From positions 103,348 to 167,347 of the forward strand of contig DATKVM010000002.1 in the NCBI GenBank assembly GCA_035530075.1: a stretch of DNA of 64,000 nt. The letters are read 5' to 3'. This document shows, piece after piece, positions 1 through 64,000 of the stretch. Source of the stretch: Patescibacteria group bacterium. GTDB lineage: Bacteria > Patescibacteriota > Microgenomatia > UM-FILTER-40-11. Positions within the stretch are counted from its first letter, which is position 1. Every line of letters starts with the position of its first letter. The notes under the pieces are model-generated. The model was not told the origin of the DNA. It was given only the letters and a program-made list of their open reading frames with translations, and did not search any database. The position numbers and the translations under genes are program-made.

Positions 1-63
1 GCCGGTTGACTGGGCCACCCCGCCTAAGGTTTCAAAAACATCAGAAACTACTTGTTTCGGCAT
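1..63 (-). CDS. 5' end of an unidentified CDS running off the window (MPKQVVSDVFETLGGVAQST...)
   Basis: ATG at 63..61 on the minus strand opens a frame with no stop before the window edge. Only 21 codons are visible and no family could be recognised. Confidence 0.25.
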   Translation of the reverse strand, partial: MPKQVVSDVFETLGGVAQSTG

Positions 64-80
64 ATTTTATCTAGAAACTA

Positions 81-704
81 TTATACCCCGTAGTCTCTCC
101 TTCCTTCCAGCGCCCGCTGCAAAGTCACCTCATCCGCATACTCGACATCCCCGCCAATTGGCAGTCCATGGGCCAGCCGGGTAATCTTGAACTTTGAACC
201 ATGAACCATAAGCTCGCGAAGTTCCTTCGCAATAAACATTGCTGTCGCCTCCCCTTCCATATTAGAATTAGTGGCAAGAATGATTTCACGGATTTCAAGC
301 GGATTTCTGTGGATCCGGCTAATTAACTCTCTTATTTTAATCTCATCCGGACCAATGTTATTTAAAGGAGAGATAGCGCCATGAAGTACATGATAAACGC
401 CATTAAAGCGACCTCCCCGCTCAAAAGCCAAGACATCCAAGGGCTGCTCCACCACGCAAATAATTCCATGGTCGCGGTTTTGAGAAGCACAAAGCGGGCA
501 AGGGTCAGTTTCCGCCACATTAAAACAGAGAGAGCACATAACGGTATTTTTCTTTAGATTGGCCAAAGCAGCCGCAAAATCATCCAGCATTGCCTGGGGA
601 ACATGAAGCAAATAAAAAGTCAACCGTTGGGCGGTTTTCGGACCAATGCCGGGCAGTCTCTCAAACGCTTCGGTTAAATTCTTAATCGCTCTGGGTATCT
701 GCAT
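81..704 (-). CDS. recR: Recombination protein RecR
   Basis: 207 aa. N-terminal HhH (LPGIGPKTAQRL), C4 zinc finger (CSLC...CPLC) and a Toprim/Walker-like region (ILATNSNMEGEATAMFIA). Typical RecR length. Confidence 0.9.
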   Translation of the reverse strand: MQIPRAIKNLTEAFERLPGIGPKTAQRLTFYLLHVPQAMLDDFAAALANLKKNTVMCSLCFNVAETDPCPLCASQNRDHGIICVVEQPLDVLAFERGGRFNGVYHVLHGAISPLNNIGPDEIKIRELISRIHRNPLEIREIILATNSNMEGEATAMFIAKELRELMVHGSKFKITRLAHGLPIGGDVEYADEVTLQRALEGRRDYGV

Positions 705-807
705 AACAAGCTATTTTACTCTAATCAAGGCTGAATTTGAAGCCTTATTTTACCCTAAACGAAGCTGGAATTGAAGAGTTTCCTTAAAGAATTAAGGAAG
801 CCTTTAC

Positions 808-858
808 TCTCCTCCTAAAAGTCCTTGAAGTCCCCCGGACATTTCCTGCAGTTTTATT
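808..858. repeat. Degenerate direct-repeat copy of the ybaB 3' end; the pseudo-copy encodes ...LQEMSGGLQGLLGGE*
   Basis: About 48 bp, around 90% identical to 1673..1722 (ctcc.cctaaaag.ccttgaagtcccccggacatttc.tg.agtttt). Lies in the intergenic region between recR and the 945..1655 gene. Confidence 0.6.
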
Positions 859-944
859 TCTGCAAAGTCTCTCCTTATAAAATCACTCATTCGCAATTTT
901 GACTTATATGCTATAATGCTCACAAATATTGCTAAATATTTTCT

Positions 945-1655
945 ATGAGTTGGTTAGAAAGATTCCTAAGAGCCAAAAGAACAAAAGAAGAACAGGCAGT
1001 CGCGGCACAAGAATCTGCTCAATCACTTTCAAAGACTCAAGAAAAAGAAGAGACGGACTTTCTCATCAGATGGATCAGAGAACAGGTTAAACCTCTATTT
1101 GATACGTGGGAAAGACTGGGTTTAGATAATATTTTAAATGATATCCGAGATCATATTTGGCCCGAAGCGCCAATAGAAGCTTCCTATAGTCTCTTTGAGG
1201 GGGAAAATCAAGTTGTTAATCCTTCCTCATTAGCTGATCTACAAAGGGTTACCTCCATCGTTGTCTCTGGCCAAATATGCGGTGTTAGTACACACATTGA
1301 GCATTACTTAGATGGCGATGAAGATACTTCACAAACAACCTTCCCTGTTTTTTCTATCGAATTAATTAAAAATCGGGGAATAATTTCAGTGAGAAGCTCA
1401 CTAAGTCCAGAAATGGAAGTTAAAACCCAGGCAGGGGAAACTAAAAGAGAATTGCAGCGAGCACTTGACGAAGCCTTAACAGAAAAATACATTACCAACG
1501 GAAGACTCCCCAATATCAAAGATTATTCTCGTGTTTCACTAAGTGGTGCTGGATTTGCCCCATTTCCAACTATTGATCCTTCTGTACAAGAAAAAGTAGA
1601 CGAGGCATTGGGCATAATAAAGATTCGTGAATATAGAAGTAAAGCGAAACAGTAA
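945..1655 (+). CDS. Hypothetical protein with no recognisable domain, inserted between ybaB and recR on the opposite strand
   Basis: 236-aa ORF filling the gap, with a charged, helical-looking N-terminus. Bounded by the duplicated ybaB 3'-end repeats. Confidence 0.45.
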   Translation: MSWLERFLRAKRTKEEQAVAAQESAQSLSKTQEKEETDFLIRWIREQVKPLFDTWERLGLDNILNDIRDHIWPEAPIEASYSLFEGENQVVNPSSLADLQRVTSIVVSGQICGVSTHIEHYLDGDEDTSQTTFPVFSIELIKNRGIISVRSSLSPEMEVKTQAGETKRELQRALDEALTEKYITNGRLPNIKDYSRVSLSGAGFAPFPTIDPSVQEKVDEALGIIKIREYRSKAKQ

Positions 1656-1658
1656 AGC

Positions 1659-1940
1659 TTATTCTCCACCTAAAAGCCCTTGAAGTCCCCCGGACATTTC
1701 TTGAAGTTTTTTGGCCGCTGTTTCTTGCGACTGTTTTATCGCTTTATTGAGTTTATCTTTAATTAAATCGTTTTTAATGCCCTGGATTTCAAATTCCAAA
1801 ATTTTCTGGTCACCGGAAATGACAATATGGACCCCGTCTTCATCAAGCTCAATTTTTTCCTGACTAAGCTGTTTTTGAATCGCCATGGCCTGATCCCGCA
1901 TCTTTTTCAAATCTCCTAAAGATTTAAATGGATTATTCAT
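1659..1940 (-). CDS. ybaB: Nucleoid-associated protein YbaB/EbfC
   Basis: 93 aa with the family-typical sequence (GDLKKMRDQAMAIQKQL...VISGDQKILEFEI...KDKL). Sits in the canonical dnaX-ybaB-recR context. Confidence 0.85.
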   Translation of the reverse strand: MNNPFKSLGDLKKMRDQAMAIQKQLSQEKIELDEDGVHIVISGDQKILEFEIQGIKNDLIKDKLNKAIKQSQETAAKKLQEMSGGLQGLLGGE

Positions 1941-3556
1941 TGAACCGTTTCTCCTTCCTTGTTAAAAATTTCTTCGGCGAACTTAATTATATCATCGTCC
2001 TTCCCTTCTGCAACTTTCATCGTCTTTCCCGGTTTAGCCAAATTGACTTCCGATGGAAAATTATCCAAAACCGGCAATGGTTTTACCGGCCGTGAGGCCT
2101 CACTTAAACTGCATTTCAGCTTAATCGGCACCCCTAAAACCTCGCTGGCCACTTTTTCAAAAATCCGGCGGCATTTTTCCGACTCCAATTGATCTTTATG
2201 AAATTTATAAAAGACTTCCAGCATTAGAAAACCACCATCAATTGCCAGCGGCCGGCAAGCTTTTAAAAAGGCTTGAACCGAGTGATTAAGAGGTTTAACT
2301 TTTCCCAAGATTTCCGGCCATTTAACCAAAACACTCTCTAATGTTAATAAGGGCGAAGCCGCACTGGCGGGAATTCTTTCTCCATCAGGTTTTTCTTCCG
2401 CCTTTGCCAAAGCTCCCTTCGGGGAATTCCTGCTCTGGGAATCATTACTTTCATCCCCCGAGAGACTGCCCCGGCCGGACGGGTTGGCCAGGGAAGACCA
2501 TTCAACTACTGCCATTTCCAAAGGCAACGAAGGGATAACTGCCTGACGCAACTCTTGATAAGCGGTATTAAAAAGACTGATAAGCTGGCGAATTTCTTCT
2601 CGGCTAAAACTAAATTTCATTTCTCCTTCATCATCGACCCCAAAATCCGCCAAAAGCAAAGCTCTTAATTTCTCCAGCAATTCTTCCGTTAGGATTTTTA
2701 AATTGGCTCCTTGTTCGGTTGCTCGGCCCAGCCAAAGGAGGGCTTCTTTAATCCCCCCTTCTTCTAATAATTTCAAGAATTCTTCAACTTTAAATTCGGC
2801 TAAAATGCCGGCAGTATTTTTGACTTCCTCCTCAGTTATCTTACCGGCCAGCGCCGCTCTTTCCAAAATCTTAATAGCGTCACGAAAACTCCCGTCCGCG
2901 AGTTTGGCAATCGTCGCCAAAGCCTTTTCTTCATAGTCCAATTTCTCCTCCTCGCATATCTTTTTTAATCTCTCGACGATTTCCGGCCGGTTTGCCCGTT
3001 TAAAATTTATCTGCTGACAACGGGAAACAATCGTTTTGGGGAGTTTCTCCGGATCAGTAGTGCAAATAATAAAAAGAGCGTGAGCCGGCGGTTCTTCCAA
3101 AGTCTTTAAAAGAGCGTTAAAGGCTTCGGTCGTTAGCATATGGACTTCATCAATAATATAGACCTTATATTTTGCCCTCGCCGGCGCCAGCCTAATTTTT
3201 TCCCGCAGTTCTTTAATATCGTCAATTCCCCGGTTACTGGCGGCATCAATCTCTAAAACATCAATATTTGTTCCGTTGGTTATCGAAATACAAGAATCGC
3301 ACTGGTTACACGGCTCAAAGGTCTTCTCTCCCTGTGATACTTTTGATGCTTCTGATACCTTTGATACCTTCTCACAGTTCACTGCTTTCGCCACAATTCT
3401 GGCCGCTGAAGTTTTACCAATCCCCCGGGGGCCAGTGAATAAAAAGGCATGAGGAAACTGGCTGGAGCGGAAAATCTTAATCAGTTCCTCTCTAACAGCG
3501 CTACTGTCCAGTTCCTGGAAACTCTGAGGCCGGTATTTGAGATATAGAGTCGTCAC
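1937..3556 (-). CDS. dnaX: DNA polymerase III subunit gamma/tau
   Basis: N-terminal YRPQSF, Walker A GPRGIGKTS, DExx IIDEVHML, SRC motif and a zinc-module (CEK...CNQCDSC). The zinc module is interrupted by a KVSKVSEASKVSQ low-complexity insert encoded by a GATACNTTT repeat. Confidence 0.9.
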   Translation of the reverse strand: MTTLYLKYRPQSFQELDSSAVREELIKIFRSSQFPHAFLFTGPRGIGKTSAARIVAKAVNCEKVSKVSEASKVSQGEKTFEPCNQCDSCISITNGTNIDVLEIDAASNRGIDDIKELREKIRLAPARAKYKVYIIDEVHMLTTEAFNALLKTLEEPPAHALFIICTTDPEKLPKTIVSRCQQINFKRANRPEIVERLKKICEEEKLDYEEKALATIAKLADGSFRDAIKILERAALAGKITEEEVKNTAGILAEFKVEEFLKLLEEGGIKEALLWLGRATEQGANLKILTEELLEKLRALLLADFGVDDEGEMKFSFSREEIRQLISLFNTAYQELRQAVIPSLPLEMAVVEWSSLANPSGRGSLSGDESNDSQSRNSPKGALAKAEEKPDGERIPASAASPLLTLESVLVKWPEILGKVKPLNHSVQAFLKACRPLAIDGGFLMLEVFYKFHKDQLESEKCRRIFEKVASEVLGVPIKLKCSLSEASRPVKPLPVLDNFPSEVNLAKPGKTMKVAEGKDDDIIKFAEEIFNKEGETVQ

Positions 3557-3920
3557 TTTGATGTTTACCCAATAAATTACTTAAGCCATGAATAAGAAGC
3601 TTGTCAATCGCCTCATCCATGGACAAATTATCCTCTTGAGCAATTAACCGCGCTTCCGGATAAGAAATAACAATGTCTCCAATTCGCAATATTCCGCTAA
3701 TATCGCGCGGCTCTTCAAGAGCAAAGGTTAAAACCGTCGTCGGTTCGTCCAAGTTGCGCCATTTCCGGTTCAAACTCCGAATTTTTCGCGAACCAACGAT
3801 GGCAACTGAAATCTCCGCGTCTTCAATCGCTAAACTTTTAAGGTAATTCAGAACCGTCTTTTTAATCCGAGGGCGGCTCACCGGATAACGCGACTCTGAA
3901 GAGATTAAAACGAAATTCAT
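3501..3920 (-). CDS. ybeY: YbeY-like endoribonuclease with a non-canonical metal site
   Basis: AEISVAIVGSRKIRSLNRKWRNLDEPTTVLTFALEE and IGDIVISYP align to YbeY. The His triad region reads IHGLSNLLGKHQ instead of HGxLHLxGYDH. The 3' end overlaps the dnaX start by 56 nt. Confidence 0.55.
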   Translation of the reverse strand: MNFVLISSESRYPVSRPRIKKTVLNYLKSLAIEDAEISVAIVGSRKIRSLNRKWRNLDEPTTVLTFALEEPRDISGILRIGDIVISYPEARLIAQEDNLSMDEAIDKLLIHGLSNLLGKHQSDDSISQIPASEFPGTGQ

Positions 3921-4052
3921 GGTTGGGTGTCAACTATAAATTTTTACTAACAAAGTATATCAGTCATTTTTTAAGAGATTGTTTCTTGTTCAATTGTTCT
4001 TTCCCCACCTTTCCAAGATCAAGCAACAAAACCATGAAGCAATGAAGCAATG

Positions 4053-4493
4053 TTAACCAAGAACTTCTTTAACCACCCGACTAACCGTGTTTCCCTCTGC
4101 TTTGCCTTTTAATCTCGCCATTGCCATCCCCATTACTTTACCGAAGTTGTTTTGATCGGTTTCGGGCAAATTGCTCCTCACTTCTTCGACAATTTTTCGA
4201 ATCTCATCTTCTGAAAGCTGCTGGGGAAGAAAGTTGCTCAAAACTTGCAGTTCTACTCTCTCTTTTGCGGCTAATTCTTCTCGCCCTCCTTTTTCAAAAG
4301 CGGCAATTGATTCTCGTCTTTGCTTAATTAACCGCTGGGCAATCGCCATTACTTCTTCATCGCTTAACGGCTCTTGCTTGGCAATCTCTTCGTTCTGAAT
4401 CGCCGCCAAAAAAAGCCTTAAAGCCGACAAACGAAGAGCCTCGCCGCTTTTTAAGGCTTCTTTTATTCCCCGCTCAATTTCCTGTCTTAACAT
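4053..4493 (-). CDS. GatB/YqeY domain protein
   Basis: 146 aa with characteristic YqeY sequence (LRLFLAAIQN...EEVMAIAQRLIKQRRESI...QQLSEDEIRKIVEEV...GKVMGMAMARLKGKAEG). Confidence 0.8.
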   Translation of the reverse strand: MLRQEIERGIKEALKSGEALRLSALRLFLAAIQNEEIAKQEPLSDEEVMAIAQRLIKQRRESIAAFEKGGREELAAKERVELQVLSNFLPQQLSEDEIRKIVEEVRSNLPETDQNNFGKVMGMAMARLKGKAEGNTVSRVVKEVLG

Positions 4494-4498
4494 CAGAA

Positions 4499-4675
4499 TT
4501 ACTTTCGCCCCTTTTTTATTCTTTTCATTTTCTCGTACTTGGCGCGGGAGGGCTTAATGTAAAACTCTCGTTTTTTCAGCTCCCCCAAAATATCGTCGGC
4601 CAAAACTTTTTTGCGAAATTGAGCAATAAGCTGATCTTCGGTTTGACCCGGTTGCTTTTTGACAATGGTAGCCAT
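4499..4675 (-). CDS. rpsU: 30S ribosomal protein S21
   Basis: 58-aa ORF missed by the ORF track (MATIVKKQPGQTEDQLIAQFRKKVLADDILGELKKREFYIKPSRAKYEKMKRIKKGRK). Carries the REFYxKPS signature of bS21. Confidence 0.7.
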   Translation of the reverse strand: MATIVKKQPGQTEDQLIAQFRKKVLADDILGELKKREFYIKPSRAKYEKMKRIKKGRK

Positions 4676-4809
4676 AATGATTTAAAAACACACCCCCTCC
4701 CTCATGAAAGGAAACCTATGGTTTTCTTTCAAAAACTTTCCAAATTTGTTATTTTTGCGATCTTCGAACGGATCGCCGCAAAAATTAATTAGTAATCTTT
4801 TTAAAAAAC

Positions 4810-5829
4810 TCACGTTTCTTGCCGAATGTACTTCCTTGCTGTTTCTAAAACTCTTTTTTCGGCTTCCTCAAGCGGCATTTTTAGAGAAAATCCGGCCGCT
4901 TGCTTATGTCCGCCGCCACTTAATTCAACGGCAATCTTGGAAACATCAAAATTATCTCGAGAGCGCAAACTCCCGCGAGTTAGATTTTCTGACTCTTCGT
5001 TAAGAATTATACCAAATTCTGTCCCTAAAATAATAGGGGCAAAGAGACTGGCCGCGCCTTCAATTTCCGTTGAGTAAACACCTAGCTCTTCGCATTCCTC
5101 CCGGCTTATTTTTGACCAGGCAAATTTTCTGCTTTCATCTAATTGTAAATTCTCCAAAATCTTGCCCCAATACTTTAAAGTCTTCAAACTGTAGGAACGA
5201 AAATCTCGCAAAACACAATTATCTAAAGAAGCGCCTTTCTCAATTAGGTCAGCAGCCACCCGGAGAGTGGTAACCGAAGTGTTCGCATACTGAAAACAGC
5301 CAGTATCAGCAAAAATCCCCCGGAAAAGTAATTCCGAGAGCTTCCGGTCAACTTTAATTTGCCAAAGCTCAAAAAGATGATAAAGAATCTCGGTGGTTGA
5401 GCTAATTAGCGCCACCAAATTAATCCGGCCGAACCGGGTGTTGGAAAAATGATGGTCAATATTAATAATCTTAAATTGCCGCGGCAATTTGCTAGGAAAA
5501 GCACTGCGAGTAACCATTTTTTTGGCTGCCATATCCAAGGCAATAAAAAGGTCAAATTGCTTCAAATCAAGCCGAGCAAAATCCCCAGACTCCACTTTAC
5601 CAATTTCTGGCCAATCAAGCAGTCTAGGTGGAATTTGGCTATAAGAAATAATGGTTGTTTTCTTCCCTAACCGACGAAGAACCAAATCCATGGCCAAAAC
5701 CGAAGCGGCACTGTCAGGATCCGGAGAAACATGAAGGGCCAAGAGAATCTTCTTAGCCTTTTTAATTTCGGATAAAATTTCGGCTGCTTTAGGGCACAGT
5801 CCTGAGCTTGTCGAAGGATTAATAATCAC
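4810..5829 (-). CDS. DHH-family phosphoesterase (NrnA-like oligoribonuclease / pAp phosphatase)
   Basis: DHH motifs present (HVSPDPDSAAS, NIDHHFSN) and a DHHA1-like C-terminus with GGGHKQAAG. Confidence 0.75.
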   Translation of the reverse strand: MIINPSTSSGLCPKAAEILSEIKKAKKILLALHVSPDPDSAASVLAMDLVLRRLGKKTTIISYSQIPPRLLDWPEIGKVESGDFARLDLKQFDLFIALDMAAKKMVTRSAFPSKLPRQFKIINIDHHFSNTRFGRINLVALISSTTEILYHLFELWQIKVDRKLSELLFRGIFADTGCFQYANTSVTTLRVAADLIEKGASLDNCVLRDFRSYSLKTLKYWGKILENLQLDESRKFAWSKISREECEELGVYSTEIEGAASLFAPIILGTEFGIILNEESENLTRGSLRSRDNFDVSKIAVELSGGGHKQAAGFSLKMPLEEAEKRVLETARKYIRQET

Positions 5830-5857
5830 AATGCTATTTTACCACAAAAGCTATGGG

Positions 5858-7006
5858 TTAGCGGCGAACCAAGCGCAAGATGTCGTTGACGGTAATAAGA
5901 AGCATCAGGGCCAATAAAAAAGCCATGCCGGCGGTATTGACCCAAGACTCCACTTTAGGATTGGCCTTCTTTTTGGTCACCGCTTCATAACCCAAGAAAA
6001 TTAACCGTCCGCCGTCCAGCGCCGGTAAAGGAAGAATATTAATAATGGCCAAATTGACGGATAAAATCCCTAGAAATTGCAAAACCGCCAGGGCCCCATT
6101 TTTAGTCGCCTCGCTGGTAATTTGGAAAATCCCTACCGGCCCGGCAATGTCTTTCGGGACTTGACCTTTCGCGACCAAAGTCACTACCGTATTTTTTAGT
6201 CCCCCTAGAATCATCCCGCCCCAAGAAAGCGATTCTTTAAAGCCTTCCCGAGCCCCCAAAAAAGGCATCTGCCACCAAGGATATTTTTTCATTTCCGTAT
6301 CGGAGATCGCCACTCCCAGAGGGCCCTCTCCCTCCGGCGGATTTTCCCGAGGAATTAAGGACACCAGTAAATTCCCGTCTTTACAGGTGATCGTTGCTTC
6401 TGTTGAAGCCATCCCTCCCAAGACTTGCTGGCTCTCTTGACAAGGATTATCCTTCTCGCGCTGAATTTCCAGCCGAACTGTCTTCCCAGCTTTCTCTTTA
6501 GATAGTCGCACAAACTCCTCTGTCTGGCTAATTTTTTGGCCGTCAAGAGCAATTACCCAGTCATCAAGTTTTAATCGTGCCATTTCCGCCGGCGAGTTTC
6601 TGGCAATGCCGACAACTTTAATTTTCCCTGTTTCGGTAGGAATACCATAAACAAAATAAAGAATCGAAAAAGCGGCAATTGCCAAAAGCAGGTTCATACT
6701 TACCCCGGCCAAAAGCACCGAAAGTCTTTGAAGCAAAGACTTTTCAAAATAAGCTCTACCCCTCGAAGTCTGCTCCTCGGCAGACGAAGTGGGGCCATCC
6801 TCCCCATACAATTTCACGAAACCACCGATAGGAAGTGCATTAATTGAGTAAATTGTTTCCCCTACCTTTTTCCCCCAAATCCGCGGCGGCAAACCAAAGC
6901 CAAATTCTTCGACCAAAATCCCGGCTTTTTTAGCCGCCAAAAAATGGCCCAGCTCATGAACAAAAACCAAAATGGAAAGAATTAAGACGAAGACGATCAA
7001 AGTCAT
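5858..7006 (-). CDS. rseP: RseP-like site-2 zinc metalloprotease (M50) with PDZ domain
   Basis: HELGHF HExxH motif in the first TM segment, a central PDZ region and an LDGG motif (PLPALDGGRL) near the C-terminus. Confidence 0.8.
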   Translation of the reverse strand: MTLIVFVLILSILVFVHELGHFLAAKKAGILVEEFGFGLPPRIWGKKVGETIYSINALPIGGFVKLYGEDGPTSSAEEQTSRGRAYFEKSLLQRLSVLLAGVSMNLLLAIAAFSILYFVYGIPTETGKIKVVGIARNSPAEMARLKLDDWVIALDGQKISQTEEFVRLSKEKAGKTVRLEIQREKDNPCQESQQVLGGMASTEATITCKDGNLLVSLIPRENPPEGEGPLGVAISDTEMKKYPWWQMPFLGAREGFKESLSWGGMILGGLKNTVVTLVAKGQVPKDIAGPVGIFQITSEATKNGALAVLQFLGILSVNLAIINILPLPALDGGRLIFLGYEAVTKKKANPKVESWVNTAGMAFLLALMLLITVNDILRLVRR

Positions 7007-7086
7007 GAGAGTAAGTATAACCCCTTGAAAGTCTTATGTCCATCGCGACGATAAGGTTTCGCCGGTATAAAGAAAGAGTTAAAGAA

Positions 7087-7407
7087 TTACTGGGTAGCTT
7101 TGTTTTTTTCTTCGTAATATTTATTCAAAAAGCCTTCGGCAAAAGTTGTCATTATCTCATCCATTACCGTATCGGCATTTTTTCCGCTCCTTTTGGCGAA
7201 AATCTCCCGGATCATTAAGTTTGCCTCTTCTGGCACAGTACACTTATCAATCGCCGCCAAATCCTCTTCCGTTAAATTGGCCATCATTTCGGCGTTGAAC
7301 TTAACCGCCGCCGCTTTTGAAATTTCAGCAAGAATCTGCTCTATTTGTTCTTCGGTGTGTCTCTCGTTCTTAAGAACTGCTACCACCTCTTCAAGTTTTG
7401 TATTCAT
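7087..7407 (-). CDS. Small acidic helical protein; paralog of the 30311..30616 product
   Basis: 106 aa, about 40% identical to the 30311..30616 product. Shared segments include L..LKNE...EE.I...L.EI.K and LTEEDL..I.KC.V.EEA. Lies immediately downstream of a coiled-coil paralog in both loci. Confidence 0.55.
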   Translation of the reverse strand: MNTKLEEVVAVLKNERHTEEQIEQILAEISKAAAVKFNAEMMANLTEEDLAAIDKCTVPEEANLMIREIFAKRSGKNADTVMDEIMTTFAEGFLNKYYEEKNKATQ

Positions 7408-7415
7408 ATTCCTCC

Positions 7416-9428
7416 TTAAGGAGTTAGCTGGCTATAATATGAAACGTAGTCGGCAACGCTTCGGGTGTTGGCAATTTTGACAAGAGTCTCTTGTTGAACC
7501 GGGGTCAAAAGTTTGCCTAGATCAAATTCTGTCCCCGGTTGAACGATATCAATTTCGACACCATTCTGGCGGAGCATCTTGATCATTGAGCCAACCAATG
7601 ACTGTCTGGCAGTCACTCCATTTTCCGGATTAATCCAGCCTTCAATGCCATTTTGCTCCATCCACCTACCCACCGGCCCTTCTGCCTCTTTCCAGAACCA
7701 ACTTCCTCCGGGAATCCTAATTTTTTGAGCAAAGAGGTCGGCTCCTGCTTCTCTTGTCCCCTGGGTGGCGACAGAAGTAGCCGCTCTTATATCTGGCATC
7801 TCTATCTTAGGAACGCTGGTAACATGCTCGGGTCCAGTGGGAACTGGAGTAACTGGTATTCCAGTTGTGGCTCCGATCGGCGGTCTAACCGCATGAATTG
7901 CCGCTTCCACCGCCGGCGACAAGATTTGATAAGCCGCATGGACAATTGAGCCGACAGCCAAACCTGAAGCAAAGTCGCTAAGATAACCTGCTGCTCTGCC
8001 ATATTTCTTTCCCCGTTCAGTCATTTTGTCTATCAAAGCCTGGCGCCCAGTGTTATCTTGCGCCTGTTCAATTTGAGTAATTAATTTTTGCGATTCGCTG
8101 GTAAATGCGGCTTTAAGCCCCAAGTTAACCGAATTGATCAAAGCAACATTGGCAATGCCTTTAACTGCCGCCATTCCCGGGACGACGTCACTGACAAACA
8201 TCGACTCAACAAAACCGGCAGCAACACCCAACCCCCAAGCCGCCCAATCACCCTTATTTCTTCCTGGAGGAGGAAGGCTTTTCCACCAATCAGCGACTGC
8301 CTTGCCTAAAAGACGACGGAGCCTTCCTATTTTTTTTTGACTTTCCGCAGTCAGAGGAGCTCCCTCGGCCTGGCCAACTCCAGTTTCTGTGCTAATTCCG
8401 ACTCCTTGTAAAACAGCCGCCGTTCCCTCAACAACAGGACCGCTCGGCTGATCTTCCTGAAGTCCTCCTGCGACAACTGGTTGAGGTGATGCGCTGATTA
8501 CTGGCTCAATTGGCTCTGAGGCTGCCCCCCGATTTCCTACCACATCAACGGCTTCTTCTGCATTTAGAACATTGTTTCCGGTAACCTGGCCTCCACTGAC
8601 TGTTTTCTGGTTAGCAGAAAACCCGGCCACTCCTCCCTTAGCAATCTTTATTAATTGTCCAATTACTTCTGGATTGATTTCGGTAGGACTAGAGACATCT
8701 TGTACGGATTTCTCTTCAACAATGCTTTTATCTCTTCCGCCTAAAAGTTCCAATTTCCCATTAATTTCGTCTAGACGTCTTTGTTCTTTGGCCAATTCTT
8801 TTTGCAGGTGAGAACTTCCACCTTTTCCAATCTGCTCTTCAACCTCTTTAATTGTCTCTTCCGCTTCTCTCTGATTTGCCTCAAGAACTTCCCGAGATTC
8901 TCTTGGCAAATTGTCTTCTAAGGCATTTACCTCCGCATTGGTTCGAGATAGCCAAGCAACTTCATTTCTTAATTCTTCTCTTAACGGACCGGCGTTTTCG
9001 ATTCCTCCTTTTACCTCTATCTGTTCTTTTAATCCAGAAATCGCCTCTTCGATTTCGTTTCTCTGAGCAATTAGCTTTGGAGTTTCCTCAAAATATCTTT
9101 GAAAACGGTCAAGAGTTGCCAAGCTTCCTTCAGCGGATGAAATTCTAGCCTCAACCGCCTGGAGTCGCCTCTCTTCGTCTGCAAGCTCTTTGCCCAAATA
9201 AGAACTACCGCCTTTGGCTATTTGTTCTCTTATTCCTGAAATAGTTCCCAATGCTTCTTCCTTATCCTGGGTTAAACTTCTGGGACCGCCTTGAACGGCC
9301 TCTCCCGAAGAACCCACCAGTTCATTTATTCTCGACCGCTCCGCATCAAGAACTTCCCCCCAACCAACCACCCTTTGCTCCTGAACAACCGCAGGTTCAC
9401 GTTCTCCAATATCGCCTGTTTCTACCAT
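7416..9428 (-). CDS. Bitopic coiled-coil membrane protein, paralog family A. It has a repeated KGGSSHL coiled-coil unit and a C-terminal Trp-rich domain.
   Basis: 670 aa with two copies of the ..EQI.KGGSS(H/Y)L.KELA.E.RRL.. motif. A long block is shared with the 30642..32456 product (LDRFQRYFEETPKL, KGGIENAGPL). A WW(K/Q)SL motif precedes a hydrophobic segment, and the C-terminus carries a WFWK...W.NPENGV domain. Confidence 0.6.
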   Translation of the reverse strand: MVETGDIGEREPAVVQEQRVVGWGEVLDAERSRINELVGSSGEAVQGGPRSLTQDKEEALGTISGIREQIAKGGSSYLGKELADEERRLQAVEARISSAEGSLATLDRFQRYFEETPKLIAQRNEIEEAISGLKEQIEVKGGIENAGPLREELRNEVAWLSRTNAEVNALEDNLPRESREVLEANQREAEETIKEVEEQIGKGGSSHLQKELAKEQRRLDEINGKLELLGGRDKSIVEEKSVQDVSSPTEINPEVIGQLIKIAKGGVAGFSANQKTVSGGQVTGNNVLNAEEAVDVVGNRGAASEPIEPVISASPQPVVAGGLQEDQPSGPVVEGTAAVLQGVGISTETGVGQAEGAPLTAESQKKIGRLRRLLGKAVADWWKSLPPPGRNKGDWAAWGLGVAAGFVESMFVSDVVPGMAAVKGIANVALINSVNLGLKAAFTSESQKLITQIEQAQDNTGRQALIDKMTERGKKYGRAAGYLSDFASGLAVGSIVHAAYQILSPAVEAAIHAVRPPIGATTGIPVTPVPTGPEHVTSVPKIEMPDIRAATSVATQGTREAGADLFAQKIRIPGGSWFWKEAEGPVGRWMEQNGIEGWINPENGVTARQSLVGSMIKMLRQNGVEIDIVQPGTEFDLGKLLTPVQQETLVKIANTRSVADYVSYYSQLTP

Positions 9429-9706
9429 CTTACTCCTTGTAATTTATACAAACTCATCTTGCTCGAGTTTACAACTTGTTATGTAATCTGATTTTGAACC
9501 CAAAATGCTATCTTTGGATTGGAATTGTAAAGTATTTTGGGTATAGAATTGCTTACCTTTAGCATAAATAGTAATTCCTGACTTGTCAACAATAATCTAA
9601 GTTACTCTATGTGGCCGGCAGAACAATAACACAAGAAGCTTAATCTGTCAAGACTATAGGGCTGTTTTTACTGATTTCTGTAAGTCTTTTGTAATGATAA
9701 TACGAA

Positions 9707-12700
9707 TTAAAAGTTCTCTAAAGGGTCTCTGTTGAGCCGAACAAAAGCAAGCATCCAGATTAAAGCTACCCCTAACAAGACAAACCCCAAATATTCCAAA
9801 TACTGGGGTAAGAAGATTAAAAATACTCTTGACTGTTCACTAATTCCTGATTCCTGCAGACTATCCAATCTCCATCCGTTTTCCCAATTATTAACCAAAA
9901 CATGGTTTCTAATTTCCTGACCCAAAACTGGCGCCAGAAGAGCGCTTAGCGGCGAGCGCTTAGCGTCTAGTAAGTAGGCGTGCCAACCGGAATGATAGGC
10001 TTGAGAAAGAACGAGCGTGCCTTCTGTTACCGGCTGGGAGACTTCATACAAAGTCGGGTTGGGATGAGCGGCCGAAAGCGGTGTTAGGGCGGCGGTGGAA
10101 ACCGGCAGTTTTTGCCGCGTTAAACATAGGCCCGTCAAAAAACCATAAGGGATGGGGTTAACCTTCACCGCTTGCAAATCGTTAACTGTCTTTTGCCGGC
10201 CGATGGCAATATTATCAAAATGCAAAGAGTAACCCAGCCCATCTTGAGCCATTGGCGGTTGAATTAAGTAAGTAGTCGCCGTTTTTTTGTCTAGATAAAG
10301 CTCTAAATCTACTTTCTGGTTAGTTAAATTTTCCAGCCAAAAAAGCAAGCTTCGGCCGGATAAATAACGGCTTTGAATCGTTAGCAGGTAACCGAATTTA
10401 TGAGGCAATTCAGGCAAAAGAAACGACGCACTGCAATTATTGGCATCTTGGGCACTCAAGCGCAAGATTTCCTTTCCCCCTTGAGAAACAATTTCACTCG
10501 CCACTTGACCGCTTTTGGCCTGGCTGCAGTTCCTAATCGTCAAAGGGTTAAGAGCCCGGGCAACCTCAATCGCGGCGCTAAAATAGCCGTTAACTTTGGG
10601 AATAAAGACCACCAGTTCACTGCCGTAATCTCGCACTTGGGGAATGAGAATCCGGGTTTTACTTAAGTCGTTTGGGTCAACCCAAACCAGCTCCTGACCG
10701 CTAAAAGAAGGCAGGTGTAAAAAATAATTAGTCACCGCCGAAGGCAGCTTTTGGCGAAAGACAAAATTATTTTCTCCCTCCTCAATTCCGAAATCCTGCT
10801 CGTTAGTATCCCGGCCACTAAAAAGCGTTCGGAAAGGATAATAATAATCGACCCGCTCTAAAACAGATGAGCTTAAGTAATGGCCTTGTTCCCAAAATGC
10901 TTGATCAAAATTGCCCCACTCATAAGGAGGATTAACCGTGGGAAGACTTTTGGCCCAATAAACGAAGCCGGCGGGCGGATTTTTCTCCACCCGATAAACT
11001 TTAATTTTGCCGAAGTTGGCGGTGAGGTTAAATTTGGGAGAGTCCAAAAAGGCCGTTAGCTCTTCCCACCCAGCGGCCCGCCAACTGGAGCTATTGACAT
11101 TGTTTTCATCAATTAAAATCCAGCTTACTTGATATTTCTCTAAAACCTTTTCAAAAAGTGGTTGATTTTTAGAAAACAAAGCATAAGAAATTTCCCAATA
11201 ATAATTTTCGTTTGCTCCCCCCCAAGGGTCAAAAGCGCGGTCCAAAATTGGCTGTTCTATGCCATACCAAATAAAGCCGGAACCGCTATAATCGCCTCCC
11301 GGCCAATGATAGAAACTCCACCCCCAAAAATTTGTCTGGGGAAAATTAGCAATTCGGCCACTTTCTCCTTGTTTTCGAAAAAAGTCAAAAAGTTGGAAAT
11401 ACTCCGGAGGGAAGACCACCTTTTCCTTCGCATAGAAAAGCTGCCCCTGGAAAACCGGCCAAACAAAAATCAACGGCAAGATTAAGAAAAATAAACAAAG
11501 CATCTCTCGGTAAAGCCTCCCTCGCCATCCCTCAAGCTTAAAACTCCCGGCCATGGCCAGACTGATACCATAAAAAATCGCTAAACCAAAAGCCGATATC
11601 GGACTGAACTTAGTAAAAGCAAAGCGAAAGAGCTGGGAAAAAAGCGGCAGACGATAAAAAATGGCGGCCGGTAAGGAAAGAAAAGGGGTATCATTAAGGA
11701 GCATTAAAAACCCGAATAAAAAAACCGGTAAAAACAACGCTGCCCGATGCTTTTTCTTAAAGGCCGCTACTGTCCCCCCCAAAGCCATCAGAAAAAGAAA
11801 ATAACCCAGCGCCTTTACCGGCGGTTTTTGCAGATACTCTTCCCAAGCACCCATCATCGGTTGAAATTGGTTTTCTTGATTTGGTTCGATATTGTCAAAC
11901 CAAAAGCCCTTAAGCAAGGCGACATTCTCTAAATTGCCGTACTTTTTATTGCGTAAATAGTTCTCCTCGGTGGACATCAAATTAATTTTTGACTTGAAAG
12001 TCACTTTAACATTGGTCAGGACAAAGTAAAGGTTCGGCAGCAACCAAAAAGCGTTGAGCATAAAAGTTAACAGGTAAATCAAAAGGATTCTTCGCCAACT
12101 CCCTTTTTGGCGCCACCAAAATAAGATAAGGGTCAAAGATAGGCTCGTCAGGTAGACCAAAAGAAAGGTCGCGACATAGCCTTGAGCCACCGCCAAAAGA
12201 TTAACCGCCACCAGCCAAAAAAGATGTTTTTTGGTCGGTTTTTCCAAGAACTTTAGAACCACCAAGAATAACCAAGGAAGAAAAGCGAAATGAAGGGAAA
12301 AGGCCTCGTAGGGAACAAAAAAAAGCTGCAGGGTCGCCAGGTTAAAAAGATAAAAGAAGCTGGCTACTAGCGCGCCCCTCTTTCTTTGCCAAGAGTCATT
12401 CTCCTGAGCTAAAACAAAATTTTTCAATAGGAAATAAAGGCCTAATGGCCCCAAGAGAAGCATTAAAAAGTGGAAAAAATAGCGCATAAAGGCAATGGGC
12501 AAGAAAAAAGCGAGGCTTCTTAAAAAAAGTTGACGAAATAAGTCGGCGGCGTGTCCCATGCCGGGAAGCAATCCTAAACCTTGGTACTCTTGCCAAGCAG
12601 AAAAAAATAAACGGCGTAAATTAACGGCGAAGTTAAATTCCGGGTGCAAATTATCCCAACCAGATAAAAAAGTGCCCGGTTGATAATTTAAACCGGCCAC

Positions 12701-12775
12701 GAGGAGAACAATGACGGTGATAAGTATCGTCGGCCACTCTATTTTTTCCTTAAGCCAATGACCCAGTTTTATCAT
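9707..12775 (-). CDS. Large polytopic membrane protein, putative GT-C-type glycosyltransferase (YfhO-like)
   Basis: 1022 aa. The N-terminal ~550 aa contain at least 12 predicted TM helices rich in aromatic residues, followed by a large soluble C-terminal domain. It sits immediately upstream of a GT2 gene. The family call is an inference. Confidence 0.45.
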   Translation of the reverse strand: MIKLGHWLKEKIEWPTILITVIVLLVAGLNYQPGTFLSGWDNLHPEFNFAVNLRRLFFSAWQEYQGLGLLPGMGHAADLFRQLFLRSLAFFLPIAFMRYFFHFLMLLLGPLGLYFLLKNFVLAQENDSWQRKRGALVASFFYLFNLATLQLFFVPYEAFSLHFAFLPWLFLVVLKFLEKPTKKHLFWLVAVNLLAVAQGYVATFLLVYLTSLSLTLILFWWRQKGSWRRILLIYLLTFMLNAFWLLPNLYFVLTNVKVTFKSKINLMSTEENYLRNKKYGNLENVALLKGFWFDNIEPNQENQFQPMMGAWEEYLQKPPVKALGYFLFLMALGGTVAAFKKKHRAALFLPVFLFGFLMLLNDTPFLSLPAAIFYRLPLFSQLFRFAFTKFSPISAFGLAIFYGISLAMAGSFKLEGWRGRLYREMLCLFFLILPLIFVWPVFQGQLFYAKEKVVFPPEYFQLFDFFRKQGESGRIANFPQTNFWGWSFYHWPGGDYSGSGFIWYGIEQPILDRAFDPWGGANENYYWEISYALFSKNQPLFEKVLEKYQVSWILIDENNVNSSSWRAAGWEELTAFLDSPKFNLTANFGKIKVYRVEKNPPAGFVYWAKSLPTVNPPYEWGNFDQAFWEQGHYLSSSVLERVDYYYPFRTLFSGRDTNEQDFGIEEGENNFVFRQKLPSAVTNYFLHLPSFSGQELVWVDPNDLSKTRILIPQVRDYGSELVVFIPKVNGYFSAAIEVARALNPLTIRNCSQAKSGQVASEIVSQGGKEILRLSAQDANNCSASFLLPELPHKFGYLLTIQSRYLSGRSLLFWLENLTNQKVDLELYLDKKTATTYLIQPPMAQDGLGYSLHFDNIAIGRQKTVNDLQAVKVNPIPYGFLTGLCLTRQKLPVSTAALTPLSAAHPNPTLYEVSQPVTEGTLVLSQAYHSGWHAYLLDAKRSPLSALLAPVLGQEIRNHVLVNNWENGWRLDSLQESGISEQSRVFLIFLPQYLEYLGFVLLGVALIWMLAFVRLNRDPLENF

Positions 12776-13689
12776 TACTCTGGAATTTCCCGTAATAACG
12801 CCCCATTAAAAATATTCCGCCAGCCCGCCGCCACTCCCTTTTGGGACATTTTCACCCCTCTAAATCGCATTCGGCAAAAAAGCGGATAAATTAACCCTTT
12901 GGGCAAAAGCGCCACGGCTAAAGCCTGGCCAAAATGAGAAAGCCATCCCCTCCCACTGGGGTGGTAATGATAAGCTTTTAAGGCTTTATTGCGAATAGAA
13001 AAAGTTGCCCGGAAGGTCTCCTTGGGATTTCTTAACGATAAAGAGTTGGCGCTTTGACGATAATACAAAACCGGCTCATCAAGATTAGCTAATTGTCCAT
13101 ATTGAGCCAGCTCAAAAACCAGTTCCAAATCATGAGCCAAGACAGAGTGATTATGATAAAAAATTTTTCCTTGGGGCAAAAGACGGCGATTAATCATACA
13201 GGCCGGATGCTGAATCGGGTTCATTTGAAAAAGCGAACGATAAATCACCCGGTGGTCAGTCGGAAACCTTTTTTCGCCAATAATTTCTCCTTCTTCATTA
13301 ATCAAAAGGCACTGACCGCCTACTATTACCACCTCGGGATGGTGATCTAAAAAACTTACTTGCTTTTCAATCCGGTCAGGAAAGGCAATATCGTCGGCAT
13401 CCATTCGGGCCAAGAACTGCCCCCGACTTCTTTCCAAACCAAAATTGGAAGCCAGACTGGGACCACAATTGCGGGGCAAAGAAAAAAGCGTTAGTCGCCC
13501 ATCTCTCTTTGCCCGCCTCACCGCTTTGGCGGCCGTTTTATCAGTAGAGCCATCGTCAACGACAATAATTTCCAGCTGGCGATAAGTCTGTTTAAGAAGA
13601 CTCTTGATGGCCAAATCAATAAACCGCTCAGTATTATAAGCGGTCATTAACACCGTTACCAACGGCCGGGACGAATTGTTTATTTTCAT
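12775..13689 (-). CDS. Family 2 glycosyltransferase
   Basis: VTVLMTAYNTERFIDLAIKSLLKQTY...EIIVVDDGSTD... with a DAD motif. The ORF-track extension 13690..13929 translates to W-rich nonsense and overlaps the neighbouring gene, so the start is placed at MKINNSS. Confidence 0.75.
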   Translation of the reverse strand: MKINNSSRPLVTVLMTAYNTERFIDLAIKSLLKQTYRQLEIIVVDDGSTDKTAAKAVRRAKRDGRLTLFSLPRNCGPSLASNFGLERSRGQFLARMDADDIAFPDRIEKQVSFLDHHPEVVIVGGQCLLINEEGEIIGEKRFPTDHRVIYRSLFQMNPIQHPACMINRRLLPQGKIFYHNHSVLAHDLELVFELAQYGQLANLDEPVLYYRQSANSLSLRNPKETFRATFSIRNKALKAYHYHPSGRGWLSHFGQALAVALLPKGLIYPLFCRMRFRGVKMSQKGVAAGWRNIFNGALLREIPE

Positions 13690-13813
13690 TTTTCTCTCAA
13701 CTGCTACCCACCAGTTCCCTGCTGGGCAAAAGTTGAGGGGAGAGAGTCTTTGGCTAAACGAAAGCTTCAAGAGGCTCTCTCCCCAGTAAGTAACCGTAGA
13801 CATACCGCAACCG

Positions 13814-14794
13814 CTAGATTTCCACCTCCTGGCCCTCCGAGTATTTACGATGGAACTCGGCTTGATGGGCCGACCAGCGCTCATCCAAAGCGGTTTGGCT
13901 AGGGAAGGGAAAGGATGTTCCTCGACCATCCCAGGAGTAGGTTTGGCCGCTGTTCAGCTTGACCAGCAAGGCTTTGCCGTCTTTGGTTGTCGTTTCCACA
14001 ATCGCCGGACCTTCGACTTCTGCCGAACTTTGACCAACGGGTTGGCTGACAGTGACGAGTGACGAAAGAGCCAAGTCAGAATCGCTCGAGCCGGGATTGC
14101 TAGAGGTGTTGCCGGCCGAGGACGTCTGAACCCGAACCACGAGACGGAAAGCGGAGACTTGATCGGGCAGCACCACAATCCCTGTCTGCATTTCGCCGTC
14201 GCGAATTCGAAGCTGCTCGGCTTGCAACTGGATGTTCTCTCGCACGGCTGCTTCATCTCCAGCGAAGAGCCAAGCGGTTCCGCCGCGATGACCGCGAATC
14301 CAAACGACCGTTCCTGGCCGAATGGCGAAGGTCCATCGTTCTGGAACTACCGTCTCCTCAAAGGCCATCTCCGTCCAAACTTGACCGACAATCCAACAGA
14401 TTTCGGAGAGACCACCAATCGGCGACTCGCCGTAAGTCTCGCCAAACTCCTGGTTATCAGCGTGCCAGATAATCCCGCAGCAGGGACAGGGAGCGGGTGC
14501 CGCCGGAGCCGGAGTGGGACCACCGCCAACAGGTTGAGGCGGAGGTACCGGTGTTACCCCCCCACCCGCAGCCACAGCCGGGACTACCTTAACCGAGACG
14601 ACCGGGGCGACGACGCTGGCCACGACTGGCTGAGCAAGGCTCACTGGGGCCGCCAGTTCACTGGCCTGCGCCAATTCCTCTACCCGTGCTTGAACATCGG
14701 AGCGAAGACTAGCAACCCAGACCAACAGAATCGCCAGCACCAGTAAGAAGACGGCCCTTTTCATCTTTTTCTCCTTTCGGTATGCCATTGTCAA
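13814..14794 (-). CDS. Pro-rich membrane-anchored protein with a Trp-rich C-terminal domain (paralog P1)
   Basis: Signal/anchor helix, an A/V/P-rich linker (PVPPPQPVGGGPTPAPAAPAPCPCC), then a WHADNQEFGETYGES...CWIVGQVWTE...TAWLFAGDEAAV domain shared with 17512..18255 and partly with 16516..17130. Local GC is about 60%. Confidence 0.5.
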   Translation of the reverse strand: MTMAYRKEKKMKRAVFLLVLAILLVWVASLRSDVQARVEELAQASELAAPVSLAQPVVASVVAPVVSVKVVPAVAAGGGVTPVPPPQPVGGGPTPAPAAPAPCPCCGIIWHADNQEFGETYGESPIGGLSEICWIVGQVWTEMAFEETVVPERWTFAIRPGTVVWIRGHRGGTAWLFAGDEAAVRENIQLQAEQLRIRDGEMQTGIVVLPDQVSAFRLVVRVQTSSAGNTSSNPGSSDSDLALSSLVTVSQPVGQSSAEVEGPAIVETTTKDGKALLVKLNSGQTYSWDGRGTSFPFPSQTALDERWSAHQAEFHRKYSEGQEVEI

Positions 14795-14923
14795 AGAGCT
14801 TTTGATGGGTCAGGAGATTCCTGCCTAAAAAGAATCTTGACCAACACCAAACTCTATGGAAATGAGTTTAAAGGGCGGAAACCAAAAGGGGGTAATAAAA
14901 AAGTAAGAGAAAGGTAAGAAGGC

Positions 14924-15541
14924 TTAGCGTCGATTAAAAACCGCCAAGACAACCCCCATCATCGCCGTTACTGCCGATAAAACTAATGAAAGTGTTAAAC
15001 CGGAAAAACCGGTGGGGGGAAGAACCGTCACTGCCGCCACTTTCTTGGCCGCACAAACTTTGGCGGTATCCTTATCGTGTCGATCCCCCGCTTGCGCTTC
15101 GGCAATATTAACATCACAAACTACATTTTGATTTTGAGGTAAATTTCCTTCTTCCACTACCCGAGCTTTGATTTCTCTTTCTTCAGTTTCCCCCGAGGTC
15201 AAGTCGGTAATTTCAAAAGAAAGACTGCCTGAACTAAGGCGCAAGAAGAATGGCAAAGTATCAGAAACGGTTACTTTATCTAAAGTAGCGTCGCCCACAT
15301 TTTTAATTCGCAATTGAAAAACGACTTCTTCTCCCGGAGCGAATTTATGATCAGTAATATCCAAATTATCGACAAATCGCTGGTTTACCGGATCAAGGAC
15401 AACTTTGTTTATTTGCAGTTCACCGGTTTTAATACAAACCTCCCCTCCGTATTGTTGCTCGCAGCGAACCGCCGCTTGCGCGTCGGCCATTAGCCAAAAG
15501 CAAGCTAAAAAGGAAGCGGCCAGAAAAACAATTTTTTTCAT
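14924..15541 (-). CDS. LPXTG-anchored surface protein with a DUF11 (CARDB-like) domain
   Basis: Signal peptide, DUF11-like segment (GEEVVFQLRIKNVGDATLDKVTVSDTLP), C-terminal LPPTG motif, hydrophobic helix and NRR tail. Confidence 0.7.
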   Translation of the reverse strand: MKKIVFLAASFLACFWLMADAQAAVRCEQQYGGEVCIKTGELQINKVVLDPVNQRFVDNLDITDHKFAPGEEVVFQLRIKNVGDATLDKVTVSDTLPFFLRLSSGSLSFEITDLTSGETEEREIKARVVEEGNLPQNQNVVCDVNIAEAQAGDRHDKDTAKVCAAKKVAAVTVLPPTGFSGLTLSLVLSAVTAMMGVVLAVFNRR

Positions 15542-15691
15542 TCTTTAATCTTTACTGAGTCTTGAGCTTGATAAACCCGTTCCAAAATTTTCCCCCCGCA
15601 TTATGAAGAGAGATAGCAAAAGTTGTCAAGCAAAACAGACTTTCATCTGCTTGCATTTATTTACTTAAACGCCTTACCTTGAAAATCGCAA

Positions 15692-16426
15692 ATGGAAATA
15701 ATCCTTTACGACGCTCAGCCATTAACGGAAAAAACTACCCCCACTTTGAGGCAACCGCTCATGGTCCTTTGGCGGCAAGCTCGGTCAACCAGCAAGCGAG
15801 CCTTTCGCTTAAGCGGTTACATTTTAATATTGCTATCTTTCTTAATCTCAGTGGTAGTGGCCGGGCCAATAGTAATTCAGGAAGTCGGTTATCGGCTTAC
15901 TCAAAAGCCTTTTGCCTCTCAAAAGGAAGGGCCTTCGAATCCCGCCTTAAAAGAACAGCGCCAGCAAGCAGCGGAAGAAGCGCGTAACTACGGCGTGAGT
16001 CCCGACTTTTCCATTGTTATCCCCAAGATTGACGCTAAAGCAAAAATTATCCCTAATGTTAATCCCGCGGATGAGAGGGAATACAAGAACGCTCTCAAAG
16101 AAGGCGTTGCTCACGCCTCAGGAACCAAATTTCCCGGCCATAAAGGCACCATTTACCTTTTTGCCCACTCGACGAATTCGCCCATCAACATTGCCCGTTA
16201 CAATGCCGTCTTCTACCTTTTAAAAGAACTTCGCAAAGAGGATGAAATTATTATTTTTTTCGCCGGCCAAAAATATGTTTATCGGGTCACTGAGCGTTTT
16301 GTCACCGCCGCTGACGACACCAAATGGCTAACTAATCAAGAAAAAGAAGAACAGCTGGTTCTCCAAACTTGCTGGCCACCGGGAACCAGCCAAAAAAGAC
16401 TGCTGGTAATTGCCAAACCGGCCTAA
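15692..16426 (+). CDS. Sortase (class A/E-like transpeptidase)
   Basis: N-terminal TM anchor, catalytic His (IYLFAHST), TLxTC Cys motif (LVLQTCWPPGT) and a downstream Arg (KRLLV). Divergently adjacent to the LPPTG substrate gene. The true start may be the internal Met at about 15761. Confidence 0.7.
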   Translation: MEIILYDAQPLTEKTTPTLRQPLMVLWRQARSTSKRAFRLSGYILILLSFLISVVVAGPIVIQEVGYRLTQKPFASQKEGPSNPALKEQRQQAAEEARNYGVSPDFSIVIPKIDAKAKIIPNVNPADEREYKNALKEGVAHASGTKFPGHKGTIYLFAHSTNSPINIARYNAVFYLLKELRKEDEIIIFFAGQKYVYRVTERFVTAADDTKWLTNQEKEEQLVLQTCWPPGTSQKRLLVIAKPA

Positions 16427-16515
16427 AAATAAATTTCTGGGAGAGGCAAGAAGTTAAGCTGGCGCCCCCTGGCTATCCAAACTCTCCTTCCTGCCCCTCC
16501 CGAACATCGGTCATC

Positions 16516-17130
16516 CTATTCCTCCGGCTTGCCTTCATTGCAGTCCTGATTGCTATCGAAGTATTCCGTCCGGTGAGAGGGATAGCGGCTGTCCACTGCG
16601 GCTTCGGAAGCGAACTGCCACCAAGTCCCCATCCCGTCATAACGGAAGGTTTCTCCCTCAGGGAGACGAAAAATGCCGCATTCGTGGTTACCGTCCCACC
16701 ATTGGACAATTGCCGGCCCTTTCGTCTCGCCAGGGAATTGACCGGAAGAGACCGGGTGTGCCTCCTCGGCCGCCAGATTGACAACCGTCGGTGTTCCCTG
16801 GGCACTGATCGTTGAAGTCACTACCGGCGATGCGGTTCCTCCGGGCAGAAGGGATCCTGGACTGGGAAGAACCTTCACCGCCAAAGTCGCTGTTTGCATC
16901 AACAAGCGCCGTTCCTGCTCGATTGCCACCACCTGGCGACGACCGGAGATAGTCATAAAGAAAAGCGCGAGGGTAGCCAAGAGGAGAAAACCCACTATCG
17001 CCAGCCACCCACCGTTTTTCTTCAGCCGTTCCTTGTAGTCTGTCGACTCTCCCTCTCCTGGTTCATCCCTCACCGGGAATGGCGGCCTTCTCATGGACAC
17101 TTCTACTCTTCCTTTCCTAGCAGTAGCCAT
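16516..17130 (-). CDS. Pro-rich membrane-anchored protein, shorter paralog P2
   Basis: Arg-rich N-terminus, TM helix, P/S/T linker and a C-terminal W-rich segment (TWWQFASEAAVDSRY) matching TAWLFAGDEAAVREN of P1. Lies in the GC-rich island. Confidence 0.45.
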   Translation of the reverse strand: MATARKGRVEVSMRRPPFPVRDEPGEGESTDYKERLKKNGGWLAIVGFLLLATLALFFMTISGRRQVVAIEQERRLLMQTATLAVKVLPSPGSLLPGGTASPVVTSTISAQGTPTVVNLAAEEAHPVSSGQFPGETKGPAIVQWWDGNHECGIFRLPEGETFRYDGMGTWWQFASEAAVDSRYPSHRTEYFDSNQDCNEGKPEE

Positions 17131-17511
17131 TTTCTCTCGCCTTCCTTCAGGGCCAATGCCCCTTCAGTTTTACCGACGATAAGGACAACCGAATGTAAAA
17201 GAACTCGCTCCTGCCTCACTCCCGCTTAAAGAAGCGGCAAAAAAGCTTTCTCTAAAATTAAGGTAATGTTCTTTAAAAAAACTCGCAAAAACATAAAGGG
17301 AATAAAAAAATAAATGGTGAGAATAATTGAATCTCTATGAAAAGTAGTCTAGCGAGTAATCAAGCAATCTTTGATAAAAAGGAAGTAAGAGTTTAGTAAG
17401 AAGAATTTTGGGAGAGGTACCGCTACTTTGTCTGTTTTAGTTGAGATCTGAGCGATTTTTAGCAGAACTCGGTAGTTTCCCTCTCCCTAGACTTCACGGC
17501 ATATCCTCCTA

Positions 17512-18255
17512 TTAAGAAGTGGCGGCCACTACCAGCCAGCAACGATTGGCTTCGTCAGGCAAGAACACCTTGGTTATTTCCGCCTGGGGATCCCTCGTTC
17601 TTAACTCTCTTTCCTGCTTTCCCAAATCAGCCTCCACCACCGACCTTTCACCCGCGAAAAACCAAGCAATGCCCCCCCGATAGTCAGTGAAGGTAACCGT
17701 CGTTCCCGGAGCAATGGCAAAAATCCAAACCTCAGCGGTCCCTGCCCGATCGGTCCAGATTTGCCCTACCAGCCAGCAGTCTTCATCGGCATCACCTAAG
17801 GTAGTCTCTCCAAAAAGCTCGCCGCCGGGCTGGTTAGGGTTATGCCAAGCTACACCCCCCTTCTGGCACGTCTCTACTTCAACGGTTGGCTGACGAGGAA
17901 GAGGGGTCGTCGGGGGATTTGGCAACGGGGTGGGGGTAGCAAAAATAGAGGTCGGCGTGTTCGTGGCAGCGGGGCCACTGGTCACCCTGGTTGGTGGAAC
18001 TACCTGTGGCAAGAGTGTCGGAAAGGGAGTTGCCGTGATTACCCGTTCAACTACCCGGACGGGCCTTGGTCGCAAAGCAAAGTAAATCGCGAGTATCAAC
18101 AAGATTGCCGCAACCACGCTCAAGAGGATGGCGAGAAGGCGCAAGAAGCCCGCTCCCCATCGATCGTTATTTTTCGGCCGATTGCCTTTCGGCTCTCTCG
18201 GCGGATCGACTTCCGACCGCCCGGAGGTATTTCCTGCCGATCTCCCCTCTCCCAT
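17512..18255 (-). CDS. Pro-rich membrane-anchored protein with a Trp-rich C-terminal domain (paralog P3)
   Basis: TM helix, a PT-rich linker (TPTPLPNPPTTPLPRQPT), then WHNPNQPGGELFGETTLG...CWLVGQIWTD...IAWFFAGERSVV aligning with P1. GC-rich. Confidence 0.5.
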   Translation of the reverse strand: MGEGRSAGNTSGRSEVDPPREPKGNRPKNNDRWGAGFLRLLAILLSVVAAILLILAIYFALRPRPVRVVERVITATPFPTLLPQVVPPTRVTSGPAATNTPTSIFATPTPLPNPPTTPLPRQPTVEVETCQKGGVAWHNPNQPGGELFGETTLGDADEDCWLVGQIWTDRAGTAEVWIFAIAPGTTVTFTDYRGGIAWFFAGERSVVEADLGKQERELRTRDPQAEITKVFLPDEANRCWLVVAATS

Positions 18256-18458
18256 AGCTCACCTCACCTCTTCTGATGTGATATGCCTTTTTCAAAGAAC
18301 TCTTTGATAATTCCACCTCTAGGCGCTTTTACCCGGATGAAAGTACCAAAGTCTCTTAAGTCTTAGGCTAAGCAATCGGAGTCAACCGTAAATACGAATG
18401 GCGTAAGGAGAGCGTAAGCATCAGGTAAAAATGTGTTACAATTAAGAGGCAGCAGTCT

Positions 18459-20612
18459 ATGATTAAAGAAGACTTACCTTTTTCCCTCATTGAAATCCGA
18501 TTACCAAAAAACAGTGAGAAAACGCCCGAAGCCGCTCTTCAGCTGTTCGCTTCTTTCTCTTCTCTTCCCCGAAAACCGCTCTTCTCCCTTAAACCGCCAG
18601 TCAGTATCGGTTTTGAGATTGTTTCCATCGATCAGCTAATTCATTTCTTAATTGCTTGCCCGAAAGAGTGGCAAAATTATGTGGAAAGCCAAGTTTCCGC
18701 TCAATACCCGGAAAGCGTAATGACTCTCTTGCCCAAAGACTACTTGGCCGGTTATCTTCCTAATTTTACCCCCTCGGTCGGGCAACTAGTCCTTTCTTCC
18801 CCTTTTTATCTTCCCTTACGAACTTTTCGCGACTTAAAAGAAACTGATTTGCTTTCTTCCGTTTTAGGAGCAATGTCTAAATCTTCCCCCAACGATTTTA
18901 TAGTTTACCAAATATTAATCGCTCAAGCGGGTAATTGGCAGGGCTTTGCCCAAGGACTTATTAATAAAGGCATTCCCTCCGGCGAAGAAGGCAAAGTTCT
19001 TCCCCACCCCCAAGCTAAAAATATCACTTTAAAAATTGGCAGTAGCGGTTTCTGGACGGCAATTCGTCTAATTACTAACTCTGCTACTTCCCTTCGGACT
19101 TTGGCTAATACCTTTTCCAGTTATCAGGGTGAGGTTAATTCCTTAAGATTTAAAGAGCCCTACTCTTTTCAGCGGAAAAAATTAATCGATGCCTGCCTTA
19201 AGCGTTCTTTCGAGCTGGCACCAGCTAATCAAGTCCTTAATTTAGAAGAATTAGCTTCTTTATGGCATCCACCCGGGAAAATACTTTCCGGAATAAAGAA
19301 TATTGCTTGGACTCAAGAAGCAATGTCCGAACCCCCCCTTAATTTACCGGTAGCGGCCGATATCGATGAAGCGGATAAAAAAGAAATTAATTTTTTCGCC
19401 CGGGCCGAATTTAAAAACCGAATTGCCACTTTCGGGATAAAGAAAAAAGACCGGCGACGGCACATCTATATTATCGGCAAAAGCGGCACCGGCAAATCAA
19501 CTTTAATCGCTAATATGGCCATTAATGATTTGCGCAATAAAGAGGGCTTGGCGGTGATTGACCCTCATGGAGATTTAACGGAAATCCTTTTGGACTACAT
19601 CCCCTCTTTCCGCATTAACGAAACTTGCTTTCTTGATCCCAGTGATACGGAATATCCTTTCCACTTAAATCCGTTGGAAATTAAGAATCCCGCTCACAAA
19701 GAATTAGTCGCTTCGAATATAGTCGCGATCTTTTACAAGCTCTATTACTATTCTTGGGGGCCACGGCTGGAATACATTCTGCGCAACACGATTCTTACTT
19801 TACTGGAAACTCCCCAACCAACTTTAGTTCAAGTAATCGACCTTTTGGCCAATAAAAACTTCCGACGGCAGACAGTAGAAAAATTGGAAAATCCGGTTTT
19901 GAAAAATTTTTGGCTGAATGAATTTGAAAAGATGGACGAGAGGACCAAAGCGGAAGCTATTTCGCCCATTCTCAATAAAGTCGGCCAATTTACTTCTTCC
20001 CCGACGATTCGCCAGATTATTGGCTCCTATCATTCAACCGTTGATTTGGAAAAGATTATGAACGAAGGCAAGGTGCTTCTGGTCAACCTCTCTCAAGGAA
20101 AAATCGGTGAAGATAACGCCGCCTTACTGGGAGCAATGATTATTACTCAGCTTCAATTGGCGGCAATGAATCGTATCCGCATGCCTGAAGAAGAAAGGCG
20201 CGACTTTTATCTTTATGTCGATGAATTTCAGAATTTTGCCACCAGCGCATTTACTAAAATCCTTTCTGAGGCGCGCAAATATCGGCTCGATCTTTGCCTA
20301 GCCAACCAGTACATCGGCCAGCTAGGCGAAGAGTTACAAAAAGCAATTTTCGGCAACGCAGGAACGCTCGTTTCTTTTGTTATTGGCGCTCAGGACGCTA
20401 AACTCTTGACCGGAGAAATGGGCCAGGTTTATAAAGAAGAAGACCTGGTTTCCTTAGGGATGTACCAAGTCGCCTTGAAGCTTTGCATTGACAATTTAAC
20501 TTCGACTCCATTTTTAGCCAGCACTTTACCACTTCCCCGTTGCCGTAATCAAAACCGAGAGAAAGCGCTCCGAGTTTCTAAAGAGAAGCACACCGTTAAA
20601 AAGAAGGGTTAA
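18459..20612 (+). CDS. VirD4/TraD/TrwB-like (type IV coupling protein family) P-loop ATPase with an uncharacterised ~330-aa N-terminal domain
   Basis: Walker A IIGKSGTGKST is followed by AVIDPHGDL, as in TrwB (GTTGSGKS...VIVDPNGD). Walker B is YLYVDEFQNF. A conserved LANQYIGQL Gln block and GNAGTLVSF match TrwB/TraD. No N-terminal TM helices are evident. Confidence 0.6.
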   Translation: MIKEDLPFSLIEIRLPKNSEKTPEAALQLFASFSSLPRKPLFSLKPPVSIGFEIVSIDQLIHFLIACPKEWQNYVESQVSAQYPESVMTLLPKDYLAGYLPNFTPSVGQLVLSSPFYLPLRTFRDLKETDLLSSVLGAMSKSSPNDFIVYQILIAQAGNWQGFAQGLINKGIPSGEEGKVLPHPQAKNITLKIGSSGFWTAIRLITNSATSLRTLANTFSSYQGEVNSLRFKEPYSFQRKKLIDACLKRSFELAPANQVLNLEELASLWHPPGKILSGIKNIAWTQEAMSEPPLNLPVAADIDEADKKEINFFARAEFKNRIATFGIKKKDRRRHIYIIGKSGTGKSTLIANMAINDLRNKEGLAVIDPHGDLTEILLDYIPSFRINETCFLDPSDTEYPFHLNPLEIKNPAHKELVASNIVAIFYKLYYYSWGPRLEYILRNTILTLLETPQPTLVQVIDLLANKNFRRQTVEKLENPVLKNFWLNEFEKMDERTKAEAISPILNKVGQFTSSPTIRQIIGSYHSTVDLEKIMNEGKVLLVNLSQGKIGEDNAALLGAMIITQLQLAAMNRIRMPEEERRDFYLYVDEFQNFATSAFTKILSEARKYRLDLCLANQYIGQLGEELQKAIFGNAGTLVSFVIGAQDAKLLTGEMGQVYKEEDLVSLGMYQVALKLCIDNLTSTPFLASTLPLPRCRNQNREKALRVSKEKHTVKKKG

Positions 20613-20624
20613 GTTAATCCTCAC

Positions 20625-21182
20625 TTAAACCGCCGTTATTTCCTGCTCTTTTTTCTCCCCTAGTTCCTCGACTCTAGCGGTAAATTCATCAGTAAGTTTT
20701 TGTAAGTCTTCTCCCGCCTTAAAACGCTCATCTTCGGAAATTTCTTTCTCTTCAAAAGCCTCTTTGATATCTCTCATTTTATCTTGGCGGACATTACGAA
20801 TGGCAATTCTTGCCTCCTCCATTTTCTGGTGCAAGAGTTTGACATATTCTTGCCGTCTTTCCATCGTTAGTGCCGGCACAGAGACGCGGATGAGATTATT
20901 ATCAATCGTCGGCGTCAGACCAATATTGGCCGCCAATATCCCCTGACGAATCTCACCAATGACTGACTGGTCCCAAGACTGAATCACTAAAGTTTGCGAA
21001 TCTTGAGTTGTAATCGTTCCCAGTTCCTTAATTGTCATCCGCGCGCTCCCGCCGTAGGCGTTAACCGGGATATTTTCAACTAAAGCCGGGACGGCTCGCC
21101 CGGTTCGAATAGCGGCAATTTCTCCTTTGAAGTGGTCAACGGACCGCTGCATATTGGTCCGCGTTTCGGTGAAGTCCATCAT
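20625..21182 (-). CDS. frr: Ribosome recycling factor
   Basis: 185 aa of full-length RRF-typical sequence (MQRSVDHFKGEIAAIRTGRA...LTMERRQEYVKL...). Confidence 0.9.
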   Translation of the reverse strand: MMDFTETRTNMQRSVDHFKGEIAAIRTGRAVPALVENIPVNAYGGSARMTIKELGTITTQDSQTLVIQSWDQSVIGEIRQGILAANIGLTPTIDNNLIRVSVPALTMERRQEYVKLLHQKMEEARIAIRNVRQDKMRDIKEAFEEKEISEDERFKAGEDLQKLTDEFTARVEELGEKKEQEITAV

Positions 21183-21194
21183 AACTTAATTATA

Positions 21195-21677
21195 TCACTC
21201 GCCCAGTTCAAAGCGAGCAATCCGGCCGATATGAATATTTTCTCGAATCTTAGCCACCAAACCGTTAATTAAATCAGCCGCCACGATATTCGGCTCGCGG
21301 ATGTAGGCCTGCTTCAGAAGCTCTTCCACCGATTGAGGTTTCATCGCCGCCACTTGCATCGCCAATTCGTGAGCCACCGCCCGGAATTCTTCGTTACGGG
21401 CAACAAAATCGGTCTCACACAAAAGCTCGACAACGCTCACTACCCGGCCATTGCTATGAGAATAACATTCAATTACTCCCTGCGTGGTGGCCCTTTCCTT
21501 TTTCTCTTCAGCTACCTTCAGACCTTTTTCCTTAATAATCTCCAGGGCTTTTGCCTCAGCTTCTTTCTGGCTCGCCGGAGCTTCAGCATAAGCAGCTTCC
21601 AGGGCTTGACGGCATTCCATTACCCCCGCTCCACATTTTTCCCTTAACTTTTTAACCTGTTCGGTGGTAATCTTCAT
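21195..21677 (-). CDS. tsf: Elongation factor Ts (short form)
   Basis: N-terminal UBA-like VKKLREKCGAGVMECRQAL. At 160 aa it is of the short EF-Ts type. Confidence 0.85.
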   Translation of the reverse strand: MKITTEQVKKLREKCGAGVMECRQALEAAYAEAPASQKEAEAKALEIIKEKGLKVAEEKKERATTQGVIECYSHSNGRVVSVVELLCETDFVARNEEFRAVAHELAMQVAAMKPQSVEELLKQAYIREPNIVAADLINGLVAKIRENIHIGRIARFELGE

Positions 21678-22474
21678 TTGGCTTTGCCCTCCGTTGCTTT
21701 TTTACCCGTCGTAGCTTTAGTAGAGGCGGGAGCGGAGGAGGACCTTTCTTCCTTCCCTTCCTCAACTTTTAACTTTAAACTTTTAACTTTTAACTGCTTC
21801 TGTCCTTCCTCTATCGCTGATCTTATCGCCCCAACAATTAATTGTAAACACTTAGAGGCATCATCATTGGCGGGAATAATAAAGTCAACATCTTCCGGAT
21901 TGGCATTCGTATCGACAATGGCGACTGTCTTTACCCCTCGGATTCGGGCTTCTTTCAAAGCGCCGGCGTCCTTTCGGGCATCCGTCACAAAAATGGCCGC
22001 CGGGATTTCCCTCATTTCGGCCACGCCGCCAAAAATTCGCTCCATCTTGTTAATCTCCCGCTTAATTAAAAGATTCTCTTTTTTAGTCCGATCCTTAAAG
22101 CGCCCCTCGGCGACACCCACCTTTAGGTCAGCCAAATACTCCAGCCTCTTTTTAATCATCCCCCAATTGGTCAAAAGCCCCCCAACCCAACGCTCGATAA
22201 TATGAGGCGCTCCCACTTTCTTCGCCTCCTCTTCCACAATCTCCTGCGCCTGGCGCTTGGTCCCGACAAAAAGAATTTGGCCGCCCTGGCTGGCGGTAGC
22301 TTTAACGAAGGCAACGGCAGCCTCCAGACCTTCCTTAGTCTTGACCAAATCAAAAATATGAATCCGCCCCCGAGCCGTAAAAATATACGGCTTCATCTTC
22401 GGGTTCCAACGAGTCGTTTGGTGACCAAAATGGCACCCAGCCTCCAGTAATTCCTTTAAGGATATATCTTTCAT
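21674..22474 (-). CDS. rpsB: 30S ribosomal protein S2
   Basis: LLEAGCHFGHQTTRWNPKMKPYIF...HIFDL and the rest of the bS2 fold, with a Lys/Glu-rich C-terminal tail. Confidence 0.9.
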   Translation of the reverse strand: MKDISLKELLEAGCHFGHQTTRWNPKMKPYIFTARGRIHIFDLVKTKEGLEAAVAFVKATASQGGQILFVGTKRQAQEIVEEEAKKVGAPHIIERWVGGLLTNWGMIKKRLEYLADLKVGVAEGRFKDRTKKENLLIKREINKMERIFGGVAEMREIPAAIFVTDARKDAGALKEARIRGVKTVAIVDTNANPEDVDFIIPANDDASKCLQLIVGAIRSAIEEGQKQLKVKSLKLKVEEGKEERSSSAPASTKATTGKKATEGKAK

Positions 22475-22568
22475 AAAGATAAGACTCCTTTTTCCGCCAC
22501 TTGGCTGAAGTTCTCAGGAGTCAGGCCAAGTGTGTGTAATTTTTTAACTGTCTTAGTGTATCAGAATC

Positions 22569-23150
22569 CTAAGTTTTCTTCAAATCCTGACTAGCCTCAC
22601 CACTCCAAAACAGAATATCTTCATCAGTGTGATATTGACCCTCAAATCTCCGAAAAGGCCCAGTTCCTCTTGGGAAACGACCGACACACTGATCAGTGGT
22701 TAACAAAATAAACCCATCAGGCTTAATAATTTCAAACATTTCGTCCAGCTCTATTAAACTATTTACTACATAATATGGAAGTCCCACCGAAACGATGGCA
22801 TCAAACTTTTCTTTTCCTTCTTTAGCCATTGATCTTATTACCTCCACAGCTTCCCCTCTGATAACCTCCCCATAAAGATTCAAAAAATTTTCCCCCCCAT
22901 AGTCAGTCCTCACGTCAACTCCAGTAAGGATTATTGAGGGATTAACTCTCTTCAAAACCGCACCAACCGCACCCCTTCCACAACCAAGATCCAAAATTTC
23001 TCCTTTTATTCTCTCCCTATCAATTAAAAATCCTTCTGGTTTCAGAATATCTAATCCGAAGACAATTCGTCTTAAAGCTTCTTCCCTCTCTCCAGCAGGG
23101 ACATTATCATAAGCCGGAAATTTATATTCAGCAACGTCAAAATTGGCCAT
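22569..23150 (-). CDS. Class I SAM-dependent methyltransferase
   Basis: Motif I ILDLGCGRGAVG, motif II D at VDV, post-I acidic residue. 193 aa. Confidence 0.6.
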   Translation of the reverse strand: MANFDVAEYKFPAYDNVPAGEREEALRRIVFGLDILKPEGFLIDRERIKGEILDLGCGRGAVGAVLKRVNPSIILTGVDVRTDYGGENFLNLYGEVIRGEAVEVIRSMAKEGKEKFDAIVSVGLPYYVVNSLIELDEMFEIIKPDGFILLTTDQCVGRFPRGTGPFRRFEGQYHTDEDILFWSGEASQDLKKT

Positions 23151-23266
23151 CTTAGTATTCCCAGCTTAATATAATCTTCAAAAAACTTCAAATCACTTTG
23201 GAGCCATCCCCTTTTATTCTCTCTCTTGTTATCCTAATGTATTTTTGATTACAATATTCTTAGTAT

Positions 23267-23704
23267 ATGAGCCCAGAAAAATTAAAAGCCTTGGTGGTAG
23301 CTGATAATGAAAGCCATCGGGATTTGATAACTGCCATCTTAAAAGAGGAGTGTGGCATCCAAACCGTTCCTCTTCCTTCAATTCCAGGAGCAGGCAGACC
23401 GGATTTAGCCGTTTTAGGGCCATTTCGTATAACCAACCCTGAGGGAGTGAGGGAACTGGAAACCACAGTTAATAAAATCCGCCAAGCGTGGGAGGGGATA
23501 ACCATCCCCATCCTCCTCCTCTACCAAGATAGCCAGAACTTGGAAGCAGCTGCTCAAGCCGTGGGGGCGACCGAGTCCTTGCAGTGGAATGGCAACCCCG
23601 ACTCCTTGCAGGAGAAAGTTTTTACGCTTCTTGAATCAACTCAAACAAATTCTCAAATAGACAAGCCACCGTTACCGGTCCTACCCCACCCGGAACCGGA
23701 GTAA
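23267..23704 (+). CDS. Hypothetical protein with a degenerate CheY-like receiver fold (pseudo-receiver)
   Basis: KALVVADNE...PDLAVLGP...TIPILLL follows a receiver beta1/beta3/beta4 pattern, but the phospho-accepting Asp position is Gly. The gene overlaps the folD 3' end by about 80 nt, so its coding status is uncertain. Confidence 0.3.
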   Translation: MSPEKLKALVVADNESHRDLITAILKEECGIQTVPLPSIPGAGRPDLAVLGPFRITNPEGVRELETTVNKIRQAWEGITIPILLLYQDSQNLEAAAQAVGATESLQWNGNPDSLQEKVFTLLESTQTNSQIDKPPLPVLPHPEPE

Positions 23705-24488
23705 AGAAAGAAGCTTTCTCTAAAGCCTCTTTCCCCACATCACCCAAAACTCGGAATTTACCGCCTCGCAAAAGCTTAGAGATACCCACATCAATGACCA
23801 CCGCTCCCGGCCTGACCATCTCTTTCGTTACCAGCTCACTTACTCCGGTGGCGGAAATCAAAATGTTGGCCCGGCGCGTTATTTCTCCCAAATTGCCGGT
23901 GTGCGAGCGGCAAATAGTGACCGTGGCTCCCAAATCGGAAAGCACCACCGCCAAAGGTTTCCCGACAATAACCGACGCTCCGACAATAACAATATTCTCC
24001 CCCGCTAGCCATTTTTCCCCCTCAATTTCCCGGCTTCCCTCAAATTGCCCCAATCCCTCCCGGATAACCTCCAAAACTGCTTTCACCGTGGCCGGTAAAA
24101 GTCGGGGGTGACCGCTTAAAACGAGACCCAAATTAGTCGGGGTAAGGCAATCAACGTCCTTTTCCGGACTAATCGCCGCTAAAAGCGCTTCCTCGTTGAC
24201 TACCGGCAGTTGAACCATCACGCCGTGAACCGAAGGATCATTATTGGCCTCTCGAATATCGTTGATTATTTCCAGGGTCTGAGCCCCGTCGAAATGATGA
24301 ATCTCGTAGGTTACCCCAATCTTTTGGGCAAACTTAGCTTTGAGGGAAACATAAAGTTCAGTTTCTTTACTGTTGTCCGCCAAAATGGAGACTAACTTAG
24401 GAGTAATTCCTCGCTTCCTTAATTGCTCAACCCGCTCTTTTAAGTCCGCTTCCTTTCGACTGGCAAAGGCTTTTCCATCAAAAATCAT
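23622..24488 (-). CDS. folD: Bifunctional methylene-THF dehydrogenase / methenyl-THF cyclohydrolase
   Basis: Full-length FolD: catalytic Lys region (YVSLKAKFAQK), NAD(P) fold GENIVIVGASVIVGKPLA and PGGVGPVT at the C-terminus. Confidence 0.85.
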   Translation of the reverse strand: MIFDGKAFASRKEADLKERVEQLRKRGITPKLVSILADNSKETELYVSLKAKFAQKIGVTYEIHHFDGAQTLEIINDIREANNDPSVHGVMVQLPVVNEEALLAAISPEKDVDCLTPTNLGLVLSGHPRLLPATVKAVLEVIREGLGQFEGSREIEGEKWLAGENIVIVGASVIVGKPLAVVLSDLGATVTICRSHTGNLGEITRRANILISATGVSELVTKEMVRPGAVVIDVGISKLLRGGKFRVLGDVGKEALEKASFFTPVPGGVGPVTVACLFENLFELIQEA

Positions 24489-24768
24489 TATCCTTATAAT
24501 ACTACAAAATTCACTTTCGGGGAGAAAAGAAGTAAAATCAAGTAATTATGGCAAGAATAGAAATAAACTTTTCTGGCTTAAAGCCTAACGAAAAGATCCT
24601 TAATTGTCTCGAGTGTGAACAGCCCATCGAAGTTGTTCGGGTGGTCGGAGACCCCAATGACCCTAAAGACCACGTATTAGCCCTAGTAAGATCTCTGCGT
24701 GTAGAGGCAGGCCAATCTCCCGCTTGTCCTGCGAGAACGAATGGGCAACGTCATAGGACTGCTCGCCT

Positions 24769-26082
24769 TTAAGGAATCGGAAACTGCTGACAAAACGATT
24801 TGACTTCCCGCCCTATTTCTTGCAGCTTTTCTTCTTGAAGAACCACCTTTTTAAATCTCGCTCGGGCTTTCTGGTCTTCTTCTTTATTGGTCTCACCAAT
24901 CCCTGTCAAATCCATTTTTCGCAAATACTCAATTACCTGGTTAAACCACTTGCCAACTTTAATCATTTCTGCCTCTTTCATTCCTCTAGTAGTAACCGCT
25001 GGCGTCCCCAAGCGTAAGCCCGAAGGGTAATAAGGTGGCCGAAGATCTCCTGGAATAGTTTGTCGATTACATATAATTCCGGCTGCCTCGCTGCCCCAAG
25101 CCGCTGTCCAACCGTCAAGCCCCTTATTTCTCAAATCTATCCAAATCATATGGTTTTCACTCCCACCCCCTACCAGGTTAAAGCCATATTTGATTAGTTC
25201 CTGGGCTAAGACTCGTGAATTTTTAACTACTTGCTCCGCATATTGTCGAAAGGGCTTGCCCTGGGAGAAACGAAGAGCCACTGCTAATGCCCCAATTTGA
25301 TTCATATGCGGTCCACCTTGTGAGCCAGGAAAAACTGCTTTATCAATTTTTTCTGCCAATTGAGGATCTTTAGACAGACCTTTCTGGGTAACCATAATCA
25401 TCGCCCCCCTTGGCCCGCGCAAAGTTTTGTGAGTCGTCGTCATAATCAGATGGGCATCATCTTTAGGTGAAGGATGAGCTCCTCCAGCTACTAAACCGCC
25501 AATATGGGAGATATCGGCCACGAAAAAGGCTCCTACTTTTTCAGCAATTTCGGCGAAACGGTGGAAGTCAAAGATTTTAGTGTAAGCGGTGCCACCGCAA
25601 AAAATAACTTTCGGCCGCAGCTTCCAAGCCTGCTCTTCCAGTTCATCCCAATCTATCTCTCCTTCTTTAGTCAAACCATAATAATGAGCCTGGTAATATT
25701 TTGAGGTAACGGAAGCCTCCTGCCCCATCGATAAATGTCCACCCATAGAAAGGCGCTGGGATAAAATTATGTCTCCTACCTGACAAGTGGCTGCCAGGAT
25801 GGCCAAATTGGCCGGTGAGCCGGAATAGGGCTGAACATTGACATGCGGAACATTGAACAATTTCCTTGCTCTATCAATAGCCAAGTTTTCAATTTGATCA
25901 ACAATTGTATTCCCCTGGTAATAGCGCTTACCTGGATAGCCTTCGGCATATTTATGCATTAAAACCGACCCCACTGCCTGCCTAACTTCCGGATAGGTAT
26001 AGTTTTCCGACGGGATAAGCGTTAGAGTTTGCTCTTGGCGCTTTTCCTCTTGGGCAATGAGGTTAAAAATTGGGTCAGTCAT
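24769..26082 (-). CDS. glyA: Serine hydroxymethyltransferase
   Basis: LIPSENYTYPEVRQAVGS, a PLP-lysine region (TTTHKTLRGPRG) and about 60 aa of extra C-terminal tail. Confidence 0.9.
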   Translation of the reverse strand: MTDPIFNLIAQEEKRQEQTLTLIPSENYTYPEVRQAVGSVLMHKYAEGYPGKRYYQGNTIVDQIENLAIDRARKLFNVPHVNVQPYSGSPANLAILAATCQVGDIILSQRLSMGGHLSMGQEASVTSKYYQAHYYGLTKEGEIDWDELEEQAWKLRPKVIFCGGTAYTKIFDFHRFAEIAEKVGAFFVADISHIGGLVAGGAHPSPKDDAHLIMTTTHKTLRGPRGAMIMVTQKGLSKDPQLAEKIDKAVFPGSQGGPHMNQIGALAVALRFSQGKPFRQYAEQVVKNSRVLAQELIKYGFNLVGGGSENHMIWIDLRNKGLDGWTAAWGSEAAGIICNRQTIPGDLRPPYYPSGLRLGTPAVTTRGMKEAEMIKVGKWFNQVIEYLRKMDLTGIGETNKEEDQKARARFKKVVLQEEKLQEIGREVKSFCQQFPIP

Positions 26083-26091
26083 GCTTTCATT

Positions 26092-26808
26092 CTACCATTT
26101 CTGGTTAGAAACAGGTTTCTCTATAGAGGCAATAGCTTTTTTCTCAATAATTTTCGCAATTTTTTCTAGCGGTAATGAGCCGTCAATTTTTTCGAAACCT
26201 CTACCGATCATTTTTGAAATAAAAAGATATCCTTTCCTAACTCTGTGAAAATATTCTAAATCTTGATAATCGTGGACACAATCGCGTTTCTTCCGTTTAG
26301 ACTTTCTTTCTCGCCCGACTTCAGGGGCAACATCAAGATAAAAAACCACGTCGGGGCAAACTCCCGCCACGGCAATTTGGTTTATTCTCCAAATGTCTTT
26401 CCACCCGAGACCACGAGCAAATCCTTGATAGGCTAAACTAGAAAAGAATGAACGTTCAGAAACAACAATTGCTCCTCTTTCTAAAGCCGGACGGAGTACG
26501 ACGGCAATGGCCTGACAACGGGAAGCGGCCAAAAGAAAAGCTTCAGAGTAAGGAACCAACCCCTCTCCTGACCGTGAGTGACTAATAATCACATCTCTCA
26601 CCTGTTCGCTTTTTTCGGTTCCGCCTGGTTCGTGCGTGTAAACTATTTCTCTGTCCGGATACCTCTCTTTAAGGAATTCATGAAGTAACTTTGCCTGTAT
26701 GCTTTTACCACATCCACCGATTCCTTCAAATACGAAGTATTTACCAGGTAATCTGTGCCCTAATAATTTATACATTTTTTTAGGCATTTCATCTCTTGAA
26801 AAAATCAA
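26092..26808 (-). CDS. tmk: Thymidylate kinase
   Basis: P-loop FVFEGIGGCGKSIQAKLL, DRY-like region and lid. 238 aa. Confidence 0.8.
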   Translation of the reverse strand: MIFSRDEMPKKMYKLLGHRLPGKYFVFEGIGGCGKSIQAKLLHEFLKERYPDREIVYTHEPGGTEKSEQVRDVIISHSRSGEGLVPYSEAFLLAASRCQAIAVVLRPALERGAIVVSERSFFSSLAYQGFARGLGWKDIWRINQIAVAGVCPDVVFYLDVAPEVGRERKSKRKKRDCVHDYQDLEYFHRVRKGYLFISKMIGRGFEKIDGSLPLEKIAKIIEKKAIASIEKPVSNQKW

Positions 26809-28300
26809 CTTTACCCGGGCTGGTGACCGCTATGTATTTGCCCCAGTCAGGATACCTTTTATTAAAAAGCTGCCACATCAGGTAAGTAATCTCGCGGTAA
26901 GAAAAATGGCCTTGAGGTTTAGTCCGAAGCTCGGCAATATATTGGAGTTCCCAAGGAGACATTTTCATTAAAAATCTTCTTCTCGTCGCTTGAGGGAGGA
27001 TATACTCGCCCACGCCCGGATATTTTTTTTCAATCTTTCGGTAGGTTTTCCAAACTTCTTCCATCGCTTTCTCATACACCCTTGCCATCCCCACCTCTTT
27101 TACTTCCTTTGGCATATCGTACCCATACTCCCCTGTCACCGGCTTTAAAATGTGAATACAGTTGCGGTGGCGATGCAAATCGCGAAAGCCGCCGACATCC
27201 ATGCAAATATCAAAAATGAGGGTGGCCGTGTCTGCTTCTCGTAAAACCTGATCATGCTCACCCCGAAGCTCAAACGCCAAACCAATCGCTTTCTTAATTA
27301 ATTTTTTATTGGCTTTTTTAATTGCCCGCAGTAACTGGCCGTAAGAATACGGCGTGGCTTTGTAAAACATCGTGGTCACCAAATCAATCTGTGGGTCAAC
27401 TCCCTCAAACATTTCTACGCCACGCTTGCCATCCGGCTCCCTGAGTCCCCTTAATTTTCCCACCAACGCCGCCATTTCCCCATACACATTCCTGGGATAA
27501 TCTTTCTTCTCCGCATATTTAACCAAAGTCGGCAAGGCAATATTTTTCCCGGCAATCGCCACTTTCAGCTCCGCTTTTTCCTCGGCCGAAAGCCAGTTCA
27601 TCCGCTCAATCTTCGCCAGAGACACATTAAACGCCTCTTTTTGGCAGATGGCTTTTTGCAATTCTTTCCCGATTTCCCGGCATTCCAGCAAAGGCGAGGA
27701 TAAAAACTTGGTGATTGTCCGCTCCCAAGTCCGGCCGGAAGCAAGGACACCCATTGATTTTGGTCCGGCGCAAGGAAGAAGATAGCGGCTGACATCATTG
27801 GCTCTGGCTCTTACCGTCCGAAGGTAAGCTTCATCATCCATCTCTTTAGGTTTTTCCGAAGCATACTTTTGGGAATAAAGTTCGGCCACCGCTTGAGTCA
27901 GTTGTGAATAAAGCCCAACCATTTCCCTCACGGTTTTCTGAAAAAGCGCTCGGGTTCTTTTATCTTTTTTTATTTCCGGCGGAAGAATAAAAACCGCCTT
28001 AGAATAATCAACATAACGGGTCGAGCGCGATTGGGCGTCAATCAACTGGTCATCAAGAAGAATATGTCGGGCGACCATGGAAATATTCTCAAAAATGACC
28101 ATTACATGAGCCAAATCGGCAATACTTGAGTGACCGTAATTGAAGTACATGGAGTTATAAAACTTCCCCGCCCCCTCTTCGGTCAACTCTAAAACCCAAT
28201 CTTGGTAGGACTTGTAAGTGGGCGTCCGGGAAAACTTGGCGGCGGCATAGCCCCCCGGTTCCGGCATGACCCCAAGAACCGAAAAAATCTTTCTTCTCAT
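26789..28300 (-). CDS. thyX: Flavin-dependent thymidylate synthase ThyX, long fused/pseudo-dimeric form
   Basis: The first half aligns to the ThyX core (GHSSIADLAHVMVIFENISMVARH...SRSTRY vs [29 protein letters not shown]...SGRYS) but has a degenerate RHR. The second half carries RDLHRHRNCIHI. At 503 aa it is about twice canonical ThyX length. The genomic context (dcd, tmk, glyA, folD) supports the call. Confidence 0.55.
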   Translation of the reverse strand: MRRKIFSVLGVMPEPGGYAAAKFSRTPTYKSYQDWVLELTEEGAGKFYNSMYFNYGHSSIADLAHVMVIFENISMVARHILLDDQLIDAQSRSTRYVDYSKAVFILPPEIKKDKRTRALFQKTVREMVGLYSQLTQAVAELYSQKYASEKPKEMDDEAYLRTVRARANDVSRYLLPCAGPKSMGVLASGRTWERTITKFLSSPLLECREIGKELQKAICQKEAFNVSLAKIERMNWLSAEEKAELKVAIAGKNIALPTLVKYAEKKDYPRNVYGEMAALVGKLRGLREPDGKRGVEMFEGVDPQIDLVTTMFYKATPYSYGQLLRAIKKANKKLIKKAIGLAFELRGEHDQVLREADTATLIFDICMDVGGFRDLHRHRNCIHILKPVTGEYGYDMPKEVKEVGMARVYEKAMEEVWKTYRKIEKKYPGVGEYILPQATRRRFLMKMSPWELQYIAELRTKPQGHFSYREITYLMWQLFNKRYPDWGKYIAVTSPGKVDFFKR

Positions 28301-28303
28301 CGC

Positions 28304-28945
28304 CTACGATAAATTAATTTTGAACCGGCGCTTTAATTCTTTTACCTTTCCTTCGCGAATCAATTTCGTCTCCTGCTGACTTTTTTCCCTAAATATCCCC
28401 ACCCGAGAACCATTTTCCGCGAAACGGCTTTTGTGGGGTTTGACATAATTATTCAGCTGATGGAAGACCAGTTGGCAAAAGCGCTCTCCTGGATAGATCC
28501 TGATGACTTGTGAAGGCGTATTATTTCTGATGGGGATAATCAGATTGCCTTTGTAACCAGCATCGACGATCCCGCTCAAATCAACCGAGAGTCCCCGCCG
28601 GTTAACCGAAGAGCGCGGATAGAGAATGCCCATTAGGTCAGCTGGCAGTGAAATTTTTTCCAAAGTATTAACCACGACAAACTCTCTAGGTAAAAGCTCA
28701 AAATGCTGGCCCACCTCTAGAGTCATTGTTTCAAAATGTTGCCTATCAACTCCAGAAAGATAATCGATATTCAAGACCGTCCGCCCTTTTTCCGTCATTT
28801 CCCAAGATTTGGGGATCATAAAGTCAAAGCCCAGGCGCAAATCAACTGAATGAGTTTGAATTTGAAATTCATCAAGAGAAGGATAAAAAGAAAGCTCATC
28901 CCGGCTAATCCTTTGTAAAATATCTTTCTTCGTCAAAACTGACAT
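28304..28945 (-). CDS. dcd: dCTP deaminase
   Basis: IQTHSVDLRLG and GIVDAGYKGNLIIPIRN (the dUTPase-superfamily GxxDxGYxG motif), plus CQLVF. Confidence 0.8.
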   Translation of the reverse strand: MSVLTKKDILQRISRDELSFYPSLDEFQIQTHSVDLRLGFDFMIPKSWEMTEKGRTVLNIDYLSGVDRQHFETMTLEVGQHFELLPREFVVVNTLEKISLPADLMGILYPRSSVNRRGLSVDLSGIVDAGYKGNLIIPIRNNTPSQVIRIYPGERFCQLVFHQLNNYVKPHKSRFAENGSRVGIFREKSQQETKLIREGKVKELKRRFKINLS

Positions 28946-29009
28946 ATTATTTTACCGAAGCAACCACCCCCCTGAAGGGCATGCTTTTCCCTGGCCATAG
29001 TTAGTTACT

Positions 29010-30254
29010 TTAGAGGATAAGAATTATCTTGTAAAGTGGCACTTTGAGGTTGTTTTTAACGATTTCCCTGTGGCTCCAGTACTCCTGGAAGCTGTGAGTT
29101 TGAGCCACTTTCACCACTTCCTCATCCAGGACAACTACAAATTTTTGGCCGGGACGCAAGTGCCGGAAATCAATCCCCTCTGCCTTCAGTCTTTCAACTA
29201 AAATTTTAGTAATGACATCGCTTAGTCTAACGCCATTTTCCTCATTAACCCAATTAGTGTAACCGCAAACAGTAAGCCAATTGGCCACTAGTTGCTCAGC
29301 CGATTTCCAAAACCAGCCCTTTTTGGGAATGACTACCTCAATTAATGTTTTCGGCTGGGTTTTTTCCTGGCTTAGTTTAGGGGTAACTACAACCACCGGC
29401 GGCGGGGTTTCAAACTCTCCCCCTTCTACCTCCGGTTTTATAACCTGTTCCGGAGCCGGAGTAGGATAAAGAGTTTGACTAATCGGGTTTTGGGTTAATT
29501 TCCTTTCTTCCTCCCTGGGAGAAGACGAAAGCAAAGCTTTCGTACCGGCAATAAGCGAACCCAAAACTAAAACGGCGCTGACACCATGGGCCAGTCGTTT
29601 ACGAAAGCTTTTCGCTTGGTTCCGCTTTTTCTCTTCCCCTGCTTCCCTCTGGACAACTGCCTGGGCTATTCCTTGGGCGATTACTAGCCCTTCAGGTGTT
29701 TGTCGCAACTGGTCCAGGCGGTGGATTTGCTTTGCTCGGGAACAAAGAGGTCCACCGTTAGCCGGCTGTCGATCAAAAACCCGACCGAAAATTCTCTTTA
29801 TCCAACCAGGTTTAGATGGGAGCCGGCTTTCTTCTTCGGCTTCTTCTTTTAGGGAAGTCGGCTTCTCAGAAGCTGCTGGAGACAAGGGTAATTGGGCGCT
29901 CTTAAGCTTGGCTATCTCTTCCTCCAGTTGAATAATCCTTTGGTCACGATCTTGGATTGCCTTACTCTCAGCTGAAATTTGGCCTTGTAGGGTTCTCGCC
30001 TCTTCCTCTCTCAGTGCCAATTCATTTTGTAGGGCTTGGTTTCGTGTCAAAAGAAATTCATTGGCCACTTTCAGCTCAATATCTATTACCGCTTCAATTG
30101 AATCCGAACCTACCTGCGCAAGCTTCTCCGCTAGCAACGAAAGATATTCCGGAGAAAGAGGAATGTCTCTTTCTCCGAGGAATAGGGGTTTCTCGGCTGA
30201 CATAAGAATAGAACCTTGCGTGACTGGGTTTAACATAACCCAAAAAAGAAGCAA
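29010..30254 (-). CDS. Bitopic coiled-coil membrane protein, paralog family B (shorter)
   Basis: N-terminal coiled coil, one TM segment (VSAVLVLGSLIAGTKALL), a Pro-rich linker and the family-defining GWFWKSAEQLVANWL...TNWVNEENGV...HLRPGQKFVV C-terminal domain. Confidence 0.5.
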   Translation of the reverse strand: MLLFWVMLNPVTQGSILMSAEKPLFLGERDIPLSPEYLSLLAEKLAQVGSDSIEAVIDIELKVANEFLLTRNQALQNELALREEEARTLQGQISAESKAIQDRDQRIIQLEEEIAKLKSAQLPLSPAASEKPTSLKEEAEEESRLPSKPGWIKRIFGRVFDRQPANGGPLCSRAKQIHRLDQLRQTPEGLVIAQGIAQAVVQREAGEEKKRNQAKSFRKRLAHGVSAVLVLGSLIAGTKALLSSSPREEERKLTQNPISQTLYPTPAPEQVIKPEVEGGEFETPPPVVVVTPKLSQEKTQPKTLIEVVIPKKGWFWKSAEQLVANWLTVCGYTNWVNEENGVRLSDVITKILVERLKAEGIDFRHLRPGQKFVVVLDEEVVKVAQTHSFQEYWSHREIVKNNLKVPLYKIILIL

Positions 30255-30310
30255 AAGTCAAGGAGAATTGTGATTTTACTTACCATGTGCTTGAGGTTTC
30301 CCGAAAGGGA

Positions 30311-30616
30311 CTAGCGAGGTGAAACTCTTTTAGCTAGAAATTCCTCAGTGGCCGTTGTTATCGTCTCCTCCAGCAAAGACTGAGGGCTCTTGCCGGTCCT
30401 TTGAGAATAGCGTTCCTTAATTTCAAAATCGGCTTCTTCCTGAACAGAGCATTTATTAATCACTTCCAGGTCCTCTTCAGTCAGAGCGGCGGCCATTTCC
30501 GTATAGAGCTTAGTGGTCGCGTTTTTCGTAATCTCTTCCAAAACCCTGTCAATCTCCTCCTCGCTTTGTCCTTCATTCTTTAGGGTTTGAATTAATGAAT
30601 CTAGTTTTAAATTCAT
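30311..30616 (-). CDS. Small acidic helical protein; paralog of the 7087..7407 product
   Basis: 101 aa (MNLKLDSLIQTLKNEGQSEEEIDRVLEEITK...LTEEDLEVINKCSVQEEA...). Same position downstream of a coiled-coil paralog. Confidence 0.55.
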   Translation of the reverse strand: MNLKLDSLIQTLKNEGQSEEEIDRVLEEITKNATTKLYTEMAAALTEEDLEVINKCSVQEEADFEIKERYSQRTGKSPQSLLEETITTATEEFLAKRVSPR

Positions 30617-30641
30617 TCTTGCTCTTTATTCAGCCGGCTAA

Positions 30642-32456
30642 CTATTTGTAAAATTCCTCGTAGATTGGCCGATAATCTTCCACCGAACCGCTCATATAAA
30701 TTCTCCAAAGCAAATCACGGTTTTCGTCATTAGTAACATAATCACGCATTCGAGTTATCCCCGGCGGAATCATTCCTAAATCACGATTTTCTTTTCTCGA
30801 TAACTTCCAGGCGGCATTAATAATCGCGTCCGCTTTAGAGGCACCCGTTTCTTCGTTGACCCAGACAATCTGCCCACTGTCCTCCATAACTTTCGTAAAT
30901 GGTTCTCTCGCCGAAGCCCAAAAATCGCTCCCTTCTTTAACCTTAATTTCCATGCCTAAAAGATCATCGAGGGTTTTAATTTTTACCTTTACCTCCGGTG
31001 AGGCAGCCACAGCCGCAGTTGTTTCCGCGGCCACCGGCTGAACGACACGGACTTCTCGGCTCATCCCTGAACCGCCTAAAACGGCGGCCAAGGCCAGGGC
31101 AGCTAAAAAGACCTGTGCTCGCGGCCGAAGCCTCAAGCGCTCTCCTAAACCTTGATTTCTTTCTTGTTCTTCGGCGTTATTCCCCCGACTCAGTCTCTCT
31201 CCCGGACTTAGTCTTTGCCACCAATTACTGACGGCCTGAGAGACTCTCTCCCTCCAAGTAGCTTTTACTGGAACTGCCTCCGCGTCTAAAAGCCGATCAA
31301 TTTCTCTTCTTCTGGCTTCTTTTTCCTCAGGAGTTTCTTCTTTCTCAATTCCTCGGCCGAAAACCTCTTTAATCGCCTGCTGTTTTAACTCCGCGGCCTT
31401 CGCTGCCTGAGCCGCCTTAATTTCCTGCTGTTTTTCATCTAAGGCTTTCAAGGCGGCCGTTCCTTCGGCCGTCAGAGGACCAACCCTGGCCACCGGTTCA
31501 ACTAGTGGTTGCGGTTGCTCTTCCCTGAGAGGTTGCTCTTCTGCCAGTCGGGCGCTTGGAGTCACTACTTCTCCTTTGGCAATTTTAATTAACTGCTCAA
31601 TCACTCGAGGATTTACTTCTGATTCTGCCTGAGCTTTTTCCCCCTCGGCCACTTTCGTTAACTTCTTCTCAATCTCTGCTAACCTTTTTTGTTCGGCGGC
31701 CAGCTCTTCCTCGAGATGAAGGCTTCCTCCTTTCCTAATCTGCTCCTCAAGTCCAGCGATGGTTGTTGCTGCTTCCGCTTTATTCGCTTCCAAAACCCCC
31801 CTCGTCTCTCGCGGCATTTCGGTCTCCGGCGGCCTTGCCTCGGTTCTCGGTCTCATTGCCGCTTTTAATTCTGGTGGCATCAAATCAGGAATCTGCTGGT
31901 TAACCTTCGCGAGCCAAGATATCTCCCTCCCTAGTTCTTTCCCTAGTGGGCCAGCATTAGCCATTCCCCCTTTTTCATCAATTTGCTCCCTTAACTCTTC
32001 TATTGCTCCCTCAATTTCTTTTTTAGTCGCTTCTAATTTGGGAGTCTCCTCAAAATATCTCTGCCATTGCCCAAGAGTTTGTAAACTCTCCTTTGTTGAA
32101 GAAACTCTTGCTTCTACCTCTCTCAGGCGGTTTTGTTCGGCATTCAGCTCTTCTGCTAAATGAGAACTGCCTCCTTTTCCCATCTGCTCCTTAATCCCTG
32201 CAATCGTTACTTCCGCTTCTACTTTATCTTCTCTCAAAGTTCTCCCCACTGGAGCAACTCCCTCAAAGCCCATTACTCCTTGCAAGCTTGCCCTTTCTGC
32301 TTCAATAATGGGCCGCCAAGGCTTTGTTCCCTTCTCGGCACTCTCAACCGAAAATTCCGCTGGATTCGTATCTCTTGATCCGCCTTCGTTTTCTCCCGGC
32401 ATTTTTCCCCTAGACAAACTCTCGCTTTGTAAATAGACCCCACAGAAGATTAACAT
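30642..32456 (-). CDS. Bitopic coiled-coil membrane protein, paralog family C, with a repeated KGGS(S/L)HL unit
   Basis: 604 aa with two EQ(M/I).KGGS.HL.EEL.AEQ.RL units and a block shared with 7416..9428 (LGQWQRYFEETPKLEATKKEIEGAIEELREQIDEKGGMANAGPL). WWQRLSP precedes the TM helix AQVFLAALALAAVLGG. The C-terminus has a FW...W.NEETG domain. The true start may be Met19 (MPGENEGG). Confidence 0.6.
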   Translation of the reverse strand: MLIFCGVYLQSESLSRGKMPGENEGGSRDTNPAEFSVESAEKGTKPWRPIIEAERASLQGVMGFEGVAPVGRTLREDKVEAEVTIAGIKEQMGKGGSSHLAEELNAEQNRLREVEARVSSTKESLQTLGQWQRYFEETPKLEATKKEIEGAIEELREQIDEKGGMANAGPLGKELGREISWLAKVNQQIPDLMPPELKAAMRPRTEARPPETEMPRETRGVLEANKAEAATTIAGLEEQIRKGGSLHLEEELAAEQKRLAEIEKKLTKVAEGEKAQAESEVNPRVIEQLIKIAKGEVVTPSARLAEEQPLREEQPQPLVEPVARVGPLTAEGTAALKALDEKQQEIKAAQAAKAAELKQQAIKEVFGRGIEKEETPEEKEARRREIDRLLDAEAVPVKATWRERVSQAVSNWWQRLSPGERLSRGNNAEEQERNQGLGERLRLRPRAQVFLAALALAAVLGGSGMSREVRVVQPVAAETTAAVAASPEVKVKIKTLDDLLGMEIKVKEGSDFWASAREPFTKVMEDSGQIVWVNEETGASKADAIINAAWKLSRKENRDLGMIPPGITRMRDYVTNDENRDLLWRIYMSGSVEDYRPIYEEFYK

Positions 32457-32509
32457 TGTGCTTCAGGACAAGTCAAGAGTCCTATTTTCCACGAGGTCAC
32501 TCAACCAAT

Positions 32510-33439
32510 TTACAGCCCGTAATTAGCCAAAGAAGTGGCCCCAATGCGAATGCGGGAAAAGCGATACGGCAAACCTAAACATTGAGGAGCTTGATTAGTG
32601 GTCACCGCTGCCCCTTGAAAACTGCCTTCTTTTAGCGCTTGCTCAACACTGGCGTTGATGCCACCATATGGATAGGCAAAGAAATGGACGGACCGGCCCA
32701 GGTGCTCCCGCAAGATATTATTGGCCGAAAAGATTTGATCTTTAATTTGAAAATCGGTCAGCTTCGTCAAATAAGGATGATTAAGAGTGTGATTGCCAGG
32801 CAAAACTAGGCCGCTGTCAACCATTTCCTTAATTTGGGCCCAGACCAAATAGCGCTCCCCGCCCACAAATTGAGAAATGACAAACAAAGTAGCCTTAATC
32901 CCCTTTTCCCGCAAGAGCGGATAAACATAGTCGTAAAAATCCCGATAGCCATCATCAAAGGTTAAGACCACCGGTTTAGTCGGCAAAGAATCGTTCCTTA
33001 TTCCCTCCACCATTTCGTCCAAACCAATAACGTGGTAACCCTTTTGCCAAAGATAGTCCATTTGGGCCCGGAAAACTGCCGGCGGCACATTAAGATAACT
33101 GGCGCCGATAGTAGCAGCGTCTTCGGCTTCCATAACGTGGTGGTACATCAGAACCGGAACGTATCGGCAAGGACCATATCTTTGGTTTACTGCCTCAAAT
33201 TGTCTTTTTCTTATGGCCGCGAGTTCCTCGAGGGTTAAGGTGGGAGTTGGGGTTGGTGGCAATAAGGTTGGTGTAGCCACTAGCGGGGAAGGAAAATGGC
33301 CCGTTTGGGGTGGTTGAGTGTCTATCAGTAGATAACTTTCTTTAGTCTTATCAAGCCAAAATTGAAAAAAAAGGCCAAAAATAACCGCGGCGGTTAAAAC
33401 CGCTAAAACAAAAATGAGAAGGCTCTTTTTCTTCACCAA
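32510..33439 (-). CDS. Polysaccharide deacetylase (CE4/NodB-homology), membrane-anchored
   Basis: N-terminal TM helix, PT-rich linker and the NodB motifs VLMYHHV and VVLTFDDGYRD. Confidence 0.75.
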   Translation of the reverse strand: MVKKKSLLIFVLAVLTAAVIFGLFFQFWLDKTKESYLLIDTQPPQTGHFPSPLVATPTLLPPTPTPTLTLEELAAIRKRQFEAVNQRYGPCRYVPVLMYHHVMEAEDAATIGASYLNVPPAVFRAQMDYLWQKGYHVIGLDEMVEGIRNDSLPTKPVVLTFDDGYRDFYDYVYPLLREKGIKATLFVISQFVGGERYLVWAQIKEMVDSGLVLPGNHTLNHPYLTKLTDFQIKDQIFSANNILREHLGRSVHFFAYPYGGINASVEQALKEGSFQGAAVTTNQAPQCLGLPYRFSRIRIGATSLANYGL

Positions 33440-33448
33440 TTTATCTTA

Positions 33449-35488
33449 CTACTTTGAGGCAGGCTTTCGCCAAGAAGCAAAATCGCACTTCGGCCAGTTA
33501 GCGCAACCATAAAAACCCTTGCCCTTCTTGGTTTTTTTATAGACAATTTCACCGCCACATTTAGGACACTGCATTCCCTCAATCTTTTTGACATAAGGCG
33601 CTCGCCAGTCACATTCCGGAAAACGGCTGCAGGATAAAAATTTACCAAAGCGACCAATTCGGATAACCACCGACCCCGTTTTGCATTTCGGACAAGCTTC
33701 CCCCGTCGCTTCCACCTGGACGGCCACTCGCTGGGCGACCCGTTTAACCCCTTCCAGCTTCTCCGCAAAAGGCTTCCAAAACTCTCGTAAAACTGGAACT
33801 CTTTCTTTTTGGCCATTGGCAATTTCGTCCAAATTGTCTTCCATTTTAGCCGTAAATTGATAATCCAAGATGTCCGGAAAATATTCCAGCAAAAATTCGG
33901 TGACGGCTACCCCCAAGGCCGTGGGGACAAACTGACGGTCTTGTTTTTCAACATAATTCCTATCCTGAATAGTGGAAATCGTCGGCGCATAAGTAGAAGG
34001 TCGACCAATACCCAACTCTTCCAAAGTTTTAATAAGGGAGGCTTCATTAAAACGCGGCGGGGGTTGAGTGAACTTCTGTTCCGGTTTAACCTCTAAAAGT
34101 TTAAGCTCATCCCCGGCAAAAACTGCCGGCAAACTTTCGATTTTATTCCCCTCTTCGTCCGTTTCTTCCGTCTTGCCGTAAACTTTACGCCAACCGTCAA
34201 ACTTTTCCTGGGCTCCTTTAGTTTCCAGTTGATAAATATTTTTCCCGCCGTCCGCCTGGATAGTCAGAGTCGTAATTTCCGCTATTGATTGGGCCATTTG
34301 GCAAGCAACAAACCGCTTCCAAATTAAGTCATATAACTTCTCTCCATCGGCACCCATTTTGAACTTTGAACTTTGAACTTTGAACTGGACGTCCGTAGGA
34401 CGGACGGCTTCGTGGGCCTCTTGAGCTGATTTGCTTTTGGTGGCAAAAAAACGGGGCTTTTCGGGCAAATAATTTTCCCCATAAGTCTTTTTAATAAAAT
34501 TGCGGACGCTATTAACTGCCTCCATCGCTAAGTTAGTCGAGTCGGTCCGGTGATAAGTGATTAAACCGTTCTCATAAAGACCCTGAGCAACATTCATCGT
34601 TTTTCTAGATGACCAACCCAAACGGTTCGCAGCCGCTTGCTGTAAAGTCGAAGTCGTAAAGGGAGCGGTGGGATTCCTTTTAAATTCCTTTTGGTCAACC
34701 GAGGCAACTTCATATCCCGCTTTCTTAAGTTCGCCAACGATTTCCTCGGCGGCTACTCCGTCTTTAATTTCAATTTTCTCGCCATTTTTTCTAACCAGTT
34801 TGGCCAAAAATCGAGGAGCATCGGCCAAGTCACTGCCAACCAACTTTTGAAGCAGCGTTTCAATTTCCCAAAACTCCACTGGAGCAAATTTCTCAATCTC
34901 TTTTTCGCGTTCAACAATTAAACGCACCACGACTGATTGAACTCGACCGGCCGAAAGACCACGGCGAATTTTTTGCCATAAAAGTGGGGAGAGTTTATAA
35001 CCGACCAGCCGGTCCAAAACCCGCCGGGCGACTTGAGCTTCGACTAAGGCCATATTAACCGTCCCCGCTTTTTCTAAAGCGGTTTCGATGGCTGTCTGTG
35101 TAATCTCATGGAAGGTGATACGGGAGATTGGGATATTAGGAGATTGGGATATTAAGCCATTTTTTTGTTTCTTTGCCCTTAAGATCTTCGTATCTTTTTC
35201 TCTCAATATCTCCCCGACATGCCAGGCAATCGCCTCACCCTCCCGATCCGGGTCGGTCGCCAAATAAACCTTCTCCGCTTTTTGGGCGGCTTTTTTAAGC
35301 TTAGCAATGTCTTCCTGTTTCCCCTCCACGACGGTGTAATCCGGAGCAAAGGTTTCGACATCTACCCCCAGTTTTTTCTTCGGCAAATCTCGAATGTGGC
35401 CCATGGTTGCTTCAATTTGGAACTTTTTGTCTAAAAATCGACTAAGAGTTTTAGCCTTAGTGGGTGATTCAACGATAATTAAATCCAT
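33449..35488 (-). CDS. topA: DNA topoisomerase I
   Basis: Toprim domain (MDLIIVESPTKAKT...IRDLP), catalytic Tyr region (GLITYHRTDS) and two C-terminal C4 zinc ribbons (CPKCKTG..., CPKCGGE...). In-frame repeat inserts (ISQSPNIPIS; SSKFKVQSSKFK) are present. Confidence 0.9.
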   Translation of the reverse strand: MDLIIVESPTKAKTLSRFLDKKFQIEATMGHIRDLPKKKLGVDVETFAPDYTVVEGKQEDIAKLKKAAQKAEKVYLATDPDREGEAIAWHVGEILREKDTKILRAKKQKNGLISQSPNIPISRITFHEITQTAIETALEKAGTVNMALVEAQVARRVLDRLVGYKLSPLLWQKIRRGLSAGRVQSVVVRLIVEREKEIEKFAPVEFWEIETLLQKLVGSDLADAPRFLAKLVRKNGEKIEIKDGVAAEEIVGELKKAGYEVASVDQKEFKRNPTAPFTTSTLQQAAANRLGWSSRKTMNVAQGLYENGLITYHRTDSTNLAMEAVNSVRNFIKKTYGENYLPEKPRFFATKSKSAQEAHEAVRPTDVQFKVQSSKFKMGADGEKLYDLIWKRFVACQMAQSIAEITTLTIQADGGKNIYQLETKGAQEKFDGWRKVYGKTEETDEEGNKIESLPAVFAGDELKLLEVKPEQKFTQPPPRFNEASLIKTLEELGIGRPSTYAPTISTIQDRNYVEKQDRQFVPTALGVAVTEFLLEYFPDILDYQFTAKMEDNLDEIANGQKERVPVLREFWKPFAEKLEGVKRVAQRVAVQVEATGEACPKCKTGSVVIRIGRFGKFLSCSRFPECDWRAPYVKKIEGMQCPKCGGEIVYKKTKKGKGFYGCANWPKCDFASWRKPASK

Positions 35489-35568
35489 ACAATTTAAGAT
35501 TGTTTCATCAATTAGCCGAAAAATGCAACCGGTAATTTATTTGCTTACTACTCACTACTTACTACTTG

Positions 35569-36678
35569 CTACTTAATCCCGTACATTCCTTCCCCAAAGT
35601 TCTTTATTATACCGCGGAGTTCCAAAATTGAAAGTATGCTTCCTAACCGACCACTTTCTATTTTCAGTTTTCTGGCAATTTCATCAATATGCTGATTTTC
35701 ATTCTCCAAAATTTCCACAATCTTTAATTCATCTCCGGCTAACTCCTCCTTTGATACCTTTGATACTTTTGATACTTTTGATACTTTTGATACCTCCATA
35801 TTCAGCTCTTCCAAAATATCCTCCACACCATTTACCAGCTTGGCCCCTTTTTTAATTAACTCGGCGGTTCCCGCCGAAAGAGGTGAAGTAATCGGGCCGG
35901 GAACGGCAAAAACCTCTCGACCTTGCTCAGCGGCACAAGAGGCGGTTATAAGTGAGCCGCTGTCCTCGGCCGCTTCTGTCACCACCACCCCCAAAGACAA
36001 ACCGCTAATAATCCGATTTCTGGCTGGAAAATTTCCCGGCACTGCCTGCATCCCTAAAGGAAATTCGCTAATAATCGCCCCACCGGCCGCCACAATTCTT
36101 TCAGCCAAGTCTTTGTGTTCCGGTGGATAAATTAAATCCAAACCGCAACCCAAGACCGCGATTGTCAGACTGCCGTTGAGAAGAGCCGTTTCGTGGGCAA
36201 TCCGATCAACTCCCCGGGCCAACCCCGAAACTATCATTAAACCGGCTCCCGCCAGCCCCTCAGTTATTATTTCCGTCACTTGTCGTCCGTAAGCGGTTAC
36301 TTTCCTCGTTCCGACAACAGCGACCGCCTTTTTACTCAAAAAACCCAGTTCTCTTTGTCTGCTCTTGACGTATAAAACGGGAGGGCTACCTGCTATTTCT
36401 TTTAGCAGTTTCGGGTAATTTTCTTCTTCGGCAAAAGTTACCTTTATTCCTTTTTGCTCCAGCCGAAGGAAATACGAATTGCCGTCGAAGCTTTGCCGGA
36501 AAGAAAGAAAATTTCCTACTAGTTTCTCCCCTAACCCAATTTCCCTCAAACTTTTTTCCGGGGCGACAAAGGCCCTTTTAGCGGAACCAAAATAATCCAA
36601 AAGCAATTTGAACCTTACCGGCCCAATCCCCTGGAAAACACTAAACGCCAACCAAGCTTTCTTCTCTTCTAAGTCCAT
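35569..36678 (-). CDS. dprA: DNA processing protein DprA/Smf
   Basis: SAM-like N-terminus (GIGPVRFKLLLDYFGS), Rossmann core (VVGTRKVTAYGRQ...GLARGVDRIAHE...) and a C-terminal winged helix. A (KVS)5 in-frame repeat precedes the WH domain. Confidence 0.85.
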   Translation of the reverse strand: MDLEEKKAWLAFSVFQGIGPVRFKLLLDYFGSAKRAFVAPEKSLREIGLGEKLVGNFLSFRQSFDGNSYFLRLEQKGIKVTFAEEENYPKLLKEIAGSPPVLYVKSRQRELGFLSKKAVAVVGTRKVTAYGRQVTEIITEGLAGAGLMIVSGLARGVDRIAHETALLNGSLTIAVLGCGLDLIYPPEHKDLAERIVAAGGAIISEFPLGMQAVPGNFPARNRIISGLSLGVVVTEAAEDSGSLITASCAAEQGREVFAVPGPITSPLSAGTAELIKKGAKLVNGVEDILEELNMEVSKVSKVSKVSKVSKEELAGDELKIVEILENENQHIDEIARKLKIESGRLGSILSILELRGIIKNFGEGMYGIK

Positions 36679-36697
36679 AAACTCATTATGAGAAAAT

Positions 36698-38332
36698 TTA
36701 ATCCTTAAAATACTTTTCTAATATTTCTTTCGCAATTGGGGCCGCCACTGATGAGCCTTCCCCTCCTTTTTCCACCAGCACCGTCAGCACGATTTCCGGG
36801 TTGTCGGCCGGAGCAAAAGCGGTAAACCAAGCGTGAGAAGTTTTGTCGTCACCGGTCTCCGCTGTTCCGGTTTTACAGGCAACTTGAGGGGTAAAGCCAA
36901 AAAAGGGGTAGCCCGTTCCTCCTTCGGCGCAAGCTTCAACCATCCCCTTCTTTATGGCTTGCCAAAACTCTTTTTTTACCCCTAAATCTCGGCATTCCGC
37001 CTCGTAGGGCGTATTTTCTGCTCCCAGCTTTAACATCCTCGGCCGGCAAATTTTGCCTTCGCTCGCCACCGTGCTCGTAATTTGATTTACTTGAAGCGGG
37101 GTTAAAGCCAAATCCCCCTGACCAATCGCAATATGATAAGTATTGCCTAAGAACCAGCGCTCACCCTTAGTTTTCTCTTTCCATTCGGGATTAGCCATGA
37201 AGCCAGCCAGTTCCCCCGGCAAATCTAGCCCAGTTTTATTTTTTACCCCAAATTTTTCCGCCCAGAAGTTGAGCTTTTCAATCCCCACCATTTCCCCGAC
37301 TTTATAAAAGTAAGTGTCAACCGAACGGGCTAAGGCTTTAGCCAAATTAACCTCGCCCTCGGTTCGACCAAAGCTAGTGAAATACCAGTTTCGATATTCA
37401 AAATCGCCAATTTTAATTATTCCCGGGTCAGTAATTTGGGTCTGGGGAGTAATTTTCCCTTCTTCCAAAGCCGCTAGGGCCGTAACAATCTTAAAAGTAG
37501 AACCCGGAGCGAAAAGGCCGGCAATTGCCCGATTTAGAAGTGGGCGATTCGCCTCGTCACTGATAAGCTTTAAAATTTCATCGCTATTGCCTCCCGAAGA
37601 AAACAAGTTAGGATCGTAAGAAGGAGAGGAATACAAAATTAAGACTTCCCCATTCTGAGGATTAGTGGCTACGACCGCTCCCTTACCTTGATTTACCGTT
37701 GCTTTAGCGAAAGCGAGTGCCGCTGTTTCCTGGAGATTTTTATCTATCGCCAAAGTTAGACTTTTGCCTGCATTGGCCAAGATACGTCCCATTCGACGAA
37801 TGACTTTACCTTGAGTATCCACTTCTACCAACTCACTCCCCTCTCGACCCCGTAAAAGCGATTCATATCGAGCTTCCAAACCATCTCGACCGACTAAACT
37901 GCCTTGGCGATAACCTTTCAAATCTAATTTCCCCTCCTTAAGTTCTTTTTCAGTTACTTCCCCTAAGTAACCAAGCAAATGGCCAAAGGTCGTCGCGCTT
38001 AAATATCGGCGGCGCAAAGATAAGCGCAGTTGATTATCCCGACCTTCGGCTTGCCACTCCAACGCCTCATCGCGGGAGATAATTTTCGCCTTTTCCTCGG
38101 TGGTGGACGGCTTTTCCTCAAGGTAAACCGGTTCGTTATCCGCCAAAATTTCACCGTGCCGGTCTAAAAGCAAGCCCCGAGGCGCTTCCAGACTAAGACG
38201 GGCAATGCGGTTACTATCGGCCAAATAACGGTTCTTTTTCCCCTCAACTACTTGCAGTTGACAAAGACGCAAGAAAAAGACAATAAAAACAGCTAAGACC
38301 AAAAGAACAAATGGTCGGGTATTTTTTTTCAT
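36698..38332 (-). CDS. mrdA: Penicillin-binding protein 2 (class B transpeptidase)
   Basis: N-terminal anchor, SxxK (STFKIV), SxD/N (SVD) and KTG (KTGTAE) motifs. Located downstream of mreBCD. Confidence 0.8.
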   Translation of the reverse strand: MKKNTRPFVLLVLAVFIVFFLRLCQLQVVEGKKNRYLADSNRIARLSLEAPRGLLLDRHGEILADNEPVYLEEKPSTTEEKAKIISRDEALEWQAEGRDNQLRLSLRRRYLSATTFGHLLGYLGEVTEKELKEGKLDLKGYRQGSLVGRDGLEARYESLLRGREGSELVEVDTQGKVIRRMGRILANAGKSLTLAIDKNLQETAALAFAKATVNQGKGAVVATNPQNGEVLILYSSPSYDPNLFSSGGNSDEILKLISDEANRPLLNRAIAGLFAPGSTFKIVTALAALEEGKITPQTQITDPGIIKIGDFEYRNWYFTSFGRTEGEVNLAKALARSVDTYFYKVGEMVGIEKLNFWAEKFGVKNKTGLDLPGELAGFMANPEWKEKTKGERWFLGNTYHIAIGQGDLALTPLQVNQITSTVASEGKICRPRMLKLGAENTPYEAECRDLGVKKEFWQAIKKGMVEACAEGGTGYPFFGFTPQVACKTGTAETGDDKTSHAWFTAFAPADNPEIVLTVLVEKGGEGSSVAAPIAKEILEKYFKD

Positions 38333-38333
38333 C

Positions 38334-38549
38334 TCAAAATTTCAGTTTCCCGGGCCGGTCGAAAAATTGACCGAAAACCAGCCAGAAAATGCCTCCCCAA
38401 AAAAGTATTTTTAGGCCGGTTAGTCCCAAGAGTTCTTGTTGCCCAAAATCCCAACTCAATCCCAGTGGTAATGCTAGCCAGAGCAAAACCGGCTTCTTTA
38501 CCGCCAACCAAAAAAGAATAAAACTACTAATGATAAGTTCCATCGCCAA
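38334..38549 (-). CDS. mreD: Small integral membrane protein in the mreD position (putative short MreD)
   Basis: 71 aa with two hydrophobic helices, between mreC and pbp2. Shorter than canonical MreD, and the alternative frame 38329..38511 overlaps it, so the call is tentative. Confidence 0.35.
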   Translation of the reverse strand: MAMELIISSFILFWLAVKKPVLLWLALPLGLSWDFGQQELLGLTGLKILFWGGIFWLVFGQFFDRPGKLKF

Positions 38550-38553
38550 TAAA

Positions 38554-39321
38554 TTAGATTTTCCCCTTAATCAAAAAAACCGTTTCTAACTCTTCCGGAT
38601 TAAAAAGCCTTTTCACTTGGGCAGACTTAAAAACCTCTCCCTTTACCACCATTACTTCTTCGACTTCTCCTACCAATAAATCACCTCCCTCAAGATTAGT
38701 TATCACTAAATCCCCTTGACTGACTTCTTCGCTGGTTAGAATCTGCTCCACCCGCATCTTTCCCTGCCCCCGCCCGACTAAAAGCCCCCTTGCCCGGGGA
38801 AAGCCGGTCGAGTCTTTCCCCGCCACTATTCTCACCATCAGTCTTTCCTCAAAAAAACTTGGTAATCGAACCTGAGCCATTTCTTCGCTTAAGCTTACTA
38901 CCTTACCGAGAAAAGTCTGGCCGGAAATGACCACCATTCCTTCTTTAACGCCTTCTTTCCTTCCCTGATCAATAGTCAGAGTTTCGTCACCCAAACCAAT
39001 CACTTTGGCCGTTAAAAATTGCCAGTTTCTGGGCAAAGGCGAAGAAAGAAGTCTTTTTTGCTCTCGATTTTCCTCGGTTAAACTGGCAATCTGAACCTTC
39101 AACTCGGCAATTGTTCTCTCGCCAGCCAAGGCGCAACCCCCCAAATCCTTTTTTAAAAATCGTTGCCAGCGAAAAATTTTCGCCTGAACCGGAATGATAA
39201 GGGCATTTTCGAATTTTCCCCGCAGGGGACGGAAAATCCCGAGAAAATTTAAAGGCAAGAGGAAAAGAAAAATCAAGAGGAGGGCAATAAATGGTTGGGG
39301 CAATGGTCGACGATTAAACAT
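38554..39321 (-). CDS. mreC: Rod shape-determining protein MreC
   Basis: N-terminal TM helix, a coiled coil and a beta-rich C-terminal domain (GQTFLGKVVSL...GDLVITNLEGGDL). Confidence 0.8.
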   Translation of the reverse strand: MFNRRPLPQPFIALLLIFLFLLPLNFLGIFRPLRGKFENALIIPVQAKIFRWQRFLKKDLGGCALAGERTIAELKVQIASLTEENREQKRLLSSPLPRNWQFLTAKVIGLGDETLTIDQGRKEGVKEGMVVISGQTFLGKVVSLSEEMAQVRLPSFFEERLMVRIVAGKDSTGFPRARGLLVGRGQGKMRVEQILTSEEVSQGDLVITNLEGGDLLVGEVEEVMVVKGEVFKSAQVKRLFNPEELETVFLIKGKI

Positions 39322-39326
39322 AGGCC

Positions 39327-40379
39327 TTATTTTACCCCTCCCCTAACCCTCACTTTCTGGAGTAAGTTTTCGTCCGCCAACACTTTGGCGCAACCTTTCA
39401 CCGTCACCGTCAAGGGGTCCTCGACCACCATGCAGGGCATTTTCGTGGTTTCCGTCACCAGCAAATCCAACCCGGGCAATGAAGTTATCCCACCAGCCAG
39501 ATATATCCCTTTTTGAGCAATATCACCCAAAAGTTCGGGAGGAGTTTCTTCAATAATATCGGAAATTGCTCCTACCAGCTGATTAAGAATGGGAGCCAAG
39601 GCCTCCCGCACTTCGGCGACATTGACTCGCAGCGATCGGGGTAAACCAGTGGCCAGATCTCGACCCCGAACGACCATTAATCGCTCATCCCGACCTTTAA
39701 TTTCCCAAGCCGAACCTAAACCAATTTTTAAATTTTCAGCCGTCGGCAAGCCAATGAGAATTGAATATTTCAAGCGCAAAAAGTTAATAATCGCTTCATC
39801 CATCTCATCCCCGGCTACCCGGAGAGATTTGTTAATGACAATTCCCCCCAAGGAAATGACCGCCAATTCAGTCGTGCCACCCCCAATATTGACGATTAGC
39901 GCCCCGGCGGCCTCAAAAATCGGCAAATCGGCCCCGATAGCCGTCGCCATTGGCTCCTCAACCAAATAAGCCACCCGAGCCCCAGCGGCAAAGGCGGCAT
40001 CCTGAACCGCTTTCTTCTCCACATCAGTCACCCCTGCTGGGATACTGATCGCCACCTTTGGTTTAGGAATTTTGATATTCAAGCCATGGCTTTGATGAAG
40101 TTTTTTAAAGTAATAAGAAAGCATTCCTAGGGTCGCATCAAAATCGGAAATAACCCCGTCTTGTAAAGGAGGAATCGCCTCTAGCTGCCCTGGCGTTCGG
40201 CCAATCATTTTTTTAGCCTCGCTACCAACGGCAACTATCTCTTTGCTCTTTTTATGGCGAGCAACCACGGTTGGCTCTCGCACCGCTACCCCTTTGCCTA
40301 AAACCATAATCCGGGTATTGGTCGTTCCCATATCCACCCCTAAATCATAAGAAACCAGTCTGAAAAATCTATCCAGCAC
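39327..40379 (-). CDS. mreB: Rod shape-determining protein MreB
   Basis: FRLVSYDLGVDMGTTNTRIMVLGKG... carries the full actin-fold motifs (phosphate 1/2, adenosine). Confidence 0.85.
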   Translation of the reverse strand: MLDRFFRLVSYDLGVDMGTTNTRIMVLGKGVAVREPTVVARHKKSKEIVAVGSEAKKMIGRTPGQLEAIPPLQDGVISDFDATLGMLSYYFKKLHQSHGLNIKIPKPKVAISIPAGVTDVEKKAVQDAAFAAGARVAYLVEEPMATAIGADLPIFEAAGALIVNIGGGTTELAVISLGGIVINKSLRVAGDEMDEAIINFLRLKYSILIGLPTAENLKIGLGSAWEIKGRDERLMVVRGRDLATGLPRSLRVNVAEVREALAPILNQLVGAISDIIEETPPELLGDIAQKGIYLAGGITSLPGLDLLVTETTKMPCMVVEDPLTVTVKGCAKVLADENLLQKVRVRGGVK

Positions 40380-40417
40380 AAGATTATTTTAGCATTTTTG
40401 ATGTTATACTAAAACTC

Positions 40418-42511
40418 ATGAAGCTCGATGCCTTTTTCCAAAAAACAATCGCCTGGCTTTTTCCAATTCTTTTCTTTCTAGTACCCCTTTTCTTCACTCC
40501 TTATAATTCCGAACTTTTCGAATTCAATAAAATGCTTTTGGTTTACGCCTTCACCATTCTCATAGTCGGTGCCTGGTGCGCCCGGATGATTGGTCAAAAA
40601 AGGCTCATTTTCCAAAAAACCCCTCTGGACTGGCCCCTTTTAATTTTCTTAATTTCTCAATTTTTAAGTTTTTTACTTTCCATTGACCGGCATACCAGTC
40701 TCTGGGGATATTATTCCCGGTTTAACGGTGGCCTTCTATCCGTAATTGCTTATCTGCTTCTCTATTGGGCGTTTATCAGCAATTGCCAAACCAAGGATGT
40801 CCATAAAATTATTAAAGCTTCTCTAGCGGCTGGCTTAATTATTTCTTTTTATGGCATTCTGGAGCATTTCGGACACTCTTTCAGTTGTCTTTTATTCGAG
40901 GGAAAGTTTAATGTCGATTGTTGGGTTCAGGATGTTCAGGCTCGCGTTTTTGCCACCCTAGGCCAACCCAATTGGCTGGCCGCTTACCTAGCCGTCCTTA
41001 TTCCTATCGCCATCGTTTATCTTCTTTGGGCCAAAAACAAAAGGAACTTTGCTTACTATTTAATACTTAATGCTAGCTACTTTGCTTGTCTTCTCTTCAC
41101 CGGCTCCCGCTCCGGTTTTTTGGGTCTGGTTACTGCCCTCGGTGTTTTGGGAATATTTATTTTTCTCTTCTATCGCCGAAACTTCCGTCCTTTTCTTCGT
41201 CCCTGCTTAATACTTACTACTAACTACTTGCTACTAATCGTTATTTTCGGCTCACCTTTTTCTCAAATTAATCGCTATTTGCCCCGTTGGTCATTTTTGC
41301 CAGAAAAAGCGGTCCCCGCGGTCACGGTCGGAACTCAATTGGAAACTGGGGGGACAGAATCAGGAAAAATCCGCCAAATAGTTTGGCAAGGGGCCTGGGA
41401 AATCTTTCGCCACTACCCGATTTTTGGATCTGGAGTGGAAACTTTTGCCCATTCTTACTACAATTTTCGGCCAGTGGCTCATAATACTGTATCAGAATGG
41501 GATTTTCTGTATAATAAGGCTCATAACGAATACCTTAATTATCTCTCCACGACCGGGATTGTCGGCTTAGGAGCTTACCTTTTCTTCATTGGCTGGTTTA
41601 TTACCCAGACCGTATCCAGGTTTAAAAAGGAACTGACTTCTTCCGATAACCTTAATCCTTACTCCTTAATACTGGCTACTTTCTGCGGTTGGCTTTCCAT
41701 CCTTGTTTCTAATTTTTTTGGCTTTTCCGTCGTCATTATCTCCCTGTATTTTTATCTCATCCCCGCTTTCATTTTCGTCCTTTCTCGCCCGCCAACTGCC
41801 AGCGACCAACCATCTCTACCCTTCACTCTTAGCCGTAAAATTTTGTTTCTCGTCCTCCTGCTTACTACTTTCTACTTACTACTGACTACTATTAATCTCT
41901 GGCGGGCAGATTTCTTTTATTCACTGAGTCAGAAATATAGCAAACAAAATCAATATGTTTCATCTTATCAAAACATAACAAAAGCTATCGAAATTGCTCC
42001 GAGAGAACCGATTTTTCTTAACGAACTTTCCTCGGTCGCCGCCAATTTAGCGATTCTGGCGGCAGAAGAAAAGAAGGCCAGCATGGCTGCCGAATTAACG
42101 ACGGTGGCTATCCATTCAAGCAAAGCCGCTTTAGAAATAAGTCCTACCAATCTTAACTTTGGGAAAACTCAAGTGCGAGTTTTTTATTTGCTTTCCGCCC
42201 TCGATCCTAATTATCTTGAAGAAGCGATTAATAGTCTTCGGGCGGCGATTAGTTTTGCCCCCACCGACCCGAAATTGGTTTACAATTTAGGACTTTTGAC
42301 GGCTAAAGCCGGCCAGACTAAAGAAGCCCTCGCGATAATCGAGAAGGCCGTTGAACTCAAGCCTAACTATGAAGAAGCGCACCGGACTCTGGCACTTTTT
42401 TATGAAGAATTAGGCAATAATCAAGATGCAATTAAACAGCTAGAAGCTATTCTAAAACAAAAAGGGTCCGATCCGGAAATTGAAGCCGAAATCGAAAAAC
42501 TGAAGAAGTAG
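40418..42511 (+). CDS. O-antigen ligase (Wzy_C)-like polytopic membrane protein with a C-terminal TPR domain
   Basis: Multiple TM helices, FTGSRSGFLG and H.HNEYLNYLSTTGIVG signatures of the O-antigen ligase family, and C-terminal TPR repeats (KAVELKPNYEEAHRTLALFYEELGNNQDAI). Confidence 0.65.
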   Translation: MKLDAFFQKTIAWLFPILFFLVPLFFTPYNSELFEFNKMLLVYAFTILIVGAWCARMIGQKRLIFQKTPLDWPLLIFLISQFLSFLLSIDRHTSLWGYYSRFNGGLLSVIAYLLLYWAFISNCQTKDVHKIIKASLAAGLIISFYGILEHFGHSFSCLLFEGKFNVDCWVQDVQARVFATLGQPNWLAAYLAVLIPIAIVYLLWAKNKRNFAYYLILNASYFACLLFTGSRSGFLGLVTALGVLGIFIFLFYRRNFRPFLRPCLILTTNYLLLIVIFGSPFSQINRYLPRWSFLPEKAVPAVTVGTQLETGGTESGKIRQIVWQGAWEIFRHYPIFGSGVETFAHSYYNFRPVAHNTVSEWDFLYNKAHNEYLNYLSTTGIVGLGAYLFFIGWFITQTVSRFKKELTSSDNLNPYSLILATFCGWLSILVSNFFGFSVVIISLYFYLIPAFIFVLSRPPTASDQPSLPFTLSRKILFLVLLLTTFYLLLTTINLWRADFFYSLSQKYSKQNQYVSSYQNITKAIEIAPREPIFLNELSSVAANLAILAAEEKKASMAAELTTVAIHSSKAALEISPTNLNFGKTQVRVFYLLSALDPNYLEEAINSLRAAISFAPTDPKLVYNLGLLTAKAGQTKEALAIIEKAVELKPNYEEAHRTLALFYEELGNNQDAIKQLEAILKQKGSDPEIEAEIEKLKK

Positions 42512-42571
42512 CTGGTTAATTACTACTAATTTGCTTGAGTCGTCCTCTCTCGCCGATTACAATGAAAGCAA

Positions 42572-43657
42572 ATGGCCGAATCACTTTTGTATAAAGAATT
42601 GGGGGGCAAAAAGATTCGCTGTCAGGCCTGCCAAAGAGAGTGCCTTATCAGCGACCAGCAAGTCGGTTTTTGTTTAGCCCGGCAAAATTTAGGCGGGGCT
42701 TTGGCTTCTCTGCTTTACGGCCAAATCACCGGCATTCAAGTTGACCCAATTGAAAAAAAACCTTTTTATCATTTTAAGCCGGGTTCTTTGGTGGCAACTA
42801 TCGGCTCCTGGGGCTGCAATTTCCGCTGCAAACAATGTCTCAATTTTGCCCATTCTTGGGGAGCAACCGAAGAGTTAAAAAGATTAAAAGAAGAAAGAGG
42901 GAAAGGCAAAATCACCAAAACCAAAGCGGCGGAGGAAATTGCTCAAACTATCGTTAATGGAGGTTATGCCGGCATCGCTTTTTCCTACAACGAGCCGACA
43001 ATTTGGGCAGAGTTTGCCAACCAAATTGCCCACGAATTTAAATCGTCTACTAACCGACTAACCAACCAACCCCCTAACAAACCATTTTGTGTCTTTGTCA
43101 CTAACGGCTCCTGGACTAAAGAAACCATTGACCTTTTAGCTCCCAATATTGACGCTGCCAATATCGACCTTAAAGGCTTTTGTGAAGAAACTTATCGGAA
43201 AATGGGGGCCTACTTAGGAATTATCCCGGAAATGGCGGTTTATGCTCAAAAGAAAGGGATTTTTTTAGAACTTACGACTTTGCTTATCCCCGGCATTAAT
43301 GATGACCCGGATGAGTTAAAAGACCTGGCGAATTGGATCGTCAAAGATCTGGGCCCGGATACCCCTTGGCATCTTTCTCAATTCGACCCCCAACTGGCTC
43401 CCGACCCCGAGTTTCAAAAAATTCCCTTTACTACCGCTCAAGAATTAAAACACGCCGCTTCCATCGGCGAAAAAGCCGGCCTGCACCACATTTATATTTG
43501 GGGCCCGGAAGCGGGATGCAATCGTTCCGACACTCTTTGTCCCAATTGCCGCAATATTGTTATTCGCCGCAACGGCGGCTGGCAGCCGAAAGAAATAAAA
43601 ATTAAAAAAAACCACCATTGTCAATTTTGTAACTTTAAGCTTAACGTTGTTCTCTAA
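42572..43657 (+). CDS. Radical SAM enzyme of the AmmeMemoRadiSam (AmrS) / PflA-like activase type
   Basis: N-terminal CxxC...C...C, then VDPIEKKPFYHFKPGS and the CNFRCKQC (Cx3Cx2C) cluster. An additional C-terminal Cys cluster is present (CPNCRN...HHCQFCN). Confidence 0.65.
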   Translation: MAESLLYKELGGKKIRCQACQRECLISDQQVGFCLARQNLGGALASLLYGQITGIQVDPIEKKPFYHFKPGSLVATIGSWGCNFRCKQCLNFAHSWGATEELKRLKEERGKGKITKTKAAEEIAQTIVNGGYAGIAFSYNEPTIWAEFANQIAHEFKSSTNRLTNQPPNKPFCVFVTNGSWTKETIDLLAPNIDAANIDLKGFCEETYRKMGAYLGIIPEMAVYAQKKGIFLELTTLLIPGINDDPDELKDLANWIVKDLGPDTPWHLSQFDPQLAPDPEFQKIPFTTAQELKHAASIGEKAGLHHIYIWGPEAGCNRSDTLCPNCRNIVIRRNGGWQPKEIKIKKNHHCQFCNFKLNVVL

Positions 43658-43765
43658 CTTAGCTTCTAATTGCTACTTGTCTCAGGTGTAACAAATGCAT
43701 ATTATTTCCTTTAAGTGCCTAGCTCTTTGGCACAATTCGACAGCGGGGAAAACGGGAGGCAAAAA

Positions 43766-44221
43766 ATGAGAAGGCTAATGGTTCTTACGGTTCTCGTTGT
43801 TGTCTTGGTTCCTCTCAGTTCCGTCCTGGCCGATGGTGGTTCACCAACGAGTAAGCCGTTGGGTCTGACCGACATTAGTGCCGGGTGGCACGCAGGGATG
43901 ATGGTTATCATTGGGTCTTCTCCGGTGTACGCTGGCCCTTACGGTCAAGAAAAGCTCGGAACTATTCCGGGGGTGGTCAAGGGGCAAATCCCAAGCTTAC
44001 CACCAAGGGTGGTCCGTAACTGGTCCGCTCACCAACTGGTAACCTATGCGGTACCCCTGGAGGTAAACAATAGGGTAGCAGTCTTACCCCTGGGAGAAGC
44101 CTTCGACCATTGGCGGGGAATAGGCTGGGTTCCTAAAGCAAAAGTCACTCCCCTTGCCATCTATCAGGGGCAGTTCGATGAAAGGGAATCTCAACCCTCA
44201 CTCCACCTTTGTTCGCAGTAG
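43766..44221 (+). CDS. Secreted hypothetical protein
   Basis: A strong SD (GGGAGG-N6-ATG) precedes a signal-peptide-like N-terminus (MRRLMVLTVLVVVLVPLSSVLA). GC is elevated, and the gene is flanked by 11-bp inverted repeats (CGACAGCGGGG). The start at 43766 was chosen over the upstream ORF-track Met. Confidence 0.45.
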   Translation: MRRLMVLTVLVVVLVPLSSVLADGGSPTSKPLGLTDISAGWHAGMMVIIGSSPVYAGPYGQEKLGTIPGVVKGQIPSLPPRVVRNWSAHQLVTYAVPLEVNNRVAVLPLGEAFDHWRGIGWVPKAKVTPLAIYQGQFDERESQPSLHLCSQ

Positions 44222-44257
44222 CAGACTTGTCCGGCAGAGGGGAAGATAAAAAATCCA

Positions 44258-44542
44258 TCAACCAAAAACCCCGCTGTCGGACATTCTAAACAAAATTCCA
44301 GTCAAGACAAATAAAGAAAAAGAAAGAAAATCAAAAGGAAAGATAGCCAGCAGGAAACGGTCGGAGGGTGCGACGAGCGGTCGCCAGTCACACCCTCCTT
44401 GGTCCCGGGGAAGCCCTAGATAATGAGAATCTCCCGGGAGATCAGGATATACAATAGGTATAGGAGAAACAGCTTCTGGAAAAGAGGGTATAGTACATAG
44501 AAGAACAAAGTCAAGACGAGCAAAACACTTAAGAGAACACAT
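44258..44542 (-). CDS. Small hydrophobic ORF; frame uncertain (alternative 45-aa frame from ATG at about 44548)
   Basis: GC-rich ORF encoding hydrophobic stretches. Two overlapping frames are possible and there is no homology support. Confidence 0.2.
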   Translation of the reverse strand: MCSLKCFARLDFVLLCTIPSFPEAVSPIPIVYPDLPGDSHYLGLPRDQGGCDWRPLVAPSDRFLLAIFPFDFLSFSLFVLTGILFRMSDSGVFG

Positions 44543-44573
44543 ACGCGGCGCATGGCTTCCTTCCTCCTGAGAA

Positions 44574-44759
44574 TTAGGGGAAAACCTCCCCGGTGGTCTG
44601 CTGGCTCTGGGTGAATACCCCGGTATTTTCTATCCTACTTTGGAAAATGCCCGAGATATTCAACAGAAAGGCAACAATCGCGAACGCTAGAAGCACGACG
44701 ATGAGGTCTCTAGCCTCCTTGCTCATGTCCCTCTCCTTATAGAGTCGTGTAAAACCCAT
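44574..44759 (-). CDS. Small single-pass membrane peptide (hypothetical)
   Basis: Product is MSKEARDLIVVLLAFAIVAFLLNISGIF.... The internal Met12 start is more likely. No homology. Confidence 0.3.
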   Translation of the reverse strand: MGFTRLYKERDMSKEARDLIVVLLAFAIVAFLLNISGIFQSRIENTGVFTQSQQTTGEVFP

Positions 44760-45029
44760 CTTTAACGCCCGTCTCCAGGTCCAAATATCTTAGATCCGGG
44801 AACGAGCGTTAAAGACGCTTCCTGCTGGCTGTCAAAGAACGAAAAACCTAATTTCAAAGTTTTGAGGCTTCCCTCTTGCCTTGTTATTAAGTACTCCTAT
44901 ATTATACTATAGGATTTCAAATTACCGCAATTTCAAGGCTAAATTCACTTTTCCATATCACAGTTGTCGTGATAAACCTTACAGGCTGTTTCTTTAATTA
45001 TCAGCAAAATTAAGGAAAGGCATCCGGAT

Positions 45030-45401
45030 TTGGCCATAATCCGCCCGCCCTATCCCCATTTCTCGGAGGAAGATTTAATTATAAAAGAACTCTTGACCAA
45101 CCGCCAATTTACCGTCAGTGAGATTGCTGAAGCAATGGAACGAGACGAAAGCGCAGTCAGAGAATCAGTCGCATTAATGCTTAAAAAAGGTCTAATTCCT
45201 GTTCCATCTAGAACCGACAGAAAATCATGGATTAAAGATCAGGAGGTCAGGAATTTAAAACTTCGAGGAATGAAAACTAAAGAAATTGCTGCTACCCTAC
45301 AAACTAATACTAGAGATGTCGAAACGAGAATTCAGCGCTTGTATCGACGTGGCGATTTAGAAAAAAGACCTCGTCCATCTTTACCTCGCCAGGCTAAATA
45401 G
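45030..45401 (+). CDS. Small HTH DNA-binding protein (sigma-70 region-4 / LuxR-like helix pair)
   Basis: Two HTH-like segments (FTVSEIAEAMERDESAVRESV; MKTKEIAATLQTNTRDVETRIQRLYRR), immediately upstream of def. Confidence 0.4.
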   Translation: MAIIRPPYPHFSEEDLIIKELLTNRQFTVSEIAEAMERDESAVRESVALMLKKGLIPVPSRTDRKSWIKDQEVRNLKLRGMKTKEIAATLQTNTRDVETRIQRLYRRGDLEKRPRPSLPRQAK

Positions 45402-45414
45402 GTATAATTCACCT

Positions 45415-45948
45415 ATGGCAAAAATCATCACTATTCCCAATCCGATTTTGCGGGAGAAATCCAAACCAGTCGTTCTAGATAAAAAGACCCTGGATTTAAT
45501 CAAAACGCTTAAAAAAGCCCTGACTGACGAAAAAGGTGGAGTCAAAGCCGTCGGTCTGGCCGCGGTGCAAATTGGGGCCCCCAAAAGAGTTTTTGTCGCC
45601 TATGCCGAGAAAAACAAGAAGTTTCTGACTTTTATTAATCCGGAAATTGTCTGGTTTTCCAAAAGATTGACCAGTAAAAAAGACCAAAAATACGAGGGCT
45701 GTCTTTCCTTGCCTAATAAATGGACCCAGATTAAGCGAGCCAAAGAAATAAAAGTCAAGTATCAGACGGAAACTGGCCAGATTCAAACCCGGAAGTTTTC
45801 CGGGCCAATAGCGATAATTGCCCAGCACGAATATGACCATTTGGAAGGAATTTTGTTCACTGATCGCGTAATGGAGCAAAAAGCCAAGCTTTATGAGCTT
45901 AAGAAAGATGAAGAAGGAAAAGAGTATCTAGAAGAAATAAAACCTTGA
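45415..45948 (+). CDS. def: Peptide deformylase
   Basis: Motif 1 GVGLAAVQIG, motif 2 EGCLS and motif 3 QHEYDHLEG. Confidence 0.85.
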   Translation: MAKIITIPNPILREKSKPVVLDKKTLDLIKTLKKALTDEKGGVKAVGLAAVQIGAPKRVFVAYAEKNKKFLTFINPEIVWFSKRLTSKKDQKYEGCLSLPNKWTQIKRAKEIKVKYQTETGQIQTRKFSGPIAIIAQHEYDHLEGILFTDRVMEQKAKLYELKKDEEGKEYLEEIKP

Positions 45949-46835
45949 ACGGAACAATAATAACCATGAAACAATTGAAAATCGTCTTTTTCGGCACCTC
46001 CCCCTATTCCGCTCAATTTTTAGACTTAGTCACTAAAAACGGCTTGAAAATTGACCTGGTGGTTGCCGCTCCACCAAAACCAATAGGCCGAAAACAAGTC
46101 TTGACGGAAAACTCCGTAGTTTTATTAGCCAAAGAGTTGAATATTCCTTTCATCACTGATTCAAAAGAATTAACAATGAGGCAATTGAACAATGAAGCAA
46201 TCGGCCTCATCCTCGACTATAACCGTCTTATTCCCCCATCCATCATTAACTTATTTCCTCAAGGGATTATCAACATTCATTTTTCTAAACTACCGCAATA
46301 TCGTGGCCCGGCCCCGGTTCAAGCAACCATACTTCACGGCGATAAGAAAGCCTGGATTTCTTATTTTTTAATCTCTGAAAAGCTGGACGAAGGCCCAATT
46401 TTAGCTCAAACTTCTCTTGGGCTTGAGAGAACAGAAACAACCGGCACTCTCTATCAAAAATTAGTCGCTAAGGCCGCCAAGGAAATATCCCAAATCGTGA
46501 CCGACTACCTGAATAACAAAATTATCCCAAAACCCCAATTCGGGCCTTCTTCGGATACTAAAAAACTAACGACTAAGGAGGCCAAAATCGACTGGAATCG
46601 GCCGGCGGAGGAAATTGAAAGGTTAATTCGAGCCGCTAGTCCCGAACCGGGAGCCTGGACGGAAATTCGACTGAAAACTCAAAACTTAAAACTGAAAATC
46701 CTTAAAGCTCACTTGGAAAATAACCGCTTAATTCCGGACACGGTTCAACTGGAAGGCAAAAATCCGGTCTCTTGGAAACAGTTTCAAGAGGGTTACCCGG
46801 GAGGAAAATTAAGCAACTCCAATTACCGTCTTTGA
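45945..46835 (+). CDS. fmt: Methionyl-tRNA formyltransferase
   Basis: N-terminal Rossmann (KIVFFGT), HFSKLPQYRGPAPVQ (the SLLPxxRG motif) and a C-terminal OB-like domain. Carries an in-frame LTMRQLNNEAIG insert. Confidence 0.85.
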   Translation: MNGTIITMKQLKIVFFGTSPYSAQFLDLVTKNGLKIDLVVAAPPKPIGRKQVLTENSVVLLAKELNIPFITDSKELTMRQLNNEAIGLILDYNRLIPPSIINLFPQGIINIHFSKLPQYRGPAPVQATILHGDKKAWISYFLISEKLDEGPILAQTSLGLERTETTGTLYQKLVAKAAKEISQIVTDYLNNKIIPKPQFGPSSDTKKLTTKEAKIDWNRPAEEIERLIRAASPEPGAWTEIRLKTQNLKLKILKAHLENNRLIPDTVQLEGKNPVSWKQFQEGYPGGKLSNSNYRL

Positions 46836-47060
46836 AGTTTCCTCTTTTGCTAGTTTCTGCTCCTGGCGGAGTTTCTTAATGCACTTAGCGCAAAGAGTCA
46901 TCTTGACTCCGTTTAAAGTCACTGGGTGGAGATTCGGCTTAAAAACCCGAACGGTTTTTTGGGCTCTTTTCATCCATTGTCGACCGGCCACCCCCCGATG
47001 ATGCCGGGACTGGCGGCCAACCCGCTTAATTTTAGCACAAATTTCACACCGTTGAGGCAT
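46809..47060 (-). CDS. rpmB: 50S ribosomal protein L28
   Basis: C.IC.K at the N-terminus, a central PNLH motif and a C-terminal LCAKCIK, the bL28 pattern. 83 aa. Confidence 0.7.
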   Translation of the reverse strand: MPQRCEICAKIKRVGRQSRHHRGVAGRQWMKRAQKTVRVFKPNLHPVTLNGVKMTLCAKCIKKLRQEQKLAKEETSKTVIGVA

Positions 47061-47156
47061 TTCTATACTTTCTTTCCCTTCAATTTAACGATATAATGAT
47101 ATCACAATCATATTTAAGGAGCAATATCGGCGCTTCTTTGAGCGGACAATTTTCCG

Positions 47157-47798
47157 ATGACAGTTATTTTTGCCGTTGCCAGCTTTATTATTTTCATTTA
47201 CTCCATTATTCTCCACGAAATCGCTCATGGATGGATGGCGGAGCGCTTGGGTGATCCGACGGCCAGAATTTCCGGCCGGCTAACACTAAATCCCCTTTCG
47301 CATATTGACCCGCTAATGAGCGTCCTTCTTCCCTTGTTCCTCCTTATCAGTCAATCTCCAATTATTATCGGCGCCGCCAAACCAGTTCCCATTGACCCCT
47401 ACAATCTGCGTAATTCCCAAAAAGAAATGGGGCTTATCGGTCTAGCCGGACCGCTAACTAACCTTCTCCTGGCCATATTGTTTGCCAGCTTGGCCCGACT
47501 TTTAACCGGTAACACCGCTTTAGTTTTCTGGCCGCTTTTGGCTAATGCCACCCTGCTTAATATTGTTCTGGCAGTTTTTAATCTCATTCCTATTCCGCCT
47601 TTAGACGGGGGCCGTGTTTTGATCTCCCTCCTTCCTCGGCGTTACGCCGAGCAGTTAATGAGCCTGGAAAATTTTGGTATTTTTATTGTCCTTTTTTTGT
47701 TTTTATTCCCTAACCCACTCTTTTCTCTTCAAGGAATAATGTTCCGCCTGACTCGCCTAATTTTTAGCCTTATCTTTCCCGGTTTTCCTCTACCCTAA
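47157..47798 (+). CDS. Site-2 protease family (M50) zinc metalloprotease, small form
   Basis: HEIAHG HExxH in TM1 and NLIPIPPLDGG in a later TM. Confidence 0.7.
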   Translation: MTVIFAVASFIIFIYSIILHEIAHGWMAERLGDPTARISGRLTLNPLSHIDPLMSVLLPLFLLISQSPIIIGAAKPVPIDPYNLRNSQKEMGLIGLAGPLTNLLLAILFASLARLLTGNTALVFWPLLANATLLNIVLAVFNLIPIPPLDGGRVLISLLPRRYAEQLMSLENFGIFIVLFLFLFPNPLFSLQGIMFRLTRLIFSLIFPGFPLP

Positions 47799-47910
47799 GC
47801 CCTAATTTAATACTTGACTGCCGGAAGCCAATTGGTCTAAAATATCTTCTTAGTCCTGCCTAAACGGGCCAGTTTTGAAAAACGCTTTTCTCTACAAGTT
47901 CAATACGTAA

Positions 47911-47980
47911 GGGGGGACGAAGTCCCTGTACCAAGTTGGCACAGAGCAGTCCACCCACCTGGGTTTCCCAGGGAATAGCG
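47911..47980 (+). ncRNA. Structured RNA-like element, copy 1 (unclassified)
   Basis: Three predicted hairpins: GGGAC-GAA-GUCCC, CUGUACC-AAGUU-GGCACAG and CCUGGG-UUU-CCCAGG. About 85% identical to copy 2 at 48159..48228, with partly compensatory substitutions in hairpin 2. Non-coding. Confidence 0.35.
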
Positions 47981-48070
47981 GTCAAAACCAAATCGTTAGG
48001 CGGGGCTTTAACTTAAACAAAAATCGCTTTCAAAACCTAGATTTTCTTCAAACATAGAAAAAGTTACTTC

Positions 48071-48099
48071 TTGACTTCGAGGCTAAATGAGGCTATTAT
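48071..48099 (+). promoter_or_regulatory. Sigma70-like promoter (TTGACT-N17-TATTAT) driving copy 2 of the structured element and possibly the tRNA cluster
   Basis: TTGACT at 48071-76, a 17-nt spacer and TATTAT at 48094-99. Confidence 0.5.
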
Positions 48100-48158
48100 T
48101 TCACCCAATCCTGCCCAAAAGACTCAAGTCTGATATCGCACCCCCAATTTAAATTGTT

Positions 48159-48228
48159 TGGGAGGACGAAGTCCCTGTACCATAATGGTCCAGGGCAGTC
48201 CACCCACCTGGGTTTTCAGGGGAAAGCA
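48159..48228 (+). ncRNA. Structured RNA-like element, copy 2 (unclassified)
   Basis: Same three-hairpin architecture as copy 1 (GGAC-GAA-GUCC; CUGUACC-AUAAU-GGUCCAG; CCUGG-GUUUU-CAGGG). Lies about 60 nt downstream of a consensus promoter. Confidence 0.35.
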
Positions 48229-48340
48229 ATTAAGGCCAATCTTCACGGCAGGATTAACTTTACCTATTTTCTGCGAGACTCTTCCTGCCATTTACCTCAA
48301 GCCTAATTTAGGATAAAATATAGTTGCATTCCCGTAGAGT

Positions 48341-48413
48341 GCCGACTTAGCTCAGCGGTAGAGCTACTGTTTTGTAAACAGTGGGTCCTCGGTTCGAATC
48401 CGAGAGTCGGCTC
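48341..48413 (+). tRNA. tRNA-Thr (anticodon TGT)
   Basis: Cloverleaf: acceptor GCCGACT/AGTCGGC, D arm AGCTCAGCGGTAGAGC, anticodon stem ACTGT/ACAGT with loop TTTGTAA, and T arm with GGTTCGAATCC. No encoded CCA. Confidence 0.85.
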
Positions 48414-48529
48414 ACAAATAGCGTGTAGTAATTAGCGTTTAGCATCTGGAAACTAGGCTCAAAATCAGGTAAAATATGCTAAATTTACCACGGGCAAGAA
48501 GTAAGAAAGTTTTAGAATGATTTAAAATT

Positions 48530-48566
48530 AATCTTCGAGGCGAATCGAATGATGATCTCGAAGATT
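48530..48566. repeat. Perfect 10-bp inverted repeat (AATCTTCGAG...CTCGAAGATT) with a 17-nt loop
   Basis: Seen directly in the sequence between the two tRNA genes. Function unknown. Confidence 0.3.
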
Positions 48567-48617
48567 ACCTTTTAGGGAAAAGGCTTGAGGAAAAACCGTA
48601 GGTTTTCCCCAAGAAAA

Positions 48618-48660
48618 GCCAGGGTGGCGGAGTGATCCCCACATTATGGCTTTGCCAAAT
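48618..48660 (+). pseudogene. 5' fragment of a type-II tRNA (tRNA-Tyr-like acceptor/D arm), truncated
   Basis: GCCAGGGTGGCGGAGTGATC matches tRNA-Tyr 5' (GCTGAGGTGGCGGAGTGGTC) and then diverges. No anticodon or T arm. Confidence 0.4.
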
Positions 48661-48687
48661 GCGGGGCAAGTAAACGCAAGAAATTTT

Positions 48688-48772
48688 GCTGAGGTGGCGG
48701 AGTGGTCAAACGCACCAGTCTGTAAAACTGGCGGTCGAAAGGCCTACGTAGGTTCGAAACCTACCCTCAGCA
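48688..48772 (+). tRNA. tRNA-Tyr (anticodon GTA), long variable arm
   Basis: Acceptor GCTGAGG/CCTCAGC, D arm GTGGCGGAGTGGTCAAACGCAC, anticodon stem CCAGT/ACTGG with loop CTGTAAA, variable arm CGGTCGAAAGGCCTACG and T arm GGTTCGAAACC. Confidence 0.85.
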
Positions 48773-48844
48773 CAGCAAGATTTCGCCTTAAATCAACTTA
48801 ATTGCAATCTGCCTGTCCCGCAAAAATGCTTGTATTTGGGGGAT

Positions 48845-48868
48845 AAAACTGGCGGTCGAAAGGCCTAC
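48845..48868 (+). pseudogene. Duplicated internal fragment of tRNA-Tyr (anticodon-loop 3' side plus variable arm)
   Basis: AAAACTGGCGGTCGAAAGGCCTAC is 24/26 identical to 48723..48748 of tRNA-Tyr and is followed by unrelated sequence. Confidence 0.45.
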
Positions 48869-48901
48869 TCAAGTTTGAGTCTTGACCCTGGCACCTCCGT
48901 T

Positions 48902-49531
48902 TTATAACTCACTGACGAAAAAACGAAGTTGTTCCCCTTCCAAGCTAAAATCAAGCTTAATCGGAAAGCTTTTATTGTTTTTAATATACAGGTTTTGAGC
49001 GGCCGAATTGTTGCCGCCACCAGACATAAAGTAAATGGAGACCCCATACTCCCGCTCAATCCCCGGAATGGCGGCAAAGTCGTGGTTAACCTCAGATACA
49101 ACCTCTAAACCGACCTGACGGGCAGTTTTATTCATTAAAGAGGCTAAGTGGCAAACCCCATTTCCCGGCAGGCCGGCAATGACCTTATAGCCATCTTTGA
49201 CGCCAAAGCCGCTTTCCTGAGTAACAATTTTCTTTCCCTCAAACTGAGGCAAAATGTTTTTATGAAAAGCAAAAACTTCCCCCGGCTGAAGAGCTAGCAC
49301 TCCCCCATTAACCTTCTTAAGATGGTCCACGGCAATAAGGATATTTTCTTTAAAACCCTCGTTAACGCTTTCCACCGGAGCCCGATGACTCAAGTCCAAG
49401 CTTTTCGAGGCCAGGAGGTGTTTCTCCCCCACTAACTGACCAGCCACGCCAGCAACTGGCGTATTCGAAACCCCCAGTTGAACCAGCAAAAGAGAAGCAG
49501 ACAATAAAGATGAAAGAATTAAATTTGACAT
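48902..49531 (-). CDS. VanW-like domain protein, secreted or anchored
   Basis: N-terminal signal/anchor. LALQPGEVFAFHK...GNGVCHLASLMNKTARQVGLEV resembles the VanW core (GGGVCQVSTTLYNAAL.AGL). Confidence 0.5.
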   Translation of the reverse strand: MSNLILSSLLSASLLLVQLGVSNTPVAGVAGQLVGEKHLLASKSLDLSHRAPVESVNEGFKENILIAVDHLKKVNGGVLALQPGEVFAFHKNILPQFEGKKIVTQESGFGVKDGYKVIAGLPGNGVCHLASLMNKTARQVGLEVVSEVNHDFAAIPGIEREYGVSIYFMSGGGNNSAAQNLYIKNNKSFPIKLDFSLEGEQLRFFVSEL

Positions 49532-49657
49532 TGCCTGGCCGATTTGGCCACAAAAAAAGCGTCAAGCTGTTATGCTTGGCGCTTTTTATGAAGACAGCGG
49601 GATTGTAACACAGACTACAGGATAAATCAAGTCCGAAGCGCCGAATTCAGCCTCAAA

Positions 49658-50203
49658 CTATAGGCTTCTCGGCTCATTGTTATGGGCATCAACCGCCAGT
49701 TGCTGAGCTAGAGCTAAAGCCAGTCTCTCAAACTCTTGCAATTCACCGGAAGCCAAGCTCAGCGTTCTTGCTCTTTGAGCCGAAGATTCCTTTAATCCGG
49801 CTAAAAGCGAGAAGTGTTCTACTTTAGGTTCTTCCGGCTCCGGCAACTCTCTTTTTGTTTTGAGAAGCAAAGTTTTTGCCCTTCCCCTTGAGGGAATGAC
49901 GCTCATAAAGATTTCCCGATTAGCAATCGCCTCTAGTCGCTCTTCTCGGGTCATTTGTTCTAAAGTTTGGCGGAAATAGCCGGGGAAATAATCAGTGGCA
50001 ACCTGGAGATTAATTAAAGATGACGGTTGGCGTGAAGATAGCTGTCGACGAATAATGAGTCGTGAGCTGACTCCCTCGCGGTCAGGGGCCGAACTAACAG
50101 AGATCGACTCCGCTTCTCCATAAGTGGCCAAAAGTTGGGCCAATAGCTTATCCAATTGAGGGATTTCAATTTTTTCTGGTTGAGCCAGTTCTCTTTCATT
50201 CAT
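49658..50203 (-). CDS. Hypothetical protein
   Basis: ORF with AAGGGG-N7-ATG at Met37 of the ORF-track frame. No recognisable domain. Confidence 0.4.
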   Translation of the reverse strand: MNERELAQPEKIEIPQLDKLLAQLLATYGEAESISVSSAPDREGVSSRLIIRRQLSSRQPSSLINLQVATDYFPGYFRQTLEQMTREERLEAIANREIFMSVIPSRGRAKTLLLKTKRELPEPEEPKVEHFSLLAGLKESSAQRARTLSLASGELQEFERLALALAQQLAVDAHNNEPRSL

Positions 50204-50352
50204 TAGTTTCCCCTTCGAGCTTGAATAATCTAAAAGTAATTTACTAAAAGTAAATGAGAAGCCGGTAAGAAAAACAAAAGTCAGCGCTTCCCTGTTCCCA
50301 AACAAGCTCAATTTTGTTAAAATGGAAAATGGTAGTTCACGAAATTTACCTA

Positions 50353-50386
50353 AGTAGCTCAGTTGGCAGACCTGCCCGCCGTACTT
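50353..50386 (+). pseudogene. tRNA D-arm-like fragment immediately upstream of tRNA-Thr(GGT)
   Basis: AGTAGCTCAGTTGGCAGACC resembles the D arm (TGTAGCTCAGCTGGTAGAGC) but lacks the rest of the cloverleaf. Confidence 0.3.
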
Positions 50387-50459
50387 GCCCTTGTAGCTCA
50401 GCTGGTAGAGCGCGTCTTTGGTAAAGACGAGGTCATGGGTCCGATTCCCATCGAGGGCT
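50387..50459 (+). tRNA. tRNA-Thr (anticodon GGT)
   Basis: Acceptor GCCCTTG/CGAGGGC, D arm TAGCTCAGCTGGTAGAGC, anticodon stem CGTCT/AGACG with loop TTGGTAA, and T arm GGGTCCGATTCCC. Confidence 0.85.
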
Positions 50460-50525
50460 CAATAAGGCAAAATTGTTAAAAAATCCGTGGAAATTTGTCT
50501 AAAATCATTGTATAATCAGCTCCTA

Positions 50526-50696
50526 TGGCAAAAGGACAAAGAATGATACTTGCTTTCGCCTGCTCAGTTTGCAAGCGACAAAATTATCTGACCAGCAAAA
50601 GCAAGACCAATACTCCGGACAAGTTGGTTCTAAAGAAGTACTGCAAGTGGTGTAAAAAAGTCACGGACCATAAGGAATCACTGAAATTTAAGTAAA
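50526..50696 (+). CDS. rpmG: 50S ribosomal protein L33
   Basis: 56-aa ORF missed by the ORF track (MAKGQRMILAFACSVCKRQNYLTSKSKTNTPDKLVLKKYCKWCKKVTDHKESLKFK). Shows the bL33 zinc-ribbon pattern and KLELKKYC-like core. Confidence 0.75.
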
Positions 50697-50826
50697 GAAC
50701 ATTGGTTTTCCCCCATTGCCCTACTCTTTATTATTCAAGAGGTCCGACGATTAAACTTTAGAAGCAACTGATTTGTCTGCAAGGTAACCCTTTGCAGGAT
50801 TATAAAAGGTGATATTGAAGCTTAAG

Positions 50827-51825
50827 CTAGCGCGAGAGTCTCTCGACAATTTGGCTAAAAGTCGCCCGATTCTTGTCTTTAAAAAAGGGATGAGGAATCC
50901 GGCTTAAGCGGTCGGGGAAAACTGCTGCCTCAATCCGATAAAATTCTAAATTGATAAGCCCGCCCGTGGCCTCTGCCAATCTTTCTAAATAACCTCCGTT
51001 AAGCCACTTTCTAATACTCATATCCTCCAAAGGATGGATATCAACCCCTTTTACTCTTGGCCCAATTCTTTCAATATTCTTCTCCCAGTCGCCATAATAA
51101 GGTTGGACCGGTTGCCCGGAACGACTAATGGTTTGACCTAAATCCTCTGAGTGCAAAGGGTCAATCACCACGCCGGTAATATCCGTCCGCGCGTCAATCT
51201 TCGCTAAAAGCCCGTCAAGATCTTCTACCTGACCTGGATAAAATTTAAAAAGCCAATCCCTCCCCCGAAAATCAAATTCAAACTCGTGATGAATCAGCTT
51301 TGCTTGAGGAAAGGCTTCAAAATAGGCTGTGAGAATCGTCTTACATTCCTCGACCGAAGGAAAAAATCCGTCTTGTTCAATGGGGGCCCGGCCTACTTTC
51401 GGAAAAAGCTCCCGGCCGACCGCCTTATTTAACTGGGGGCGAGCGATATCCCCGTAAGCTTTTCTAACCACAAAGTGATTAAAAGCCCCAAGAACGATGG
51501 CAACGGGCAAAGGATAATGGCGGACAAAAGGATTCCAGCCAACACCCAAATTGGCAACAACAATAGGAGAGCCTTCCATCCCGGCTGCCTCTTCATGGCT
51601 GGCAGCAACCAATGGTAAGCCATTTTTAGTCCTTGTCTCCTTGAGGCTGTCAATCGCCCCTTGTTGAAGTGCCCAACGGTGAGGAAGAAGACAGAGACTG
51701 TCGACCCCCAAAGAAGGCAGTTCTTCCCAAACCGCCAAAAAATCTTCTAGATTGGTGGTTTGGGTTAAAAATTCGGCGGAGTTAGCCTCAATATGGATTG
51801 GTCCACGACCTGGTCTTTCAATCAT
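50827..51825 (-). CDS. Hypothetical protein
   Basis: 332-aa ORF upstream of galU on the same strand. No confident domain call. Confidence 0.4.
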   Translation of the reverse strand: MIERPGRGPIHIEANSAEFLTQTTNLEDFLAVWEELPSLGVDSLCLLPHRWALQQGAIDSLKETRTKNGLPLVAASHEEAAGMEGSPIVVANLGVGWNPFVRHYPLPVAIVLGAFNHFVVRKAYGDIARPQLNKAVGRELFPKVGRAPIEQDGFFPSVEECKTILTAYFEAFPQAKLIHHEFEFDFRGRDWLFKFYPGQVEDLDGLLAKIDARTDITGVVIDPLHSEDLGQTISRSGQPVQPYYGDWEKNIERIGPRVKGVDIHPLEDMSIRKWLNGGYLERLAEATGGLINLEFYRIEAAVFPDRLSRIPHPFFKDKNRATFSQIVERLSR

Positions 51826-51832
51826 GAAATGA

Positions 51833-52732
51833 TTATACCAAGCCCTTCAAGTACTCCCTAAATTCTTCTCCGAACTCTTCCGACTCTAAGCCTAATTCAA
51901 CTAAAGTTTTGAGGTAGCCCAATTTATCGCCGGTATCAAAATAGCGGCAGCCTTGAAACTCCACCCCGTAAATCGGATAACCATCGGCCAGCATTTTCCC
52001 CATTCCATGGACATTGACATAAAGTTCTTTTCCCGGCAGTAAGCCTCTCCGGGCCTCTTCCAAATAATCAAAAACTTCCGGCAGTAAAACCTGTCCCGAC
52101 ATGGTGGCCAACTCTGATGGCGCCTTCCCTTCTCCGGGCTTTTCTACCAACTGGGTAACTCTAACCACATTTTTATCAACTTTATCACCCACTACAAAAC
52201 CCCAACGGTCCCCATCTCTCGGATCAGTTGTTCTCAGGCAACCAATCACCATTCCGCCAAACCTTTCGTAAACATCAATTGACTGCTTGGCCCTTGGTGG
52301 GTTGCCCAGATAAAACTCATCCGCCCAACTTAAAAAGAAAGGCTCATCCGCCACCGCTTCCTTGGCCGGGAGTAAGGCGGCCCCCGTACCAACTATCCCC
52401 CCTGGTTTTTGTTCCACAAAGTGAAAGTCCGCCAGGTTCTCAATCTTTTTTAGCTTTTCTATCTGCTCTTCTTTGCCTGCCTTCATCAAAAGCTCGTTTA
52501 AGACGACCGAGGGTTCAAAGTATTTTTTAGTTTCCGGAAAATAGGGTGAGACGACAAAGGTAATATCGGAAATGCCGCTTTCCACCAAATCTTCCACCAC
52601 ATATTGGATAATCGGCTTATCGATAACCGGGAACATTACCTTGGGAATCGCTTTTGAAGCCGGCAAGAATCTGGTCCCAAACCCCGCCGCCACAATCACC
52701 GCCTTCTTTACTTTCGACCGAGACCCTACCAT
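51833..52732 (-). CDS. galU: UTP-glucose-1-phosphate uridylyltransferase
   Basis: KAVIVAAGFGTRFLPASKAIPKVMFPVIDKPIIQYVVEDL is the GalU N-terminal signature. The remainder is a nucleotidyltransferase fold. Confidence 0.8.
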   Translation of the reverse strand: MVGSRSKVKKAVIVAAGFGTRFLPASKAIPKVMFPVIDKPIIQYVVEDLVESGISDITFVVSPYFPETKKYFEPSVVLNELLMKAGKEEQIEKLKKIENLADFHFVEQKPGGIVGTGAALLPAKEAVADEPFFLSWADEFYLGNPPRAKQSIDVYERFGGMVIGCLRTTDPRDGDRWGFVVGDKVDKNVVRVTQLVEKPGEGKAPSELATMSGQVLLPEVFDYLEEARRGLLPGKELYVNVHGMGKMLADGYPIYGVEFQGCRYFDTGDKLGYLKTLVELGLESEEFGEEFREYLKGLV

Positions 52733-52796
52733 AAGTAACCAAATTTAACGCCAAAAGAGGCTTTCTGTCAAGCTTCTGACTTGATAAAATAGAGAG

Positions 52797-53645
52797 ATGA
52801 TTGATACTCACGCCCACCTGAATTTTCCCTCGCTCTTGGAGCAGATTGAAAAAGTGGTAGCGGAAAGCCAAAAAGCCGGTATTACCGGGATTATCATTGC
52901 CGGTAGCCGTATAAAAGACTCTGCTTGTGCCGTTGAGCTGGCCCAAAAATACCCCGGCTACCTTTTTGCCTCAGTCGGTATCCATCCCCACAAGACTGAT
53001 CCAGAAAATCAGATGCCAATTGAAGAACAACTTCAGTCTCTTGAACGTCTAATACTTGACGCTAAACGCTCTCCCCTAGACGCTATCGTTGCTATCGGCG
53101 AGACCGGCCTTGATTTTTCCCTGGCTCCACCAGGCAACGAAGACCGACCAAAAGAAGAACAAATTAGGTTATTCCAGGAGCATATCAAGCTGGCTCAAAA
53201 ATATAATCTCCCACTCATAATTCACGCCCGGGAAGCAGTCGACGAAGTAATCGAAATCCTAACAATGAAACAATGGAACAATGAAGCAATGAAGGGCGTT
53301 TTCCACTGCTACGCCGGCGGCCGCAAAAGAATTCAGAAAATTTTAGATTTAGATTCCCCTGATACTTTTGACACTTCTGATACATCTGATACCTTTCCTC
53401 ATTGGTATTTTGGCTTTGACGGCAATTTAACTTACGATGAAGGCCTTCAAGCAGTCGTAAAATTAATCCCGCCGGAGCGGATTTTGATTGAAACCGATAG
53501 TCCTTTCCTGGCCCCGGTCCCCCATCGCGGCGAGATTAACACCCCGGCTTATTTGCCCTTAATTCAAGAGAAAATAAATGAAATTCTCGGCCAGGATTTG
53601 ACCAAACAAATCGAAAAGAATACCCGAAAGCTTTTCAATTTTTAA
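52797..53645 (+). CDS. tatD: TatD-family metal-dependent hydrolase
   Basis: MIDTHAHLN, the GIHPH region, VFHCYAGG and ETDSPFLAP. Contains in-frame inserts TMKQWNNEAMKG and DTFDTSDTSDTF. Confidence 0.8.
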   Translation: MIDTHAHLNFPSLLEQIEKVVAESQKAGITGIIIAGSRIKDSACAVELAQKYPGYLFASVGIHPHKTDPENQMPIEEQLQSLERLILDAKRSPLDAIVAIGETGLDFSLAPPGNEDRPKEEQIRLFQEHIKLAQKYNLPLIIHAREAVDEVIEILTMKQWNNEAMKGVFHCYAGGRKRIQKILDLDSPDTFDTSDTSDTFPHWYFGFDGNLTYDEGLQAVVKLIPPERILIETDSPFLAPVPHRGEINTPAYLPLIQEKINEILGQDLTKQIEKNTRKLFNF

Positions 53646-53722
53646 GAAGAACTAGAGACGAAATTCAAAGATTTCCCCGACTACCAATTGCTAATCACTA
53701 TTAATTTTGATAAAATACCCTT

Positions 53723-53908
53723 ATGCCGCAAGCTAATCCGGCTAAGTTCTTTGGTGAAGTAAAAGCCGAACTTTTAAAAGTCACCTGGCCAGGGAGAGAG
53801 GAAGTGACTCGCTTAACCGCCGTGGTAATTATTATCTCTCTTGTTGTCGGGGCTTTTATCGGCGGCTTAGACTTTATTTTTACGAAAATTATTGAACTAA
53901 TACTCTAA
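53723..53908 (+). CDS. secE: Preprotein translocase subunit SecE
   Basis: 61 aa with an FFGEVKAELLKVTWP start and a single TM helix. Immediately upstream of nusG. Confidence 0.7.
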   Translation: MPQANPAKFFGEVKAELLKVTWPGREEVTRLTAVVIIISLVVGAFIGGLDFIFTKIIELIL

Positions 53909-53910
53909 CT

Positions 53911-54543
53911 ATGGCAAACAAGAAGAAAGCGGTAAAACCTGTAGCAGCAGACTCTCAAGAAACTCAAGCTGTCAAAAAAGGTTTTGAAAATCATCTTATT
54001 ATTACTAAGTCCGATGACCCCCGGGCACGCTGGTATGTGGTCCATACCTACTCTGGCCACGAAGCTCGAGTGATGGCTTCTTTGCGCCAAAGAGTAGAGA
54101 CAATGCATCTTTCAGACCGGATATTGGAAATTTTAATCCCCACTCAAGAACAAATTCAGATTCGGGCCGGCAAAAAACACCAAGTAACCGAAAAAATTTT
54201 CCCTGGTTATATCTTGGTCAGAATGATTCTTGACGATAATTCCTGGCTGACAGTTAGAACCACCCAGGGGGTAACCGGTTTTGTTGGTGTCGGCAATAAA
54301 CCCACCCCTATCTCCGATGAAGAAGTAACCACTATTCAGAAGTTTATGAGCCTGGAAGCACCGAAATATCGCGCCAAGTTTTCTGTTAGCGAAGCCGTCA
54401 AGATTATCGACGGCCCTTTTTCCGAATTTTTGGGCTCAATTGAGAGCATTGATGAAGAGAGAGGCAAAGTGCGAGTTTTGGTCTCTATTTTCGGCCGAGA
54501 AACGCCAGTTGAACTGGACTTTTTACAAGTTAAGAAGCTATAA
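53911..54543 (+). CDS. nusG: Transcription termination/antitermination protein NusG
   Basis: NGN domain (RWYVVHTYSGHEARV), C-terminal KOW (VKIIDGPFSEFLGSIESIDEERGKVRVLVSIFGRETPVEL) and an N-terminal basic extension. Confidence 0.85.
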   Translation: MANKKKAVKPVAADSQETQAVKKGFENHLIITKSDDPRARWYVVHTYSGHEARVMASLRQRVETMHLSDRILEILIPTQEQIQIRAGKKHQVTEKIFPGYILVRMILDDNSWLTVRTTQGVTGFVGVGNKPTPISDEEVTTIQKFMSLEAPKYRAKFSVSEAVKIIDGPFSEFLGSIESIDEERGKVRVLVSIFGRETPVELDFLQVKKL

Positions 54544-54565
54544 TCCAATTCCCAATTTTTAAAAG

Positions 54566-54991
54566 ATGGCGACTAAAAAGGTTAAAACCATAATAAAACT
54601 CAACTTACCGGCGGGTGAAGCCACTCCTGCTCCTCCGGTTGGCCCGGCTTTGGGCCAACATGGTCTGCCGATTATGGATTTCATTAAGGCTTACAACGAG
54701 AGAACCGCTTCCCTTAAGGGCAATGTAATTCCAGCGGTGATTACCGTTTATGGGGATAGAACTTTTTCATTTATTACTAAACTTCCCCCGGTAGCGGCCA
54801 TGATTAAAAAAAGGTTGAATCTTCAAACTGCCTCAGGTAAGGCCGGTCGGGAAACAGTGGCTACCCTCAGTAAAGCTCAAGTGGAAGAAATTGCCAAAGA
54901 AAAAATGCCGGATTTAAATACGACCGACCTGGAAGCGGCCAAAAGGATTGTTGAAGGCACGGCCAGGAGCATGGGCATAAAGACAGAGTAA
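54566..54991 (+). CDS. rplK: 50S ribosomal protein L11
   Basis: [36 protein letters not shown]... Full uL11. Confidence 0.9.
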
Positions 54992-55029
54992 GCATTTCCG
55001 ATTTCTAATTTCTAAAAATAAATATCACT

Positions 55030-55788
55030 ATGGCAAAAGCTAAAAAAACAGACGAGAAACAGGAAAAAGCCGTCAAAAAAGTGGCTAAGGCCGGCAAGGG
55101 CGAGCGGTTTGCCGATATGTCGGAAGGCGCGGTTGTTATTGACGAAACAGCCATAGAAAAGGGCCTAGAAGCCCCCCAAAAAGCCAAGAAAGCCCAGGAA
55201 CCAAAAGTAAGGGGCAAACAATATCAAGCAGCCAAAAAATTAATTGATAAGACAAAAACCTATTCTCCCAAAGAAGCTTTGGACTTGGTCAAAAAAATTT
55301 CTTTTGGCAAGTTTAATGGCACTGTGGAAGTTCACTTAAATGTCCTTGAAAAGGGCTTAAGCGGCAAAGTGACTCTCCCCCATTTTAGCGGTAAAAGTCG
55401 GCGAATAGCGGTCTTTAATGATGAACTTGCAGAAGAAATTAAAGCTGGCAAAATCAATTTCGAAGTTTTACTCACCTCCCCGGTGGATATGCCGAAAATT
55501 CTGCCCTTAGCTAAAGTTTTGGGGCCAAAAGGGCTAATGCCCAATCCGAAAAACGGCACTTTAGTTCCTGACCCAGAAAAAGCCCTGGCTAATTTTTCCG
55601 GCAACAGCTTGCATTTTCAGACAGAAAAAGACTTCCCGATTATTCATACCATCATTGGCAAAGTGGAACAACCAACCGAAGAGCTTTTGGAAAACTATCA
55701 AGCTTTAATCAAAGCTGTTAATCCCAAAAACATTAAAAAAACCACCATTAAATCCACCATGAGTCCAGGAATTAAGGTTGCTTTGTAA
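55030..55788 (+). CDS. rplA: 50S ribosomal protein L1 with a ~60-aa Lys-rich N-terminal extension
   Basis: uL1 core (GKVTLPHFSG..., GPKGLMPNPKNGT) preceded by a low-complexity Lys/Ala/Glu-rich extension. Confidence 0.85.
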   Translation: MAKAKKTDEKQEKAVKKVAKAGKGERFADMSEGAVVIDETAIEKGLEAPQKAKKAQEPKVRGKQYQAAKKLIDKTKTYSPKEALDLVKKISFGKFNGTVEVHLNVLEKGLSGKVTLPHFSGKSRRIAVFNDELAEEIKAGKINFEVLLTSPVDMPKILPLAKVLGPKGLMPNPKNGTLVPDPEKALANFSGNSLHFQTEKDFPIIHTIIGKVEQPTEELLENYQALIKAVNPKNIKKTTIKSTMSPGIKVAL

Positions 55789-55795
55789 TCCCCTC

Positions 55796-55824
55796 TTGCT
55801 TTCCCTTTTCCCTTATGCTAAAAT
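55796..55824 (+). promoter_or_regulatory. Putative extended -10 promoter for rplJL (TTGCTT-N17-TGcTAAAAT)
   Basis: TTGCTT at 55796-801 and TAAAAT at 55819-24 with TG at -15/-14. Followed by an ~200-nt leader before rplJ. Confidence 0.4.
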
Positions 55825-56003
55825 CCTTTTATTGTCCTAAAGACAGTCAGCACTCAAAAGGAGTTTAATCCTGAGCGAACCAAGCTAAGCTTGGTGAGTC
55901 GAAGGACTGGCCGAGGGAAGACTAGCAACATAGCGCGATAGCAATGTAGCAACTTAGAAATTTCCCTAAATAGCTACGTCGCTAAATGGCTAAATACTAA
56001 TTT

Positions 56004-56025
56004 GCACCCTCGAGGTGCTTTTTTT
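56004..56025 (+). promoter_or_regulatory. Hairpin plus U-tract in the rplJ leader (attenuator-like) abutting the rplJ start codon
   Basis: GCACC-CTCGA-GGTGC followed by TTTTTTT, ending 1 nt before the ATG at 56026. Confidence 0.35.
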
Positions 56026-56547
56026 ATGAAGAAACAAGACAAAATTTTTGAGGTTCAAAATTTAGCCGCCAAGATTAAAGATGCCAAATCGGTAGCCTTA
56101 GTTGATTATCGGGGCGTTTCCGCCAATCAGGCGACCGAACTACGGCATAAAATCCGAGAAAGCGGCGGCAATGTCCAGGTGGTCAAAAACCGCCTTTTCC
56201 TGCGGGCTTTGCGGGAAAATTCCTATCGTCAAGTTCCAAAAAAAGAACTGGAAGGACCAACGCTGGCTATTTTTGCCAATCAAGACGAAGTCGCCCCCTT
56301 AAAGACGGTGGTTGACTTTACTAAAGGCGTCGAGATTTTGCGCCTAAAAATTGGCTTTATGGCCGGCCGAATTTTATCCGGCCAAGAATTAAAACGTTTT
56401 GCTACCCTGCCCGGCAAAGAGCAGTTACGGGCTCAACTAGTTGGCCAGTTAGCGAGTCAACCAAGCCGTTTAGTTTACGCCTTAAACTATAACTTACAAA
56501 AATTAGCTTTAGCTCTGGATCAGATTAAAAACAAAAAACAGCAATAA
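56026..56547 (+). CDS. rplJ: 50S ribosomal protein L10
   Basis: [40 protein letters not shown]... uL10. The ATG at 56026 is preferred over the TTG-extended ORF-track start. Confidence 0.85.
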
Positions 56548-56551
56548 GGAG

Positions 56552-56968
56552 GTGACAAAAATGGCTGACGAAACAAAAACCAACAAAAAAGTCAAAGAAT
56601 TAATAACCGAAATTGAGAAACTCTCGGTTTTGGAATTAGCCGATTTAGTCAAGGCTTTAGAGGATAAATTCGGCGTCAGTGCAGCTCCAGTGGCAGTAGC
56701 CACTCCAGCCGCCACAACGACCCCAGCGGCTGGGGCAGCGCCGGCGGAAGAGCAAACCACTTTCAATGTGGTTTTGGCTAATGCTGGAGCCAATAAAATC
56801 TCGGTAATTAAAGCCGTTCGCGAAATTAACCAAACTTTAGGCCTTAAAGAGGCTAAAGATTTAGTCGAAGCGGCCCCGAAAGAGATTTTAACCGGCGTTA
56901 ATAAATCTACCGCCGAAGAAGCGAAGAAAAAGCTGGAAGCAGCGGGCGCAAGCGTCGAATTAAAGTAA
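56552..56968 (+). CDS. rplL: 50S ribosomal protein L7/L12
   Basis: N-terminal dimerisation domain, Ala/Pro hinge ([22 protein letters not shown]) and C-terminal domain ([22 protein letters not shown]...[10 protein letters not shown]). Confidence 0.85.
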
Positions 56969-56991
56969 ATTTAGCTCTGAAGAGACAAAAA

Positions 56992-57014
56992 CCCCGACGA
57001 ATGTCGGGGTTTTT
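56992..57014 (+). terminator. Rho-independent terminator after rplL
   Basis: CCCCGAC-GAAT-GTCGGGG followed by TTTTT. Confidence 0.7.
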
Positions 57015-57059
57015 GGTATATGAACAAAGTATACCCATCAGTAACTTTCTATTACACCT

Positions 57060-57186
57060 ACTTAATACGCTATAAGCGAAGCTTGAAAGCATAACTCGAA
57101 AGCTTCGTTTTAAAGCGATTTTCTTTGTAGCAGAAAAATGCTTATAAGCAGAGCTTGAAAGCATTTCTGTAGCAGAAAAATGCTTA
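57060..57186. repeat. Cluster of direct and dyad repeats upstream of the Xis-like gene (operator-like)
   Basis: TGTAGCAGAAAAATGCTTAT occurs twice (57126-45 and 57168-87, the second overlapping the -35). AGCTTGAAAGCAT occurs three times, with a partial palindrome CGAAGCTT...AAGCTTCG. Confidence 0.4.
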
Positions 57187-57214
57187 TTGACAACATTTAA
57201 AATACTGTGATACT
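57187..57214 (+). promoter_or_regulatory. Sigma70-like promoter with extended -10 (TTGACA-N16-TGtGATACT)
   Basis: TTGACA at 57187-92 and TGTGATACT at 57206-14. About 60 nt upstream of the 57274 ATG. Confidence 0.45.
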
Positions 57215-57273
57215 CTTTCAATCAGAGTTACTTAGTCGTTAAAAGGTCAGCGGTTTTAAGTAAAGGAGGCGTT

Positions 57274-57486
57274 ATGTCTGAAAGAAAGCTCAATCTAGAG
57301 GAGCTCCCTGATTTACTTACCGTCCGTGAAGTAGCGGAAATCTTGAGAGTTTCTCCTCTAACCATTAAACGCTGGGGGAAGCGAGGCAAATTACCAGCGA
57401 TTAGAATTAACTCCCGCGGTGATCGAAGGTACAAAAAAGAAGCCGTTTTGTGGCTTTTAGGCATTCAGCCGAAGGGGCAGATTTAG
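57274..57486 (+). CDS. Excisionase/MerR-superfamily HTH DNA-binding protein (Xis-like)
   Basis: LLTVREVAEILRVSPLTIKRWGKRGKLPAIRINSRGDRRYKKEAVLWLL is the HTH_17/excisionase-family pattern. 70 aa. Confidence 0.6.
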   Translation: MSERKLNLEELPDLLTVREVAEILRVSPLTIKRWGKRGKLPAIRINSRGDRRYKKEAVLWLLGIQPKGQI

Positions 57487-57541
57487 CCATCAGTAACCAG
57501 TAGATAGTGGCTAGCAAAACATACTATCTCCTCCCTAACTA

Positions 57542-58279
57542 CTATCTACTAACTACTTTTTCTTTAAGCACCAGGAAGGGAAAAACCACTACCGCATTCC
57601 AAACCCTTTTCCAGTGTCCGGGGCGCTGTAATCCCCGCCAAAGCCATTCTAAACCTAATTGACGCATCTTGGCCGGAGCGCGCTCCGTAAAACCAGTGAG
57701 AAAGTCTAAGCCCCCACCGATCCCCAGAAAAACCGCTGCCTTTATTTTGCCTCTATTTTTCATAATCCAGCGCTCCTGTTTACCCATTCCCTGACAAGCC
57801 AAAACCATTTCAAATCTCAAATCTCTAATTTCTAATTTCGGCTTATCGAGATTAACGGCCGTTAACCCCGGATACCTTATTTCTAGCCTTTTAATTAATT
57901 CTTCTGCCTCGCTCTCCTCTCCCCGGCGGGCACCGGCTATTCCCACGGCCCATTTTTCTTTATTGCCAATCGAAAGCAGCTTCGCGACTAAGTCGGCGCC
58001 AGAAATTCTTTCGGGCAATGGCTGGCCGAGAAATTTGGATAACCATATCAGACCGAATCCATCGGCAACGTTAAGATCGGACTGATTAAGAAGCTGACGA
58101 AAGGTCTCGTCACCGTTAGCAGCGACTAAGAACTCCGAATTGGGGGTAAAAACCACTCTCCTTTCTGGCCTCGGTTTAGCCACAAAACTTAGAATTTCGC
58201 TTAGCACTTCGACAAGCTCAGTGCTATTTATTCTTACTTTTAAAATCACGGCGATATTTCGGCTCATTCTTACTGTCAT
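57542..58279 (-). CDS. WecG/TagA/CpsF-family glycosyltransferase
   Basis: VVFTPNSEFLV, DGFGLIW, GIAGARRGE, QERW and GLEWLWRGLQRP are family signatures. A KLEIRDLRFE insert is encoded by a TCTAATTTCTAATTTC-type repeat. Confidence 0.7.
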   Translation of the reverse strand: MTVRMSRNIAVILKVRINSTELVEVLSEILSFVAKPRPERRVVFTPNSEFLVAANGDETFRQLLNQSDLNVADGFGLIWLSKFLGQPLPERISGADLVAKLLSIGNKEKWAVGIAGARRGEESEAEELIKRLEIRYPGLTAVNLDKPKLEIRDLRFEMVLACQGMGKQERWIMKNRGKIKAAVFLGIGGGLDFLTGFTERAPAKMRQLGLEWLWRGLQRPGHWKRVWNAVVVFPFLVLKEKVVSR

Positions 58280-58762
58280 TTTTTAAGTTTGAATTCGGTT
58301 TTTGATCAAAAATTAGCAATTTTAAAATTTGCTGGTCATTTTAAATCAAATTTTCGATTATTTCTTGGTTATTTTTGGCTACTTTCTCAAAATTTTTTAA
58401 ATTTTTTTGCCCAAATTTCACTCTCTCCCCTATCCAATTACTACAAGATAGATATAATAAAAAGAGAGGTTTGCTTTTTCATTCTTTCGGGCAATTCTTT
58501 TACTCGGCGTATTCTCGCATAGATTTTCTTTTTGGCTCCCAAAACCCTTTATTTTTCCTCTTAACATCTATCGGATTTTCGACATCTCAACTACAGGTCT
58601 ATATTCCCCCGGCAGAATTTTCACAAGTAAGCTGTGCTCTTGTGAAACAATAAACATTAGGATTTCTCAAAAAACTTTTAGTCAAAGGGCTCTTCTTCTC
58701 CTCTATTTCCGAGTAATCGACCTTTTCATCAATCACTTCCTCGTGATTGATCGCTTCATCAA

Positions 58763-59767
58763 TTACTTTCTTGTAATTGATCTTTTATAAAGCTCAATGT
58801 TCTCCAGGGCAATTCCTGTCCCTTTAACGACACAAAAAAGCGGGTCTTCCGCCACATGACAGGAAACCCCTAATTCTTGAGTCAGGAATTTGTCAAAATT
58901 GCGCAGCTGGCTAGTACCGCCGCTCATCACAATTCCCTTATCGATAATATCAGAGCTTAATTCGGGCGCTGTCTCCTCCAAGACTTCTTTGATCATGGCG
59001 GTAATGGCATTTAAAGCCGGTTTCATGGCCTCGGTAACTTCATGAGAAGAAAAGGTGATAATTTTGGGTAAACCCAACAAAGAATCCCGGCCTTTCACTT
59101 CCAAGCTTTCTTCTTTATTGAGAGGCAGGGCCGAACCGATTTTAATTTTGATTTCCTCAGCCGTTTGTTCACCAACGACAATGTTGTGCTTGCGACGCAA
59201 AAAGGAAGCAATCGCCTCGTCAATTCTGTTTCCCGCTACCCGAACGCTTTTATGGACAACCACTCCGCCCAAAGAAATAACCGCGGCTTCCGAAGCTCCG
59301 CCTCCCATATCCAAAACCAGATTGCCGGAAGCTTGAGCAATAGGAATTTTGGCGCCAATAGCGGCCGCCAAAGGTTCGTCAATAAGATAAGCGACTCGCG
59401 CGCCCGCCGAAAGAGTCGCATCCAAAACTGCCCGTCTTTCCACCTGGGTCACTCCGACTGGAGTGCAAATCATCACTTCCGGCTTCAAAAGCCAAATTCT
59501 GCCACAAACTTTTTGAATAAAATAGCGCAAAAGGGCTTCGGTAACTTCATAGTCAGCAATGACTCCTTCCCGCAGTGGTCGCAAAGCGCTGATATTACCA
59601 GGAGTCCGACCAAGCATCTGCTTGGCTTCATTTCCCACGGCCAAAACCCGTTTATCTTCAGCGGAAATAGCGACGACCGTCGGTTCATCAAGAACAATTC
59701 CCTTCCCTACCAACCAAATAACAGTGTTGGCGGTCCCCAAGTCAATGGCAAGTTGCTTGCTCAACAT
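58763..59767 (-). CDS. MreB-like actin homolog (second paralog)
   Basis: MLSKQLAIDLGTANTVIWLVGKGIVLDEPTVVAIS... and full actin-fold motifs. The start was moved to the internal Met preceding the conserved DLGTANT. Confidence 0.75.
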   Translation of the reverse strand: MLSKQLAIDLGTANTVIWLVGKGIVLDEPTVVAISAEDKRVLAVGNEAKQMLGRTPGNISALRPLREGVIADYEVTEALLRYFIQKVCGRIWLLKPEVMICTPVGVTQVERRAVLDATLSAGARVAYLIDEPLAAAIGAKIPIAQASGNLVLDMGGGASEAAVISLGGVVVHKSVRVAGNRIDEAIASFLRRKHNIVVGEQTAEEIKIKIGSALPLNKEESLEVKGRDSLLGLPKIITFSSHEVTEAMKPALNAITAMIKEVLEETAPELSSDIIDKGIVMSGGTSQLRNFDKFLTQELGVSCHVAEDPLFCVVKGTGIALENIELYKRSITRK

Positions 59768-60000
59768 GATATCTTTTGATAAATAAAGTCCATAGTATGT
59801 TCTATTCTCAAAATCTTTCTTAAAATCATTATAAGTGCTAAATACTCTAATTTGCAATTTCTTATTGTCCTAAATGTGTTTCAGGTAAGAAATCGCCAAA
59901 ATTGTAGATTCTGAAAAGATAAGTATACATTTTAACTTAGTTCGACAAGAGAAATTTTTCTTCTTGCATTAGTTTGGTTGACATCGTTACAATTCTATAG

Positions 60001-62295
60001 ATGGTCGAGAAAATGAGAAAAAACTCTTGCCAAGGCGCAATTCCTTTCATACCCCTAATAGTCATCGCAGTTGTTCTGGTTGTCATCCCAGCCACCGTCA
60101 AACTAGTCCAAGAAAGACAAAAAACTAGCCCCGAAGCTACAGGAGAAATTTGTCCTCAGGCTGGAGCTTCTTGCAGCGATACCTACCCAGAAAGCTGTAA
60201 CAATGGCACCGGAACAAGGATCTGTCATAAGAGTGGTACTTGTTCCGGAGTCGGAGGAGGAGTAAGGTGCTCTTGGGGACCAGGCTCTTATTGCGAAAAC
60301 TGTAGCAGTGGTGGACCAACTGTCCCTCCTTATGCTACGCCCACCCCTCGACCACAACCAACCGCTACCCCCATACCCACCTCTTCTCCAACTTGTAGAG
60401 GAAGCGGTTCTTATTGTGGAGCCGGAGGAAACTGTTGTCCGGGACTTGAATGTCATGGATATGCACAAGTTTGTGTTCCCATTCCCACCAGTACTCCCAA
60501 ATCACAACCAACCGCTACCCCCATACCCACCTCTTCTCCAACGTTAGATTGTCCGTATACTGGACTGTCTGTTTGCAAAATCGCTTGTGGCACGACTACA
60601 TGTGATATCCTCAATGGTTGCTATGTTTGCCCAAATCTGATTCCACCAACCACTCCCATTCCTCCAACCGCCACTCCTAAGCCAATAAACACTCCCGTTC
60701 CTCATGAATGTAGTCGGGCAGAAGATTGTGCTGGCAGTGGCAGATGCAACCTGTCTTGTTCAGGTTGGCCAAGAAAGTGCTCCTGGACGGCTTGTCCAAT
60801 CATACCTACTCTCCCTCCTCAAACTTGTTCCAACCCTGCCGCCAACCCTGGGTCTAAAACTTGCAAAGACAACGATGTCTATATTTGTAAATCCCAATAC
60901 GGAAGTGTTTTTTGGGATATTTATCAAGACTGTGGCCCAAGAGGCTGCAGTAATGGTGTTTGCAACCCGACTCTTGTCAGTACTCCCAAGCCACAACCGA
61001 CCGCCACCCTAATCCCCCAAACTTGTCGGGATTCGAGGGAATATTGTGGAGATGGAACTCCTTGTTGTCCAGGATTTTCTTGCCAAGGCCTCTACTGTCT
61101 AACCGCTTCTACTAACCCTACTCCAACCACTACCTCCTGCACTTATTCTACCCAAAACCTCTGTAGACAAGCCTGCTGGACATCCTGTTCGTATACCGAC
61201 GGCTGTTGGAATTGTCCTGAGAATATTCCTATCCAGAACCCCACTCCCACCTCCGGCACTTTCCACGGCTGCAAGAATCCTGACGCAAAGCCTGGAGAAA
61301 AAACCTGCAAAGACAACGATGTCTATACTTGTAAAAGTTTCGTTGGATTATATTTTTGGGAAATCTACGAAAACTGCCTGGGACAGGGGTGCAATAAAAA
61401 CAGTTGTAACTCACCCGCATCTTCCCCGGAAAACACCTGTTTTTCCCCCTCTAAGTGTGTCCCTAAAACAGTTGGATGTGGAATGTTAGGTAAAGAAACT
61501 GAAGACAAGAACTGCGGCAATCCTAACTATACTTGTTGCGGTAAATTGACCGAACCTCCACAACCTTCGCCCACCCCAACATTGGCCCTTGCGCCCACAG
61601 TAACTCTGGTTCCGACAAGAGTCTCCCAACCTACGATTCCTTATTTGTTTACTTCCACTCAAGAGACTGCAGACTTACTAGAGGTAACCAAACAATTCAA
61701 TGCTGCCAAAAATAGCAATATCACTATCATTCTTGTTGGTCCAAACTCAACTGCCGAGAATGATAAAAAAATTTATGAATTCTTAAACGCTCATGACTGG
61801 GTCGCTATGACTCACGAAGATCTTCCTATAACAAGGAATTACAGTTGCGCTCCTCAATGCCAATTCTGGAATGTAGAGAAGTTAACCACGGCAGGATATT
61901 ACGATAAAGGAACAATTGCTGCTGTTTTTAACCATGAGGCTGTTCATAATCGTCAAGCCACAAATGATCCGTATTTAGCGGAACATGTCAGAGAAGGACC
62001 AGACAAATTTGTCTATCAAGCACTTATCGAAGGAGAAGCAGAGGAATCTGGCTGGGAAGTAGGTGGCCAACACTATACCCTATACCGCCAGTTCCATGAG
62101 GAAGTCAGTGTTTGGGCAAAAAACAAGGGGTTGGAAGACTTGTTCCAAAATGCCGCCAATGGGCACTGGGGAGACTTTCAAAAACTAAAATCTAAATATT
62201 TCGAGACAGAGGGCCATAGTTTGACAGAGCTTGTGAAATACCGATGCGATAGTCTTGCCCAAAACCAAAGAGGCGAACACAAAAATTGTATCTAA
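60001..62295 (+). CDS. Cys-rich modular secreted/anchored protein with a C-terminal putative zincin-like (HExxH) domain
   Basis: N-terminal TM/signal helix, then multiple Cys-rich modules separated by PT-rich linkers (TPTPRPQPTATPIPTSSPT twice; KTCKDNDVY.CKS...FW.IY..C...GC module twice). The C-terminal ~230 aa carry FNHEAVHNRQ followed by EGEAEE. Confidence 0.5.
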   Translation: MVEKMRKNSCQGAIPFIPLIVIAVVLVVIPATVKLVQERQKTSPEATGEICPQAGASCSDTYPESCNNGTGTRICHKSGTCSGVGGGVRCSWGPGSYCENCSSGGPTVPPYATPTPRPQPTATPIPTSSPTCRGSGSYCGAGGNCCPGLECHGYAQVCVPIPTSTPKSQPTATPIPTSSPTLDCPYTGLSVCKIACGTTTCDILNGCYVCPNLIPPTTPIPPTATPKPINTPVPHECSRAEDCAGSGRCNLSCSGWPRKCSWTACPIIPTLPPQTCSNPAANPGSKTCKDNDVYICKSQYGSVFWDIYQDCGPRGCSNGVCNPTLVSTPKPQPTATLIPQTCRDSREYCGDGTPCCPGFSCQGLYCLTASTNPTPTTTSCTYSTQNLCRQACWTSCSYTDGCWNCPENIPIQNPTPTSGTFHGCKNPDAKPGEKTCKDNDVYTCKSFVGLYFWEIYENCLGQGCNKNSCNSPASSPENTCFSPSKCVPKTVGCGMLGKETEDKNCGNPNYTCCGKLTEPPQPSPTPTLALAPTVTLVPTRVSQPTIPYLFTSTQETADLLEVTKQFNAAKNSNITIILVGPNSTAENDKKIYEFLNAHDWVAMTHEDLPITRNYSCAPQCQFWNVEKLTTAGYYDKGTIAAVFNHEAVHNRQATNDPYLAEHVREGPDKFVYQALIEGEAEESGWEVGGQHYTLYRQFHEEVSVWAKNKGLEDLFQNAANGHWGDFQKLKSKYFETEGHSLTELVKYRCDSLAQNQRGEHKNCI

Positions 62296-62801
62296 AAACC
62301 TATAAAGAAAGGGGGTGGCAATTGAGCGGATCAACTTATCAATCTGACCAAATGGTGGTTGTATCTACAGGCGAAGCAGAAAAGATAAGAAAGAATTATC
62401 ATTTCCAAAAAAAACTTAAAATATTTTTTCTATTTCTGATTTGCTCTCTTGTGTTGTCTCTGGCATCTTTTTACATACTTAAAAAAAGTAACAAACTTAG
62501 TCTAAAAATCCCTTCGATTCAGTTTTCTAATACTGATGGCTTAAAAATAATTAACTTTAATGAAGTGGGTTATTTAGAAATGCAAGGACTGATTGGGGGC
62601 TGGAGTTTTTCTTACGGCCAAAACATCGCAAACCCCGACAGATCCGTGGATCTCACCTTCTCTGCTAAATCAGTTTGCATTGTTAACCAGGAAGAAAAAT
62701 TGTGCAATCAAGCTAAACTAGAACATGGACTTAAGATTAAGCTTCAAGGCACGATCAAAAAAGATATCGTGGAAGTTACAACAATCAAAACAATTGAATA
62801 A
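62286..62801 (+). CDS. Hypothetical membrane-anchored protein
   Basis: ORF with an internal TM helix (IFFLFLICSLVLSLASFYIL). Start uncertain. No homology. Confidence 0.3.
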   Translation: MYLKTYKERGWQLSGSTYQSDQMVVVSTGEAEKIRKNYHFQKKLKIFFLFLICSLVLSLASFYILKKSNKLSLKIPSIQFSNTDGLKIINFNEVGYLEMQGLIGGWSFSYGQNIANPDRSVDLTFSAKSVCIVNQEEKLCNQAKLEHGLKIKLQGTIKKDIVEVTTIKTIE

Positions 62802-62841
62802 TCTTGCGTTCCAGCGGCCGGGAAAGATATAATTAAGGCCG

Positions 62842-64000
62842 ATGCCTAATTTTGCCAAATACCGATTGCAGTTTTTCTTTGCTATTCTTATTTTTGTCGT
62901 CTCGGGAACTTTCCTGGCCATCAAATTAGCCCAAGGCTATCGCCTTGACTTATCAAGTAAAACTTTTAGACCAACCGGGTTGCTAGTGACCACCTCCGTC
63001 CCTACTGGTGCTCAGGTTTTTATTGATGGAGAACTAAAAACCGCCACTAATAATACCTTCTCCCTCCCGCCTGGCAAATACTTAGTGGAAATCAAAAAGA
63101 ATGGCTTTCTGCCTTGGCAAAAGGAGTTAACCATTGAAAAGGAACTAGTTGCTCAAGCCGACGCTCTTTTATTTCCCCAAGTCCCCGATTTAAAGCCTTT
63201 AACTTTCCACGAGGCTGAAAATCCTCAATTCTCTCCCGACAGCAACAAAATAGTTTACAGCGTTCCTTTGCCTCAACCGGAAGCAGGACTTTGGGTAATG
63301 GACTTAACCGACTTTTTCTTTAATATTGGCCGTGAACCGCGACAAATCAGCCAGAGCTTCCCTCAAACTAAGGATTTTGGCAAAGCAGAATGTTTTTGGT
63401 CACCAGACTCAAAGCAAATTCTAGCCAGTTTTAATCAAACTAACGAAAAATATTTGTTGGATTCTGGGCAACTTAATTCAACAATTAGCTTAACTAATGT
63501 TGCCCTCTCCTGGTCGGCCACGGCTCAAAGTTGGCAAAAAGAAACTCAAGTCCGCCAGGAAGCTAAATTAAAAAAACTCCCGGAAAAAATGCAAGAAATT
63601 CTTAATACCGAGGCCGAAAAGATTACTTTTAGCCCTGATGGAACCAAAGTTCTCTATCTCGCCTCTGGTTCAGCCGAAATTCCTGAAAAGCTTATTCCTC
63701 CAGTTTTGGCCGCCTCTACCCAACCAGAATCACGCCAGTTGCAGACGAGAAAGGTTTATGTTTACGACTTAAAAGAAGATAAGAATTTCTTGATTCCCTT
63801 TACTCCCGCCATTCCTTCTCCCACCCCGAAACCCTTAAGGTCAGCGAAAACGCCTTCACCCACACCCACTCCCTTTTTACCGGATAATGATAGTCAATTC
63901 ACTTTCCCTCGCTGGTTTCCCACTAGCCGCCATCTTTACTGGATTGAAGGCGATAAGGTCGTGGCCTGTGAATATGATGGGGTTAATCTGACCCCAATTT
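62842..64000 (+). CDS. PEGA-domain protein with TolB-like beta-propeller repeats (3' end beyond the window)
   Basis: N-terminal TM helix, PEGA-like segment (GAQVFIDGELKTATNNTFSLPPGKYLVEIKKNGFLPWQKEL), then repeated SPDSNKIVYS / SPDSKQILAS / SPDGTKVLYLA blades. The ORF is open at the window end. Confidence 0.5.
   Translation, partial: MPNFAKYRLQFFFAILIFVVSGTFLAIKLAQGYRLDLSSKTFRPTGLLVTTSVPTGAQVFIDGELKTATNNTFSLPPGKYLVEIKKNGFLPWQKELTIEKELVAQADALLFPQVPDLKPLTFHEAENPQFSPDSNKIVYSVPLPQPEAGLWVMDLTDFFFNIGREPRQISQSFPQTKDFGKAECFWSPDSKQILASFNQTNEKYLLDSGQLNSTISLTNVALSWSATAQSWQKETQVRQEAKLKKLPEKMQEILNTEAEKITFSPDGTKVLYLASGSAEIPEKLIPPVLAASTQPESRQLQTRKVYVYDLKEDKNFLIPFTPAIPSPTPKPLRSAKTPSPTPTPFLPDNDSQFTFPRWFPTSRHLYWIEGDKVVACEYDGVNLTPI

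What the first reader, a model, noticed from the sequence alone, without database searches (positions are those of the whole stretch)
13800..18300. GC-rich (~60% versus ~48%) island encoding three paralogous Pro-rich/Trp-rich membrane proteins around a sortase and its LPXTG substrate
Composition shifts sharply in 13.8-18.3 kb (for example 14.4-14.6 kb and 17.9-18.1 kb are visibly GC-rich). Three genes (13814..14794, 16516..17130, 17512..18255) share one layout: a short basic N-terminus, a TM helix, a Pro/Thr/Val-rich linker and a Trp-rich globular domain. The shared motifs are WH.(D/N)NQ.FGET.G...CW(I/L)VGQ(V/I)WT(E/D) and (T/I)AW(L/F)FAG(D/E). No known family was recognised. The paralogs flank a divergent sortase/LPPTG-DUF11 pair. 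Composition and paralogy suggest a horizontally acquired or fast-evolving surface-protein island.
Basis: seen in the sequence. Interest (0 to 1): 0.65.

Follow-up and report, generated by a model that had tools for sequence, protein, structure and literature searches.

The report
GC-rich co-regulated surface-protein genes, CPR bacterium
Three genes in a candidate-phyla-radiation (Microgenomates-like) bacterium encode membrane-tethered surface proteins built from two previously undescribed small domains; in every genome found to carry them they are 5-22 points richer in G+C than their surroundings, they share a private upstream control element, and they have been swapped between related lineages, but what they do is still unknown.

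Summary
The region is not one GC-rich island. It holds three separate gene-sized GC peaks (57-59% against 45% for the window). The sortase/LPPTG pair between them has ordinary composition.

P1 (13814..14764) carries a Trp-rich domain A plus a about 65-aa domain B. P3 carries A only and P2 carries B only. A and B look distantly related. Neither matches Pfam, NCBIfam, PHROGs or any solved structure.

The family is small: 71 clusters at 50% identity among 1.84 billion proteins. Wherever neighbouring genes could be read, the context was CPR-like. In all 18 loci examined the family genes are GC-richer than their background.

The gene order is conserved in related genomes, so this is not a recent foreign island. 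Even so, gene histories conflict with those of the flanking genes, which indicates allele exchange between lineages.

New here: a CTTAC-N6-CTTAC direct repeat occurs exactly three times in 64 kb, once upstream of each gene, and is conserved in orthologues. That points to a single regulon.

The most likely function is stalk-mounted envelope or surface binding proteins that do not depend on sortase. This is inferred, not shown.

The parts
13814..14764 (-). P1, 316 aa: signal peptide (residues 1-26, ending VQA|R), 66-aa Ala/Val/Pro linker, domain A, Ser-rich linker, domain B
   Evidence: a gene call of 316 aa on five contigs; AAGGAG ribosome-binding site before the ATG at 14764
14120..14491 (-). 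P1 domain A (residues 92-215), Trp-rich, with two invariant Cys among close relatives
   Evidence: jackhmmer envelope; AF2 pLDDT about 90; conservation
13817..14032 (-). P1 domain B (residues 245-316), the 'GPAIVE' module
16516..17130 (-). P2, 204 aa: 38-aa basic cytoplasmic tail, TM helix (about residues 41-63), 70-aa linker, domain B (residues 135-199; 16534-16728)
17512..18255 (-). P3, 247 aa: 32-aa N-terminal tail, TM helix (about residues 35-62), 66-aa Pro/Thr linker, domain A (residues 129-245; 17521-17871)
14892..14918 (-). Upstream direct-repeat array of P1: CTTAC-N6-CTTAC-N6-ATTAC (11-bp period). The exact CTTAC-N6-CTTAC pair ends 138 nt before the ATG
17385..17400 (-). Upstream direct repeat of P2: CTTAC-N6-CTTAC, 254 nt before the ATG
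18403..18429 (-). Upstream direct-repeat array of P3: TTTAC-N6-CTTAC-N6-CTTAC, 147 nt before the ATG
15692..16426 (+). Sortase (native GC, 46.9%); conserved neighbour
   Evidence: Pfam PF04203, E = 2.4e-24; NCBIfam sortase TIGR01076 above its cut-off, class D/C models below theirs
14924..15541 (-). Sortase substrate: signal peptide, one DUF11/CLIPPER domain, LPPTG, TM helix, RR (native GC, 44.3%)
   Evidence: CLIPPER is the new name for DUF11, a CnaA-like isopeptide domain (PMC12617251)
12775..13689 (-). Family-2 glycosyltransferase, 304 aa (real start at the ATG at 13689); conserved immediately downstream of P1-type genes
9707..12775 (-). 1022-aa polytopic membrane protein with no family match; conserved partner of the GT2 gene
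18459..20612 (+). VirD4/TraD-like coupling ATPase that bounds the block; used to place the organism

Best explanation
P1, P2 and P3 belong to a small protein family that, wherever its genomic context could be read, lies in CPR (Microgenomates-like) genomes. Each protein is exported and held at the membrane by an N-terminal signal or signal-anchor helix. Each carries a 66-70-residue stalk rich in Pro/Thr/Ala/Val and ends in one or two small beta/alpha modules: A (about 120 aa, Trp-rich) and/or B (about 65 aa, 'GPAIVE').

Shown:
- The domain architecture and the confident, unmatched folds.
- The absence of sortase signals.
- Conserved positions around a sortase/CLIPPER-LPPTG pair and directly upstream of a GT2 gene plus a roughly 1000-aa membrane protein.
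- A private upstream array of (C/A/T)TTAC half-sites spaced 11 bp apart in front of all three genes and their orthologues.
- A family-wide GC excess of 5-22 points over any background.
- Gene histories that conflict with the flanking genes.

Inferred:
- The three genes form one regulon, driven by a factor that binds direct repeats on one face of the helix (OmpR/PhoB-like in format).
- The modules are binding or structural units rather than enzymes, because the residues invariant across the family are Trp, Gly and Pro. They would be presented beyond the wall to bind an envelope glycopolymer or a partner-cell surface.
- The genes circulate by homologous replacement among related lineages. This exchange, through GC-biased gene conversion or a shared donor pool, would keep their composition at its own set point of roughly 52-60% GC.
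For: Architecture and topology. AF2 gives pLDDT of about 90 in both modules and disordered linkers.

Family size and architectures (A+B, A, B, B-A-x-B, Bx2-4).

Conserved synteny.

GC. The three genes have the top three GC3 values of 49 ORFs. GC-ending codons are raised in all degeneracy classes, unlike the housekeeping genes. Family ORFs exceed the rest of their locus in 18 of 18 loci, at 0.52-0.68 against 0.37-0.54 (0.37-0.47 in 17 of the 18).

Exchange. The flanking genes give ((L001,L002),W) by amino-acid identity. At four-fold sites, P1-3 differ by 0.32 between W and L001, against 0.54 between L001 and L002 and 0.56 for the flanks between W and L001 (Fisher p = 5e-9). P2 and P3 amino-acid identities show the same conflict.

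Operator. There are 3 exact matches in 64 kb against 0.05 expected, all upstream of the three genes. The element is kept at the same distance in L001, L002, L004 and L006, with one-mismatch versions in the remaining orthologues.

Binding rather than catalysis: the residues invariant in at least 85% of 57 A domains are W, G and P only. In a Shapirobacteria genome the P1 slot holds a LysM (cell-wall-binding) protein that is also GC-rich.
Against: No ligand, localisation or expression data exist, so the function rests on architecture and neighbourhood.

No regulator gene was found; only 10 of the window's mid-sized ORFs were screened.

The lower synonymous divergence between W and L001 could partly reflect constraint on synonymous sites rather than exchange. 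Only three lineages with long enough DNA could be compared.

Homology between A and B is weak (hhalign probability 34%).
Confidence: 0.5

Rival explanations
1. A recently acquired foreign genomic island from a GC-rich donor.
For: The genes have atypical GC, codon use and amino-acid composition. In the closest GTDB relative found by ATPase similarity, the whole block between the ATPase and RseP is absent from that position (L007). Gene histories are incongruent with the flanks.
Against: Only the three genes are GC-rich, not the enclosed sortase pair or the spacers. The order and the GC peaks are conserved in genomes as distant as about 40% amino-acid identity. No integrase, tRNA attachment site or flanking repeats were found. 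No relative turned up in 185,579 GTDB species representatives, in phage records or in IMG/VR. All informative loci have low-GC backgrounds.
Confidence: 0.08
2. Vertical inheritance with intrinsic composition. On this view the GC excess simply reflects the amino-acid make-up (Pro, Ala, Gly, Val, Thr, Trp) plus codon selection for high expression, and no exchange is involved.
For: GC1 and GC2 are strongly raised, and the proteins are enriched in residues with GC-rich codons while depleted in Lys, Ile and Asn. Housekeeping genes (S2, EF-Ts, RRF) also have somewhat raised GC3. The offset persists through speciation.
Against: GC3 is raised in every degeneracy class, including C-ending two-fold pyrimidine codons (0.54 against 0.34). 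The housekeeping set does not show that shift (0.34). Vertical descent cannot give W-L001 synonymous divergence of 0.32 when L001-L002 is 0.54 and the flanks place L001 with L002.
Confidence: 0.17
3. The proteins are accessory parts of a sortase-assembled fibre: tip, base or chaperone components for the CLIPPER-LPPTG protein.
For: The genes lie adjacent to the sortase and its single substrate in five genomes.
Against: P1-3 have no LPXTG or pilin-type motifs. In L017 a P1-type gene sits next to GT2 and the large membrane protein with no sortase nearby. In Shapirobacteria the sortase pair is present without any family member. The operator is upstream of P1-3 but not of the sortase or CLIPPER genes.
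Confidence: 0.1
4. Domain A and/or domain B is an extracytoplasmic enzyme, for example one that remodels the wall or modifies a glycan, working together with the adjacent GT2 and the 1022-aa membrane protein.
For: P1-type genes are consistently adjacent to the GT2 and large membrane protein genes. Domain B keeps conserved Q, R and H residues.
Against: Domain A has no invariant catalytic-type residues. Neither module resembles any hydrolase or transferase fold. Tandem B repeats on flexible linkers are typical of binding modules.
Confidence: 0.1
5. An artefact: spurious ORFs on GC-rich non-coding DNA, real genes on the opposite strand, or an assembly chimera.
For: Long antisense ORFs overlap all three genes (195, 148 and 144 aa).
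Against: The antisense ORFs are all in exact codon register with the sense genes. That is the known artefact of avoiding the codons TTA, CTA and TCA, read here from the coordinates. The sense proteins have homologues down to E = 1e-20 or lower with conserved domains, and AF2 models them confidently. The arrangement recurs in independent JGI, NCBI, ENA and Logan assemblies.
Confidence: 0.01

Closest known systems
Gram-positive-type sortase loci with LPXTG adhesins carrying CnaA-like/CLIPPER (DUF11) domains
   Same: A sortase lies next to a secreted protein with a CLIPPER domain and an LPPTG-TM-RR sorting signal. The neighbouring genes encode surface proteins with Pro-rich stalks that could span the wall.
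   Different: P1-3 are anchored at the N terminus and have no sorting signal. Their modules are unrelated to CnaA/CnaB folds. They also occur without a sortase (L017), and the sortase pair occurs without them (L008).
Small repeated cell-wall-binding modules (LysM, SPOR, PASTA, SH3b)
   Same: Module B is about 65 aa and extracytoplasmic. It occurs singly or in two to four tandem copies joined by Pro/Ala/Ser/Thr linkers. A LysM protein occupies the equivalent genomic slot in a Shapirobacteria genome.
Operators of OmpR/PhoB-family response regulators (for example the WalR site TGTWAH-N5-TGTWAH, recalled from own knowledge)
   Same: Two or three direct-repeat half-sites with 11-bp spacing lie upstream of the likely promoter. 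They sit in front of a set of envelope-protein genes. On the opposite strand the repeat reads NGTAAG-N5-NGTAAG.
   Different: No cognate regulator has been identified. The half-site sequence differs. Binding and the transcription start site have not been tested.
Compositionally atypical genomic islands and recombination-associated GC enrichment (gBGC; Lassalle et al. 2015, PMC4450053)
   Same: Composition is atypical, gene histories conflict with the flanks, and the block is absent from the equivalent position in one relative.
   Different: There are three separate gene-sized units with no mobility genes. Synteny is conserved. The offset is a property of the family across many backgrounds, and it is larger than the GC3 shifts usually ascribed to gBGC in bacteria (own knowledge; the paper was not read here).

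Membership tests
Sortase substrates (LPXTG proteins) | C-terminal LPXTG-like motif followed by a hydrophobic helix and a basic tail | tested here: not met
   P1 ends ...SEGQEVEI, P2 ends ...NEGKPEE and P3 ends ...LVVAATS. Each has only an N-terminal hydrophobic segment. The DUF11 protein does meet the test (LPPTG, a TM helix, RR).
Horizontally acquired genomic island | Atypical base composition and codon use | tested here: met
   GC is 57-59% against 45%; GC3 z-scores are 2.6-3.1.
Horizontally acquired genomic island | One contiguous block with mobility genes, tRNA or attachment-site borders, or flanking repeats | tested here: not met
   There are three separate peaks and the enclosed genes have native composition. 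No integrase, tRNA or flanking repeats were found.
Horizontally acquired genomic island | Patchy presence among close relatives and gene trees that conflict with the species tree | tested here: inconclusive
   The genes are present in the same order in W, L001, L002 and L006, with partial loci in L004, L022, L023 and L024. The block is absent from that position in L007, and family members are absent from L008. Histories are incongruent. However, only three lineages could be compared, and L007 is a short contig.
Any curated protein family (Pfam-A, NCBIfam, PHROGs) or solved fold | A significant profile or structure match | tested here: not met
Targets of diversity-generating retroelements | A template/variable repeat pair and a nearby reverse transcriptase | tested here: not met
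   No repeat involving the three genes was found anywhere in the 64-kb window. The genes scanned in the block (9.7-20.6 kb) include no reverse transcriptase.
Bacterial lipoproteins | A lipobox (L-x-x-C) at the end of the signal peptide | tested here: not met
   P1's signal peptide ends ...VASLRSDVQA|R with no Cys, and P2 and P3 have internal signal anchors. Some distant family members do have lipobox-like ends (P0021 ...GAFAC, P0041 ...LSGC, P0053 ...SLAC).
OmpR/PhoB-type regulon operator | Direct-repeat half-sites with 10-11-bp spacing upstream of several co-regulated promoters | tested here: met
   CTTAC-N6-CTTAC occurs three times against 0.05 expected, only upstream of P1-3, and is extended to three half-sites in P1 and P3. 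It is conserved in the orthologues.
OmpR/PhoB-type regulon operator | A cognate response regulator that binds the site | not testable with these tools
   None was found among 10 mid-sized ORFs of the window. The rest of the genome is not available.

The most novel reading that the evidence does not exclude
The three genes would be an exchangeable, co-regulated cassette set for partner or host recognition in an episymbiotic CPR bacterium. On this reading, modules A and B are new surface-glycan-binding folds. Alleles are swapped between lineages, changing binding specificity. The frequent recombination, through GC-biased conversion, has driven a whole gene family to a composition 13-22 points above its genomes. 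That would make it one of the clearest gene-specific gBGC signatures in bacteria.
Probability: 0.12. Interest if true: 0.7.

Novelty: new variant of a known kind. Interest (0 to 1): 0.45.

Why it matters
How CPR/Patescibacteria attach to and recognise partner cells is largely unknown outside Saccharibacteria type IV pili (one search found only such work). This study defines two uncharacterised extracytoplasmic modules, a small regulon with a clear operator, and a conserved envelope gene neighbourhood (sortase-CLIPPER, GT2, a roughly 1000-aa membrane protein). These are concrete handles for experiments.

Separately, a gene family that keeps its own base composition across genomes of 37-47% GC, while showing inter-lineage exchange, is a clean natural test case. 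It could help separate recombination-driven GC enrichment from selection and from foreign origin.

If none of this holds, the region is simply a set of lineage-specific hypothetical surface proteins.

Tried and rejected
- **Phage or plasmid-like origin.** tblastn against 50,697 phage records and a scan of IMG/VR gave no relatives.
- **A GC-rich donor.** Contexts of distant members were sampled (P0016, P0021, P0023, P0030, P0041, P0054, P0069). Wherever neighbouring genes were present, they were lower in GC than the family gene.
- **GTDB representatives.** No member matched with the close-relative patterns. The patterns are narrow, so divergent members could have been missed. An HMM scan of the seven ATPase-linked GTDB loci also found none.
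- **DGR or repeat-based diversification.** No repeats were found.
- **Mobile-element borders.** None were found.
- **Antisense ORFs as real genes.** Rejected: they are in codon register, which is a known artefact of GC-rich coding sequence.
- **Polarised substitution counts, to test amelioration.** Too few sites were available and the outgroup is saturated. AT-to-GC and GC-to-AT rates per site were about equal in both targets and flanks, so the test was uninformative.
- **Recombination tract borders.** Synonymous divergence is lowered across the whole length of all three genes, with no sharp mosaic.
- **Identity of the 1022-aa membrane protein.** No Pfam, NCBIfam or PDB match. The idea that it is a GT-C-type partner of the GT2 remains untested.
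- **A regulator gene in the window.** None was found among the 10 ORFs screened.

Full report
**1. What is in the sequence**

The window averages 45.1% GC. With a 300-bp sliding window, only three long stretches reach 54% or more: 13701-14850 (peak 65%), 16351-17150 and 17501-18300. Each coincides with one minus-strand gene:
- P1, 13814..14764
- P2, 16516..17130
- P3, 17512..18255

Their GC is 59.1%, 56.7% and 57.0%. Their GC3 values (0.60, 0.61, 0.58) are the three highest among 49 ORFs in the window, against a mean of 0.44 and a standard deviation of 0.05.

The genes between them are not GC-rich. These are a sortase (15692..16426, +) and a divergently transcribed DUF11 protein ending in LPPTG, a TM helix and RR (14924..15541, -). 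They have 46.9% and 44.3% GC. The P2-P3 spacer has 37%. So the 'island' is really three gene-sized peaks.

The shift affects every codon class:

| Codon class | P1-3 | Background |
|---|---|---|
| Two-fold pyrimidine codons ending in C | 0.54 | 0.34 |
| Two-fold purine codons ending in G | 0.53 | 0.35 |
| Four-fold sites, GC | 0.60 | 0.51 |

It also affects amino-acid composition: more Ala, Gly, Pro, Val, Thr and Trp, and fewer Lys, Ile and Asn. The housekeeping genes in the window do not show the pyrimidine shift. This therefore looks like a general compositional regime, not the codon bias of highly expressed genes.

**2. The proteins**

The likely P1 start is the ATG at 14764, six bases after an AAGGAG site. 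This gives 316 aa, which matches the public gene calls.
- P1 has a cleavable-looking signal peptide (residues 1-26).
- P2 has a 38-residue basic N-terminal tail followed by one TM helix.
- P3 has a 32-residue basic N-terminal tail followed by one TM helix.
- All three then have a 66-70-residue linker rich in Pro/Thr/Ala/Val, followed by a globular part with 2.5-2.8% Trp.

P1 and P3 share a roughly 120-residue domain A. Among close relatives it has invariant W, G, P and two Cys. P2 does not contain A. It matches the roughly 65-residue C-terminal domain B of P1, the 'GPAIVE...SQ..L..RW..H..EF' module.

Profile-profile comparison of A and B gives a weak but full-length match (P = 7.5e-5, probability 34%). 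In the AlphaFold model both have the same order of elements (five strands, a helix, a strand), and A adds one strand at each end. The claim of 'three paralogues' therefore holds only at this distant level.

The model is confident in both modules (pLDDT about 90) and disordered in the linkers.

**3. No known relatives**

These searches found nothing:
- Pfam, NCBIfam and PHROGs gave no matches.
- A profile search of PDB sequences gave a best E of 0.49.
- Foldseek against the PDB and BFVD gave no hit at E of 1e-3 or below.
- The AlphaFold database library was not available.

Word-seeded searches of 5.8 billion proteins found only 8, 5 and 2 relatives for P1, P3 and P2. An exhaustive HMMER profile search of 1.84 billion cluster representatives found 71, one of them spurious. 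The architectures are A+B, A alone, B alone, B-A-x-B, and two to four tandem B modules.

Across 57 A domains, the positions conserved in at least 85% are only Trp, Gly and Pro. This favours a binding or scaffold role over catalysis.

**4. Organism and neighbourhood**

The adjacent VirD4/TraD-like ATPase is 70% identical to one from a Candidatus Shapirobacteria genome. It is 44-59% identical to those of other Microgenomates/Patescibacteria. The window therefore comes from a CPR bacterium of the Microgenomates group.

In related metagenomic contigs the order ATPase-P3-P2-sortase-CLIPPER(LPXTG)-P1-GT2-large membrane protein is conserved. It holds down to about 40% identity of P1 (L001, L002/L003, L006; partial in L004). 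In a more distant, 33%-GC genome, a P1-type gene again precedes a GT2 gene and a homologue of the large membrane protein, with no sortase nearby (L017).

Two relatives differ:
- In the nearest GTDB genome by ATPase similarity (L007), the ATPase abuts RseP and the whole block is missing from that position.
- In Shapirobacteria (L008), the sortase/CLIPPER pair, the glycosyltransferases and the large membrane protein are present. However, the P1 slot holds an unrelated LysM protein with 61% GC in a 35% background.

DUF11 has been renamed CLIPPER. It is a CnaA-like domain with an intramolecular isopeptide bond, typical of adhesin stalks (PMC12617251).

**5. The GC excess belongs to the family, not to this strain**

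All 18 loci that carry a family member were examined (about 14 are independent). In every one, the family ORFs are GC-richer than the rest of the locus, by 0.05 to 0.22. Family GC stays at 0.52-0.60 (one gene at 0.68). The rest-of-locus GC ranges from 0.37 to 0.47 in 17 of the 18 loci. The exception is 0.54 in L020, where the 417 bp of 'rest' include the end of another family gene. No locus showed a GC-rich genomic background, so no donor was identified.

A few neighbouring small membrane or secreted protein genes are also GC-rich:
- L006 12007..13248
- L017 184..1215
- L014 1019..1396
- window 43715..44221

**6. Evidence for exchange between lineages**

For the four flanking genes, amino-acid identity places L001 with L002 (0.81-0.90) and W outside (0.67-0.87). 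Four-fold sites in these genes are near saturation in all pairs (0.52-0.56).

For P1-3, the four-fold difference between W and L001 is only 0.32 (70 of 220 sites). It is 0.54 between L001 and L002 and 0.58 between W and L002. The contrast with the flanks for W-L001 is significant (Fisher p = 4.7e-9), and the other two pairs do not differ from the flanks.

P2 and P3 show the same conflict in amino-acid identity: 0.76 and 0.81 for W-L001 against 0.55 and 0.63 for L001-L002.

The lowered synonymous divergence extends over the whole length of all three genes. Nucleotide identity is raised from about 16.15 to 18.4 kb, spacers included, and over the 5' two-thirds of P1.

Vertical descent with any uniform rate cannot produce this pattern. 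The simplest reading is replacement of these genes by alleles from a related lineage, after L001 and L002 split. Protein divergence relative to synonymous divergence is also much higher than in the flanks, so the genes are fast-evolving.

**7. A shared control element (new observation)**

The direct repeat CTTAC-N6-CTTAC occurs exactly three times in the 64-kb window. Only 0.05 matches are expected, and no shuffle out of 100 gave three. All three copies are on the coding strand upstream of P1, P2 and P3, and they lie 138, 254 and 147 nt before the respective start codons.

In P1 and P3 a third half-site (ATTAC or TTTAC) continues the 11-bp period.

The element lies at the same distance upstream of the orthologues in L001, L002, L004 and L006. 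The orthologues that lack an exact copy carry one-mismatch versions, often as three half-sites. It is not present upstream of the sortase, CLIPPER or GT2 genes, nor upstream of distant family members.

Two further conserved upstream boxes were seen:
- Upstream of P1 and P2 and their orthologues, a conserved (C/T)RTAGA box lies about 46-53 nt downstream of the exact CTTAC-N6-CTTAC pair, i.e. about 35 nt after the third half-site in P1.
- A CTCTTT(G/T)ACAA box lies in the leader.

Half-sites repeated once per helical turn are the format used by OmpR/PhoB-family regulators (own knowledge). No regulator was found among the 10 ORFs screened. I infer that the three genes form one regulon. Binding and the transcription start site are untested.

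**8. Interpretation**

The best-supported picture is a lineage-restricted set of co-regulated proteins. Each is N-terminally anchored and mounted on a stalk, and each displays one or two small modules of unknown fold outside the membrane. They are independent of the sortase and associated with envelope glycosylation genes. The modules most likely act as binding units for an envelope polymer or a partner-cell surface.

Their composition is a stable attribute of the family and goes with inter-lineage exchange. GC-biased gene conversion (PMC4450053) or circulation from a shared gene pool are the candidate causes. Neither is shown.

The reading of a recent foreign island is not supported. A purely compositional, vertical explanation fails on the incongruence. 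Artefact explanations also fail. The antisense ORFs are in codon register, which is the expected by-product of a GC-rich coding sequence. The arrangement also recurs in independent assemblies.

**9. Verdict**

The domains and the operator are undescribed, but function remains inferred. Interest is moderate. The main value lies in the family-wide GC offset combined with the incongruent histories and the clean three-site regulon.

Noticed in passing
window 14892-14918, 17385-17400, 18403-18429 (minus strand): The direct repeat CTTAC-N6-CTTAC (11-bp period, extended to three half-sites in two cases) occurs exactly three times in the window (0.05 expected). Each copy lies upstream of one of the three GC-rich genes. 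It is conserved at the same distance in orthologous loci L001, L002, L004 and L006.
   Followed up: yes
window 47850-48010 and about 48110-48260 (+): Two tandem, roughly 85%-similar GC-rich elements lie just upstream of a tRNA gene. The first gives a full-length but sub-threshold match to 6S RNA (RF00013: 33.2 bits against a gathering score of 46.4; E = 9e-5). Both have complementary ends (GTCCTGCC...GGCGGGGC and ATCCTGCC...GGCAGGAT). They may be two divergent 6S-like RNAs.
   Followed up: partly
L008 6378-7277 (Candidatus Shapirobacteria PEVD01000019): In the genomic slot that P1 occupies in the window, this genome has an unrelated 299-aa secreted LysM protein. Its GC is 61% and its GC3 is 0.72, in a 35% GC background. 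The slot therefore attracts GC-rich secreted-protein genes of different families.
   Followed up: partly
L007 8776-12151 (CAYVNK010000008): In the closest GTDB relative by ATPase identity (78%), the ATPase lies directly next to the RseP-like M50 protease. The whole 11-kb block (P3 through the 1022-aa protein) is absent from this position. The record is labelled 'uncultured Gammaproteobacteria', which looks like a mislabel for a CPR bin.
   Followed up: partly
window 43715-44221 (+): This gene has the fourth-highest GC3 in the window (GC 53.8%, GC3 0.55). It encodes a small 168-aa protein with an N-terminal hydrophobic helix and no family match. It lacks domains A and B and has no CTTAC repeat.
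   Followed up: partly
window 7416-9428 (-) and 30642-32456 (-): Two paralogous large proteins (670 and 604 aa) share repeated coiled-coil units ('KGGSSHL..EL..EQ.RL') and similar C-terminal domains. DNA repeats occur at 8779-8886, 31687-31794 and 32131-32238. Neither protein has a family match. The first replaces a different, Trp-rich 184-aa membrane protein found at the same position in L001 (13357-13911, GC 55%).
   Followed up: no
window 60001-62295 (+): A 764-aa secreted protein extremely rich in Cys, Pro and Thr. It has internal duplications (exact 40-nt repeats at 60353 and 60503; 60-nt repeats at 60832 and 61276) and a C-terminal globular part. GC2 is high (0.54) but GC3 is low (0.39). 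There is no family match.
   Followed up: no
window 3315-3396, 35723-35813, 53331-53412: The same 9-nt tandem repeat (TTTGATACT and variants) occurs inside three different ORFs: 1937..3556 (-), 35569..36678 (-) and 52797..53645 (+).
   Followed up: no
window 14159-14746 (+), 16369-16815 (+), 17842-18276 (+): Long antisense ORFs (195, 148 and 144 aa) overlap P1, P2 and P3. All are in exact codon register with the sense gene. This is the expected artefact of GC-rich coding sequence that avoids the codons TTA, CTA and TCA, so they are not genes.
   Followed up: yes
window 12775-13929 (-): The mechanical ORF for the GT2 gene extends 80 codons upstream and overlaps the 3' end of P1. The real start is most likely the ATG at 13689 (MKINNSS...), which gives 304 aa as in the orthologues.
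   Followed up: yes
L006 10268-11759: A more distant relative carries a second sortase and a second CLIPPER-like substrate (LPKTG) downstream of the large membrane protein. These are followed by two more GC-rich genes (12007-13248; GC 55-58% in a 41% background).
   Followed up: no

What the first reader, a model, noticed from the sequence alone, without database searches (positions are those of the whole stretch)
26092..28945. Compact thymidylate module dcd-thyX-tmk next to glyA and folD, with an unusually long pseudo-dimeric ThyX
Five consecutive or nearby minus-strand genes cover dCTP to dUMP (Dcd), dUMP to dTMP (ThyX), dTMP to dTDP (Tmk) and one-carbon supply (GlyA, FolD). The ThyX candidate is 503 aa, about twice normal, and reads as a fused tandem. 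The first half has the ThyX core but RHR is replaced by ARHILLDD with the SxRY retained. The second half carries RHRNCIHI. A fused heterodimer-like ThyX would be a notable enzyme-architecture variant.
Basis: partly seen in the sequence, partly recalled or inferred. Interest (0 to 1): 0.5.

Follow-up and report, generated by a model that had tools for sequence, protein, structure and literature searches.

The report
Chlamydia-type tandem ThyX in thymidylate operon
A candidate-phyla (Patescibacteria) bacterium keeps its thymidine-making genes side by side, and its double-length ThyX enzyme is real but belongs to a widespread, already annotated family that includes the studied Chlamydia enzyme, so the finding is mostly ordinary.

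Summary
On the minus strand, dcd (28304-28945), a 503-aa ThyX (26789-28300), tmk, glyA and folD lie in a row. The first four are separated by only 1-9 nt. Each ThyX half passes the Pfam Thy1 threshold on its own.

The enzyme is not unusual. The exact protein is already in NCBI as [quoted passage not shown]. Full-length relatives occur in at least 567 species genomes. The 529-aa Chlamydia trachomatis ThyX, which has been purified and assayed, is a full-length homolog. A 2009 paper already noted the domain duplication.

The RHR position is D83-D84-Q85, not "ARH".

The useful result is a strict split of the catalytic residues across 254 family members. The N-half keeps the equivalents of T. maritima S30, T55, S88, R90, Y91, R147 and R165 and never has RHR. 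The C-half keeps R78-H79-R80 and R174 and lacks the others.

In canonical ThyX these two groups reach one active site from different subunits. I therefore infer that a dimer of tandem chains forms a pseudo-tetramer with two complete active sites instead of four. This is inferred, not shown, and no tandem ThyX structure is in the PDB.

Verdict: new member of a known kind, with modest interest.

The parts
28304..28945 (-). dcd: dCTP deaminase family (dUTPase superfamily), 213 aa. It supplies the uracil deoxynucleotide. Whether it is mono- or bifunctional is unresolved.
   Evidence: PF22769 at 2.8e-31; TIGR02274 109.9 bits against a cutoff of 92.8. The best PDB match is 4XJC at 62 bits. E. coli Dcd scores 47.9 bits and M. 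tuberculosis 2QXX 46.5 bits.
26789..28300 (-). thyX: tandem (two-Thy1-domain) flavin-dependent thymidylate synthase, 503 aa.
   Evidence: Thy1 at 6.8e-29 with 2 stretches. Identical to NCBI 'FAD-dependent thymidylate synthase [Patescibacteria group bacterium]'. AF2 model pLDDT 84.4 and pTM 0.85. Foldseek hits are all ThyX-family chains (ThyX plus the ThyX-like PolB).
27500..28300 (-). ThyX N-half plus linker (residues 1-267). This Thy1 domain keeps the S30, T55, E58, S88, R90, Y91, R147 and R165 equivalents and lacks RHR.
   Evidence: Thy1 E=1.3e-15 when scanned alone. hhalign against T. maritima ThyX covers residues 12-201 at E=2.8e-4.
28046..28054 (-). D83-D84-Q85, the N-half position equivalent to R78-H79-R80. 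It is degenerate.
   Evidence: Alignments. None of 254 N-halves contains RHR. Position 83 is D in 250 of 254.
28013..28024 (-). S93-T94-R95-Y96, the N-half equivalent of S88-G89-R90-Y91.
   Evidence: S in 254/254, R in 254/254 and Y in 253/254.
27785..27787 (-). R172, the N-half equivalent of T. maritima R147.
   Evidence: R in 254/254. Aligned as DVxRYLLP against EVARIVLP.
27731..27733 (-). R190, the N-half equivalent of T. maritima R165.
   Evidence: R in 253/254.
26792..27499 (-). ThyX C-half (residues 268-503). This Thy1 domain keeps RHR and R174 and lacks the S88, R90, Y91 and R147 equivalents.
   Evidence: Thy1 E=2.2e-12 when scanned alone. hhalign against T. maritima ThyX covers residues 7-213 at E=9.2e-6.
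27164..27172 (-). R377-H378-R379, the C-half RHR.
   Evidence: Each residue is present in 254/254.
26924..26926 (-). R459, the C-half equivalent of T. maritima R174 (the dUMP-activating arginine).
   Evidence: R in 254/254. The role of R174 is described in PMC8316439.
26092..26787 (-). tmk: dTMP kinase, 231 aa from the ATG. An alternative TTG at 26808 would give 238 aa.
   Evidence: TIGR00041 145.5 bits against a cutoff of 83.25. The junction reads TGA-a-ATG. Public gene calls give 231 aa.
24769..26082 (-). glyA: serine hydroxymethyltransferase, which makes 5,10-methylene-THF.
   Evidence: PF00464 at 2.7e-137; NF000586 491.6 bits against a cutoff of 335.
23622..24488 (-). folD: methylene-THF dehydrogenase/cyclohydrolase.
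   Evidence: PF00763 at 3.4e-28 and PF02882 at 1.5e-46. NCBIfam FolD models score about 218 bits, below their equivalog cutoffs.

Best explanation
This is the thymidylate-synthesis gene cluster of a Patescibacteria genome. Dcd provides the uracil deoxynucleotide. ThyX methylates dUMP to dTMP using methylene-THF made by GlyA. Tmk phosphorylates dTMP. FolD interconverts one-carbon folates.

The ThyX is a member of the long, tandem-domain ('Chlamydia-type') ThyX family. It is a single chain made of two diverged Thy1 domains joined by a linker of about 65 residues. Neither half has a complete catalytic set:
- The N-half supplies the equivalents of T. maritima S30, T55, E58 (flavin contacts), S88, R90, Y91 (methylene-transfer loop), R147 and R165.
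- The C-half supplies R78-H79-R80 (flavin N1 stabilisation and phosphate binding) and R174 (dUMP activation).

In canonical homotetrameric ThyX each active site is built from three subunits. The R174 group and the S88/R90/Y91 group come from different subunits. I therefore infer that one tandem chain replaces two subunits. I also infer that two chains form a pseudo-tetramer, and that this assembly has two complete composite active sites and two vestigial ones, instead of four.

Shown here: the gene identities, the tandem Thy1 architecture, the strict residue split, and homology to the Chlamydia enzyme.

Inferred: the oligomeric state, which subunit role each half plays, and the count of two active sites.

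The confidence of 0.75 is a blend. It is about 0.9 that this is a functional tandem-family thymidylate synthase in a thymidylate operon, and about 0.65 that the assembly has two composite sites.
For: - Gene identities come, and both halves pass Thy1 alone.
- Each half aligns over nearly the whole T. maritima ThyX. The reference sequence was verified as identical to PDB 1KQ4/1O26.
- In 254 long ThyX sequences (24-87% identity), RHR is in 0 N-halves and 254 C-halves. SxR[YF] is in 254 N-halves and, as a chance string anywhere, in 5 C-halves.
- The S93, R95, R172, R377, H378, R379 and R459 columns are 254/254. Y96 and R190 are 253/254.
- In PBCV-1 ThyX, Gln75 and Arg182 (= R174) come from monomer A, and Ser88-Arg90 come from monomer B (PMC3498832).
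- In H. pylori ThyX, A:Arg197 sits with C:Arg109 and C:Tyr110 around one FAD (PMC4632503).
- Residue roles are described.
- The AF2 model has pTM 0.85, which suggests a fixed packing of the two halves.
- The window protein aligns with C. pneumoniae ThyX at E=6e-38 across both halves.
- C. trachomatis ThyX is 529 aa and lies in the same family. It was purified and active in NADPH-oxidase assays, and a kinetic study of it exists (Griffin 2005, cited). Chlamydia rely on FDTS alone for dTMP.
- The thyX-(tmk)-glyA-folD synteny is kept in related Patescibacteria.
Against: - No coordinates or multimer prediction were available. The pseudo-tetramer and the two-site count therefore rest on sequence logic.
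- The subunit origin of R78/R80, R147 and R165 in canonical ThyX could not be confirmed from the papers I could read.
- The N-half position equivalent to R174 is still K or R in 242 of 254 sequences. A residual role for the second pocket, for example in nucleotide or NADPH binding, is not excluded.
- The H53 equivalent (H57) is His in only 117 of 254 sequences and Asp in the Chlamydia branch.
- The protein scores only 30.5 bits against the TIGR02170 equivalog cutoff of 87.9.
- The activity of this particular protein is untested.
Confidence: 0.75

Rival explanations
1. The tandem ThyX still has four functional active sites per pseudo-tetramer, or one per Thy1 domain. The substituted residues in each half would be functionally replaced by other side chains.
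For: The N-half position equivalent to R174 is K or R in 242/254 sequences. In the Chlamydia branch the position equivalent to R80 is R in 139/254. Both halves keep the Thy1 fold.
Against: The would-be second site lacks R78 (D in 250/254) and H79. On the partner side it lacks S88, R90, Y91 and R147 (Q or E in 245/254). S88, R90, Y91 and R174 are reported as catalytically important.
Confidence: 0.12
2. The protein is not a thymidylate synthase but a ThyX-like enzyme with another substrate or chemistry. Examples would be a UMP/dUMP C5-methylase of the PolB type or a hydroxymethylase.
For: PolB (4P5B) appears among the Foldseek hits. The score is below the TIGR02170 equivalog cutoff.
Against: - The gene sits between dcd and tmk and next to glyA.
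- All dUMP-, flavin- and catalysis-linked residues are present once per chain and invariant.
- Homologous Chlamydia enzymes are the sole thymidylate synthases of their genomes and have been assayed.
- No thyA lies in the window.
Confidence: 0.05
3. The 503-aa ORF is an artefact: a mis-assembly, or two adjacent thyX genes joined by a sequencing error.
For: None was found.
Against: The identical protein is encoded on 10 contigs from several ENA and JGI samples. Another 254 homologs of 470-620 aa have the same two-domain layout, some from complete genomes of cultured organisms.
Confidence: 0.01

Closest known systems
Chlamydia-type long ThyX (C. trachomatis 529 aa; C. pneumoniae CPn_0746, 531 aa, formerly 'UPF0159')
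   Same: - It has two Thy1 domains in one chain.
- It shows full-length homology (BLASTP E=6e-38 over residues 35-490).
- It has the identical split of invariant residues: SxRY, R147 and R165 in the N-half, and RHR and R174 in the C-half.
- It is annotated as FAD-dependent thymidylate synthase.
   Different: - Identity is only about 25%.
- The Chlamydia branch has Asp in place of the H53-equivalent His, a His-rich linker, and a C-terminal extension of about 20 residues.
- The window protein has S91 where most members have Glu (the E86 equivalent).
- The genomic context in Chlamydia was not examined.
Long ThyX of Chloroflexi, Acidobacteriota, Nitrospirae and others
   Same: It has the same architecture and residue pattern, with 34-45% identity over the full length. 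The duplication in Chloroflexi was noted by Valas & Bourne 2009 (PMC3224940).
   Different: In those lineages dcd, tmk, glyA and folD are not within 6 kb of thyX in 78 of 80 loci, by tblastn at 1e-8. The compact module is specific to the patescibacterial relatives.
Canonical single-domain ThyX (T. maritima TM0449, PDB 1O26; M. tuberculosis 3GWC)
   Same: It has the same fold (Foldseek E=1e-6 to 3GWC, TM about 0.56 on the target). The same set of catalytic residues is present.
   Different: The canonical enzyme is a homotetramer of about 220-250-aa chains. Each chain carries the contiguous RHRxxSxxxxSxR motif, and the assembly has four equivalent sites. Here the motif is divided between two fused, diverged domains.

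Membership tests
ThyX / Thy1 (Pfam PF02511) | Significant match to the Thy1 profile above the gathering score | tested here: met
   Whole protein 101.5 bits. N-half alone 58.2 bits and C-half alone 47.6 bits, against a cutoff of 24.8.
ThyX / Thy1 (Pfam PF02511) | ThyX fold | tested here: met
   An AF2 model (pLDDT 84.4) matches only ThyX-family chains (ThyX plus the ThyX-like PolB) in the PDB. The best is 3GWC at E=1e-6.
Canonical ThyX (NCBIfam TIGR02170 equivalog) | Score above the equivalog cutoff | tested here: not met
   30.5 bits against a cutoff of 87.9. The model is built on single-domain enzymes.
Canonical ThyX | Contiguous ThyX motif RHRxxSxxxxSxR within one domain | tested here: not met
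   The N-half has DDQ...STRY. The C-half has RHR with no SxRY. The motif is complete only across the two halves.
Canonical ThyX | Homotetramer with four active sites at three-subunit interfaces; FAD bound; dUMP to dTMP activity | not testable with these tools
   No multimer modelling, coordinates or biochemistry were available.
Long tandem (Chlamydia-type) ThyX | Two Thy1 domains in one chain of about 490-550 aa, with full-length homology to the Chlamydia enzymes | tested here: met
   BLASTP against C. pneumoniae P0121 gives E=6e-38 over both halves. The C. trachomatis cluster is 529 aa.
Long tandem (Chlamydia-type) ThyX | Family-invariant residues (S24, S59, S93, R95, Y96, R172 and R190 in the N-half; R377, H378, R379, R459, H465 and R469 in the C-half) | tested here: met
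   All are present in the window protein. Each column is conserved in 252-254 of 254 sequences.
dCTP deaminase (TIGR02274) | Score above the equivalog cutoff | tested here: met
   109.9 bits against 92.8.
Bifunctional dCTP deaminase:dUTPase | Clearly closer to characterised bifunctional enzymes than to monofunctional ones | tested here: inconclusive
   4XJC scores 62 bits, E. coli Dcd 47.9 bits and M. tuberculosis 2QXX 46.5 bits. No diagnostic residues were evaluated.
dTMP kinase (TIGR00041) | Score above the equivalog cutoff | tested here: met
   145.5 bits against 83.25.
Serine hydroxymethyltransferase (NF000586) | Score above the cutoff | tested here: met
   491.6 bits against 335.
FolD | Both THF dehydrogenase/cyclohydrolase domains present | tested here: met
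   PF00763 98.7 bits and PF02882 158 bits. NCBIfam equivalog cutoffs are not reached, at about 218 against 396-421.

The most novel reading that the evidence does not exclude
The long ThyX family, including this protein and the Chlamydia drug-target enzyme, is an obligate pseudo-heterotetramer. After an ancient internal duplication, the two halves lost complementary parts of the catalytic apparatus. A dimer of chains therefore carries only two composite active sites, and the two vestigial pockets may have been re-used, for example for regulation or NADPH binding. I found no solved structure and no explicit description of this split in the searchable literature. Griffin et al. 2005 could not be read and may already discuss it.
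Probability: 0.6. Interest if true: 0.4.

Novelty: new member of a known kind. Interest (0 to 1): 0.3.

Why it matters
For this window, the result mainly closes the question. The 'unusual' enzyme is a routine member of a large, annotated family, and the gene cluster is a conventional, if tidy, thymidylate and one-carbon operon in a reduced-genome bacterium.

The wider point is modest. ThyX is pursued as an antibacterial target, and Chlamydia ThyX belongs to this tandem family. If the tandem enzymes have two composite sites and two degenerate pockets, their stoichiometry, cooperativity and inhibitor-binding surface would differ from the T. maritima, M. tuberculosis and PBCV-1 homotetramers used as structural templates. 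The strict 254/254 residue split gives a clear, testable design for mutagenesis and structure determination.

Tried and rejected
- Direct BLASTP of the N-half against the C-half found nothing. Homology between the halves shows only at profile level (E=7.3e-5).
- My recalled 'C. trachomatis ThyX' sequence was not an exact database entry. It turned out to be 96% identical to the C. pneumoniae protein. Only the verified database sequences were used after that.
- The AFDB Foldseek library was unavailable.
- Model coordinates are not exposed.
- Leduc 2004 (PMC409905) and Griffin 2005 could not be read.
- Literature searches for a description of the tandem architecture returned only Valas & Bourne 2009.
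- I looked for a riboswitch in the 280-nt glyA-folD gap. Rfam finds only three tRNAs in the window.
- Promoter and terminator scans are at chance level.
- I tested whether dcd-thyX-tmk adjacency is general to the long-ThyX family. It is not.
- The mono- versus bifunctional status of the Dcd was not resolved.
Full report
**1. Observation**

The region contains five co-directional minus-strand ORFs:
- 28304-28945 (213 aa)
- 26789-28300 (503 aa)
- 26092-26808 (238 aa from a TTG)
- 24769-26082 (437 aa)
- 23622-24488 (288 aa)

Pfam and NCBIfam identify them as follows:
- dCTP deaminase: PF22769 at 2.8e-31; TIGR02274 109.9 bits against a cutoff of 92.8.
- ThyX: PF02511 at 6.8e-29, with two matched stretches.
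- dTMP kinase: TIGR00041 145.5 bits against a cutoff of 83.25.
- Serine hydroxymethyltransferase: PF00464 at 2.7e-137.
- FolD: both domains present.

The intergenic gaps are 3, 1, 9 and 280 nt. The thyX-tmk junction reads AAG AGA TGA a ATG. Public gene calls start tmk at that ATG, giving 231 aa.

**2. The tandem ThyX**

Scanned separately, residues 1-268 give Thy1 E=1.3e-15 and residues 269-503 give E=2.2e-12. Both are well above the gathering score.

The halves are too diverged for BLASTP to relate them. Profiles built from 254 family members do relate them to T. maritima ThyX:
- The N-half aligns to residues 12-201 at E=2.8e-4.
- The C-half aligns to residues 7-213 at E=9.2e-6.
- The two halves align to each other at E=7.3e-5.

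The T. maritima reference sequence was checked as identical to PDB 1KQ4/1O26.

An AlphaFold2 model from a 17-sequence alignment has mean pLDDT 84.4 and pTM 0.85. Its only significant PDB matches are ThyX-family chains of about 200-250 aa. These are M. tuberculosis 3GWC (E=1e-6), C. glutamicum, T. thermophilus, T. maritima, H. pylori, PBCV-1 and the ThyX-like PolB. No tandem ThyX has been solved.

**3. Correction of the motif reading**

The alignment to C. glutamicum ThyX and both hhalign runs place D83-D84-Q85 at the R78-H79-R80 position. They place S93-T94-R95-Y96 at S88-G89-R90-Y91. In the C-half, R377-H378-R379 is the RHR, and no SxRY follows it.

**4. It is a large, known family**

- The exact protein is in NCBI as 'FAD-dependent thymidylate synthase [Patescibacteria group bacterium]'. 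The first search returned 664 relatives, and those listed are nearly all 490-560 aa at full coverage.
They include Acidobacteriota such as the cultured Silvibacterium bohemicum and a complete Acidobacteriaceae genome. They also include Tumebacillus flagellatus, Chloroflexi, Nitrospirae, Verrucomicrobia and Patescibacteria.
- I recalled that Chlamydia ThyX is about 530 aa. My recalled sequence was not exact. Used as a query, it retrieved the real entries: C. pneumoniae CPn_0746 (531 aa, 96% identical to my recollection), C. abortus, C. avium, Chlamydiifrater, Clavichlamydia and many environmental Chlamydiales. All are 528-550 aa.
- The cluster of P0130 holds the 529-aa C. trachomatis, C. muridarum and C. 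suis enzymes.
- The window protein aligns with C. pneumoniae ThyX at E=6e-38 over residues 35-490, which spans both halves.
- C. trachomatis ThyX has been cloned, purified and used in NADPH-oxidase inhibitor assays (PMC3498832). A kinetic study exists (Griffin et al. 2005, listed). Chlamydia depend on FDTS alone for dTMP (PMC6514825).

The tandem form is therefore a working thymidylate synthase in at least one lineage.

**5. The residue split**

I aligned 254 long ThyX sequences with 24-87% identity to the query.

N-half, with T. maritima numbering in brackets:

| Residue | Equivalent | Conservation |
|---|---|---|
| S24 | S30 | 253/254 |
| S59 | T55 | 254/254 |
| D/E62 | E58 | 254/254 |
| S93 | S88 | 254/254 |
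| R95 | R90 | 254/254 |
| Y96 | Y91 | 253/254 |
| R172 | R147 | 254/254 |
| R190 | R165 | 253/254 |

The RHR positions in the N-half are D (250/254), a variable residue, and R/Q/P. No N-half contains the string RHR.

C-half:

| Residue | Equivalent | Conservation |
|---|---|---|
| R373 | R74 | 251/254 |
| R377, H378, R379 | R78, H79, R80 | 254/254 each |
| R459 | R174 | 254/254 |

In the C-half, the positions of S88, R90 and Y91 are variable. R147 is replaced by Q or E in 245 of 254 sequences. Only 5 of 254 C-halves contain an SxR[YF] string anywhere.

Each chain thus carries exactly one full set of the canonical catalytic residues, divided between its halves. This holds from Patescibacteria to Chlamydiae (alignment A2), which argues for a single ancient duplication followed by complementary loss.

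**6. Mechanistic inference**

[quoted passage not shown] The reported residue roles are:
- R78 stabilises the reduced flavin. H53 comes from a third monomer and contacts Y91 and N85. S30 and S88 contact flavin O4 (PMC11940539).
- R174 activates dUMP. S88, R90 and Y91 assist methylene transfer (PMC8316439).

In PBCV-1 ThyX, Gln75 and Arg182 (= R174) come from monomer A and Ser88-Arg90 from monomer B. In H. pylori ThyX, A:Arg197 is paired with C:Arg109 and C:Tyr110 around A:FAD.

The long ThyX keeps the 'monomer A' residues only in the C-half. It keeps the 'partner' and 'third monomer' residues only in the N-half.

The simplest reading is that a dimer of tandem chains reproduces the tetramer. 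Each of two sites would be formed by one C-half and two N-halves. The reciprocal two pockets would be catalytically dead.

This part is inference. I had no coordinates or multimer modelling, and the subunit origin of R78/R80, R147 and R165 was not confirmed in the texts I could read. The N-half position equivalent to R174 remains K or R in 242/254 sequences, so a residual ligand-binding role for the vestigial pocket cannot be excluded.

**7. Context**

The window is ordinary patescibacterial chromosome. It carries recR, dnaX, rseP-like, rpsB-tsf-frr, topA, dprA, PBP2-mreC-mreB, def-fmt, nusG-rplKAJL and three tRNAs. No thyA, dut or DHFR domain was found in the 50 ORFs scanned.

Within related Patescibacteria, the order topA ... 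X-thyX-(tmk)-glyA-folD ... rpsB is conserved, but the gene in slot X differs:
- Here it is Dcd.
- In a genome with a 71%-identical ThyX, it is dCMP deaminase plus a small kinase plus a MazG-like pyrophosphatase.
- In a Shapirobacteria genome, it is a short 122-aa DCD.

This supports the idea that slot X supplies dUMP. It does not prove that this Dcd is bifunctional, because PDB comparisons do not discriminate.

In 78 of 80 distant loci, none of dcd, tmk, glyA or folD lies within 6 kb of thyX. The compact module is therefore a lineage feature, not a property of long ThyX.

No Rfam element lies in the 280-nt glyA-folD gap. Promoter-like and terminator-like sites do not exceed chance.

**8. Verdict**

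The finding is real, and its pathway reading is essentially right. The 'unusually long' ThyX is a new member of a known, widespread and already annotated family whose Chlamydia representative has been studied biochemically.

The one point a specialist might value is the strict complementary split of the catalytic residues, and the pseudo-tetramer with two active sites that it implies. It is untested and may already be known from literature I could not access.

Interest is 0.3. Novelty is 'new member of a known kind'.

Noticed in passing
L084/L085 3634-5023 and L086 3135-3503, against window 28304-28945: The gene slot just upstream of thyX is swapped among related Patescibacteria. Here it holds Dcd. 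In a genome with a 71%-identical ThyX it holds dCMP deaminase, a 189-aa AAA_17/18 kinase and a 109-aa MazG-like protein. In a Shapirobacteria genome it holds a truncated-looking 122-aa DCD. These look like alternative routes to dUMP plugged into the same operon.
   Followed up: partly
window 24489-24768: A 280-nt gap lies between glyA and folD. It has no Rfam hit. A 74-aa ORF sits on the opposite strand (24548-24772). The relative L084 has a 148-aa gene without Pfam hits at this position.
   Followed up: partly
window 29010-30254 and 30642-32456: Two large ORFs without Pfam hits lie just upstream of dcd. They share a C-terminal domain of about 65 residues (BLASTP E=1e-5; motif W-VNEE-G), so they are probably paralogous surface or secreted proteins. 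Public gene calls use shorter starts (397 and 586 aa).
   Followed up: partly
window 45415-46835: def and fmt (peptide deformylase and methionyl-tRNA formyltransferase) lie about 20 kb from folD. Together with ThyX they may be the main consumers of the small folate one-carbon pool in this reduced genome.
   Followed up: no
window 39327-40379 and 58763-59857: There are two MreB paralogs (PF06723 at 7e-116 and 2e-134). The first lies next to mreC and a PBP2-type transpeptidase.
   Followed up: no
window 7416-9428, 9707-12775 and 60001-62295: Three very large ORFs (670, 1022 and 764 aa) have no Pfam match at 1e-5. This is typical of CPR genomes, and they were not examined further.
   Followed up: no
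window 14924-20612: A DUF11 protein, a sortase and a TrwB/VirD4-like coupling ATPase (717 aa) are clustered. This may be a surface-appendage or DNA-uptake locus.
   Followed up: no
ThyX residue 57 (window 28130-28132): The equivalent of T. maritima H53, the folate- and flavin-stacking histidine, is His in 117 and Asp in 137 of 254 long ThyX sequences. The Asp form marks the Chlamydia/Verrucomicrobia branch, which hints at a difference in folate handling within the family.
   Followed up: partly

What the first reader, a model, noticed from the sequence alone, without database searches (positions are those of the whole stretch)
29010..32456. Second locus of the coiled-coil/Trp-domain family: two large paralogs in tandem plus the small acidic partner
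Three consecutive minus-strand genes (29010..30254, 30311..30616, 30642..32456) repeat the architecture of the 7.1-9.4 kb locus. Finding the family at two loci, each next to envelope-biogenesis genes (a CE4 deacetylase here; GT-C/GT2 at the other locus), suggests a lineage-specific envelope system rather than a one-off hypothetical. The C-terminal domains are clearly homologous but divergent (WFWKEAEGPVGRWMEQNGIEGWINPENGV / WFWKSAEQLVANWLTVCGYTNWVNEENGV / FWASAREPFTKVMEDSGQIVWVNEETGA), consistent with binding different ligands.
Basis: seen in the sequence. Interest (0 to 1): 0.6.

Follow-up and report, generated by a model that had tools for sequence, protein, structure and literature searches.

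The report
Wall-binding membrane tethers with small partner
Three real, related genes in an uncultivated Patescibacteria genome belong to a rare, unnamed family of membrane proteins. Each has a coiled-coil part inside the cell and a small, probably sugar-binding (LysM-like) domain outside, and most are paired with a roughly 100-residue acidic helper protein; the function is still inferred.

Summary
Genes B2 (29010..30203), S2 (30311..30616) and B1 (30642..32402), all on the minus strand, are real paralogs of A1/S1 at 7087..9428. Two start codons need correcting.

B1+S2 duplicates the A1+S1 pair. B2 shares only the C-terminal domain and the membrane topology.

An exhaustive profile search finds that ~100-residue domain in only 35 credible cluster representatives out of 1.84 billion, always at the C-terminus. 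The only taxon labels are Patescibacteria and Ca. Daviesbacteria. No Pfam, NCBIfam, PHROG or PADLOC family matches.

AlphaFold gives a confident β-α-α-β-α-α fold (pLDDT 88) with no significant PDB match. Several weak signals agree on a LysM-like core carrying insertions.

Predicted topology is a cytoplasmic coiled coil, then a TM segment, a linker, and the domain outside the cell.

In every non-B2-type locus where downstream DNA was available (15 gene pairs, 14 distinct), a 101–121-residue acidic helical gene follows directly. Its type co-varies with the large protein's membrane-proximal module.

Other neighbours vary, so the link to envelope-biogenesis genes is weak. Paralog count varies: one relative has CE4–B2–dcd without B1–S2.

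Best reading (about 0.4): wall-anchored cytoplasmic scaffolds that work like FimV/HubP or MapZ but are not members of those families. Moderately interesting.

The parts
30642..32402 (-). B1: large subfamily-1 member, 586 aa from the ATG at 32402 (the mechanical ORF runs to 32456). Layout: acidic coiled-coil N-terminal region, WWQRLSPGER motif, one TM, short linker, C-terminal domain.
   Evidence: ORF. RBS and promoter-like sequence before 32402. Database protein P0001. 40% identical to A1 over 404 aa, E 1e-61.
31122..32402 (-). B1 predicted cytoplasmic region (aa 1-427). It is acidic (pI 5.2), 59% E/K/R/Q/A/L, and contains a twice-repeated 'EQI.KGGS.HL..EL..EQ.RL' motif shared with A1.
   Evidence: Composition. 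Alignment to A1, including a second off-register HSP. Only weak coiled-coil-type matches: Rad50, LmuB, BST2. This region is 10-36% identical to the positional ortholog P0002, while the rest of the protein is 76-92% identical, falling to 53% over the last 36 aa.
31062..31118 (-). B1 transmembrane segment (aa 429-447, AQVFLAALALAAVLGGSGM), preceded by RLRLRPR.
   Evidence: Kyte-Doolittle mean 1.77. The positive-inside rule places the N-terminus in the cytoplasm (inference).
30645..30965 (-). B1 C-terminal domain (aa 480-586), the family signature domain, predicted to be extracytoplasmic.
   Evidence: Profile hit 5.8e-28. Alignment.
30311..30616 (-). S2: 101-aa acidic (pI 4.55) five-helix protein with no signal peptide. 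It is the type-1 small partner of B1.
   Evidence: ORF. 47% identical to S1, E 2e-30. AF2 pLDDT 88.4 with five helices. Homologs lie directly downstream of subfamily-1 large genes in 9 gene pairs (8 distinct).
29010..30203 (-). B2: subfamily-3 member, 397 aa from the ATG at 30203 (the mechanical ORF begins at a TTG at 30254). Layout: short coiled-coil N-terminal region, one TM, Pro-rich linker, C-terminal domain. It has no small partner of its own.
   Evidence: ORF. Identical to P0006/HUW24177.1. Orthologs P0008 and P0009 share the CE4...dcd synteny.
29529..29585 (-). B2 transmembrane segment (aa 207-225, GVSAVLVLGSLIAGTKALL), preceded by KKRNQAKSFRKR.
   Evidence: Kyte-Doolittle mean 1.79.
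29013..29348 (-). B2 C-terminal domain (aa 286-397). This is the sequence that was modelled: β-α-α-β-α-α with a LysM-like core.
   Evidence: AF2 pLDDT 87.9, pTM 0.79. Profile hit 3.3e-27. hhalign against a LysM mini-profile: score 28.7 vs 9.1±2.2 for shuffles.
7416..9428 (-). A1: 670-aa subfamily-1 paralog at the other locus. Layout: coiled-coil N-terminus, full membrane module (aa 381-507, WWKSLPPPGRNK motif plus three hydrophobic segments), Pro/Thr linker, C-terminal domain (7419..7739).
   Evidence: ORF. Identical to P0003, NCBI VMW04_00860. Hydrophobic windows. The motif is shared with P0013, P0014, P0020 and P0021.
7087..7407 (-). S1: 106-aa type-1 small partner of A1. A strong AAGGAGG ribosome-binding site overlaps the A1 stop codon.
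   Evidence: ORF. Sequence. Profile hit 1e-52.
32510..33439 (-). CE4 polysaccharide deacetylase, the upstream neighbour. This is context only and is not shown to belong to the module.
   Evidence: Pfam Polysacc_deac_1, 9.7e-33. Adjacent to the locus in L001 and L008.

Best explanation
B1, B2 and A1 are most likely membrane-spanning tethers. The mechanism is an inference from architecture.

1. A large, mostly acidic coiled-coil region sits in the cytoplasm.
2. One TM helix (B1, B2) or a three-segment membrane module (A1) crosses the membrane.
3. A Pro/Thr/Ala-rich spacer projects a ~100-residue C-terminal domain into the cell wall.
4. That domain is probably a LysM-derived glycan-binding module. 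A LysM-type β-α-α-β core carries two insertions, and the first of them (between α1 and α2) holds the family signature W-x-N-x-E-N-G-V. Two extra helices follow the core.
5. Binding wall polysaccharide or peptidoglycan would fix the protein in place, so that its cytoplasmic coiled coil serves as a stationary scaffold.
6. In subfamilies 1 and 2, a co-transcribed ~100-residue acidic five-helix protein (S1, S2) is the cytoplasmic partner. It probably docks on the membrane-proximal or N-terminal part of the large protein.

What is shown:
- paralogy of the genes;
- rarity and lineage restriction of the family;
- the large-small gene pairing;
- the predicted topology;
- the confident predicted fold;
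- the weak but convergent LysM signal.

What is inferred:
- glycan binding;
- the scaffold role;
- physical contact between the small and large proteins.
For: Topology:
- Single strong hydrophobic segments are preceded by Arg/Lys clusters.
- There are no signal peptides.
- The linkers are 37-48% P/T/S/A.

Coiled coil:
- The N-terminal regions are 49-59% E/K/R/Q/A/L.
- They give only weak matches to SMC, Rad50 and LmuB arms.

Domain:
- It is always C-terminal in the 35 credible representatives.
- The AF2 model has pLDDT 87.9 and the order β-α-α-β-α-α.

LysM-like core, four independent weak signals:
- Profile-profile alignment covers all 43 LysM columns in register, P 1.2e-5, score 28.7. Forty column shuffles gave 9.1±2.2 (maximum 15.2) and the reversed alignment gave 9.4.
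- One member hits Pfam LysM on β1/α1 (18.3 bits, gathering score 20.9).
- A PDB profile search lists a LysM chain, 5k2l, aligned on positions 5-30 at a non-significant E of 1.1.

Partner:
- A small gene follows directly in 15 of 15 non-B2-type gene pairs with downstream DNA (14 distinct): window x2, L001, L003, L004, L005, L007, L009-L016.
- The A1 stop codon overlaps the S1 ribosome-binding site.
- The type of small protein tracks the type of membrane module.
Against: - No member reaches Pfam's LysM threshold.
- No ligand, localisation or interaction data exist.
- The neighbourhood is not consistently related to wall synthesis.
- B2 works without a partner in L008, so the pairing is not obligatory for the domain.
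- B2 as a whole (48% identity to its ortholog) and the B1 N-terminus (10-36%) evolve much faster than their neighbours (75-88%). That pattern is as typical of conflict or host-interaction proteins as of housekeeping scaffolds.
Confidence: 0.4

Rival explanations
1. The proteins are accessory components of a type IV secretion, conjugation-like or pilus envelope machine. The LysM-like domain would anchor the apparatus in the wall and the coiled coil would contact cytoplasmic ATPases. This would work like the wall-anchoring factors of Gram-positive T4SS or ExeA/GspA.
For: - In L007 and L010 the pair lies four genes from a divergently transcribed cluster of a 1147/1189-aa gene, a VirB4-like ATPase (AAA_10/P-loop_TraG), a TraC-like gene and PrgI.
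- L011 has a weak T4SS_pilin hit nearby.
- The window and L001 carry a TrwB-type coupling-protein homolog about 10 kb away.
- dprA lies about 3 kb from the window locus.
Against: - The T4SS genes are never adjacent. They are separated by nadD, nadE and PP2C and are on the opposite strand.
- They are absent from L003, L004, L005, L012, L015 and L016.
- L007 and L010 are related genomes, so they count as roughly one observation.
- No T4SS Pfam family matches the proteins themselves.
Confidence: 0.12
2. This is a transmembrane signalling pair. The bitopic protein senses a wall or environmental glycan through its ectodomain and holds or releases the small cytoplasmic protein. Release might follow intramembrane cleavage by the site-2 protease RseP, in the manner of anti-sigma factors, or be controlled by Ser/Thr phosphorylation.
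For: - A1-S1 is followed 80 bp downstream, on the same strand, by an M50/RseP protease.
- A PP2C phosphatase lies directly upstream in L007 and L010, and an FHA protein two genes upstream in L005.
- The topology matches that of bitopic anti-sigma factors.
Against: - RseP adjacency is seen only in the window and not in any other locus with downstream sequence.
- S1 and S2 are about 100 aa, strongly acidic, and match no sigma or DNA-binding family.
- Gene order is large then small, and the 200-430-aa coiled coil is atypical for anti-sigma domains.
Confidence: 0.12
3. These are fast-evolving surface or conflict proteins of an episymbiont, for example host-cell attachment or inter-bacterial interaction factors. 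On this reading the ectodomain recognises a host glycan rather than the cell's own wall.
For: - B2 (48% identical) and the N-terminal 300 aa of B1 (10-36%) diverge far faster than flanking genes (75-88%) between the window and L001.
- Paralog number varies.
- Some loci sit among toxin-antitoxin, sortase, LAGLIDADG and giant unknown genes.
- LysM domains bind chitin and peptidoglycan of other organisms (established knowledge).
Against: - Most of the protein mass, and the fastest-evolving part of B1, is predicted to be cytoplasmic.
- The B1 ectodomain is 84% conserved (53% over the last 36 aa).
- There is no match in the phage, plasmid, viral-contig or defence libraries.
- The composition of the locus is native to the genome.
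Confidence: 0.1
4. The family is a low-complexity or coiled-coil artefact, or the ORFs are mis-called and not functional genes.
For: The N-terminal regions are compositionally biased and attract spurious coiled-coil hits. One top 'hit' of the domain profile was a spurious eukaryotic FN3-repeat protein.
Against: - The C-terminal domain and the small protein are not low-complexity.
- They are conserved across at least 14 independent loci and fold confidently.
- Orthologs are syntenic in a second genome.
Confidence: 0.02

Closest known systems
FimV / HubP / TspA polar landmark (hub) proteins
   Same: All have a LysM-like wall-binding domain outside the membrane, one transmembrane segment and a large acidic cytoplasmic region that recruits partner proteins. 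The family's features are as summarised in PMC12918733. B1 and A1 share this logic.
   Different: - The order is inverted. FimV/HubP carry the LysM at the N-terminus behind a signal sequence; here it is at the C-terminus behind an N-in TM.
- There is no C-terminal TPR 'FimV domain' (no TPR hit).
- There is no sequence match.
- The LysM-like core here carries two insertions and two extra helices.
- The dedicated ~100-aa partner gene is not a FimV/HubP feature.
MapZ (LocZ) of Streptococcus
   Same: The topology is identical: an N-terminal cytoplasmic domain, a single TM helix and a C-terminal extracellular domain that binds peptidoglycan and positions a cytoplasmic machine (PMC7055233 and PMC4931243). 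Ser/Thr-signalling genes (PP2C, FHA) sit beside some family members. That echoes MapZ phosphorylation by StkP, which I cite from my own knowledge.
   Different: There is no sequence or fold match to any solved structure or Pfam family, and so none to MapZ. The MapZ ectodomain is bi-modular and is not LysM. FtsZ binding is untested.
Canonical LysM domain (Pfam PF01476) and OapA/LysM-like N-domains of M23 peptidases (Csd3, NMB0315, VC0503)
   Same: - The secondary-structure order is β-α-α-β.
- Profile-profile alignment covers the whole LysM in register.
- The 'V.I..G..FW' start resembles 'YtVkkGDTLw'.
   Different: - No member passes the Pfam threshold.
- The core is about 70 aa rather than 44, because of insertions of 17 and 8 residues.
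- The signature W-x-N-x-E-N-G-V loop and two C-terminal helices have no LysM counterpart.
- There is no attached hydrolase.

Membership tests
LysM (Pfam PF01476) | Sequence scores at or above the Pfam gathering threshold (20.9 bits) | tested here: not met
   None of the 35 members passes. The only hit is P0034: 18.3 bits over 11 residues.
LysM (Pfam PF01476) | Compact βααβ fold of about 44 residues | tested here: inconclusive
   - The AF2 model has β-α-α-β order, but with longer helices and two further helices.
- Foldseek finds nothing significant.
LysM (Pfam PF01476) | Binds GlcNAc-containing glycans (peptidoglycan, chitin) | not testable with these tools
   Needs binding assays with the recombinant domain.
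FimV/HubP hub proteins | N-terminal periplasmic LysM-like domain followed by a TM segment | tested here: not met
   The LysM-like domain is C-terminal and lies after the TM segment.
FimV/HubP hub proteins | Extensive acidic cytoplasmic region | tested here: met
   B1 cytoplasmic region: 427 aa, pI 5.2. A1: 392 aa, pI 4.8. B2: 203 aa, pI 6.7, so weaker.
FimV/HubP hub proteins | C-terminal TPR 'FimV' domain | tested here: not met
   No TPR or FimV Pfam hit in any member.
MapZ/LocZ | N-in cytoplasmic domain, single TM, C-terminal extracellular wall-binding domain | tested here: inconclusive
   The topology is predicted from hydrophobicity and the positive-inside rule. Wall binding is not testable here.
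MapZ/LocZ | Homology to the MapZ cytoplasmic or extracellular domains | tested here: not met
Anti-sigma factor / sigma pair | The small partner is a sigma factor (σ2 plus σ4 domains), and the large protein has an N-terminal anti-sigma domain | tested here: not met
Anti-phage defence systems (PADLOC) | Match to a defence-protein model | tested here: not met
   Only weak matches to the coiled-coil arms of LmuB, DndD and PbeC (E >= 2e-4), with no ATPase head.

The most novel reading that the evidence does not exclude
The proteins form a Patescibacteria-specific, previously undescribed two-gene envelope module. It combines a new LysM-derived wall-binding domain family (signature W-x-N-x-E-N-G-V) on a bitopic coiled-coil protein with a dedicated small acidic cytoplasmic adaptor. 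The module would act as a positional landmark or hub in cells that lack most known division and polarity organisers. Its cytoplasmic 'business end' would be exchanged between paralogs: the B1 N-terminus is closer to its in-genome paralog A1 than to its own ortholog.
Probability: 0.25. Interest if true: 0.6.

Novelty: new variant of a known kind. Interest (0 to 1): 0.38.

Why it matters
Patescibacteria (CPR) make up a large share of bacterial diversity. They have tiny genomes and lack many canonical cell-division, polarity and envelope-organising proteins. How they position machines in the envelope is unknown.

A conserved module of a wall-anchored coiled-coil protein and a small adaptor would be a concrete candidate for that role, and its ectodomain could be tested by expression and binding assays.

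The work also defines:
- an unannotated domain family with a confident predicted fold and no significant match in the PDB;
- two unannotated small-protein families (the two partner types).

However, the family is very rare: 35 representative clusters, mostly singletons. It appears confined to a narrow lineage, and every functional statement here is an inference. Its general importance is therefore limited unless experiments confirm a hub role.

Tried and rejected
1. **Known families.** Scans of all five proteins against Pfam, NCBIfam, PHROGs and PADLOC gave only sub-threshold coiled-coil noise.
2. **DUF5663 for the small partner.** I recalled this as a lead from memory. No small partner of either type hits it, even at E <= 10. 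Rejected.
3. **Word-indexed homology search.** The full-length B1 and S2 queries each returned only self, the in-genome paralog or one relative. The same search with the 34-sequence domain alignment returned nothing. This is a sensitivity limit of the word index, because the exhaustive HMMER search does find the family.
4. **Locus searches.** A tighter alignment gave one locus in the GTDB species representatives, one in the metagenomes and none in viral contigs. The search pattern was narrow, so these counts understate the distribution.
5. **Fold libraries.** afdb50 was not available. Foldseek against the PDB found nothing significant.
7. **Single LysM consensus.** hhalign of the domain against one consensus sequence showed no signal. 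An 8-sequence mini-profile was needed.
8. **Flanking large genes.** Giant or large neighbours in L003, L005, L007, L011, L015 and L016, and the window's 1022-aa and 764-aa proteins, showed no mutual BLAST similarity. An exception is a shared N-terminal motif between the L007 and L011 giants, seen by eye.
9. **Phage or plasmid origin.** No tblastn match. The base composition of the locus is native.
10. **Signals around the locus.** Terminator-like sites are not enriched (7 found, 7.1±2.7 expected) and promoter-like sites (6 found, 3.7±1.9 expected) are not clearly so.

Full report
**1. Observation**

The three minus-strand ORFs are present as described: 29010..30254, 30311..30616 and 30642..32456. 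So is the earlier pair at 7087..7407 and 7416..9428. I call them B2, S2, B1, S1 and A1.

Pairwise BLASTP shows real paralogy:
- B1 vs A1: 40% identity over 404 aa (E 1e-61), plus a separate C-terminal HSP (E 5e-11).
- B2 vs A1, C-terminal ~200 aa: E 1e-16.
- B2 vs B1, C-terminal 65 aa: E 1e-5.
- S2 vs S1: 47% identity, E 2e-30.

Two starts need correcting:
- B2 begins at the ATG at 30203 (397 aa). This form is the database protein P0006/HUW24177.1, and the ortholog P0008 starts at the equivalent Met.
- B1 probably begins at the ATG at 32402 (586 aa). An AGGGGA ribosome-binding site lies 5 nt upstream, and the near-identical (99%) database protein P0001 starts at the equivalent Met.

Only B1+S2 repeats the A1+S1 architecture. 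B2 shares the C-terminal domain and the overall topology, but not the N-terminal domain.

**2. Organism and context**

A1, S2 and B2 are identical to NCBI proteins VMW04_00860, VMW04_00960 and VMW04_00955 of a 'Patescibacteria group bacterium' MAG. GC content is 45% and the locus composition matches the rest of the window.

The gene order around the locus, all on the minus strand, is:

mreB – mreC – PBP2 – dprA – topA – CE4 deacetylase – B1 – S2 – B2 – dcd – thyX.

A 290-kb contig from a related genome (L001) has the same order. Its flanking proteins are 75-88% identical (mreC 67%, SHMT 51%).

At the other locus, A1-S1 is flanked upstream by a 1022-aa polytopic membrane protein and a GT2. Downstream lies an M50/RseP protease.

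**3. No known family**

Pfam, NCBIfam, PHROGs and PADLOC give nothing above threshold for any of the five proteins. There are only weak matches to coiled-coil arms: Rad50, SbcC, LmuB, BST2. PDB sequence searches with profiles of the domain and of the small protein are also empty.

**4. The family outside this genome**

The word-indexed search found only self, the in-genome paralog and one relative.

An exhaustive HMMER search of 1.84 billion cluster representatives, using a profile of the three C-terminal domains, found 36 proteins at E <= 1e-3. One is a spurious eukaryotic FN3-repeat protein. In the other 35:
- the domain is always at the extreme C-terminus of proteins of 130-909 aa;
- the exception is P0025, a 1669-aa protein with three copies.

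The alignment shows these consensus elements:
- V-x-I-x-x-G-x-x-F-W
- W-x-N-x-E-N-G-V-T-x-x-D-V
- A-R-A-N-G-x-x-L-x-x-V-x-x-G-x-x-F-x-L
- L-T-x-x-Q
- T-x-S-x-x-x-Y

One Trp is invariant.

Most clusters are singletons from metagenome assemblies. The only further taxon label is Candidatus Daviesbacteria, for L003. There is no match in phage or plasmid records or in viral contigs.

So this is a genuine, very rare, lineage-restricted family.

**5. Architecture**

| Protein | Membrane segment(s) | Preceding basic cluster | Linker before the C-terminal domain |
|---|---|---|---|
| B1 | one strong hydrophobic segment, aa 429-447 | RLRLRPR | 32 residues |
| B2 | one strong hydrophobic segment, aa 207-225 | KKRNQAKSFRKR | 62 residues |
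| A1 | three moderate segments within aa 398-507 | – | 52 residues |

By the positive-inside rule the N-terminus is cytoplasmic and the C-terminal domain is outside the cell; this is an inference. The linkers are 37-48% P/T/S/A.

The cytoplasmic regions are 203-427 aa, 49-59% E/K/R/Q/A/L, and acidic in A1 and B1 (pI 4.8-5.2). In A1 and B1 they contain a twice-repeated 'EQI.KGGS.HL..EL..EQ.RL' motif.

**6. The C-terminal domain**

AlphaFold2 on the 34-sequence alignment gives pLDDT 87.9 and pTM 0.79. The secondary-structure order is β(2-7) α(14-29) α(43-57) β(70-75) α(77-83) α(88-101).

Structure searches find no significant match:
- Foldseek against the PDB finds nothing at E < 0.5.

The weak hits are nevertheless enriched for LysM-type modules:
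- Csd3 (rank 1), 2gu1 and 3slu. These are M23 peptidases (Csd3 is listed only as a secreted protein), which I recall (untested here) as carrying LysM-like N-domains.
- 9gtp_P, described in the output as a LysM domain-containing protein.
- CEBiP, listed as a chitin elicitor-binding protein.
- The LysM domain 5k2l and the LysM effector Ecp6.

Independent sequence-level signals point the same way:
- One member gives a sub-threshold Pfam LysM hit on β1/α1.
- The PDB profile search lists the LysM chain 5k2l on positions 5-30, at a non-significant E of 1.1.
- A profile-profile alignment against an eight-sequence LysM mini-profile covers all 43 LysM columns in the expected register, with insertions of 17 and 8 residues. 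P is 1.2e-5 and the score 28.7. Forty column shuffles gave 9.1±2.2 (maximum 15.2) and the reversed alignment gave 9.4.

I conclude the domain is probably a LysM-derived core with insertions, the first of which carries the family-specific W-x-N-x-E-N-G loop, plus two added helices. It is not a Pfam-LysM member.

**7. The small partner**

In every locus where DNA downstream of a non-B2-type member was available, a gene of 101-121 codons follows. The gap is 1-51 bp.

| Loci |
|---|
| window (two pairs) |
| L001 |
| L003 |
| L004 |
| L005 |
| L007 |
| L009 |
| L010, L011, L012/L013, L014 |
| L015, L016 |

There are two homology types:
- **Type 1** is S1/S2-like, with the conserved motif 'LTEEDL..I.KC'. 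Profile hits range from 1e-21 to 1e-54.
- **Type 2** is found in L003, L014, L015 and L016. These are mutually related at E 7e-6 to 9e-53.
- The L004 small protein is only marginally similar to either type.

The type of small protein tracks the large protein's membrane-proximal module:
- Type 1 goes with the 'WW..(S/D)P..R(NK)' motif, or visible variants of it in P0018 and P0022.
- Type 2 goes with glycine-rich membrane modules that lack that motif.

This co-variation argues that the small protein contacts the N-terminal or membrane-proximal part of the large protein, not the ectodomain. That is an inference.

Other features of the small partner:
- The A1 stop codon overlaps a strong S1 ribosome-binding site.

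B2-type members (window, L001, L008) have no partner of their own and are followed by dcd.

**8. Variability**

L008 carries the tail of CE4, then the B2-type gene, then dcd, with no B1-S2 between them. Paralog number therefore differs between relatives.

Divergence between the window and L001:

| Protein | Identity between window and L001 |
|---|---|
| S2 | 87% |
| B2 | 48% |
| B1, N-terminal 300 aa | 10-36% |
| B1, remainder (aa 301-550) | 76-92% |
| B1, last 36 aa | 53% |

The B1 N-terminus is closer to its in-genome paralog A1 (40%) than to its positional ortholog. That suggests domain exchange or gene conversion between paralogs.

**9. Neighbourhood beyond the pair is not conserved**

- L007 and L010: VirB4-like, TraC-like, PrgI, nadD, nadE and PP2C upstream of the pair, and a giant protein downstream.
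- L005: an FHA protein and a 478-aa coiled-coil protein.
- L012: a JAB-like protein.
- L015: S1-domain protein, a TMEM260-like GT-C, an SDR and a GT2.
- L003 and L016: large unknown proteins.

The 'next to envelope-biogenesis genes' argument therefore rests on closely related syntenic genomes plus one independent case.

**10. Interpretation**

The best-supported mechanism is a wall-anchored, membrane-spanning scaffold. The LysM-like ectodomain binds a wall glycan. The cytoplasmic coiled coil, with its small acidic adaptor, organises or recruits cytoplasmic components.

It works like FimV/HubP (LysM – TM – acidic cytoplasmic hub; PMC12918733) or MapZ (cytoplasmic domain – TM – extracellular peptidoglycan-binding domain; PMC7055233 and PMC4931243). 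It fails the membership tests for both and for Pfam LysM.

Rival readings are less supported:
- a T4SS or pilus accessory;
- a transmembrane signalling pair linked to RseP or PP2C;
- a fast-evolving host-interaction protein.

An artefact is excluded.

**11. Verdict**

This is a real, unannotated, rare family specific to Patescibacteria. It has a new LysM-like domain variant and a conserved small partner. The function is inferred from architecture only. Interest is moderate.

Noticed in passing
window 31500..32402 (B1 N-terminus) vs L001 10001..10900 and window 8200..9428: B1 is a mosaic. Its N-terminal 300 aa are only 10-36% identical to the positional ortholog P0002, while the rest is 76-92% identical (53% over the last 36 aa) and flanking genes are 75-88%. 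The same N-terminus is 40% identical to the in-genome paralog A1. This suggests domain swapping or gene conversion between paralogs.
   Followed up: partly
L008 1..1967: A related contig has the CE4 tail, then the B2-type gene, then dcd, with no B1-S2 pair between them. So the B1-S2 module is present or absent between relatives at the same chromosomal site.
   Followed up: partly
L003 7377..7730, L014 2637..3002, L015 3869..4192, L016 10782..11138: A second, mutually homologous type of small partner (107-121 aa, 'LN..QL.ELE ... IP.F' pattern) follows family members that have glycine-rich membrane modules instead of the WW..SP..RNK motif. It has no Pfam match.
   Followed up: partly
L007 10916..15043, L011 10167..10934, L010 11785..15480: In one sub-lineage the large-small pair is followed by a giant protein of 1231-1375 aa with no Pfam hit. 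The L007 and L011 copies share an N-terminal motif, 'LT.ETA...LSSPDY.K.SR.EQAAVRR'. The window has no counterpart.
   Followed up: partly
window 26789..28300 (-): The ThyX homolog is 503 aa, about twice the usual length by my recollection. Pfam reports two Thy1 stretches, so it may be a tandem-duplicated or fused flavin-dependent thymidylate synthase.
   Followed up: no
window 58763..59857 (-) and 39327..40379 (-): There are two MreB/Mbl paralogs in one 64-kb window of a small-genome bacterium. The second sits in an mreB-mreC-PBP2 cluster about 4-8 kb from the B1/S2/B2 locus.
   Followed up: no
The adjacent 12775..13929 gene is a bona fide GT2.
   Followed up: partly
window 18459..20612 (+): A TrwB-type type IV coupling-protein / HerA-like ATPase homolog of 717 aa is conserved in L001. 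This is relevant to the T4SS rival reading.
   Followed up: no
protein P0025 (1669 aa, not in the window): One family member carries three tandem copies of the C-terminal domain after a very long acidic, Pro-rich region. It is the only multi-copy architecture seen.
   Followed up: no
L012 6002..6931: A JAB/MPN-like protein carrying an 'HTHPGYG...S..D' motif overlaps the start of the family member P0035 by 8 nt. The Pfam JAB hit is just below threshold.
   Followed up: no
window 40418..42511 (+): A Wzy_C (O-antigen ligase-like) domain fused to TPR repeats lies divergent from mreB and is conserved in L001.
   Followed up: no
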